From: a virus | Taxonomy: Duplodnaviria; Heunggongvirae; Uroviricota; Caudoviricetes | Virus record (IMG/VR): IMGVR_UViG_3300044638_005715 | Coordinates: 103,398 to 137,218 of that record | Direction: 5' to 3' (one strand) | Length of the DNA stretch: 33,821 bases | In this document: piece by piece, positions 1 through 33,821 of the stretch | Position numbering within the stretch: the stretch's first letter is position 1 | How the letters are laid out: every line of letters starts with the position of its first letter | Made by a program: the position numbers and the translations under genes | Notes under the pieces: generated by a model | Seen by the model: the letters and a program-made list of their open reading frames with translations, nothing else | The model's database searches: none | Told to the model about the DNA's origin: nothing

Positions 1-685
1 AGCAGATTTTGTGAAAATGCTTATACCACTGTCAATAGATTGATTTTGTATAAATAAATTAGATGAATCAACGATGGGCTCGCCCACTAAACCAACCTGC
101 CTAATAAACAAATCCATACTATTATCATTACCAATCTGATTTTTAATAAATAATGTGGATGTTTGATCATTATAAATATTACCACTAATACTACCATTAA
201 TAACAATATTTATATTTTGACTTTCATTATATACAACATTATTCATATATAATGGAGTTGAATTTTCTAGGCTTAATTTATCTCCACTTATAACTAATAG
301 TAAACTATTACTATCTGATAAATATTGAGTTCCATTAATCACCAAACTTGCATCAGAATTATTTATAATGCTATTAATTGTAGAACCATATATAAATAGA
401 TTTGATTGTAGATTATTCGATATTGGTAAATCAGACTCTATATATAGTGGCGATATTCCAAATGTATCATTATTCATAAATAAGTCAGCCCCAAGACTAT
501 TACTTATTGAGCCTTCTATAAATAAACTTTCGTTATTTGCATTTGGCTTGTAATCATCTCCTAATATATAAATATTCATATTGCCAGGATTAGAACCTGT
601 AATGTCTAATGGAATATTATTTGTTGAGAATTCGAGTGTTTTAATATATAAATCTATACTAGGTGTGTCATTATCGTTCTTGATA
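1..685 (-). repeat. Tandem 12-18 aa protein repeat, consensus about S/N-x-x-L-F/Y-I-x-G/N, at least 14 copies
   Basis: Translation gives SIDLYIKT, NMNIYILG, NESLFIEG, GADLFMNN, ISPLYIES, QSNLFIYG, DASLVING, SLLLVISG, STPLYMNN, NINIVING, TSTLFIKN, SMDLFIRQ, SSNLFIQN, GISIFTKS. Confidence 0.75.
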
Positions 686-3600
686 AATAAATTCACACTA
701 TTTAAATCATGAATATCATAAGAATATGCATTGTCATTAACTGATAATATATTTAATGCATCGGAATATGTGCCATTAATAATACCGCCCCTATCATTAT
801 TAATTGCACCTATTTGGGGTTTTAATATATTTATGGCATTATTAAGTTGCTCAAATTTATTTGAGGTACTATTGGGCAATGGAATAACTTTCTTATTGAA
901 AGACTTAATAAATGATTCATTGAGTTTAAGTGATGCAGTTTTATTGAATATATTTAGAGACAATGGATCTCTAAAAATTAATCGATCGCCATATAATGAA
1001 TAGCGTCCACTTAATAAGATGTCTAAAACTCTTAAATTTGAATTAGTGTGAAATGTCCTAATACTATCATTATATAAGGATGTTAATGATATGAGGGAAT
1101 AATTTGGATCAGTAATATTAAGAGTTGGTAATATCCTACCCCTATATTCATAATTTTCATAAATAAATAATTGATCTATATAATTTAGAGATCTAAAATA
1201 TTCATTTAAATCTGCATCTATTGTAATTAATGTTTGTTGTGAATTAATTTCACTAAATTCATTTTCGACATCATAACCATTACATATTAACAAACCTCCA
1301 TCATATATAAAACTATCACCAAAATTATCTGATGGCTGATAATAAACATCTAATGATGAAAGTGATTTTTGGCGATTGTCAATCCCAGTCAACCAATATG
1401 CTTTATGATCCGGAAGAGAGATTTTAAGTGGATTAAATATAGATATGTCACGATTATTTCTATTTTCAATGACTCCTGATTTGATATAACTTAATCCATT
1501 ATATGTATAAAAGAATATTTTGGATTTTTCATTTTCAAATAACTGATTATCAAATGGTTGTGAGAAGCCAAAAATTAATTGCCCACCATCGCATAGTAAT
1601 GTTTTAGCAAATTTTTCGCCACGCTCAGATTGACTATCAAATAATTTACCTGGGGTTTTAATTCCATCTTCATGAATTTTTTGAATCTTTGTACCGTTTT
1701 TAAATATATGAATATATCCAGATGATGTAGAGGCAATTTGATTATCTGTTCCAGTATAATTAGTCGCAGGATCTATATTTGGCTCAACAGTTAATAAATT
1801 AGCTTCTGGCCGAATTACATATGGTTTAGTCTTAGAGCTACACGCTACGATAAAATCCCCCCCTATAATATCTAGGGCAACACTTTTTCCAAATGAATCC
1901 ACATATGGATAATAAGATAATTTAGACCATGGAAAATATTGAGAGGGGTAAATAAAATTATATTTGTATCGTGGCACACTATAGAAAAATTCAAAATAGT
2001 TAAAATTATATGCGATAAATCTATTGATTCCATATGTTATGGCTGCCCCTGCAAAATATTTAGTTCTGACTGAATTAACATTATAAGCCAAAAAAGAATC
2101 AGCAATTGAGGCATCTAACACACTGTAATTAAAATAGCCCGGAATATTATCTGAAAAATTATTCCATGGATCATACATATGTAAACACATAGAGCCATAC
2201 CAATATTCAAATCCATCCTTATATTCTATCATGCGAGTATAATTTCCACGAACACCATCTATTATATCATCCATACTATCTGGTTGATAAATAAATAGTT
2301 TTTCTGGACCATAATATGGACTGCAAGAAAGTGGGCAATCAGAGATTTCTGGGTCATTTTTACTGGCATCGAATGTATCTAACAATGTTAAATTTAAATT
2401 TGAATCAATTTCAAATAGATAAGATGAACCATTAAGGGGCTTTACTGGCAAATTAATCTTATCTAAATGTAGGCATGTTTGGGGGCCCCTTTCACCAGCT
2501 AGTAAATAATATTTATTATTATATTTCTTAACATCAATAGAGCACCCAAACCTAAAATTGGTCAAATATGAATTACCTCCCATCCTCCAATCATCTAGGG
2601 CCGATGACATTCCCTGTCGAACTTGAATAAGGCCCCTATTTATATCAACATTATTTATTTCGTTATCGTTATGCCTTCCTGTATATGGTGGTACTTGAGC
2701 ATCCTGAATGCCCACATTATAATCAATTTCAAAGATTCCATTATATGAATTAATATTATTAAATTCACTTCTAATTAAATTACCACTAGTAAAAGATGTG
2801 GTTGTTAAATTTACCACATTATTATTAACAGTGTATGACCCATATCTATTTCTACCATTTGGAGAGAAAACACTTTTTATATATTGCCATCTTCCCAAAT
2901 CTCCACCATAGATATTTCCTATGCATGACCATCTCAAATTAATCGATGACAATCCAGAGATGTCAGTTCTTTTAGTAAATTTATCATCTTCATATATGAC
3001 AAATTGATTAGAGTTAGCAATTTGAACATATTTTATGCCATTAATATGCTCATATGAAGATCCAGTAATTTGAATAATATCCCCATCTACTAATTTGTGA
3101 TTATTAGAAATAAGATATGGGGTGGTAATCTGTAAACATGTTCCTGATTTAGTTTTTACTATATCTATCTTGCCACAATTATAAACTGGTGTATATTTAA
3201 TTAATGATATTTCTAATTCTACATCCATGTAATATTCTGAATATCCATTAGCAATTTCTGAGGACCCATCATAAATTAAATCACCAGTCTTTGGAAGAGT
3301 CAAGCTAGGCAAGAAGGATAAAAAATTATATTTATCATTATAGGGGTCGTTTGTGTAATAAGCATCTTGTCCAATTAATAAATTGTCGGGCCCCATAAAT
3401 TGATAACGATTTACTAGCTGTGAAAAATTAATTCCAGAGACGGGTACATAAAAGTCAACCCCATTATAATCAATTGATTTATATTTTATTCTAAGGAATA
3501 AATTTGAAATATCGTAATTTACACTAGGGAAAGATTCATATGCATTGGGAGGGGCCAAGTCATAATCATAGGCTAATCCATTTAAATTTAAATCTGGTAA

Positions 3601-3972
3601 ATAAATACGCCCGTCTGTTCTATATTCAGTCTGTACAGAATCATAAAATACGTTTGTTTTAATATAATAAAATATTTTTCCAGTGGTGGTAATATTAGTA
3701 ATAGACTTATTAATATCTGTATATTCACCATAAGAGATAAAAGCAATATCATCTATGGCCCTAATATCCGAAACCTTATTCCGTATATTTAAATAGGAGT
3801 GGGCACCAAAACCCTGCACATTATCTATGTTTGTTTTCTCAAGGGATGTTAAGCCACCGTCCCAATTCGTAAAATGTTTAATGGGTAATTTAGAATGTAA
3901 ATATAAGTTGGTTAAATTGGAATCTGGCCCAGCATTTCTAATAAACAAACTTAATGATTCTCTATTTTCCAT
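1..3972 (-). CDS. Large virion/tail-associated protein (>1324 aa, 3'-truncated by window edge) with FG-GAP-like propeller blades, an FCCH-like beta domain and C-terminal LFI repeats
   Basis: Not in the ORF track. ATG at 3972 overlaps the TMP stop (TAATG). I read all 1324 codons to position 1 and found no stop. Starts MENRESLSLFIRNAGPDS. Contains RFGCSIDV..ILLAGERG..GSSYLFE, SFGKSVALD..GYIHIF, KFAKTLLCDGGQLIFG and NFGDSFIYDGGLLICNG. Product inferred from motifs and position directly after the TMP. Confidence 0.85.
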   Translation of the reverse strand, partial: MENRESLSLFIRNAGPDSNLTNLYLHSKLPIKHFTNWDGGLTSLEKTNIDNVQGFGAHSYLNIRNKVSDIRAIDDIAFISYGEYTDINKSITNITTTGKIFYYIKTNVFYDSVQTEYRTDGRIYLPDLNLNGLAYDYDLAPPNAYESFPSVNYDISNLFLRIKYKSIDYNGVDFYVPVSGINFSQLVNRYQFMGPDNLLIGQDAYYTNDPYNDKYNFLSFLPSLTLPKTGDLIYDGSSEIANGYSEYYMDVELEISLIKYTPVYNCGKIDIVKTKSGTCLQITTPYLISNNHKLVDGDIIQITGSSYEHINGIKYVQIANSNQFVIYEDDKFTKRTDISGLSSINLRWSCIGNIYGGDLGRWQYIKSVFSPNGRNRYGSYTVNNNVVNLTTTSFTSGNLIRSEFNNINSYNGIFEIDYNVGIQDAQVPPYTGRHNDNEINNVDINRGLIQVRQGMSSALDDWRMGGNSYLTNFRFGCSIDVKKYNNKYYLLAGERGPQTCLHLDKINLPVKPLNGSSYLFEIDSNLNLTLLDTFDASKNDPEISDCPLSCSPYYGPEKLFIYQPDSMDDIIDGVRGNYTRMIEYKDGFEYWYGSMCLHMYDPWNNFSDNIPGYFNYSVLDASIADSFLAYNVNSVRTKYFAGAAITYGINRFIAYNFNYFEFFYSVPRYKYNFIYPSQYFPWSKLSYYPYVDSFGKSVALDIIGGDFIVACSSKTKPYVIRPEANLLTVEPNIDPATNYTGTDNQIASTSSGYIHIFKNGTKIQKIHEDGIKTPGKLFDSQSERGEKFAKTLLCDGGQLIFGFSQPFDNQLFENEKSKIFFYTYNGLSYIKSGVIENRNNRDISIFNPLKISLPDHKAYWLTGIDNRQKSLSSLDVYYQPSDNFGDSFIYDGGLLICNGYDVENEFSEINSQQTLITIDADLNEYFRSLNYIDQLFIYENYEYRGRILPTLNITDPNYSLISLTSLYNDSIRTFHTNSNLRVLDILLSGRYSLYGDRLIFRDPLSLNIFNKTASLKLNESFIKSFNKKVIPLPNSTSNKFEQLNNAINILKPQIGAINNDRGGIINGTYSDALNILSVNDNAYSYDIHDLNSVNLFIKNDNDTPSIDLYIKTLEFSTNNIPLDITGSNPGNMNIYILGDDYKPNANNESLFIEGSISNSLGADLFMNNDTFGISPLYIESDLPISNNLQSNLFIYGSTINSIINNSDASLVINGTQYLSDSNSLLLVISGDKLSLENSTPLYMNNVVYNESQNINIVINGSISGNIYNDQTSTLFIKNQIGNDNSMDLFIRQVGLVGEPIVDSSNLFIQNQSIDSGISIFTKSA

Positions 3973-6900
3973 TATACCTTCCTATCTAAATGCTTCTTAA
4001 CTTCTTCAACAACTAGATTTGAAATTGCCTGCTTAAACTCTTCTTTCATCCTACCTATATCTAGGCCACCAATATTTAAAATTCCATCAAATTTTACAGT
4101 ATGTTCCATTTTCATTCCATTTAATGTATTAACAACCTTTTCTATTTTTCCAGAAATCATATTGATGTTTTCTGCTATTTTAGTTAAACCGGCAACATCA
4201 ACAAATGGTTGTTGCATATTCCCCTGTGCCTGCATTGGTCTTTGTGGGGCGGCTACTGGTGCTACAACCTGATTTTGATTTTGTGGTTGGGCCCTACCTA
4301 CAATCGGCATTTGTCCACGACCAACAATTGGTGCCCCACCAAAAACAGGCCCCTGTTGTGCAATAATATTACGGCCCACATTTAATCCACCCCTATTTAA
4401 TTGTTGTGCAATATCTCTTTGGGATCGAGCCGCATCTCTACGTGACTGACGTTCGCCCCTTCGATTTTCTATAAATGATGGTTTTTGTCTTTGTACGGGT
4501 GGCCCGACTGGCATAGTTGTCTCAAATATATCAGCACCAGCACCTAAATCCGCAAAGGATTGTGGTTTTAGATTTGCGGGCCTTGCTATATTTGCTCTTT
4601 CTTGTTCGATCTGTTTATTTATTCTTTCAGCCTCTTCAATTTTACGTTGAGTTTCCGGATTACTATATTTATCTCTAATTCTCTGTTGACGATCTAAGTC
4701 TACTATTAACTTTTCATTTTTTTGCTTCTCAAGTTTCTTTTTCTCTTGTTCATCAGCAAGAATTAATTTCTGCTTATCTTGAATTAATTTATCCAATTCC
4801 TTAGTTCTTTCCTCTTCACTACTTGATCCAAATATTTTTAATTTTGGCTTTATATCCCGTACAGATTGCACAGTGCCACCCTGAGCTTTTTTCTGAATAT
4901 TTCCATTATTCATTGCTATTAAATTGTATTGGCCAATTTCTTTAACTGCCCTTTTATTCATGACGAATTCACCGGGAGTAAGTAATGCTGGAACAGTATC
5001 AGAATTACCAGCCCCAGGAACCCTACCACCAGAATTAAATTTGTTGGCATACATAGATTCTGCCATATTAAGCATATCTAAGAATTTAACTATTCTTGGA
5101 TCATTTTGAACTAATGAAGTTGAAATTTTACTTTTAGTATTAGTAATATGAGATTCTATATTTTGATAGTTTTGCTTTTCTATATCTCTTAAATTCATTA
5201 ATTTTTTATAATCATTTTGCAAACTATCAATTTCATGGTTTTTTGTTATATTTTCTACCAATCTAGTAGTTTCTGGAAAAAACTTCGCAGATGAACTTTG
5301 ATTTCTAATTACAGAGTCAAAAATAGAAGCAAAAGATTCTTTCTTTCCCGCTGGACCCGATTGTAATAAATATTTAAATCTTTCCTGATCTTGCTTACCA
5401 AGCTTAGAAATATCCTTCATATATGCAATCATATATTCTTTAGATTGACTTATAGAATCTTTATAGTAATCAAATGCATGTCCTAATTCATGACCAAAGA
5501 CATTTATACCCGAATCATTTTTTAATAATATTTCTTTATTTGCATCCCTATATAATCCTTTTACATTATTAAAACTAAAATTATCAGCATATCCTCTTGG
5601 CTGTTGAAATCTTAATTCAGGATCAATATCTATTAATGACGGTCCACGCTTAACGGATAAACCAGAATTAATTAAATCATCTAATATTGTTTCTGGAATT
5701 TGTTTATTAGACAACGCCTTGATATCTTGCCCAGTATAATTTTTAACTATACCGCCACTATTCATCTTTTGCATCATTCCGGTGCCATATTTTTTAACGG
5801 CATCTTTTCGCATAACAAATTCTCCCGGTGTTAATAATGCCTCAACATTATCTGAATTACCTACACCAGGAACTTTTCCACCCATATTAAATTTTAATGG
5901 GGAATTTCCAATTCTATTTTGAAAATTAGCAAAAGTATTTTTTATTAAATTAGCAGCATTCATTAATGTATTAGCTGCTGTCATTTCAATATTAATCAAT
6001 GCATTATTAGCAGCTTGTTCTTGCTGTGATATTGCAGTTAATGATGCGATTAGCTTATCCTGTTCAGATGTTGTAGCTGCCCCAACAAATTGTGCCGCCT
6101 GTTTAATAGTAGCACCAGGAACCATTCTCAAGAAATCCTGTGCTAACAAACTCCTTCTTATATCTTTTCCAGTCATACCACCAGTTAATTCTACATCTGA
6201 AAGTGATTCCAAAAGTGATGATACACGGCCCCTCATTTCATCATTAAGTGTTTGAAAGCTACCAGTCATTATACTAGTTTGTAAGGCAGCAAAATCCATA
6301 CTCATTGCATTTCTAGACTCGGCCCCACCAAGTATAAATTCCTCTATTTTTGAGTTCTTTTGATTGATTCCATTTTGGATTTTTTCAAATTTACTCATCA
6401 CATCATTAGTTAGTTCAGACTGATCAGATAATTCCCTCAATCTATCAGTAGTTAATTTAAGTTGTTCACTCAATTTATTAAATTTAACAACCTGATCAGA
6501 ACCAGTTATATTAGATCTTGCTAATATGTTTAATTCTCTTTGTGCATTTTTAGCGGCATTAGATAAATCACTTATATTATTTGCATTAATTCCAAATCTA
6601 TTCAATGGAATCTGTGCGGCAGCATTTCTATTTGCTTGCCTTCTTGCCATATCATTACGCCCAGGAAAATTATCTCCCAATATCTTAGATATATTATCTT
6701 GCAATCTATTAGATATGTTTAGAGAATTTTTTTGAAGCTCACTAACTTTAGCAAATTGAGCATTCGTTTGCTCTATTGTTTTAGATAATTGAGCAAGTTG
6801 ATTTTCCATTAAGGAAGCGGACTTATTAATAACATCTATGTATGACTGAGAATCAGTAATAACAGACTCTAATAATTGATTTATAAGTTCCTGTGTAATT

Positions 6901-9900
6901 ATAGTATTAGCACCTTGCTCTTTAGCAATTTTATTAAATGCAAGAGATACTTGTTTACCAGCATTAGATCCCGCACCAATTCCTAATGCTTCTAGTAATT
7001 GTTGAGATGTTTGAATAGATCCTGGGCCACTTACTATTTCTGTGTTAAGTAATTTATCTTGTGCGGCTTGAAATATTCTAATTGATTCAGCTATATTAGC
7101 AGAAGCATTCTTTCCATATGACCCTAGATTTTTAGTCATTTCATCTATGGTTCGTAATGAGTCTACATTTAGATCTTTAACTGATGGTAATTGCAATTGC
7201 TTAAAAGACGCTGAACTACCATTAACTGCCGAAAGTAAATTATCTAATGAATTGGAAAATTTTTGATTATCAAACTCTATAGATGAAAGTGTTCTAAAGG
7301 CCCTTACCGTTTCTAGAGCACTCTCTCTTTGTGCTTTTTGTAATGCATTTAATTCTAAGGTGCTTTGCCTTTGTTTTTCATTGGCATCTAATGATTTGCG
7401 TAAGCCCTGTACGAAAGCATCATACGTTTCGCCAACTTTATCTTCCGGCAAAGAGGCTTCCAATGTAGATTTATAATTTACAAGAGCAGGAGATAATTGA
7501 GTAAATATTTGATCAATTGATTTACCTGATTTACCGAATGATTCAGAGGCTTCAAAAATCCCCGACTCTAATTGTGTTCTTGCCCCAGTTAATTTTGTAT
7601 TTTGTTCAGTTAGGGCACCTTGTAATGCTTCCTGATTTTTCTTTTCAATATCAGTAAGTCCACGACTGCTACCAAATTTTCCACCAGTTAAGGTTTGCAT
7701 CCATCCAGGCTCCTGTGATATAACATTCATTTGTGCTGCATTTAATCTAGCACTACTTTGGGCCTTTTTCTGGCTTGTCACTAATTTATTAGTTTCTGAC
7801 GATAAGATAGATAAACTATCAACGGCATCTAGATTTTTTAACTTAGCAATATTAAGTGCGGAATCAAAATCTGATATTGATTTTACGGCAGTATAAGTAG
7901 CATCAACATATGAGTTTACCGCCTCTATTTGTACTTTTGATAATTCATCAAAACTTCCAGCAAATGAACCAAGAGCACCACCGAGGGCACCACCTATCGC
8001 ACCACCAACCATGGTTCCAAAAGGGCCCCCTATAAATGTACCGATAGCGGCCCCTGCTACAGTTCCAATAGTAGTTACTATTAATCCAGTAGACTTTATA
8101 CCAACGGCCCTTTGAGATTCCGCCATAGAATCCAATAGAGTTCTTTGCATATCTCCAATCTTTACTTTATTTCCTGACTCTATGCCCTTTACCAACTTAT
8201 TAAATTCACCCTGTAGTTTTTCGGCATTACTACGAAATTTACTAGCATATAATTCAGTAGCAGATGCACCCAGTGCCATGCCCATAGTTAAACCTACTAC
8301 AGTACCCTTTAACTTAGCAAAAGATTCAGGTAAAACATCACCAAACGCTGTTCCAATACCAAAAATAGCAGAGAATGTCATGGCGGATTGACCAATGGCA
8401 TCAGCCATTGTTTGATCTAGAACACCAAATTGTGATGCTACCTGCCCAATACTTGATGACAATATACTAAAAGTTAATGCAGAACTTGATAATTTAGATG
8501 TAAAATCTTTAATAGCTGCTGGATTAGATCCAAAAGATTGCAATTGGCCCCTTTTTTCTGCAATAAATGCAGATACACCAGTTTTATTTATATCTGGTAA
8601 TCCACTTGCAAAAGCTTTTAAATTCTTAGATCTATCAGTAACTATTTTATCATATGCTTTAATACGGGCCTCTTCTGCATCTGTCCCTTTATTAATTTCT
8701 TCAATAAATAAATCCATTGCTTGACTAAGTTCAGTTCCTTTAACACCGGCAGTGCCCTGTATTCCAAGTGATGAAAATATTGCCTCAGATGTTTTTTTCA
8801 TTTGGCTTTCAGTTTCTGGTGGAGTTACCTTACCCCTATCAGCAATTCCAGACTTATAAGCTATTTGCCTATATAATTCAGTCATACTTGCCCTATTCTC
8901 TTGAACAACTTGTGGATTCACTGCTAGTCTATTAAACCTTCTCGACATTTTAATCGGTGGGTTTTCTAATCCCTCGATATATCCAGATGGATTTGGTTGA
9001 CCACTATATAATGGTGGAAGATTTGACTTTTCACCCATAGTATGAATATAAGCTTTGTATTTTAATTTATTTTGGTATGCTTTATTTAATGATGGATTAG
9101 ATTCTTGAAATCTAGTGTTAGGCATTACACCTGGGGGTGAATTAATTATTGGCTCAGGATATCGCACCATCTGTTCCGCTAAATCGTTTACTGGGCCCTT
9201 TACTCTTGGAGTAGTCGGCGTATTTTGTGATTTAATAATATTTGCAGATATTTTAGATATTGGTTTCTTAACTATATTTTGAGAATTACCACCACCTGTA
9301 TCAAACATAGCATCTGGAATAGGCCCCAACCCATGTAAATCTGCATAATCTGACAAAGCACTAGGAGAAAATGTAGGTCTATTAAGTCTATTAGATAATT
9401 TATCAACTTCTTTTTGGAGTGATGTCTTTTCCTTTTCTAATTTTTTAATTTCACTTCTAGATTGATCCATTTCTTGCATTATGGAAATTTCATTAATTTT
9501 ATTCTGGGCATCCATAATGCGTTTACGGACTCTTTCATTTTCTTTATTACTTAATTCCTTGTATGCATAGCTACTACCTTCCGCAAAATAACTCACAGGA
9601 TTATTATTCATTTGGCTTAGGCGACTATAACCAATCTTTTCAGCAGATGATTTTTTTACAATAAATTCGCCCGGTGTTAACATAGCGGGAACTGTATCAG
9701 TCCCCTTTGCTAATCCGCCCGTTGCAAAGAATTTAACATCATCAATATATTGGCTCAAATCACCAGTGGTATTTTGGGAAATAAAGCGGGGAATTTTTGA
9801 TCTTATAATACTATCGACAGATTTTCTTTCCCTTTGGTATTTAGCATCAGCAGCTACTAAATTCATATCATCCATTTGGGAAAAGATTAGTGATAAATTT

Positions 9901-12900
9901 TTTAAATCACTTGTAAAATCAAAATCATCTCCCTGACCAGGAAGTGGTATATTGGTAAGACTACTAACCAAACCCTCGAATAAATAACCACCTATTGTTC
10001 CTTTTAATCCGGTATCCTTTACCATAAAACCAGCAGTATTCATGAATGCGGATGGATTTATATTTAATTTATTTTTACTTAAAATCGCATCAGCTAAGTC
10101 CATCATAGTATTACTAAGCATCATTTGTAATTGCTCTGAAATAATACTATTTATAGATGTCTTATAATCTTGTCGTATGTTTTCTGTAGAAGGATAAAAG
10201 GCAGGAACATCATTAGCGGCAGCAATATTTAAATCTTTAACTGTTCCCGCTGGTGAAGATTTGATAATACTAGTATCTTTAATTTTATCAAGTTCTTGTT
10301 TATAATTACTACTTAAAATAGTAAATAATGTAGTTGGCCCACTTAATGTCATTGGTTTATTACCCTTACTAGTATTAAACCGAGTCGTAATAGATGGACC
10401 TTCTGCTAGTTTTTTTTCATCAACGAGTCTTTGAGCAGTTTGTTCACTCACCTCTTTATTAAATGCTGATAATTCAGCAGTAGTAACAGATAATGGTGGA
10501 TTATTATTATATTTTGAGGCAATAATATTTTGTGCTGATGTAGTGAAATATTCATCAATATCAACATCATCATTGTTTGGGCTCTTAATAGTATAACCAA
10601 GACTAATAGATTTAGCCAATGATATAGGGCTAATAGATGAATACTTTTCAGTTAGTGATTGACCACCCTGTATGGAATTTAAACCCTTTTGTAATAAGTC
10701 ATCCTTAATACTTTTACTAACTTGTACTGATTTGCCCTTTGGCTGTGTATCCATATATTCCTTGGGTTTACCGCCAACAGGATTCATGAATAAACCAGCA
10801 AATTTATCCCTCTTTACATTTAGAACAACACCACCATCTGCAAAATATTGAGTATATTTAGAATCAATCAATTCCTTAAATTTATCTCTATCATATCTTC
10901 TATATTTATCAATGTAAACACTAATTGTCTTAGTTGTTGGATAAATATCATCAATATTTGGACTTAATGAATTCAAATAGCCCCTTTTAGAATTTAATGA
11001 CTTGGTTAATATAGTTAAATATGAATCAGATGTTGTAGACATTGATTTACCAAAATTTCTATCACTTTTAATCTCACCAAATGGTAAATCTAGAAAATCA
11101 TTATTTGTATTAACCTTTTTACCAGTTCTTTTACTAACTATTTTTTCAAATGCTAATCCCTTTGCTAAGTTAGAAGCTTCACCACTTTTTTCCTCTGATA
11201 TTTTAGCATTGACATAATTCTTTAAAGATTTCTTATCTGAACTTCTTAGTGGGTCTACTTCAACTGTATCATAATTCAATAATAAATTATCATCATGTCC
11301 ACCACGCTGTTTTCCCCAATTCTTCTTTGAATCAATTATTTGCCTCAAAGTTTTAATTCCCTGAATACCATCCCTTGGATATAATTGGCTCGTTTTAACT
11401 GGGCCACCTTCAGCAAAATATTGTGGGTTGGCATTTATTTTTTGCAGATTAGATAATCCAATTTGTCTAACAGATGATTTCTTTATAACGAACTCACCCG
11501 GTGTTAACATAGCTGGTACAGTATCTGAACTACCAGATCCTGGAATTGAACCACCAGAATTTCTACCAATCACACCTCTGCCACCACCGAATCCACCAGA
11601 AAATATTGATACTAAACCCTTTCCTAATTGTACTGAAGCAAAAGCAGTAAGAAGTGGTAAAATAGGTTCCATAGATTCGGCAACCTTAATCATGGCCGAC
11701 GCTATAGATAAAGATGTTCTAACAAAAAGTTGAAAAGTGTCTGATTTCTGAAATGTTCTAATTAAATCTTGAAATTCTTCCCTAACACGTTTAATCTGAT
11801 TTTCTAATGATTGTTGTGCGATTACCTGATCTTCTGTCAAGCTATTAGTAGAGCCCTGTGCAACTGCTAGTGCTTGTTCTGCCAATGTAAATTGTTTAAT
11901 TAACGGAATAACCTTACCGATCTGACGGAAACCACCTAATTCTTCAGTAATGGCCGCAAATCGAATGTCCCGTGGATCAATTTCACTTAGGCCCTGTGAA
12001 ATACGTTTAATGGCCTCAAATGGGCCAATGAACTTACCTTCTAAATCTTGTAATTCAATACCAAGTTTTTGTAATTGTGATATTGTTTCAACACGCTGAA
12101 TACGTGTAAAAATGGTCCTCAAACCGGTTGCAATACTTTCCGCAGATTCGCGAGTAGTAGCTCGTACAGAAGTGAAAAGGGACAATAATTCATTAAGGGA
12201 GCCACCAGCCGCCTCAAATGAACCCCCCGCCTTTCGAATGGTAGAAATTAAGTCTGATGATTCTACGGCGAATGCCTTAGAAACTTCGTTAATAGCACCA
12301 AGTGCCTGTTCTAGGAATTTAACATCGCCTCCAGCCCTAATCGCATCTTTTCGGAACTGACTTAATACTGCAATAGCACCTTCGGTAGTTTCTTCTATGT
12401 CATCGAATGACGCCGCTAATTGTGTTTTTGCCAATACTTCTAATGAGTCTTTTGTTTGTTTAGCTGAAAAACCAGCTTGTGATAATATGATAGCCGTATC
12501 TAATAGACCATCAGATGATAGACCAAGTGATTTAGATAAATTTACAACCTCAGTATTAAGATCTTGTAATTGTGCAACACTTTTCCCAGTAACCTGCGAC
12601 AATACCAACATCTTCTTTTCGAATTGTATAGCTTCCTTTAGAGATGATTTAATAGATCTTGCTAAACCAACGAATGTGCCAGTAGCAAAACTAATAGCAG
12701 CAAATCGACGGGCCCCAGTTCCAATAATATCAGCAAGGGCCGAATATTCTTTACGTGCAATCTTTGAATTCTTAGTAATATTTTGAATTTCTTGATTGAC
12801 TCTATTTAGGGCCCTTGGATCAGTTTGGGCCCTTACATCTATATTGACATTACCAAATTCACTTTTTAATTGATTTACAACCTTCGATAAATTACGAGGG

Positions 12901-12941
12901 CTCTGTAAATTCATTTCCAATGTCAAAGCATATTTAGCCAT
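3972..12941 (-). CDS. Tape measure protein, 2989 aa, with embedded cargo domains
   Basis: N-terminal TP901-family TMP signature (EAIQFEKKM..LSQVTG..L..EV..LS..G......A..LSQAGF; INEVSKAFAVESSDL; LRTIFTRI). Long helical stretches, a Gly-zipper hydrophobic segment and four GG..D.V.A.LTPGEF modules. Position after the tail tube and chaperone genes. GGGG RBS 6 nt upstream. Confidence 0.93.
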   Translation of the reverse strand: MAKYALTLEMNLQSPRNLSKVVNQLKSEFGNVNIDVRAQTDPRALNRVNQEIQNITKNSKIARKEYSALADIIGTGARRFAAISFATGTFVGLARSIKSSLKEAIQFEKKMLVLSQVTGKSVAQLQDLNTEVVNLSKSLGLSSDGLLDTAIILSQAGFSAKQTKDSLEVLAKTQLAASFDDIEETTEGAIAVLSQFRKDAIRAGGDVKFLEQALGAINEVSKAFAVESSDLISTIRKAGGSFEAAGGSLNELLSLFTSVRATTRESAESIATGLRTIFTRIQRVETISQLQKLGIELQDLEGKFIGPFEAIKRISQGLSEIDPRDIRFAAITEELGGFRQIGKVIPLIKQFTLAEQALAVAQGSTNSLTEDQVIAQQSLENQIKRVREEFQDLIRTFQKSDTFQLFVRTSLSIASAMIKVAESMEPILPLLTAFASVQLGKGLVSIFSGGFGGGRGVIGRNSGGSIPGSGSSDTVPAMLTPGEFVIKKSSVRQIGLSNLQKINANPQYFAEGGPVKTSQLYPRDGIQGIKTLRQIIDSKKNWGKQRGGHDDNLLLNYDTVEVDPLRSSDKKSLKNYVNAKISEEKSGEASNLAKGLAFEKIVSKRTGKKVNTNNDFLDLPFGEIKSDRNFGKSMSTTSDSYLTILTKSLNSKRGYLNSLSPNIDDIYPTTKTISVYIDKYRRYDRDKFKELIDSKYTQYFADGGVVLNVKRDKFAGLFMNPVGGKPKEYMDTQPKGKSVQVSKSIKDDLLQKGLNSIQGGQSLTEKYSSISPISLAKSISLGYTIKSPNNDDVDIDEYFTTSAQNIIASKYNNNPPLSVTTAELSAFNKEVSEQTAQRLVDEKKLAEGPSITTRFNTSKGNKPMTLSGPTTLFTILSSNYKQELDKIKDTSIIKSSPAGTVKDLNIAAANDVPAFYPSTENIRQDYKTSINSIISEQLQMMLSNTMMDLADAILSKNKLNINPSAFMNTAGFMVKDTGLKGTIGGYLFEGLVSSLTNIPLPGQGDDFDFTSDLKNLSLIFSQMDDMNLVAADAKYQRERKSVDSIIRSKIPRFISQNTTGDLSQYIDDVKFFATGGLAKGTDTVPAMLTPGEFIVKKSSAEKIGYSRLSQMNNNPVSYFAEGSSYAYKELSNKENERVRKRIMDAQNKINEISIMQEMDQSRSEIKKLEKEKTSLQKEVDKLSNRLNRPTFSPSALSDYADLHGLGPIPDAMFDTGGGNSQNIVKKPISKISANIIKSQNTPTTPRVKGPVNDLAEQMVRYPEPIINSPPGVMPNTRFQESNPSLNKAYQNKLKYKAYIHTMGEKSNLPPLYSGQPNPSGYIEGLENPPIKMSRRFNRLAVNPQVVQENRASMTELYRQIAYKSGIADRGKVTPPETESQMKKTSEAIFSSLGIQGTAGVKGTELSQAMDLFIEEINKGTDAEEARIKAYDKIVTDRSKNLKAFASGLPDINKTGVSAFIAEKRGQLQSFGSNPAAIKDFTSKLSSSALTFSILSSSIGQVASQFGVLDQTMADAIGQSAMTFSAIFGIGTAFGDVLPESFAKLKGTVVGLTMGMALGASATELYASKFRSNAEKLQGEFNKLVKGIESGNKVKIGDMQRTLLDSMAESQRAVGIKSTGLIVTTIGTVAGAAIGTFIGGPFGTMVGGAIGGALGGALGSFAGSFDELSKVQIEAVNSYVDATYTAVKSISDFDSALNIAKLKNLDAVDSLSILSSETNKLVTSQKKAQSSARLNAAQMNVISQEPGWMQTLTGGKFGSSRGLTDIEKKNQEALQGALTEQNTKLTGARTQLESGIFEASESFGKSGKSIDQIFTQLSPALVNYKSTLEASLPEDKVGETYDAFVQGLRKSLDANEKQRQSTLELNALQKAQRESALETVRAFRTLSSIEFDNQKFSNSLDNLLSAVNGSSASFKQLQLPSVKDLNVDSLRTIDEMTKNLGSYGKNASANIAESIRIFQAAQDKLLNTEIVSGPGSIQTSQQLLEALGIGAGSNAGKQVSLAFNKIAKEQGANTIITQELINQLLESVITDSQSYIDVINKSASLMENQLAQLSKTIEQTNAQFAKVSELQKNSLNISNRLQDNISKILGDNFPGRNDMARRQANRNAAAQIPLNRFGINANNISDLSNAAKNAQRELNILARSNITGSDQVVKFNKLSEQLKLTTDRLRELSDQSELTNDVMSKFEKIQNGINQKNSKIEEFILGGAESRNAMSMDFAALQTSIMTGSFQTLNDEMRGRVSSLLESLSDVELTGGMTGKDIRRSLLAQDFLRMVPGATIKQAAQFVGAATTSEQDKLIASLTAISQQEQAANNALINIEMTAANTLMNAANLIKNTFANFQNRIGNSPLKFNMGGKVPGVGNSDNVEALLTPGEFVMRKDAVKKYGTGMMQKMNSGGIVKNYTGQDIKALSNKQIPETILDDLINSGLSVKRGPSLIDIDPELRFQQPRGYADNFSFNNVKGLYRDANKEILLKNDSGINVFGHELGHAFDYYKDSISQSKEYMIAYMKDISKLGKQDQERFKYLLQSGPAGKKESFASIFDSVIRNQSSSAKFFPETTRLVENITKNHEIDSLQNDYKKLMNLRDIEKQNYQNIESHITNTKSKISTSLVQNDPRIVKFLDMLNMAESMYANKFNSGGRVPGAGNSDTVPALLTPGEFVMNKRAVKEIGQYNLIAMNNGNIQKKAQGGTVQSVRDIKPKLKIFGSSSEEERTKELDKLIQDKQKLILADEQEKKKLEKQKNEKLIVDLDRQQRIRDKYSNPETQRKIEEAERINKQIEQERANIARPANLKPQSFADLGAGADIFETTMPVGPPVQRQKPSFIENRRGERQSRRDAARSQRDIAQQLNRGGLNVGRNIIAQQGPVFGGAPIVGRGQMPIVGRAQPQNQNQVVAPVAAPQRPMQAQGNMQQPFVDVAGLTKIAENINMISGKIEKVVNTLNGMKMEHTVKFDGILNIGGLDIGRMKEEFKQAISNLVVEEVKKHLDRKV
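4873..5043 (-). repeat. TMP repeat module 4 (FNSGGRVPGAGNSDTVPALLTPGEFVMNKRAVKEIG..AQGG), TPGEF at aa 2655
   Basis: Direct translation; aligns with modules 1-3. Confidence 0.9.
5750..5892 (-). repeat. TMP repeat module 3 (FNMGGKVPGVGNSDNVEALLTPGEFVMRKDAVKKYG..NSGG), TPGEF at aa 2371
   Basis: Direct translation; shares CCCGGTGTTAA (+ strand) with modules 1 and 2. Confidence 0.9.
9578..9732 (-). repeat. TMP repeat module 2 (FATGGLAKGTDTVPAMLTPGEFIVKKSSAEKIG..YFAEG), TPGEF at aa 1089
   Basis: Direct translation; 17-nt exact match CCCGGTGTTAACATAGC (9670-9686) to module 1 (11497-11513). Confidence 0.9.
11402..11560 (-). repeat. TMP repeat module 1 (NSGGSIPGSGSSDTVPAMLTPGEFVIKKSSVRQIG..YFAEGG), TPGEF at aa 480
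   Basis: Direct translation. A fifth partial copy, YFADGGVV, lies at about 10825-10850. Confidence 0.9.
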
Positions 12942-12954
12942 TCAATACCCCTTC

Positions 12955-12983
12955 AAAAAAAATGGGGTGAAAAAATCACCCCA
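12955..12983 (-). terminator. Intrinsic terminator-like hairpin immediately upstream of the TMP gene
   Basis: Minus strand TGGGGTGA-TTTTT-TCACCCCA (perfect 8-bp stem) followed by T8. It ends 14 nt before the TMP ATG. Confidence 0.75.
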
Positions 12984-12998
12984 CAATTAGCTGATTTC

Positions 12999-13015
12999 AT
13001 ATAATTAATTACTCA
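12999..13015 (-). promoter_or_regulatory. 17-nt element TGAGTAATTAATTATAT, copy 1 (upstream of the hairpin and TMP)
   Basis: Exact copy at 19703-19719. Both copies sit at gene junctions. AT-rich, so function is inferred. Confidence 0.4.
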
Positions 13016-13016
13016 A

Positions 13017-13901
13017 TCATTCGGGTGTTTCCTTTTTCTTTCTTCCCTTCTTTGGGGCCGTAGATTCTTCTAGTTCTACCTCTGTATCTTCTTCTACTAA
13101 GACTGGTTTCCCATCATCATCTAGAAACGGACTAAATTGAATAAGTTTTTCACCATTTTCATCAACTTCATTACCATCAAAGTCAACAAAATATTGTTCA
13201 CCATTTTCACGATATGCAACATATCGACCATCTTCATTAATTAATTTACCACTAGCATCAATTAAATGACCATCTTTATTGATTAATCGTAAATCTTTAT
13301 TAGCAAACTTATATTTAGTTAAAAATTGATTTTCAAATAAATTATTATAATAGTCTGGATCTAAACCATATAGATCACTAGCTAGTTCTGATGCGGCCCT
13401 ATTAGCCCAAGTCTCATTACTGCTATTTTCATATTCTTCTAGACTTTTCCAAATCCTATTACTATTTTGATCTACAACGCATGAAATCACGAATGCATCA
13501 AACCTAGCATTATCAGCTTGACCTTCCGCAGAATTATTCTCATACTGTTGCCGTTCACTAATTAATTCATTAAATTCGGCCCTTAACTTACGTGTTTGTA
13601 GAGCTATTTCACGGGCCTTTTGCAATGGTATACCACCAGACTTTAGAGCACTTTCATTATCTCCAATCTGCTTTAAAATGCCCCTATACTTGCTTTCCTT
13701 TTTGTCATCCCATACACCCTGTTCCCGCATATAATCATTGAGTTTTTGTTTTAGAATTGCCCCATTTTCCAATGCAGTCCTAAATGCCTTATTATATGCC
13801 GCCTGACTTTCCCTATAGTCTTTTACATTGGGCTTTTTAAGATATACGGTTACTTCTTTTCCCTTATTATCTACTGAATCAACTTTCTTTAAATCTGACA
13901 T
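13017..13901 (-). CDS. Tail assembly chaperone-like protein, 294 aa
   Basis: Gene immediately before the TMP; helical core; acidic/Lys-rich tail. RBS AGGA. Paralogous to 14166-15215. Confidence 0.6.
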   Translation of the reverse strand: MSDLKKVDSVDNKGKEVTVYLKKPNVKDYRESQAAYNKAFRTALENGAILKQKLNDYMREQGVWDDKKESKYRGILKQIGDNESALKSGGIPLQKAREIALQTRKLRAEFNELISERQQYENNSAEGQADNARFDAFVISCVVDQNSNRIWKSLEEYENSSNETWANRAASELASDLYGLDPDYYNNLFENQFLTKYKFANKDLRLINKDGHLIDASGKLINEDGRYVAYRENGEQYFVDFDGNEVDENGEKLIQFSPFLDDDGKPVLVEEDTEVELEESTAPKKGRKKKETPE

Positions 13902-13905
13902 ATTC

Positions 13906-14166
13906 CTATTCCTCTATTGGTAAAACGATATTTGTATAAAAATCCACCTTATAATTATCAAAATCCTGGTGTAATCCACGTATTTGATTATTTCCCTTAT
14001 CTAATATTTCTGAACGAATTTTTTCAAATTGTTCACCGTCAACATATTTTTCTATAGTTGCAATCGCCCCTATCATTGTTGTATTGATTCTTTTACTACA
14101 TACATTATATAGTTTTTCCCTAGCTAAATGCCTATTTTTTTCCTCTCTTTTTTTCCTAAAACTCAT
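13906..14166 (-). CDS. Hypothetical protein, 86 aa, in the tail assembly cluster
   Basis: TAATG-coupled to the upstream gene; plausible composition; co-oriented with neighbours. Confidence 0.75.
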   Translation of the reverse strand: MSFRKKREEKNRHLAREKLYNVCSKRINTTMIGAIATIEKYVDGEQFEKIRSEILDKGNNQIRGLHQDFDNYKVDFYTNIVLPIEE

Positions 14167-15215
14167 TATTTACTCCTAAATTTTTGATTAAACATTTCAT
14201 TTTTTCTCTGCATTAATTCCAACTGAACATCATTAAATTTAGTATCAGTAACTTTATCAACACTATTATTAATAATATTTTGTCTATCATTGATTACAGA
14301 TCTGGCCCACTGATCATTCATATCATAAATCTCTTTAGCCTCTTCTGCATTCTCAGCAAAAATCATGATTTCTTTCGAATTTCTAATTTTCTCATTCTTT
14401 ATGCCACCCTGAATGGCCCCTTGCCTTTTCTCCTTTTCCCTTTCCCTTCTTGTTTTTAGCATCCATCCGTCCAAACAATCATCATCATTTAAAATATTTT
14501 CTGTTGGACATTCTGGATTTTCATATATGTTATCATACATTATAGAGTATGAACAAAGGGTAATTTGATCCCTAGTATATTCTGTGGTTGGTTTTTTAAA
14601 TAGGTTTCCACCATTTTTAGCAGATAACCACATTGGCCTCCATGGCTCATTACGAGCTATATATCTTAATTCTGTATTATCTATAATATTTTGCTTATAT
14701 AGAGAAAGTGCCATTGATAAATCTATTTTCCCATCCCAATTATACTTAGATCCATCAATATTAAATGCAGAATGAGAAATGATCCACATCATACGTGAAT
14801 TTTCAGCGACTCCATCACAACTAAGGTGATCCATACTATGCTTTGATGAAAGCAAATTGGTAAATGATTGATTTTTTGATAGTAATTTCCTTTTGCATTC
14901 TTTTAAACCCTGTTTATCAAATGCATTTTCATAACATTCAATTTTCAAATTATCAATTTCCGTTTTAATTAATTCCAGTTCCTTGTCATATAGTGGATTC
15001 CATATATCATACTCATTTAACAATATATTTATTTCATATTCCGTATAAACACCGGTTAAATAAGCATATTCATAATTAGAATCATAAAGCTCAAAAGATT
15101 CTAATAGTAATTGTGGAGTAGGCTCGTTTATAAAAATAGAAAGGTCGCCATACTTAATAAGCTGGCGACCATTAATTATTCTATATAATAGAAGATTTAA
15201 TCTATTGTCCTTCAT
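14166..15215 (-). CDS. Tail assembly chaperone-like protein, 349 aa (N-terminal domain paralogous to the 294-aa protein, extra C-terminal domain)
   Basis: Gene immediately after the tail tube gene; RBS AGGA; ungapped alignment of aa 32-141 to aa 24-133 of 13017-13901. Confidence 0.55.
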   Translation of the reverse strand: MKDNRLNLLLYRIINGRQLIKYGDLSIFINEPTPQLLLESFELYDSNYEYAYLTGVYTEYEINILLNEYDIWNPLYDKELELIKTEIDNLKIECYENAFDKQGLKECKRKLLSKNQSFTNLLSSKHSMDHLSCDGVAENSRMMWIISHSAFNIDGSKYNWDGKIDLSMALSLYKQNIIDNTELRYIARNEPWRPMWLSAKNGGNLFKKPTTEYTRDQITLCSYSIMYDNIYENPECPTENILNDDDCLDGWMLKTRREREKEKRQGAIQGGIKNEKIRNSKEIMIFAENAEEAKEIYDMNDQWARSVINDRQNIINNSVDKVTDTKFNDVQLELMQRKNEMFNQKFRSK

Positions 15216-15232
15216 ATGGTCCTAGTAAAAAT

Positions 15233-16258
15233 TTAACTCCAATATGATTGGCCGTTACTTACCTTAATATCATTATAAGTGGAATAAGAATAGGTAACAG
15301 TTGCAATACCACCGCCAGTATCGCCCCCTTGGTGACTTACAGAGGTAAGTTTATTTTTATTACCTAAGTTAATTGAGGTTCCCAAAGTATCGCGAATGAG
15401 GATGGACCTAGTCGGGTTGTTTGCCCCAGTTCCAGAAATTGCAATTAAATCACCGCGTGTAGCATTAACTTCGAATTCGCATGTAATTTCGAATGGGAAA
15501 GTTGCATACTTGAAGTAGGGGCCGAATCGACCTTGTTCCAACATGTCTTCGCGGCCAAAGTTGGCAGTAATAGTAACGGACTGTAGACCGCTACCGGGTG
15601 AACCAACTGTATTAAGCTGGGACATAACTTCCGCAGGTATAATTGAGTTTGCTATATCAAACTTGGCCCTACGTGCTACACCAACATTACCAGATGGAGT
15701 GTGTGAACCATTGATAACGGCTGCTGTTGGACCACCGCTACCATATAGAACGGCGGGTGATGATGCCATACCATAATTGGCACTATTCCAGAATTTATTA
15801 TTACCAGTTAATGTGATGGATTCAGTGGCATTACCATTAATTGGATATGTATATGTGACAGAACTTAATGTAACGCCCGAGCACATAACAACATTATTTG
15901 GCGTATTACCAGAAATAGATGAGACGGAATCACTATATAGTGCCAAATATGCATCGCATACAGAATTTGATGCCGACACAACATTGGTTTTACCAATTTC
16001 GCCAACGGCCTGTAGATATAGCAATTTATGACCGTCAATAACCTTTTCGACAGTAATTTCTACTTCAGAAACTTCATCTTCATTACTATATAATTCTACC
16101 TGCCCATATTCAAACACTTGTTCTAGTGTAAAATTGGTATTGAGGCCAGCACTTTGCACGCCCTTCATGACTTCGAATTGGGTGGATGATGCATTATTAT
16201 GACCAGACTTAGCAATAGCTAAGGCTTGACAAGCGTAAAATAGTCTATTATTTGACAT
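15233..16258 (-). CDS. Major tail (tube) protein, 341 aa
   Basis: Beta-rich and G/S/T-rich, tube-like size, strong GGAG RBS, upstream regulatory motif, and synteny between neck genes and chaperones/TMP. Confidence 0.75.
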   Translation of the reverse strand: MSNNRLFYACQALAIAKSGHNNASSTQFEVMKGVQSAGLNTNFTLEQVFEYGQVELYSNEDEVSEVEITVEKVIDGHKLLYLQAVGEIGKTNVVSASNSVCDAYLALYSDSVSSISGNTPNNVVMCSGVTLSSVTYTYPINGNATESITLTGNNKFWNSANYGMASSPAVLYGSGGPTAAVINGSHTPSGNVGVARRAKFDIANSIIPAEVMSQLNTVGSPGSGLQSVTITANFGREDMLEQGRFGPYFKYATFPFEITCEFEVNATRGDLIAISGTGANNPTRSILIRDTLGTSINLGNKNKLTSVSHQGGDTGGGIATVTYSYSTYNDIKVSNGQSYWS

Positions 16259-16278
16259 TTATTTTCTCCGTTTTATAT

Positions 16279-16303
16279 TGTGCGATATTATATAAATACA
16301 CAA
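16279..16303 (-). promoter_or_regulatory. Bipartite motif TTGTGTA-N9-TATCGCACA upstream of the tail tube gene (candidate late promoter/operator)
   Basis: Same two boxes (N8 spacer) at 28230-28253 upstream of the protease/capsid operon. Confidence 0.55.
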
Positions 16304-16304
16304 G

Positions 16305-17195
16305 TTATATGGGTTTAGTTTCTGTGGTGCATCTAATAGTAGCCATATATAAACCTGGACTCAATTCCGTAATTGTTGGAGAGCCCATGTCATGAATATA
16401 GCAAAACCACTTAGAGTATAAATTGATTAACTGCTTGTATGTTTTGGGTGAAATATTTAATGATCCATTTATATTAAGTGGAAAATCATTATTAGTGGCT
16501 ATTTCATTAACATCATATAAGTATATTAGTTTATCATTATTATATGATATATTATCTATAATTGATACACATTCAGTATCTGTTTCTGATAATACGGTGA
16601 AAATAATATCATTATATCCATATTGACCGCCGCCTAATTCAAATGGTTTAAAATATTTAGCGGGTGTAACATTTACTAATACAGACGGTAATTGAACCCG
16701 AGTATTACCAAATTGGGCCCATGAACCATATGATGAATTTTGTAATTGCGGAGATTCAGCATTATTAGAAAATTTTTGAATTTCCCTAAACCATGGATGC
16801 CCGATAGACGGCTGAACATCTATCCACTTATGAGATCTGGCTATATATATATTAGAAGATGTAGAAATAGGTGTATTAAATACAACACGCCCACTTTTAT
16901 AATTAATATTATATCCGCTACCTATTGGAATAAAGGAATTATTCACAAATAAGCCAGAAATAGAAATGGGCGATCCAACAGTTGTTCCTGATTCCCAGAC
17001 CCAATTATTTCTATGAGATTGCCAAACTTGCCCATTACTATATGATGGGTCGGCCACATTATAAAGTTTGTGTAATTGGCCCCCAGAGATACCAGAGCTT
17101 GGTATATTAATATTAATAAATCCACCCCCATCTAGAAATTGCCAATCTAGATATGGTATTATATTAGACTTAATAATATTAGTCATTGATTGCAT
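16305..17195 (-). CDS. Tail terminator / tail completion-like protein, 296 aa
   Basis: Last gene before the tail tube; TAATG coupling; C-terminal QLPSVLVNV...DIIFTVLSETD pattern consistent with the terminator fold. Assignment is by synteny. Confidence 0.5.
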   Translation of the reverse strand: MQSMTNIIKSNIIPYLDWQFLDGGGFININIPSSGISGGQLHKLYNVADPSYSNGQVWQSHRNNWVWESGTTVGSPISISGLFVNNSFIPIGSGYNINYKSGRVVFNTPISTSSNIYIARSHKWIDVQPSIGHPWFREIQKFSNNAESPQLQNSSYGSWAQFGNTRVQLPSVLVNVTPAKYFKPFELGGGQYGYNDIIFTVLSETDTECVSIIDNISYNNDKLIYLYDVNEIATNNDFPLNINGSLNISPKTYKQLINLYSKWFCYIHDMGSPTITELSPGLYMATIRCTTETKPI

Positions 17196-17821
17196 TAGTT
17201 TAGGGCCCTATCTATAGATAATCTGACATTATTAATAAAGGAGGGGTCACTAATGGCCCTAGTAATAAAATTATTATCCATAGTTCCAGAAAATTGTTCG
17301 TTAACTCGAAAAAATCTTGATGATGGAACCATGATTGCCATTTCACTACGGCCGACATTATTTTTATATAATACACGATAATTATACACAACGGCGGCAT
17401 CACCATAATTCAACAACCAATCAAGCCATGGTAATTCCTCATCTTTTTCTGTTATAATAATAGATGTGGGCAGATTTAATAAATTTAAATATGTTATAGG
17501 CTGTACATTAATATTATAGCCACCAACAATATTGCCAGCCCTATTACGAGTATCTACATCAATATTGACAGATTGTGCGACTGAGTTTGCTATATCACCC
17601 GTTGGATCAAAATTTAAACCAAAATCAGCCTTTAAAATACCGTCTCGAACAGATTCCATTTCTGGACAGTTATAAACGGCCTCATAAATGTACGTTCTAA
17701 GATAACCTGAAACTTTATTTTTATTTGTTTGGAACAATTTAGATGATAATTTAGTTATTTCACTACTTATATTCTTTTTAATCTTAGTGAATGTTTCTTT
17801 AATTCTAAATCTAATTGTCAT
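17195..17821 (-). CDS. Neck / tail completion protein, 208 aa
   Basis: Position between the head-closure and terminator candidates; overlapping start and stop with neighbours. Confidence 0.45.
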   Translation of the reverse strand: MTIRFRIKETFTKIKKNISSEITKLSSKLFQTNKNKVSGYLRTYIYEAVYNCPEMESVRDGILKADFGLNFDPTGDIANSVAQSVNIDVDTRNRAGNIVGGYNINVQPITYLNLLNLPTSIIITEKDEELPWLDWLLNYGDAAVVYNYRVLYKNNVGRSEMAIMVPSSRFFRVNEQFSGTMDNNFITRAISDPSFINNVRLSIDRALN

Positions 17822-18326
17822 CTGTTCCCCATATATTAATTATATATTTTTTCGGGTTATCCTTAAAACCAGTGGGATATGAGGGACTTTTTTTATAATA
17901 ACGATTTATTTTGAAGTTCTCAATTCCACTATAATTGACTGTTAAATATGCGGCCCTTTCTATTTGGGGCAGATATATAGAATCTGTATATGTTTGTATT
18001 GAATTACTATTTATATTAATATTGTCTGGAATAGGAACAAAGTCTGATTTTTTCCAATAAATTCTTGTTGGAATTTCTAAACTTTCTATTTCTTCTAGAG
18101 ATCCACGGCCACTACAATATGGGCATGGCATTCCATTTGAAAATGGTGCGGGTCCGCCCGCCCGATAAATTGATATAGAGGCCGCATTAGAAACAAGATT
18201 ATTTTGATAACAATTGGGGCACGGATTTAATTTAGAAGGAAAAAAAAGAATACATGTCCTTTCGCAATATTCTTTTACGAAATTATTATATATGTCATAT
18301 ACTTGAGTTGGAATATTAAGGTGCAT
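17811..18326 (-). CDS. Head closure-like protein with a CxxC...CxxC zinc-binding insertion, 171 aa
   Basis: CPNC and CPYC pairs; neck-region synteny. Function is inferred. Confidence 0.45.
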   Translation of the reverse strand: MHLNIPTQVYDIYNNFVKEYCERTCILFFPSKLNPCPNCYQNNLVSNAASISIYRAGGPAPFSNGMPCPYCSGRGSLEEIESLEIPTRIYWKKSDFVPIPDNININSNSIQTYTDSIYLPQIERAAYLTVNYSGIENFKINRYYKKSPSYPTGFKDNPKKYIINIWGTDDN

Positions 18327-18516
18327 AGCTTTCTTTCATTCGCCCATCTAATCTTTGATTTAGGGCCGCAATACTTTCATCCTTTTTGAGAGTATTCACG
18401 GCCAAAACATTATTGGTTAAAACGGCGGCTAAATTTCGCCCGCGTGGCACACCAACAACAACACGGTTGGTTTGAGGTTGTTCACTACCTGAACGAATTT
18501 TTTGTGCTACTGCCAT
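18316..18516 (-). CDS. Small basic hypothetical protein, 66 aa
   Basis: Overlaps both neighbours by short stop/start junctions and fills the gap exactly. Confidence 0.7.
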   Translation of the reverse strand: MAVAQKIRSGSEQPQTNRVVVGVPRGRNLAAVLTNNVLAVNTLKKDESIAALNQRLDGRMKESYAP

Positions 18517-19025
18517 CTTATTTCACCTTCTTCATCTAATATGTGGTAATTTTCTACTAAGTAACTTGATACATAATAGGGGCTAATAATTCCATAAAAA
18601 CTTTCAGAACTTTTATTTCTCTTATAATCATATTCAAGTGAAGCATATAAATCAGAGACTATTTTAGCTGCCGCCTGTAATTCCCGCCCCATCCCAGCTA
18701 AACTAATGGAAGAGGGGCCATCCTTAATAGAAACTGAACTGGCCGCCTTTGCTTTTATTTCACTATTTAATAATATCATGGAGGCTTTATAGGCCGTTAA
18801 TATATTAAATGCTTTATCGTTATTCATAAATGGATCTGGCGTGATTGTATTAGTAGCTATATTAATCGAATAATCAGTATCTAATGATACATCATAACTA
18901 ACTTGGTATGCCGCAATAGTTGCCAAAGATAATAAACGAGAATCGGAGTATTGCTGAACGGCCGCTTCACACGACATATCTCCAACAATACCCCTAATTA
19001 ATCTCAGTATATTAACTGCCCACAT
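18507..19025 (-). CDS. Head-tail adaptor/connector protein, about 172 aa
   Basis: N-terminal W....LIRGIVGD......YSDSRL helix pattern typical of gp15/gp6-like adaptors; SVSIKDGPSSISL. Start moved from 19064 to MWAVN at 19025 (19031 also possible) to minimise overlap. Confidence 0.6.
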   Translation of the reverse strand: MWAVNILRLIRGIVGDMSCEAAVQQYSDSRLLSLATIAAYQVSYDVSLDTDYSINIATNTITPDPFMNNDKAFNILTAYKASMILLNSEIKAKAASSVSIKDGPSSISLAGMGRELQAAAKIVSDLYASLEYDYKRNKSSESFYGIISPYYVSSYLVENYHILDEEGEIRWQ

Positions 19026-19341
19026 ATTCATATTCCAGATTTTTATTATCCTTATACACATCATAAATTGTATCGGATATTTCTTTTATGGAAAATGGGC
19101 CCGTATTATATCCATTTGACATCTGCTGCTTAATAAAGCTACGAAGCCGTATTTTAGCAAACCATGGACTTTTCTTGAGCCATTCTATAACATAGGGCAT
19201 AATTTGTGCTAATAAAGTAATTATTGCAACTAAAGTAGCTGGATCTATACCATATTTTCGATCGCCATTACTAATTTCATCGACATTATTCTTATTAACA
19301 TTAAATAGACGTTCGATGACTTTTATTTCCATTTCTTTCAT
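19012..19341 (-). CDS. Small single-TM membrane protein, 109 aa
   Basis: Hydrophobic GIDPATLVAIITLLAQIMPYVIEW followed by a basic stretch; GGGG RBS. Confidence 0.65.
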   Translation of the reverse strand: MKEMEIKVIERLFNVNKNNVDEISNGDRKYGIDPATLVAIITLLAQIMPYVIEWLKKSPWFAKIRLRSFIKQQMSNGYNTGPFSIKEISDTIYDVYKDNKNLEYEYVGS

Positions 19342-19353
19342 TGGGTGCCCCTT

Positions 19354-19668
19354 TTAAAATTTATTCTTAACCCAGTCTATAATGGACAATCTTTTGCCAG
19401 GAATAGTTTCATCCTTTGAAATATCAACACTAATTTTATTAACATCCTCTGGTTTAACTACATTGGTGGGAGTTAACCAACGGCGTAAAAAATCTAAACC
19501 AAGTGTTAAAGCCAATGCTATAAGAGCATTAGTTGATCCGCCTATTGCTTCTAATTCTGGAATGACTGATTTTGCCACAAAATCCATAACAGCTACAAGG
19601 GCCGTTATAGCAGCTAAAGTAAGCCATTTTTTAATATCTAATTTATCTATCTGGCCGCTATTTGACAT
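19354..19668 (-). CDS. Two-TM membrane protein, holin-like, 104 aa
   Basis: Two hydrophobic helices (WLTLAAITALVAVMDFV; NALIALALTLGLDFL) and a charged C-tail; GGTG RBS. The holin role is inference. Confidence 0.5.
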   Translation of the reverse strand: MSNSGQIDKLDIKKWLTLAAITALVAVMDFVAKSVIPELEAIGGSTNALIALALTLGLDFLRRWLTPTNVVKPEDVNKISVDISKDETIPGKRLSIIDWVKNKF

Positions 19669-19702
19669 AGTATCACCATATTTTTGCGAATGATTTTAAC
19701 TT

Positions 19703-19719
19703 ATATAATTAATTACTCA
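19703..19719 (-). promoter_or_regulatory. 17-nt element TGAGTAATTAATTATAT, copy 2 (35 nt upstream of the holin-like gene)
   Basis: Exact match to 12999-13015. Confidence 0.4.
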
Positions 19720-21769
19720 TAACAACATCAGATAAGATAGCCGATGGCTCATCTGGAACTAATATTGATATAACTTTAGTATCGTATATTTCAGATGATG
19801 ATATTTCTAATTTATATTCTGTATTTCTTAATAATACTAATTCAGCATATCCATTACTATCAGTTGTTGCATTTTGTATGGTATTAATATGAAGTGAGGC
19901 ATTATTTATTTCAAAACAATCAGATAGGCGTGCTATAATATTTGCACCATTAATTGGTAATATGCTTACAGTTCCCTGAGATTTTATAAATAGTTGTAAA
20001 ACACAAAGTTCATCCCCTAAATCTGGTACAACTAATTTTTGTAAATTAATAATTTGACTTAAATCTGCATTTGGCATATTTATAGTAATATCATTAACAG
20101 TTTGATATCCAGTAGGAGTAGTCACACGAACCGTATATGTTTCATTTCCATCAACATTAATACGGGCCACACCATTTTCATTTGTAAAGCCCTTAGCAGT
20201 TTTACCAACTATTGAGAACTGTACATTTTTAACGGCATTGCCATTATCAAGTGCAGTGAATGACAACTGATAGGGCCCGAAACCAGCTATATTTGGTTGA
20301 ACAACACGTAATGTTGCATACATAGTATAGGAACCATTTGTAAATTTATATCTAGCAGTACCCTCTTCTATTGGTCTATCTTGTGATGCATATGATAAGG
20401 CATAATAATATCGCGTACCCTCAGCCCGTAAATATGTTATATTGCCAGCTAAATTTACATATGGGCCGTTATCTATTGATACTTGTCCACTTATAACATC
20501 AGTGTTGTTTGGCCAACTGAATGTTAATGGCTTATCATCATCTAATGATCTTTCTGTAATATATGCTGGATTTGGTTGTAATGCTGTTAATACATTTTGT
20601 GGTAATAGAACTGCTGTTCCTATTGTATTATCAGTAGGGACTCCAACTGCTACTTGGTTAGCTGCTGGTACTATAAGTGTTCCTGTTCGATCACCAAATT
20701 GATAAACAATACCAAAACGAACATCAGAAGTTGCTGGACTTTGATTGCTGATTGAGGAATCAATAAGTGTTTTAGTAGATCCGTTTGGGGTGAGTCGGAA
20801 TTGTGCCGTCGTGTTAGCATTATTCTGTAAAAAAATTGCACCTGATACTGGAATCGCTCCATAAGTTCCAAAAATTAGATTTTTAATAAAAACTCTGGAC
20901 GCTTGATCCGCATTCGTGCTTTGATAGGCTACAGACTGTAAATTGTTACCTCCTGGTCCAAAATCATTTCCGATTGCATTTTCGATATAAATTTGAGTAG
21001 TTCCGCCAGTATTTCTAACAGCGGCTCTACTGCTTAAATTTCCGGCAATTGCATTTACAATGTTTACAGTACCAGACCCCAAAACTAATACGGGTACACC
21101 ATCTGCGGCCCCAGAAAACAAAGCTGTTTGTCCACCATAGGCGTTTGTTATATTAGTCGTACCGGAGCCACTATGAACGACACCATGTACGGTTCCACTT
21201 GTTGTGCCAATCCCATGATAAACGTTATTGACGTTTAAGACGCCGGGTCCAATATTATTAACAATTCCTACTGTAGTGATAAATAGTGCATTAGTTGCTG
21301 AGGTACTTCGTACATCTCTAGTTATGGTTGCAGTTCCAGTACCTTGTAAAAAAAATATGGAAGTAATACCAGTTCCAGACGACCATATAACATCACGACA
21401 TTCTACATTACCTGATCCGGTAATACTATAACATATAACACTATTACTAGGTGCGTTTATTATTAACGCATCCCTGAATGTTACTTTTCCAGATGTATGG
21501 GTAAATCGAAATGCTGTTGTACTGCTTCCATTTATCACAAAATCGCAATCTGTAAATGTTAGATTTCCACCTGCATTGTTTATTTCGGTTTGAGATATTA
21601 AGTAAGATCCTGTACTGGTTGCTTCAAAAGTAATACCAGTAACAGAAATGTTTAAATTGATCGTGAATGTTCCAGTTCGGACTATATCTCCTGGTTGTGG
21701 TTGAACGCCGCCAAAAGTAACGGCATAGTTGTTGTAATTTCCAGTTGCTACAGCGGTTACAATTGCCAT
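19709..21769 (-). CDS. Fibre/adhesin-like virion protein B, 686 aa
   Basis: G/T/N/S-rich beta-helix-like N-terminal half; linker PATSDVRFGIVY..RTGTLIVPAANQVAVGVPTD; two C-terminal Ig/carboxypeptidase-regulatory-like units (FTNENGVARI, TTDSNGYAEL). GGAG RBS. Confidence 0.55.
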   Translation of the reverse strand: MAIVTAVATGNYNNYAVTFGGVQPQPGDIVRTGTFTINLNISVTGITFEATSTGSYLISQTEINNAGGNLTFTDCDFVINGSSTTAFRFTHTSGKVTFRDALIINAPSNSVICYSITGSGNVECRDVIWSSGTGITSIFFLQGTGTATITRDVRSTSATNALFITTVGIVNNIGPGVLNVNNVYHGIGTTSGTVHGVVHSGSGTTNITNAYGGQTALFSGAADGVPVLVLGSGTVNIVNAIAGNLSSRAAVRNTGGTTQIYIENAIGNDFGPGGNNLQSVAYQSTNADQASRVFIKNLIFGTYGAIPVSGAIFLQNNANTTAQFRLTPNGSTKTLIDSSISNQSPATSDVRFGIVYQFGDRTGTLIVPAANQVAVGVPTDNTIGTAVLLPQNVLTALQPNPAYITERSLDDDKPLTFSWPNNTDVISGQVSIDNGPYVNLAGNITYLRAEGTRYYYALSYASQDRPIEEGTARYKFTNGSYTMYATLRVVQPNIAGFGPYQLSFTALDNGNAVKNVQFSIVGKTAKGFTNENGVARINVDGNETYTVRVTTPTGYQTVNDITINMPNADLSQIINLQKLVVPDLGDELCVLQLFIKSQGTVSILPINGANIIARLSDCFEINNASLHINTIQNATTDSNGYAELVLLRNTEYKLEISSSEIYDTKVISILVPDEPSAILSDVVMSN

Positions 21770-21772
21770 AAG

Positions 21773-22324
21773 TTAACTCCGCAGTTGATCGATCACTTCA
21801 TTCAGTGTTGGCGTTGGTTTATTATCTTGTTCTTGTTGATTAATCCACATAAGAGCCTTTTGATATAAACTAATCCAACTTTCACGCAATGTATTATATT
21901 GGTGCTTTCTCATTTCTCTCTCAATATCTATTTTATGCATTTCTCTTTGCATCTGAATACTTTCAATAGTAGGTTCAGGCATTCCTAGAACCTGCCATCT
22001 TTTTTGATGTATTATACAATAAGATAAAATAAAATTGGTTAATTCATCGGGCCATTTAGCAATTTGAGCTATTTGACGTATTTTTATTTGGGCGTGTTTA
22101 TCAGAGAGGTCTGTTCCTTCTGTTGAGGCCGCAATGAAAACAGCTTTAGCCTCAGAATCAGAGGCTGATACAGCATCAAGTGAATTTATAACTTTAGTCC
22201 TATATCCACTATCAGGAAATGCCTCTTCTATATTGCCGAATCTTAGCTTTTTACCAGTCTTTACAACTACATCTTCCTGCAAATACTGTAATATTTCTTC
22301 ATTACTTTGTTCCCAGTTAATCAT
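21773..22324 (-). CDS. Cassette partner protein B, 183 aa (paralog of 24304-24849)
   Basis: Start reassigned to ATG 22324 (MINWEQ; GGAG 6 nt upstream; matches the paralog N-terminus). About 55% identical to paralog A over 128 ungapped residues (manual count 71/128). Confidence 0.8.
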   Translation of the reverse strand: MINWEQSNEEILQYLQEDVVVKTGKKLRFGNIEEAFPDSGYRTKVINSLDAVSASDSEAKAVFIAASTEGTDLSDKHAQIKIRQIAQIAKWPDELTNFILSYCIIHQKRWQVLGMPEPTIESIQMQREMHKIDIEREMRKHQYNTLRESWISLYQKALMWINQQEQDNKPTPTLNEVIDQLRS

Positions 22325-22337
22325 GACATTCTCCGTT

Positions 22338-24302
22338 TTAAAAAAATTCGCCCCTATCATTACTATTAAGTGCCAATACACCAGTTAATATCTGCTCTGA
22401 TGTTGATTGTAGTGCTAGTCCAGACTGAATGTTTCCAATTTGTGTTGATGATAATGATGCTTTTATTCTTCCACTTTCAAGTTCATCTGGTAGACGGTCA
22501 AGGATAGGTGTAAAGTCAACATCAATTTCGCCGATCCCCTCTAAGATAGAAGTGATTCCAGTTTCCAATGTTTCTTGTTCTGCTAACCCATCCCGAATTG
22601 CATCAATTGTTTCTTGATCCAATGAAGTTGGGATCGCTGAAATAGCTTCTAATATAGAATCGGAAGTTAATTCGACCAGTGATCCAACATCTTGAACACT
22701 TGCCTCAAGTGCTAACCCATTTTGAATTTCTGCAACCGAATGAACATGACTATCAGGACGAATAAATCCAATTTCACCGACAACAGGAATACCGCTTAAT
22801 GGTTTTTCAAGCACCACCACGCCGTACTCTGTTTCCTGGGTGTAGGTGATGATGGTGGAGTTCTCTCCTGCTAGGGTCCCTTCTTCGTCCATGTACAAGA
22901 CGCTGTTTTGGAATGATCCGTTTTCGAATCCGGTTAGATTAACAGAAAACGTTGTTGCTGTTGCAGTTACATCGTCTGTAATTTCGAATTCGATAACAGG
23001 GTTTGCTTGTCTTAATTTCTTTAATGTCCAAGCAAGACTATGGTTGGTGTCGTCGTAATCCCGAAGATCGGCTTCATGAACACCGTCAACTATGTCAGGA
23101 ATGTTTGCGGAAATTGCCGCTGCTAAGATTGCTGGATCAAGAATTAAACCGGTTCCGGTTTGTAAAAATCCGGTATATCCGTAAGTCACGCCGCCTGCAA
23201 CATTTTGCGTAGATGGGAGTGTTGGTGCATTTAATTGGAATGGTAGTATTTTCCCATTCAAACTGGAAGACGCTGTGTACACCATCGCATCTTGGGATGT
23301 TTGGTTTATGATTGTGTTGGTTGAAACTATGGTTGTATTACTTATTAGTATTCTTCCACTATTATTGATAGTAGTATTTGATAAATTGAATAAACAACCA
23401 TCAACATAAAATGTAGAAGTGGCTAATATAGAAATTGTCTGATTCTGGATGTTTAAAACTGAACTACTACCATTGCCCGCTATAAAAAACGCTGTAGAGT
23501 TAGTTGACTGATAGTTTCCTGTAAAATTAAAAGTACAAGACCCGGTACCTACCGAAAAAATTCTTTGTATAGAACCCGATATGTTTCCTGTATAGTTAAA
23601 AATGCCCGATCCCGAGGTAGCACTTATTAAAATACCAGCACCGCTTGTAGAAATATCTCCCACAAAGTTAACAGTAGAGACCGCTTGAAGCGAGATAAGA
23701 GTTTGCCCGCTTGATACATTGATTGAAGACGTACTACCGAGATTTGAATGATTCCAACTACTTCCGTTAGGGGAACTTCCGTTTAGACTCACTAACCGGA
23801 AACAGTTAGCACTTATTGTGAAATACCCAATTGTGTTAAGAATTGTAGCAGATCCAGAAACTGAGGCAATTTGTACTGATTGTGCGGCGTTATACAATTC
23901 ATTTTGTGGGTTACTGTCTTTTGCATAAAAATTAAGTGTTCCACCATTTAAATCAATTATTCTATTTCCGGCAGTAGTATTTGACGCGGTTATAGACCAC
24001 CGCCCAATAAAAGTAATAAGCATTCCAGCAATAACATTAGTGTTGCAAAGTTTATTACCAAGTAGATTGTTTGTGCCCGAAAGAAAAAATCCATTTGTGG
24101 CCGTAATCGTTCTTGTTGTTCCGCTGATCTCGAATCGACCACTTATAGTATCCCATGTAATACTTTCGGCTACAAAATCAATATCAAAAAGTAGTGTATG
24201 TCCTTTAATGATTAAGGTGTCACCTGCTTGCGGAATCTGAGCCGGACTCCAATTCGTAGAAGTTGTTAAGTTTACATTTCCGGTTGAAGTCAAAGTTGCC
24301 AT
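22338..24302 (-). CDS. Fibre/adhesin-like virion protein A, 654 aa
   Basis: N-terminal TNWSPAQIPQAGDTLII..HTL motif of beta-helical passenger-like proteins; S/T/G/N-rich stack; linker PSTQNVAGGVTYG..TGT; acidic C-terminus with three I..GLA repeats. Confidence 0.55.
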   Translation of the reverse strand: MATLTSTGNVNLTTSTNWSPAQIPQAGDTLIIKGHTLLFDIDFVAESITWDTISGRFEISGTTRTITATNGFFLSGTNNLLGNKLCNTNVIAGMLITFIGRWSITASNTTAGNRIIDLNGGTLNFYAKDSNPQNELYNAAQSVQIASVSGSATILNTIGYFTISANCFRLVSLNGSSPNGSSWNHSNLGSTSSINVSSGQTLISLQAVSTVNFVGDISTSGAGILISATSGSGIFNYTGNISGSIQRIFSVGTGSCTFNFTGNYQSTNSTAFFIAGNGSSSVLNIQNQTISILATSTFYVDGCLFNLSNTTINNSGRILISNTTIVSTNTIINQTSQDAMVYTASSSLNGKILPFQLNAPTLPSTQNVAGGVTYGYTGFLQTGTGLILDPAILAAAISANIPDIVDGVHEADLRDYDDTNHSLAWTLKKLRQANPVIEFEITDDVTATATTFSVNLTGFENGSFQNSVLYMDEEGTLAGENSTIITYTQETEYGVVVLEKPLSGIPVVGEIGFIRPDSHVHSVAEIQNGLALEASVQDVGSLVELTSDSILEAISAIPTSLDQETIDAIRDGLAEQETLETGITSILEGIGEIDVDFTPILDRLPDELESGRIKASLSSTQIGNIQSGLALQSTSEQILTGVLALNSNDRGEFF

Positions 24303-24303
24303 A

Positions 24304-24849
24304 TCAAACCCACAAGGTTGAAATTTCTTCTATTAAAGATTCTTCTTTCAGTTTTCCAGAACTTATCAGGTCAACAACTTGATTTGAGAACCGTTGCCAC
24401 TTATCTCGCAATTGTGATATGCGTTGAAATTCTTGGTTGGCGGAAATACTTACATTATGAGATTCTCTCATTTTTTGAATAGAGTCTAATGTTGGTTCTA
24501 CCAATTGCATAAATTTCCATCTGGGACCAGTCCACAAACAATATGATAAAACAAATTCAGTTAATTCATTTGGCCATTTTCCAGCTTCGGCAATATATTT
24601 AATTTGCATTTGTGCATACTTATCAGATAAATCAGTACCATCACTCGCAGCAGCAATAAATACTGCTTTTGCCTCAGCACTCACAGATGACATTAAATCA
24701 ACAGATTTTATAACTATGGTCCTATATCCCATATCTGGAAATCTTTTCTCCACATCATCAAATTTTAAACGATTACCAGTTTTAATATAGATAACTTCAT
24801 TTAATTCATTTAATATTTCTTCATTGGATTTAGACCAGTTAATGTTCAT
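24304..24849 (-). CDS. Cassette partner protein A, 181 aa
   Basis: Shares SNEEIL, KTG, FPD.GYRT, EAKAVFIAA, GTDLSDK, KWP.ELT.F.LSYC and EPT with paralog B. Confidence 0.8.
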   Translation of the reverse strand: MNINWSKSNEEILNELNEVIYIKTGNRLKFDDVEKRFPDMGYRTIVIKSVDLMSSVSAEAKAVFIAAASDGTDLSDKYAQMQIKYIAEAGKWPNELTEFVLSYCLWTGPRWKFMQLVEPTLDSIQKMRESHNVSISANQEFQRISQLRDKWQRFSNQVVDLISSGKLKEESLIEEISTLWV

Positions 24850-25069
24850 TATTTTTCTCCAATCTAGAAATTCTAAGCGAATTATAAGTATCTATAAATA
24901 ATGTGTCTTCCTTTAATTTTTGTAGATCCTTTTCTAATTTTAGCTGTTTTGATCGGCAGGAGAAATATGAAGAGACTAGCAAATATGCTATTATTGTAAT
25001 AACTATATACAGTAGGTATTCTAAATTATTATTATTGGCTATGAAATCATAATTATTCTGTGTTTTCAC
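24839..25069 (-). CDS. Small membrane protein (TM helix plus coiled coil), 76 aa, GTG start
   Basis: LLYIVITIIAYLLVSSYF TM segment; GGAGAGG RBS upstream of GTG. Confidence 0.6.
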   Translation of the reverse strand: MKTQNNYDFIANNNNLEYLLYIVITIIAYLLVSSYFSCRSKQLKLEKDLQKLKEDTLFIDTYNSLRISRLEKNNEH

Positions 25070-25178
25070 AATCCTCTCCCCTAATCCAACAAATCATCTG
25101 AAGTGCTAGTTTTATAGGATTCATATCGAATGTTGGTGCTGATATAAGCCAGTCACGTATTGCTTCTAATATATCCAT
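25053..25178 (-). CDS. Possible 41-aa small protein (MDILEAIRDWLISAPTFDMNPIKLALQMICWIRGEDCENTE)
   Basis: Below the ORF-track cutoff. Fills the gap after the terminator and overlaps the next gene. No RBS, but TTGTGTGTATTAAATT abuts the ATG. Confidence 0.35.
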   Translation of the reverse strand: MDILEAIRDWLISAPTFDMNPIKLALQMICWIRGEDCENTE

Positions 25179-25211
25179 AATTTAATACACACAATTAAAA
25201 GTAAAGGAAAT

Positions 25212-25247
25212 AAAAAAGGGGCCACCCAAAATAAGGATGACCCCTTT
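25212..25247 (-). terminator. Intrinsic terminator after the major capsid gene
   Basis: Minus strand AAAGGGGTCATCC-TTATTTT-GGGTGGCCCCTTT-TTT: 13-bp stem with two G-U pairs, then a U tract. Confidence 0.85.
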
Positions 25248-25261
25248 ATGAAATCAAATAA

Positions 25262-26266
25262 TTAGAATGAACCAGCTATAATTCGGCGACCGTCAAGAAC
25301 GGCGAAACCTAGTTCCATCCAACCGTAATAACCCTGACGTTGTGACCTATGTAGGACAGGATCAGCAAAAATTTCTAATGCTGAAACAACCGGCATAATG
25401 AAACTATCATTAGCTGAACGATCTAGTCCAACAACAAGCTCTACGTCGCCTAGCCCCAATGACCCACCGAGATCATCAAGGAAATAATTTTGGTACTGTT
25501 GACCATCACCAAATTCATATAGGTCTCGCAAATTAATCCCGAAAATTCGGGTAAGTGCTGGACCACCATCTGGTGCAGTATACATTTCTCGACGAGTTAC
25601 ATCATCAATTTGATCGACGTTCCAGTTCCGAATATCTTCTACCGCTTCTAGAGAGGTATAAATATCGGTTAGGCGACCGCGTGATGTAACACTGTTCCCG
25701 CCACTATTACGCAACATAACAGTCTTCATAAGAGAGATTAGTCGCTTAGTAAACTGACCCGCTGCTGCATCTACATCATATACAGAAATGTTTCGGTCAA
25801 CAGCGGCAGCCAATAGGGTGTGCCAACCGTCATCATTAATCTTGGCAACGAATGATGCTTCGAGAATTTCCATGGCCCGAGCAATAACATTCCAGTTAGC
25901 TTGCTTTGCATACTTCAATAGAAAGTCTATTGAACTAGTGATGCCATAATATGGAACACTAACATAATCACTTTCTACGGTTCGCTCTGGAATTCGTCCA
26001 TGTCCAGGATTAGTATATGCAACGTGCTCTAATTCAGTACCAGGAGCTAGAAGATCCAATGGAAATTCAGGCTGAGTACCGGGCTGAAGAGGCATTGCTT
26101 CATAAATATCGGTAACAATGTCACCAAACAATACACCCTTACGCAACGGTGTTTCTAATGCTTTTGCAATCTCTTGCTGTGCTTCTAAAGCTACCTCTCG
26201 ATTGCCATCGCCGGATTTACGGTATAAATCAAGAATTGCTTCATCTGGTTGTATTCTACGACTCAT
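25262..26266 (-). CDS. Major capsid protein, 334 aa (HK97-fold expected)
   Basis: Follows protease-scaffold and decoration genes; GGAG RBS; followed by a terminator; C-terminal QGYYGWMELGFAVLD strand pattern typical of HK97-type P domains. Confidence 0.85.
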   Translation of the reverse strand: MSRRIQPDEAILDLYRKSGDGNREVALEAQQEIAKALETPLRKGVLFGDIVTDIYEAMPLQPGTQPEFPLDLLAPGTELEHVAYTNPGHGRIPERTVESDYVSVPYYGITSSIDFLLKYAKQANWNVIARAMEILEASFVAKINDDGWHTLLAAAVDRNISVYDVDAAAGQFTKRLISLMKTVMLRNSGGNSVTSRGRLTDIYTSLEAVEDIRNWNVDQIDDVTRREMYTAPDGGPALTRIFGINLRDLYEFGDGQQYQNYFLDDLGGSLGLGDVELVVGLDRSANDSFIMPVVSALEIFADPVLHRSQRQGYYGWMELGFAVLDGRRIIAGSF

Positions 26267-26284
26267 TATTATTTCTCCGTTTAA

Positions 26285-26749
26285 TTATTGTGTGACAGGT
26301 AGATTAACTTCAACCTTGGCATAACCATCTTGATCTCTGGATGATAAGAATGTGCCAATAACTAGTGCGTTGTTAGCGATATTACTGGTTGCAAGATTTC
26401 CACTTTGGCCAATAAATACGTTCCCACCCGCAACTGGAGTGCCCTGAATTAGGTTGGTAACAACATAACCCTTTCGTAATAGAGTTACCTTCCCATTAAC
26501 CTGAACTTCATTGCGATATGGATTAACACGAACACGGGTTAAATCATAATTCTTAACATCATTTAGTAATATACCAATAGGTCTTACACCAGATGGATTA
26601 GCTGCATAACTTACTATTGCAACACCTTGATCCATAGCTGCTCCTGACCCGCCCGTAACGAGTGATGCGACACCACCACGTTCTGCAACGCTAGTCATGA
26701 AGAAGCTAATATCGGTTTGCATTTCATAACGATCTGTCTTTAAAGCCAT
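26285..26749 (-). CDS. Capsid decoration/cement protein, 154 aa
   Basis: Small Gly-rich beta protein directly before the MCP (PIGILLNDV; VTLLRKGYVVT; IGTFLSSRDQDGYAKVEVNL); strong GGAG RBS. Confidence 0.65.
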   Translation of the reverse strand: MALKTDRYEMQTDISFFMTSVAERGGVASLVTGGSGAAMDQGVAIVSYAANPSGVRPIGILLNDVKNYDLTRVRVNPYRNEVQVNGKVTLLRKGYVVTNLIQGTPVAGGNVFIGQSGNLATSNIANNALVIGTFLSSRDQDGYAKVEVNLPVTQ

Positions 26750-26765
26750 TATTAATTCTCCTATA

Positions 26766-27437
26766 TTATTTCTTGTTAGCTTTTTGAGTTGTTTTTAATA
26801 TACTTGCGAAATACTGCTCGGCAGCGGTTGCTACGCCTGAATTATCTGTATTGATGTCACTAACACTAGCTGAACTGGTTTTATCAACATCGTCTAGAAT
26901 ATCTTCTGATGCTTTTTCTTTCATCATTTCTTTCTTTTTCTTTTCTTCTTCTTCCATCTTAGTCTTATCTTCATACATCTTGCCCTTAGATTTCTTAATC
27001 GTCGCTATAACCTTCTCGAATGATTCATCATCTAGGCCAGATAATTCAGCAACTGTATTTTCAACATCATCTACGCCAACATCTGATAACATAGAAGAAC
27101 GTCGAGCCACTGTTCTCTCAAGTTCAAAAGCCTTAACTTTTTCTGAAAGTTGTAGGTTTTGTGACTCTGCATCTTTTAATTGGGTATTTGCTGCTTCATA
27201 TAAAGCAACAATTTCATTTAATTTAGCTGAAACTGAACCAATGTCTTCCTTGGCACTAGCTAAAGATGCTTCCAAATTTTTGATAGTAGTAGTTTTTTCA
27301 TTTAGTTGGCCTTCATAAGCATCAAATTTAGCCTTTGAAGTTTCTTCACTAAGTTTAGTTTGTAATTCTTCGGCTTTCGCCTTATATGCAGCTAATTCTT
27401 TTTGAATAGCTTCAAATTGCTCTTGAGTAACAGGCAT
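26766..27437 (-). CDS. Putative nested in-frame scaffold protein, 223 aa (MPVTQEQF...)
   Basis: GGAG at 27447-27450 followed by AATAATGAA-ATG, resembling the RBS context of the MCP, decoration and tail tube genes. It sits at the protease/coiled-coil boundary. Confidence 0.5.
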   Translation of the reverse strand: MPVTQEQFEAIQKELAAYKAKAEELQTKLSEETSKAKFDAYEGQLNEKTTTIKNLEASLASAKEDIGSVSAKLNEIVALYEAANTQLKDAESQNLQLSEKVKAFELERTVARRSSMLSDVGVDDVENTVAELSGLDDESFEKVIATIKKSKGKMYEDKTKMEEEEKKKKEMMKEKASEDILDDVDKTSSASVSDINTDNSGVATAAEQYFASILKTTQKANKK

Positions 27438-28208
27438 TTCATTATTCTCCATATCTGCTTTTGAAGTGTCACTAGTTTTAAGTATTATGCTACTAGGATT
27501 AGCAGGCTTATCTACTAAGCCCTTACCTATAAAATTTATATTTTTAAAAACTCGACCTATCTGATAATCTTCATATACACCATTTCCACCATATTTTTTC
27601 AAATATTTGGTTAAATATGCTGTAGCTTCATTACGTTCTACAATTTGTAATTGATCATCAGAGCCATATAATCCATAATCAAATGATTCAAAAGAACATT
27701 CCATGGATACAAACCATTTATCAGAATTTTGTATCTCACTTATAATATTATTAATTCTTTTGCGTTTATCTTCCTCTATCCACTCTTTATAAATCAAAGC
27801 AGAAGATACTATATGATATGGATCATTTGGTGATTCATCGCCATTATAAACATTACCGGAACCATCTAATACATAAGTACCAGTAATATGGCCGATTATA
27901 TCATTTTGATTATGCATGAAATTAAATGGCTTATTCACTGGCGAATTTTTAGCAAGCCATAATTGTTCTTTAGTAAAGATATCATCATTCTTATTTTTTC
28001 CGACACTAGCTAGAATTGCTTTGAGTGGAAATAAGCCAGTTAAATTAGAAATTTCACTAGCAATAGAAAGCTGATCTAAAGAAAGGTCAATGTTAGGAAT
28101 GTATTCTGTATCATCTAATTGATATGCTTTAGAAGTTAATACAAATGAATTATCATTTGCAATATCAGCTAAACCATCTCTAATTTCTTGTTTGAATACT
28201 TTAATCAA
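26766..28208 (-). CDS. Prohead protease-scaffold fusion, 480 aa, TTG start
   Basis: N-half KPFNFMH..IIGH, WFVSMEC and GKGLVDKPANP (assemblin/HK97-type His-Ser protease pattern). C-half is a long Glu/Lys/Ala coiled coil. AGGA RBS 8 nt before TTG. Confidence 0.8.
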   Translation of the reverse strand: MIKVFKQEIRDGLADIANDNSFVLTSKAYQLDDTEYIPNIDLSLDQLSIASEISNLTGLFPLKAILASVGKNKNDDIFTKEQLWLAKNSPVNKPFNFMHNQNDIIGHITGTYVLDGSGNVYNGDESPNDPYHIVSSALIYKEWIEEDKRKRINNIISEIQNSDKWFVSMECSFESFDYGLYGSDDQLQIVERNEATAYLTKYLKKYGGNGVYEDYQIGRVFKNINFIGKGLVDKPANPSSIILKTSDTSKADMENNEMPVTQEQFEAIQKELAAYKAKAEELQTKLSEETSKAKFDAYEGQLNEKTTTIKNLEASLASAKEDIGSVSAKLNEIVALYEAANTQLKDAESQNLQLSEKVKAFELERTVARRSSMLSDVGVDDVENTVAELSGLDDESFEKVIATIKKSKGKMYEDKTKMEEEEKKKKEMMKEKASEDILDDVDKTSSASVSDINTDNSGVATAAEQYFASILKTTQKANKK

Positions 28209-28229
28209 TTTTAATTTCCTAATATTGTA

Positions 28230-28253
28230 TGTGCGATAATATTAGTTACACAA
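28230..28253 (-). promoter_or_regulatory. Bipartite motif TTGTGTA-N8-TATCGCACA upstream of the protease/capsid operon
   Basis: Matches 16279-16303; overlaps the portal stop codon. Confidence 0.55.
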
Positions 28254-30293
28254 TTCAGAATATGCTAATGCATAAATATTACGCATATCATCAAGTGTTG
28301 GCATTGTTTTATATTGTTTTATGAACTCTTCTTTTAATTCATATGATAAGGATAAAAAATCATCTGAGGGCTTTTTATTATCTTGTAATGCGGCCAAAAT
28401 AGATTCGTGTGTAATTTCTGATAATACTGGTAGTGCTACCAAAACATTTAGCTTGAGTTTTTCTGCCGTTTCAAATTCCTCCTTGGTGAAACTTCTCACA
28501 TCCTTCTTATTGAAATGGGCCAAACAAAATGTATTAATATGTTTAGAAATTTCATCTTGGGCATTAATAGCCCATAAAGTGGCGGCGGCCATTTTTGAAC
28601 GTGGTAGCACACGTTTTTGCTTTCTAGCAGTTGTGTCTTTAACACTTTGGGGCCTGCCACCAGAAGGGCCCGACTTTAATGGCTTCTTTGCATTGCCACT
28701 ACCAGAAACATTACGAGAAGGAGAAATAATAGGGGGCTTTTGATATGGTATACCAATTTCCTCATAATATTCTTTAGCATTAATATTGTCTTTTTGAATA
28801 CCAAGTTTAATAACATCATTTTTATGATTGGGCGAGTGATAGGGGCTGGCTTTAGGAGGGGCCTGATATTTATCCCTTTGTTTACTTTCCCTTCTAACCC
28901 TAGTTTTTTCAACACTCGGAATCTCTTTAAATCTTTCCAATAATGTTTCCTCACTTATAATGTCACGATCTACTAATTGTATCATAAGACTCTTAATTGC
29001 GGCCTCATCTGACAATATAATGTTGTCAAAGTGGATTTCAGGGGCCACAGTGAACCCCATAGCTTTCTGAACTATTGCTATTTCATGTGTCCAAAACTTT
29101 AATAAAACATCTCTACCGTATTCTAATCTTTCTATAAGGGTTTTTAGAGAAACATAATTATTAGTATAACCGCCACCAGTTTGGCCACCGGTTAATGTTT
29201 GTGGAATACCAAGGCCCGCATAAATACTACTTAAAACTGGTTGATATTTTTCAGATCCTAAAAACTTATAAACCTGACTATTGCTTTCTTTAAATGTTAG
29301 GTCGGGCCCCCATACTAAATCTATTGTGCCACCAGTTGTATGAGAGGCTAATATAGAACGCAACTTATCAAGAATGGGCTTTTGTGGAACTATTTTGTGT
29401 TCCAAGCTCCCAAGCGTCCATAATCTAACATTAGAAATAGCACCATCTAAGGCCGCTAAATCCGCCATCTTCATTTTTTCTAACATAACAACATCATCAA
29501 GAATGGCATAAATCATAGGATTAGCCCATGGTAGCCAATCATCTTTTTTATAATAAAAGACAGATATGTTATTTTTATTTATATATACTTTATCTCTTTC
29601 TACACTTTCTATAATGGATGAATATGTGGGCATATTACTATTAATAGCCTCCATCATATCCTTAGTTATTCTTTTATATAACCTATATTCATTACCGGAT
29701 AATTTTTCGGCCTCAAGAGTTATTGGATTAACGAATTCATAATTCCATGGAATTTCACGCTTATTAGCCTCAACATCATCAAAGCTTTGGGCCGCAATAG
29801 ATGTTTGGAGTGTTTTTTGTTGCTTCTTAGTAATTTTAGCCATTTTTCTTTCAATGACTACATTACCAATTCTATATAGATAATTTAAAAAACGCTCAGA
29901 TCGTTCTTTACCATTTATTTTTCTAAACCAATTTCTATAAAATTTCTCAACCGTTTTATTAGTATGAACTATTGTCATTCCTTGACATGCAAAGTCTCCC
30001 ATTAAATCAATAACATTACGAATTAAACCAACTTTATCATATGCATCCATGCATAATTTCATAATTTGTTTTTGTCTTAAATTGACTGTTTGGCGGCCAT
30101 TATAAGACTGTGCATCTATATGATTTTGAGTGTCTCTAACACTTGGTGAATTATATAAGGAACCAGATGCAAAATTTATATTTGAAGAATCACCCTTATA
30201 TACAGCATCATACATGCTGGGATTAGAATTGGCATATAATGAAGCTAGTTGTTGCTTATCATTACAACCTAAATAAAGAGGATTTTGCGACAT
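28242..30293 (-). CDS. Portal protein, 683 aa
   Basis: Between terminase and protease; AYDKVGLIRNVIDLM..F, YLYRIGNV, W..PMIYAILDD, ILSSIYAGLGIP pattern; low-complexity GGRP tail plus a C-terminal extension. Confidence 0.85.
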   Translation of the reverse strand: MSQNPLYLGCNDKQQLASLYANSNPSMYDAVYKGDSSNINFASGSLYNSPSVRDTQNHIDAQSYNGRQTVNLRQKQIMKLCMDAYDKVGLIRNVIDLMGDFACQGMTIVHTNKTVEKFYRNWFRKINGKERSERFLNYLYRIGNVVIERKMAKITKKQQKTLQTSIAAQSFDDVEANKREIPWNYEFVNPITLEAEKLSGNEYRLYKRITKDMMEAINSNMPTYSSIIESVERDKVYINKNNISVFYYKKDDWLPWANPMIYAILDDVVMLEKMKMADLAALDGAISNVRLWTLGSLEHKIVPQKPILDKLRSILASHTTGGTIDLVWGPDLTFKESNSQVYKFLGSEKYQPVLSSIYAGLGIPQTLTGGQTGGGYTNNYVSLKTLIERLEYGRDVLLKFWTHEIAIVQKAMGFTVAPEIHFDNIILSDEAAIKSLMIQLVDRDIISEETLLERFKEIPSVEKTRVRRESKQRDKYQAPPKASPYHSPNHKNDVIKLGIQKDNINAKEYYEEIGIPYQKPPIISPSRNVSGSGNAKKPLKSGPSGGRPQSVKDTTARKQKRVLPRSKMAAATLWAINAQDEISKHINTFCLAHFNKKDVRSFTKEEFETAEKLKLNVLVALPVLSEITHESILAALQDNKKPSDDFLSLSYELKEEFIKQYKTMPTLDDMRNIYALAYSELCN

Positions 30294-30299
30294 TTATTA

Positions 30300-30339
30300 A
30301 TCCTATTGATAATTATATTGGCAATTACATCAATAGGAT
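30300..30339 (-). promoter_or_regulatory. Hairpin sequestering the portal RBS
   Basis: Perfect 11-bp inverted repeat ATCCTATTGAT / ATCAATAGGAT. The 3' arm on the mRNA contains the AGGA 7 nt before the portal ATG. Confidence 0.55.
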
Positions 30340-30353
30340 ATACTCAATTCATA

Positions 30354-32318
30354 TTAAATTGGACTTACAAACCAAGATGGTGCAATATATGAACTTTGCT
30401 GTCCTGTGTAGTAGAAAGAATCGGTAGCAAAACCCCCAACAGAACATGATGAACTATCAATAGTAAATTGTTTCTCTTGTCTAGCAGACATATTGGCCAT
30501 AAGTAGAGCGGAATATCTATCTTTGCGAAGTTTTTCCTTTTTACCAGTTCCAATCTTACTAGACGGTGTATCCCACTGCTCACGGCCCCCAGGTGTCTCT
30601 TTAATTTCAATCATTGATAATTCGTCTTTTAAGTTCTCTATTTCCATGACGCAATCTTCTAGTGTGTCATATACCCTATTTTTTCTGGAATCCTCTTCTG
30701 ATGCTATGGCGAGTGATATTGGATCAAAATATGGAAATAGGATAATTTTATCTTCCAGATCTTTTCTCAGACCATGATTAGCTTCTCTTACCCAGTCGGC
30801 ACGCGAAAATTGACACATTCTCACAATATGTAGGCCGGGATAATAATCTGAGTCTTTGGGCTTATCAGGGTCTATTACTTCCCATATAGGTAATTCACCA
30901 TCTTTTATTTTATCCTTATCGTGTAAAGCTTCAATAATTGGAATACCGCCACCACCAGCATCAAGTGCTATTTCGGTGCAAGGAAATACCTTCATCAAAT
31001 CTCTAATTTTCCGCGTACAATAAGCATAAAAATCATTCTCTTCAATTAGACCAGTTTTTAATTGTTCCTTATGTTTGCTTCTAGTTGATGTCCAACAATA
31101 AACAATGCGTCTATGATCACCATGTATTTCTAAAACTACAATAGAAAAATTATCCACTTCAGATGCAGGGTCTACACCATATATATATGTTTTATCTTTA
31201 CTTCCATGTAAACACGCCTCAAATAATGCTTGGCCCCCCTGAAAATTAATTACATTTTGTGGAGATACTGTACAAGCCTCAATTAGACTACGCTTATAGA
31301 AACCCATACTATCAGATGTGAATATACTTCCATATTCCATTTGAAATATACCAGAGTGGACTGTGGCCCGAGCCCGAGCAATTTGAGACTCATCCATGAA
31401 GCCTTCCGGCAGCGACATGACTGGAATACGCAAGACAGAGTAATCACGCCAGTCAAATGATGGATCTACGGGCCCTCTTAATAATTCTTCTAATTCTTTT
31501 TTATTGCCAGCAGTATCGATGAAGCTTTTATATTTTTTATATTCCTGGGCGAAATGGTTGAATTCATAATAGGCTGTACCACTCAATATAATCTGATTAG
31601 AGATATGATCAGCCCCTTGTGATTCATCAACGGCAATTCCCTTTTTTTGTAAATATTTTTTTTTGGCTATTTTTCTAAGCTTTTCTATTGGTGATTGTGA
31701 GACAACACCGAACCCCGCCACAGTATTTTCAAAAATTTCTCTTGGGATTGAAGCGAACTCATCGGCTATAATGTCATTTGCCCTTTGACCTCTAATCTTC
31801 TGTCCGTCTCCCAAAGGTAAACATGTAATAGTTCCACCGTTGATACGCATCACACACCTATCAACGTCTCTAACAGGGCCCGAGTTAGAATCACACAGAT
31901 CACGTAATACTGGTGCATTCCTCCAAATCGTTTCCGCATATTCGAAGACAACCTTAGACTGCCTAAATGCCGCCCCTACCACTATTACCTTCCGCTTTGG
32001 CATAAGTAAACACCTCAACAGACAATAGATAGCAAGCGTATAAGATTTAGACATACCTCGACTTCCTATTAGCATAGGAAATTTCTTAGTCCAAAGTTCT
32101 TTAAGGATTACGTTTTGAAAAGGGTGAATATCAACATTCAATATATATTTACAAGTAAAAGCAAAATAATCAGGATTCATCATGACCGTAGTTAATCTTT
32201 CAATTATTAGGTCATTATCATTATGTTCAAATATAAAATCCATGGGGTTAAATATGGCATTTTCATCAACATCAATATTTAACCATGCGTCATCAGCTTT
32301 TACATCATAGCTTTTCAT
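30354..32318 (-). CDS. terL: Terminase large subunit, 654 aa
   Basis: LHPFQ-like Q motif (IHPFQ), Walker A variant GSRGMSKS, IRGQRA, Walker B IIADEF, coupling motif LSGTA, RNase H nuclease YGVDPA...DN, LDAGGGG, and C-terminal KDRYSAL. No intein seen. Confidence 0.93.
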   Translation of the reverse strand: MKSYDVKADDAWLNIDVDENAIFNPMDFIFEHNDNDLIIERLTTVMMNPDYFAFTCKYILNVDIHPFQNVILKELWTKKFPMLIGSRGMSKSYTLAIYCLLRCLLMPKRKVIVVGAAFRQSKVVFEYAETIWRNAPVLRDLCDSNSGPVRDVDRCVMRINGGTITCLPLGDGQKIRGQRANDIIADEFASIPREIFENTVAGFGVVSQSPIEKLRKIAKKKYLQKKGIAVDESQGADHISNQIILSGTAYYEFNHFAQEYKKYKSFIDTAGNKKELEELLRGPVDPSFDWRDYSVLRIPVMSLPEGFMDESQIARARATVHSGIFQMEYGSIFTSDSMGFYKRSLIEACTVSPQNVINFQGGQALFEACLHGSKDKTYIYGVDPASEVDNFSIVVLEIHGDHRRIVYCWTSTRSKHKEQLKTGLIEENDFYAYCTRKIRDLMKVFPCTEIALDAGGGGIPIIEALHDKDKIKDGELPIWEVIDPDKPKDSDYYPGLHIVRMCQFSRADWVREANHGLRKDLEDKIILFPYFDPISLAIASEEDSRKNRVYDTLEDCVMEIENLKDELSMIEIKETPGGREQWDTPSSKIGTGKKEKLRKDRYSALLMANMSARQEKQFTIDSSSCSVGGFATDSFYYTGQQSSYIAPSWFVSPI

Positions 32319-32778
32319 TTTCTACAATTCTTTTAAACAAAGATAGGGCTACAGTCTTGGCATTCTCTGGATTACCACAAAATAATAATTGAACATTATT
32401 ACATATAGCATACTCCAAAAGACACTTTAATATGTAGTCCCCCTTCATTCTAACTTTATTTTTAAGAAATTTAGGTATTTTAGCATTTTGAGGATAACTC
32501 AATAAATCAAAAACACTAAACTCACATATAATGTATCTATGCTTTATATCCATCATACGGGCCAATTCGTTATCGAACTGTTTTTTCTTCTTTCCTACAT
32601 TAATGGATACTTCCTCTGGGCTCCTTTTGCGTTCCACACATATAATGTGCTCATAACCCTCCAATGTATAATCACCTGTTTTTAGGCCCTTGCACACAGT
32701 ACCATTGCAATATACACTCTTATTAAATTGCCACCCTTCTTTTTCCCTTGTGTCTTTAATGACCGTGAATTTTCCCAT
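32305..32778 (-). CDS. ERCC4/XPF-family structure-specific endonuclease, 157 aa
   Basis: VIKDTRE, LKTGDY, CVERK and RYIICE match the ERCC4 nuclease signature; overlaps the terL start by 14 nt. Confidence 0.88.
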   Translation of the reverse strand: MGKFTVIKDTREKEGWQFNKSVYCNGTVCKGLKTGDYTLEGYEHIICVERKRSPEEVSINVGKKKKQFDNELARMMDIKHRYIICEFSVFDLLSYPQNAKIPKFLKNKVRMKGDYILKCLLEYAICNNVQLLFCGNPENAKTVALSLFKRIVENEKL

Positions 32779-32783
32779 TTATT

Positions 32784-33821
32784 TCACCATATTATGGGCC
32801 CAAATATATCACTATCTACCATTCCAGTTGCCATTTGGCCGAATGTTATTTTTGGTTCCCATCCTAATTTAGTTTTAAGTTTAGTATTGTCGCCATTGGA
32901 ATATGTTATGTCTAATGGCCTGTAAAGAGATTCATCAATAATAATGTAGTCCATATAGTTATCAATTCCTATATGTTTAAATGCTATTGAGATGAATTCC
33001 TCTAATGTATGATTTTCACCGGTGCATATTACATAATCGTCAAGTTTTTCTGACTGCATTATTAAGATCATTGCATTAGCATAATCTTGTGCATGGCCCC
33101 AATCCCTACTCACTTTTATATTACCCAATCTAAGCTTCGGAAATAATGATGTTTTAAGACGAAGGTGATCGTGATGAGTGATAATATAATTATAAGGAGA
33201 AAAAATATGGTGTGAATTTGCCCAGTGAAATAGTTCGGCCACATATTTGGTTATTTTTCTCGTTACAAAGTTTTCTGGCCTAAAGGGGCTCTCATGATTA
33301 AAACAAATAGCTGATGAGCAATTAATTCCATATAATTTCCTATATATATCTATGAGGTAGTGGGCCGCCAACTTAGATACCCCATATGGGCTTTTAGGGT
33401 GAAAGGGCGTTTCCTCATCTTGATATGAGTTGTGTATTTCAAACCATGGGTCAAAATCCCCACTAGAATTATCTCCATACATTTCAGATGTACTAGCTTG
33501 TAAAAACTTACAGGTTAAACGTTCATGTCTAATCGCCTCAAGTATATTTAAGCACCCAATTGTATTTGTTGTGAAATAAGATGCCGCATTATCAAATGAT
33601 TGGCCCACACTTGATTTTGCCGCCATATTAAATATGTAGTCGGGCCTTTCCCCAGCCACAATATTATATGAAGTATCTGCATCACTAACATCCCCAATAA
33701 TCGCCCTCATTGGATATAATATGTCGGTAATAAGATCACTATTTTTTTCCCTTACAACCCCCACTACTTCATGCCCCATATTATTTAGGAGCCCCCTTAA
33801 ATAACGAGATGTTTGCCCATT
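32784..33821 (-). CDS. gmd: GDP-mannose 4,6-dehydratase (5'-truncated by window edge)
   Basis: The frame is open upstream of the tracked Met: NGQTSRYLRGLLNNMGHEVVGVVR (canonical GQDGSYL..LL..GYEVHG..R). Also NMAAKSSVGQSF, QASTSEMYG, PKSPYGVSK, FNHESP.R...FVTRKI and LGN....RDWGHA.DY. Confidence 0.9.
   Translation of the reverse strand, partial: NGQTSRYLRGLLNNMGHEVVGVVREKNSDLITDILYPMRAIIGDVSDADTSYNIVAGERPDYIFNMAAKSSVGQSFDNAASYFTTNTIGCLNILEAIRHERLTCKFLQASTSEMYGDNSSGDFDPWFEIHNSYQDEETPFHPKSPYGVSKLAAHYLIDIYRKLYGINCSSAICFNHESPFRPENFVTRKITKYVAELFHWANSHHIFSPYNYIITHHDHLRLKTSLFPKLRLGNIKVSRDWGHAQDYANAMILIMQSEKLDDYVICTGENHTLEEFISIAFKHIGIDNYMDYIIIDESLYRPLDITYSNGDNTKLKTKLGWEPKITFGQMATGMVDSDIFGPIIW

Follow-up and report, generated by a model that had tools for sequence, protein, structure and literature searches.

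A giant phage tape measure protein with four gpH-C-type modules and an inserted zincin-like domain

Overall organization of the tape measure protein

The window analyzed here is a stretch of 33,821 nucleotides from the 137-kb genome of an uncultured tailed phage. A single open frame in it encodes a protein of 2989 residues (Table 1), which is a true tape measure protein (TMP) of the phage tail. Its N-terminal part matches Pfam PhageMin_Tail (PF10145; 1e-24) and TIGR01760 (tape_meas_TP901; 8e-26 over residues 91–393, exceeding the cut-off), and PHROG TMP families are matched as well. The genes for the terminase, a cement protein, and other structural proteins lie upstream on the same strand, and a 1,354-residue protein is encoded downstream. 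This gene order is kept in the relative L007, with whose TMP gene the present one is syntenic. Aside from being free of Cys, the protein has only two Trp. The N-terminal domain is common to about 210 of 234 multi-module TMPs. The last ca. 110 residues are presumed to be the end that binds the tail tip or hub, by analogy with gpH of phage lambda, gp16 of mycobacteriophage Douge, and pb2 of phage T5 (PMC12617516, PMC13033339, PMC10038345). In what follows, the TMP is referred to as P0001, and its closest relatives, which are syntenic, as P0020 and P0101.

Table 1. Parts of the TMP and their positions in the window
Feature	Residues	Window position	Strand	Basis or remark
Whole TMP gene	1–2989	3972..12941	-	2989 aa, no Cys; single ORF
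N-terminal TMP domain, including PhageMin_Tail (132–326)	1–426	11664..12941	-	Pfam, TIGR01760
Hydrophobic Gly-rich stretch directly before module 1	427–454	11580..11663	-	25% Gly
Module 1	455–518	11388..11579	-	independent HMM, 90.5 bits
S1a domain, X-domain paralogue	560–699	10845..11264	-	jackhmmer; hhalign
YFADGG, remnant module C-flank	699–704	10830..10847	-	HMM, relative alignment
S1bN, lineage-specific segment	706–950	10092..10826	-	present in P0020, P0101 only
X domain, G-x-x-F-E ... F-D-F ... D-A-K ... K	951–1065	9747..10091	-	alignment A6
Module 2, degenerate second GG (YFAEGS)	1066–1127	9561..9746	-	independent HMM, 74.3 bits
Ruler body	1128–2345	5907..9560	-	weak Pfam matches, composition, hydropathy
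Module 3, degenerate second GG	2346–2407	5721..5906	-	independent HMM, 77.6 bits
S3 zincin-like domain	~2440–2560	5262..5624	-	profile A3, Pfam ATLF stretch of P0210
Helical hairpin behind zincin	~2561–2629	5055..5261	-	AF2 helices, pLDDT 74–91
Module 4	2630–2693	4863..5054	-	independent HMM, 91.4 bits
C-terminal tail	2694–2989	3975..4862	-	last ~110 aa conserved

The gpH-C-type module

The TMP contains four copies of a module of ca. 60 residues, whose TPGEF motifs begin at residues 480, 1089, 2371, and 2655. The consensus is FAxGG-x(~10)-DTVPAMLTPGEFV-x2-K...G...L...N...FAxGG, with (F/Y)AxGG flanks and a middle of D-T-V-P-A-M-L-T-P-G-E-F-V-x-x-K...G...L...N. These four copies had been predicted from the letters of the DNA, and an independent HMM trained on 143 copies, all from other proteins, confirmed them: they score 74–91 bits (i-E 1e-25 to 1e-30), compared with at most 4.3 bits for 200 shuffles of the TMP. 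The bare YFADGG of the same prediction was also recovered, and the HMM matches this region solely as the C-terminal flank of the module. Both GG motifs are more than 90% conserved, and the second one is degenerate in two of the four TMP copies.

No Pfam model covers the module. Collecting multi-copy TMPs with the HMM, as had been suggested, yielded 20,174 representative module-bearing proteins, 1,087 of them at E ≤ 1e-30, and the best 150 have 3–11 copies each. In most of the giant TMPs among these 150, the first copy lies at residue ca. 450–660 and the last one ca. 70–210 (mostly 100–130) residues from the C-terminal end. Members of the class reach 7,872 residues with 10–11 copies. The relative P0004 carries modules 1 and 2 but no C-terminal copy, hence the C-terminal module is not obligatory. 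The module spans phages of Actinobacteria, Proteobacteria, and uncultured hosts. Lambda gpH is detected by its profile (E 5.7e-24) with the expected single copy near the C-terminus (residues ca. 728–787 of 853), and the TMP of JBD30 has one copy, too. A monomer model of the module consists of coil and a short helical hairpin. Rather than an autonomous globular domain, the module is an ancient linear element with strong conservation.

Modules 1 and 2 share the 17 identical nucleotides noticed earlier (GCTATGTTAACACCGGG). At the nucleotide level, the modules are just 53–64% identical, with exact identities of 14–18 nt between them. Given the same residues at A-M-L-T-P, the chance of the same codons being used is ca. 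2%. As these 14–18-nt microhomologies follow from amino-acid conservation, the suggestion that the module serves as a DNA recombination handle is weak.

Segments between the modules

The segments between the modules had been described as unrelated and globular, and this holds only in part. S1a and the X domain are homologues by hhalign comparison (90.5%, E 1.4e-6), and the interval between modules 2 and 3 is mostly typical TMP body. S1a is a rare cargo found in seven proteins by jackhmmer, and its atlas leads are weak and restriction-endonuclease-like (0.83–0.84). Of 237 giant TMPs, 123 have the X domain, which almost always sits between modules 1 and 2, with a median of 43 residues separating it from the next module. 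By this distribution, it belongs to the conserved core of giant TMPs and is not swappable cargo. In the alignment of 34 sequences (A6), the G and E of G-x-x-F-E do not vary, F-D-F and D-A-K are mostly retained, and conservation of the K reaches at least 90%, which agrees with the E ... D ... (D/E)-x-K pattern of PD-(D/E)xK nucleases. A Pfam search of the 34 members gave no match, and a search of the PDB gave no relevant one; as there are weak leads but no family profile match, the X domain and S1a were not assigned to PD-(D/E)xK. S1bN, for which the atlas search returned no match, is 15–38% identical to its counterparts in P0020 and P0101.

The 1,218 residues between modules 2 and 3 comprise a coiled coil (1128–1200), a Pro-rich linker (ca. 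1201–1440), a Gly-zipper/hydrophobic region (ca. 1561–1700), and a stretch of helix-favoring composition (1701–2345). The Pfam matches to glycine-zipper and coiled-coil families are weak. Judged by composition and hydropathy, this interval is ordinary ruler body and not cargo.

S3 contains HELGH at residues 2484–2488 and E-S-F-A at residues 2535–2538. The candidate third zinc ligand is Glu2535, located in K-K-E-S-F-A ca. 50 residues past the HExxH motif. The atlas lead for S3 is ATLF. S3 can be aligned with the stretch of protein P0210 that Pfam identifies as ATLF, where Glu2535 is paired with E-A-F-A, and E86 and E136 are invariant in profile A3. A search of P0001 itself with Pfam PF07737 (ATLF) gave no match at E ≤ 0.1. 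Against the PDB, profile A3 matched the catalytic fragment of anthrax lethal factor (2l0r, E 4.6e-5) and Pro-Pro endopeptidase (6fpc, E 0.002). The match to 2l0r covers the HExxH region only, and a weak second stretch pairs AEFFAEAF of lethal factor with residues ca. 2555–2575 and not with Glu2535. The AF2 model of S3 is weak (pLDDT 55.8, below 50 in the catalytic half). Taken by its motifs and profile matches, S3 is a putative, very distant M34-like zincin domain, similar to anthrax lethal factor and Pro-Pro endopeptidase. Such zincins occur in 11 of 237 multi-module TMPs, in slots that differ between TMPs (1 to 5), and further enzyme domains, of the ADP-ribosyltransferase and SprT-like kinds, are found in related TMPs. 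The prediction of interchangeable cargo between modules is supported for the zincin, found in different slots, and overstated for the X domain and the ruler body. With regard to a polyvalent character, the TMP offers one credible enzyme domain, the zincin, and two copies of an uncharacterised domain. Judging from the general behavior of TMPs, it probably serves not just as a ruler but also as a carrier of enzymes into the host.

Modules as ends of homologous blocks

We then inspected where homology to other TMPs ends. Of 360 long HSPs from alignments to 234 other multi-module TMPs, 69% stop within 35 residues of a module C-edge compared with 9.5% expected, a figure that may be inflated as the TMPs were selected by module content. 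HSPs begin at module N-edges no more often than expected by chance. Homology enters the module from upstream and halts just past it. Hence, the modules cap conserved blocks.

Identity to the syntenic relatives is mosaic: 81–93% in the N-terminal domain (residues 61–420), 15–56% in S1, 66–79% ahead of module 3 (residues 2161–2340, P0020), and 72–81% at the C-terminal end (residues 2881–2989), with S3 absent and a genome-wide baseline of 54–91%. Module 2 is 70–71% identical to its positional counterparts in P0020 and P0101. The breakpoints between high and low identity relative to P0020 meet modules at just two of four places, and part of the mosaic could reflect unequal rates of evolution instead of exchange. 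Compared with its syntenic relatives, the TMP has one extra unit of zincin cargo plus module. S3 is absent from the closer P0020 and P0101, but the more distant P0156 has it between modules. At the YFADGG site P0020 holds a full module, and the gap in P0001 and P0101 spans from the first FAxGG to the second, so the bare YFADGG is explained by deletion of a module core exactly between its two flanks. In these alignments, relatives are seen to differ by insertion, deletion, or replacement at modules. The predicted role of the module as a reusable junction is thereby upheld in the evolutionary sense only, on account of the HSP ends at C-edges, the module-bounded indels, the differing slots of the zincin, and the other enzyme domains of related TMPs.

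Comparison with known systems

Lambda gpH has, like the TMP, a hydrophobic Gly-rich stretch before the module and a short tip-binding tail after it, a layout repeated at modules 1 and 4. The two differ in that gpH has 853 residues, one copy, and a Pfam TMP_2 N-domain, whereas the TMP has four copies, a remnant, inserted domains, and a PhageMin_Tail N-domain. In gpH the module stands at the start of the cleaved-off gpHC. Its region is disordered and unresolved in virions, and the cleavage has been placed, though not to the residue, in the Gly-rich region just upstream (PMC12617516). Douge gp16 (PDB 8zdo; 1,699 residues) has two full modules (965–1012 and 1412–1461), and gp17 of Gordonia phage Nymphadora (2,142 residues) has three (951–1004, 1629–1675, and 1967–2022). 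Both are shorter than the TMP and have FASGG mini-copies besides the full modules. A Pfam search of gp17 detected no domain. For gp16, only the last 42 residues were modelled and the module goes unmentioned (PMC13033339).

T5 pb2 is cut after R1127, before AEGG, and the C-terminal piece has a muralytic metallopeptidase motif; the cut, near a hydrophobic stretch, frees an enzymatic piece that is kept in the tail and then ejected (PMC10038345). Different from the TMP, pb2 has one cut and one cargo, both at the C-terminal end, and the module HMM failed to hit it even at E ≤ 100. The 5,002-residue, Cys-free gp96 of Thermus phage P23-45 is another giant TMP delivering a working enzyme into the host (PMC10770324), but its cargo is N-terminal and of another kind, a virion RNA polymerase, and a search for the gpH-C-type module found none. 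Polyvalent proteins likewise are large, virion-borne strings of unrelated enzymatic domains, often including a zincin, that are delivered with the DNA; they are mostly head-packaged, a repeated junction module is not described for them, and tape measure proteins occur zero times in the survey of Iyer et al. 2017 (PMC5512222). S3 shares with MEROPS M34/Pfam ATLF the HExxH and a downstream Glu in an E-x-F-A motif, and differs from anthrax lethal factor and Pro-Pro endopeptidase in being embedded in a phage TMP. We found no published description of this repeated-module TMP architecture. What is newly recognised here, from sequence comparison, is the junction role of modules in TMPs.

Discussion

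We propose, with confidence evenly balanced, that the TMP is a chain of blocks, each capped at its C-terminal side by one gpH-C-type module, and that the inserts ride along and exit at infection. Segments would enter or leave the gene directly downstream of a module, aided by the 14–18-nt microhomologies. In the particle, the modules would be flexible joints, located at or adjoining maturation-cleavage regions if the analogy with lambda holds, and these joints would let inserts that are not part of the ruler travel inside the tail tube and exit with the TMP. The M34-like zincin (residues ca. 2440–2560) may work in the envelope or the cytoplasm of the host. The ordinary jobs of ruler, channel, and tip binding would fall to the N-domain, the hydrophobic/glycine-zipper region, the ruler-like body, and the C-terminal ca. 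110 residues.

A true polyprotein, with a proteolytic site at each module and division of the TMP at tail maturation or ejection into four or five proteins acting independently in the host, is rather unlikely. It draws on the position of the lambda module at the N-end of gpHC, where a cut after FATGG gives a computed 80.1-kDa gpH* and a 12.2-kDa piece, compared with the published ca. 78 and ca. 14 kDa (PMC12617516), on the likeness of the T5 cut site between R and AEGG to the FAxGG flank (PMC10038345), on the high conservation of both GG motifs, and on the module being accessible, as it is predicted to be largely unstructured. Zincin domains are also thought to process polyvalent virion proteins (PMC5512222). 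However, cleavage has not been reported for any multi-module TMP, a search of the 137-kb genome revealed no JAB-type peptidase, half of the TMP copies have a degenerate second GG, and pb2 lacks a module match. Moreover, homology ties the module to the upstream block, whereas the lambda module belongs to the downstream fragment. That S3 itself would be a cis-acting protease cutting the TMP at the modules, like the MPTase of polyvalent proteins, instead of an effector, is very improbable: P0020 and P0101 retain three or four modules without S3, and few multi-module TMPs have a zincin at all (11 of 237), although the concept exists (Iyer et al. 2017, PMC5512222), S3 is flanked by two modules, and M34 relatives include Pro-Pro endopeptidase while the TMP has Pro-rich linkers.

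The intact HExxH...E signature of S3, its profile matches to real peptidases, and its complete absence from close relatives argue against all 2989 residues measuring the tail (ca. 450 nm at 0.15 nm per residue) with modules as periodic contacts to the tail assembly chaperone or the tube lumen and with structural domains. We consider such a pure ruler unlikely, even though very long TMPs do set very long tails, as in P23-45 (5,002-residue TMP, 800-nm tail; PMC10770324), most of residues 1128–2345 resembles ordinary TMP body, and the X domain belongs to the conserved core. Members of 7,872 residues with 10–11 copies would imply tails of more than 1 micrometre, and conservation of the module across phages of such different hosts is hard to reconcile with binding to fast-evolving chaperones or tube proteins.

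A bolder and rather doubtful reading takes the module as a self-contained release joint, with the TMP cut or unzipped at each copy on leaving the tail. If true, this would also account for the cut of lambda gpH into gpH* and gpHC. The product of one gene would in that case be a train of individual proteins delivered in a fixed order at infection, namely a DNA-end-proximal X-domain unit, a channel-forming ruler, a metallopeptidase, and a tip-binding tail, and phages would swap wagons by recombination at the joints.

Genomic setting of the tape measure protein

The IMG/VR virus contig (137,218 bp, ~33% G+C, ~92% complete), of which the window is the last 33.8 kb, carries all its large genes here on the minus strand and in the usual order. 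They run from the terminase to the tape measure protein (TMP) P0001 and a 1,354-aa protein (see table). By its profile matches P0001 is identified as a TMP: residues 132-326 match Pfam PhageMin_Tail (1e-24), residues 91-393 match TIGR01760 (8e-26), and several PHROG TMP families are also hit. The protein has a glycine-zipper/hydrophobic region at residues ~1561-1700 and contains two tryptophans and no cysteine, as does the cysteine-free TMP of P23-45 (5,002 aa) in the latter respect. A profile of its N-domain detects no further N-domain in P0001 away from the modules (best i-E 0.05), so that an origin by concatenation of mini-TMPs was rejected.

PHROG and Pfam annotation of the genes next to the TMP gave almost nothing. 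A 341-aa protein (window 15233-16258, minus strand), with no Pfam or PHROG match, is by far the most conserved neighbour (90.6% identity to its counterpart on the relative's contig L007), and is probably the major tail tube protein. Two structural-region proteins of ~650-690 aa (19709-21769 and 22338-24302, both minus strand) have weak CarboxypepD_reg/prealbumin-like and G8-domain matches and could serve as decoration or as fibres. The terminase region is adjoined by a gene for GDP-mannose 4,6-dehydratase (32784-33779, minus strand; Pfam 5e-80), which the phage likely carries for auxiliary metabolism or for surface sugars.

Features of the window and of P0001, with identity to the two closest TMPs, P0020 and P0101
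Feature	Window position (strand)	P0001 residues	Remark	Identity to P0020/P0101
Terminase	30354-32318 (-)
Capsid cement protein	26285-26749 (-)
Head and tail genes	between cement protein gene and TMP ORF (-)		unannotatable
TMP P0001	3972-12941 (-)		2989 aa
1,354-aa protein	after TMP ORF in gene order (-)
N-domain stretch		61-420		81-93%
Module M1		455-518
S1a	10845-11264 (-)	560-699	X paralogue	48-56% (aa 541-720)
S1b				15-38%
M1-M2 interval, part		706-950	lineage-specific
X domain	9747-10091 (-)	951-1065	G-x-x-F-E ... F-D-F ... D-A-K ... K
Module M2		1066-1127
M2-M3 interval, part		1141-1440		almost unalignable
M2-M3 interval, part		2161-2340		60-79%
Module M3		2346-2407
S3		M3-M4 interval	HELGH 2484-2488, E-S-F-A 2535-2538
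Module M4		2630-2693
C-terminal stretch		2881-2989		60-81%

Four copies of a conserved linear module

The original prediction described four copies of a module (~60 aa by our analysis), a bare YFADGG, 17 identical nucleotides shared by modules 1 and 2, and a single copy in lambda gpH. This observation is confirmed; its interpretation is only partly supported. TPGEF begins at residues 480, 1089, 2371, and 2655. An HMM of 143 copies, all from proteins other than P0001, scores the four copies at 74-91 bits, and shuffled P0001 (n=200) never exceeds 4.3 bits. The YFADGG lies at residues 699-704, where the HMM matches only its C-terminal flank, and the 17-nt identity is real. Lambda gpH carries one copy at residues ~728-787. 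A profile made from the window's copies and lambda's own finds gpH at E 5.7e-24, and also brings up mycobacteriophage Douge gp16 (two copies) and the JBD30 TMP (one copy). A BLAST of P0001 against itself gave no off-diagonal HSPs and was uninformative.

In a 147-sequence alignment the module reads FAxGG-x-VPG-x-G-x-x-DTVPAMLTPGEFV-x-NK-x-A...G...L...N-x-G....FAxGG. Every sequence has the G-E, and conservation reaches at least 90% at both GG pairs, D, P-A, L-T-P, V, and N. The AlphaFold2 model (147 rows) is mostly coil with a short helix-turn-helix over K...N, with a pLDDT of 67.5 overall and 78-89 over K...N, too weak for a fold search. The model thus favours a linear element, conserved in sequence, over a domain that folds by itself, in agreement with the invisibility of lambda gpH residues ~690-817 in cryo-EM (PMC12617516). 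A predicted homotrimer (three copies, 147-row alignment) scored 0.04 and 0.01, which speaks neither for nor against self-association. The sequence is too short to resolve a module phylogeny. By position, M2 has clear orthologues (70-71% identity to its counterparts), and M1 is weaker, being 66% identical to the first module of P0020 and no closer to it than to unrelated modules.

The maturation cleavage of gpH falls in a Gly-rich region just upstream of the lambda module, at an unmapped site (PMC12617516). A cut after FATGG would yield calculated fragments of 80.1 and 12.2 kDa, near the published ~78 and ~14 kDa (PMC12617516). No Pfam model lies over the module, as PF09718 stops at gpH residue 701, just upstream; in the Pfam and TIGR check, only the lambda-specific TIGR01541 was found to span it.

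The Pro-Gly of TPGEF (window 4972, 5824, 9670, and 11497 for modules 4, 3, 2, and 1) is encoded by CCG-GGN or CCC-GGT (CCSGG) in all four modules, whereas the TMP gene's other nine Pro-Gly pairs use CCA or CCT (4/4 vs 0/9, about 1 in 715). CCG and CCC together make up only 17% of Pro codons in the gene, and CCSGG occurs at TPGEF in five of ten modules of three relatives. A translational pause, a signal at the DNA level, or chance could account for the bias.

Modules mark the ends of conserved blocks

P0001 was aligned to 234 other multi-module TMPs, a comparison set chosen by module content. The N-domain is common to about 210 of them. Coverage falls right after M1, to three proteins by residue 750, collapses also after M2, M3, and M4, and climbs gradually toward each module from upstream. 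Of 360 HSPs, each at least 150 aa long, 69% end within 35 aa of a module's C-edge, where chance would give about 9.5%; for starts at a module's N-edge the figure is only 9%, which is the chance level. Homology thus enters the module from upstream and stops there, with variable material downstream. Across these alignments the module behaves as a block terminator in evolution, after which variation accumulates, and some of the variable inserts are enzyme-like. The predicted reusable junction is therefore borne out in its evolutionary role; its physical role we infer.

The closest TMPs are P0020 (2722 aa), whose contig is syntenic with the window (neighbour proteins 54-91% identical), and P0101 (2549 aa); P0156 (2524 aa) is more distant. 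Where P0001 has M3, S3, and M4, P0020 and P0101 have a single module, and the only close S3 homologue lies between two modules of P0156 (E 1.7e-65). P0020 has a complete module at residues 709-773, of which P0001 and P0101 retain only (Y/H)FADGG. As their gap runs exactly from the first to the second FAxGG of the P0020 module, the bare YFADGG is best read as what remains of a module whose core was lost. Variation of the segments among relatives, which had been anticipated, is seen in these two module-bounded indels and in the divergence of S1b relative to the N-domain. Of three further IMG/VR relatives, two have 4 modules each and one, P0004 (1943 aa; contig L004, 7699-13530), has 2. These are modules 1 and 2 around an X domain, and a C-terminal copy is absent; since P0004 keeps only that, M1-X-M2 is the part of the layout that persists most in this lineage.

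The P0001 modules are 53-64% identical to each other in DNA. The longest exact DNA matches among 18 modules of five phages span 14-18 nt, compared with at most 13 nt in random gene windows. This microhomology follows from conservation of the protein and does not amount to a dedicated DNA site. Rare unequal or illegitimate exchange could make use of it, with which the two indels are consistent, and the suggested recombination handle stands only in this reduced form.

Segments between the modules

Of 237 giant TMPs, 123 have X, nearly always in the M1-M2 slot, with the next module a median of 43 aa downstream. This frequency and fixed slot make it a core part of the class and not swappable cargo. 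S1a aligns with the X profile (hhalign 90.5%, E 1.4e-6), so the X-type domain is duplicated in P0001; S1a itself was found in only seven proteins. The X pattern resembles the PD-(D/E)xK nuclease motif, and S1a has weak restriction-enzyme leads in the atlas. X has no Pfam or PDB sequence match, and without such support its membership of PD-(D/E)xK was not accepted beyond a motif-level lead. X is near the N-terminal end of the TMP, the one turned toward the DNA end inside the tail, so that a role as a DNA-end-binding 'pilot' is conceivable.

The M2-M3 interval comprises a coiled coil, a Pro-rich linker, the glycine-zipper/hydrophobic region, and ~650 residues of helix-favouring composition, and by these features it looks like ordinary TMP body. 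S3 is zincin-like. It aligns with an ATLF-called (Pfam) stretch of the TMP P0210, and in the PDB its four-sequence profile matches the catalytic fragment of anthrax lethal factor (E 4.6e-5) and a Pro-Pro endopeptidase (E 0.002). AlphaFold2 on the 4-row alignment gave a pLDDT of 55.8, with an unusable catalytic half and a confident helical hairpin downstream. A search of a 5.8-billion-protein set at near and longer lengths returned no S3 homologues, and among giant TMPs only those of P0156, P0210, and P0223 were found. Among the 237 TMPs, 11 have a zincin of the S3 type, at slots that follow modules 1 to 5, and other class members have ADP-ribosyltransferase or SprT-like domains. The description of the segments as unrelated and globular does not fit the paralogous S1a and X or the M2-M3 interval. 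Interchangeable effectors would agree with the varying zincin slots and the other enzyme domains, and not with the X core or the M2-M3 ruler body.

Spread of the module

Against 1.84 billion representative proteins, the module profile matches 20,174 at E<=1e-3, of which 1,087 reach E<=1e-30. Proteins of 1.6-7.9 kaa with 3-11 copies each make up the best 150 matches. In most of these 150 the first module lies at residues ~450-660, right after the N-domain, and the last about 70-210 aa from the C-terminal end (mostly 100-130), as in lambda. Single-sequence tblastn against cultured phages gave 153 records. Most come from phages of Gordonia and Mycobacterium, and many genomes are hit at two places; in gp17 of Gordonia phage Nymphadora there are three full modules and FASGG mini-copies. 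The module is confined to the TMP gene in each genome scanned in six frames, including the whole 137-kb contig. In Synechococcus phage S-SM2 (190 kb; GU071095 / NC_015279), positions 7674-7811 match the module (65% over 46 aa) within a 'putative bacteriophage-related transmembrane protein'. Our literature search found no published description of the repeated module, nor any mention of it in the structural papers found, and it appears to be undescribed in print.

Possible roles of the module

TMPs are treated as rulers and channel formers, now and then with a cell-wall enzyme; the TMP of mycobacteriophage TM4 has a peptidoglycan-hydrolase motif. T5 pb2 is a known enzyme-bearing TMP (PMC10038345), and P23-45 has an RNA polymerase fused to its TMP (PMC10770324). 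A survey that never mentions TMPs describes polyvalent virion proteins that contain zincin processing domains (PMC5512222). The cargo-bearing TMP therefore appears to be of a known kind, and its repeated junction module the new part. P23-45 gp96 is a giant cysteine-free TMP like P0001, but no module was found in it. In lambda gpH the module adjoins the unmapped maturation cut, and its layout there is repeated by modules 1 and 4 of P0001.

We give about even chances to a reading of the module as a flexible joint that lies at, or adjoins, a processing region and would allow inserts that are no part of the ruler to ride in the tube and exit with the TMP. This reading is the most economical, since the module is unstructured, is conserved across phages of unrelated hosts, and starts the cut-off fragment of lambda. 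The polyprotein originally proposed, in which the TMP is cut at the modules into separate proteins, is considerably less probable. It shares with the flexible joint the position of the lambda cut, but the second GG is degenerate in two of the four P0001 modules, and Prok-JAB is absent from the 137-kb genome, leaving a JAB/MPN peptidase that cuts after GG without support. Moreover, T5 pb2, to our knowledge the only TMP with a mapped cut, resembles the module at its cut site only in the FAxGG flank; as the module HMM does not match it, it was rejected as a module carrier. A pure ruler, with the whole TMP measuring the tail, would accommodate the M2-M3 body but not the enzyme-like inserts, and we regard it as unlikely. 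That S3 is the processing protease of the TMP itself seems more doubtful still: its zincin motifs would suit such a role, but S3-type zincins are present in few of the multi-module TMPs.

The module can be regarded as punctuating a very large class of giant TMPs, with multi-copy scores in more than 1,000 representative clusters. Gordonia and Mycobacterium phages in culture, with two or three copies, make experiments easy. If the flexible joints are processing or release sites, the 40-year-old question of where and how gpH is cut would become testable through the module's invariant residues, TMP length would be no guide to tail length, and the tail lumen would be a general delivery route for interchangeable enzymes.
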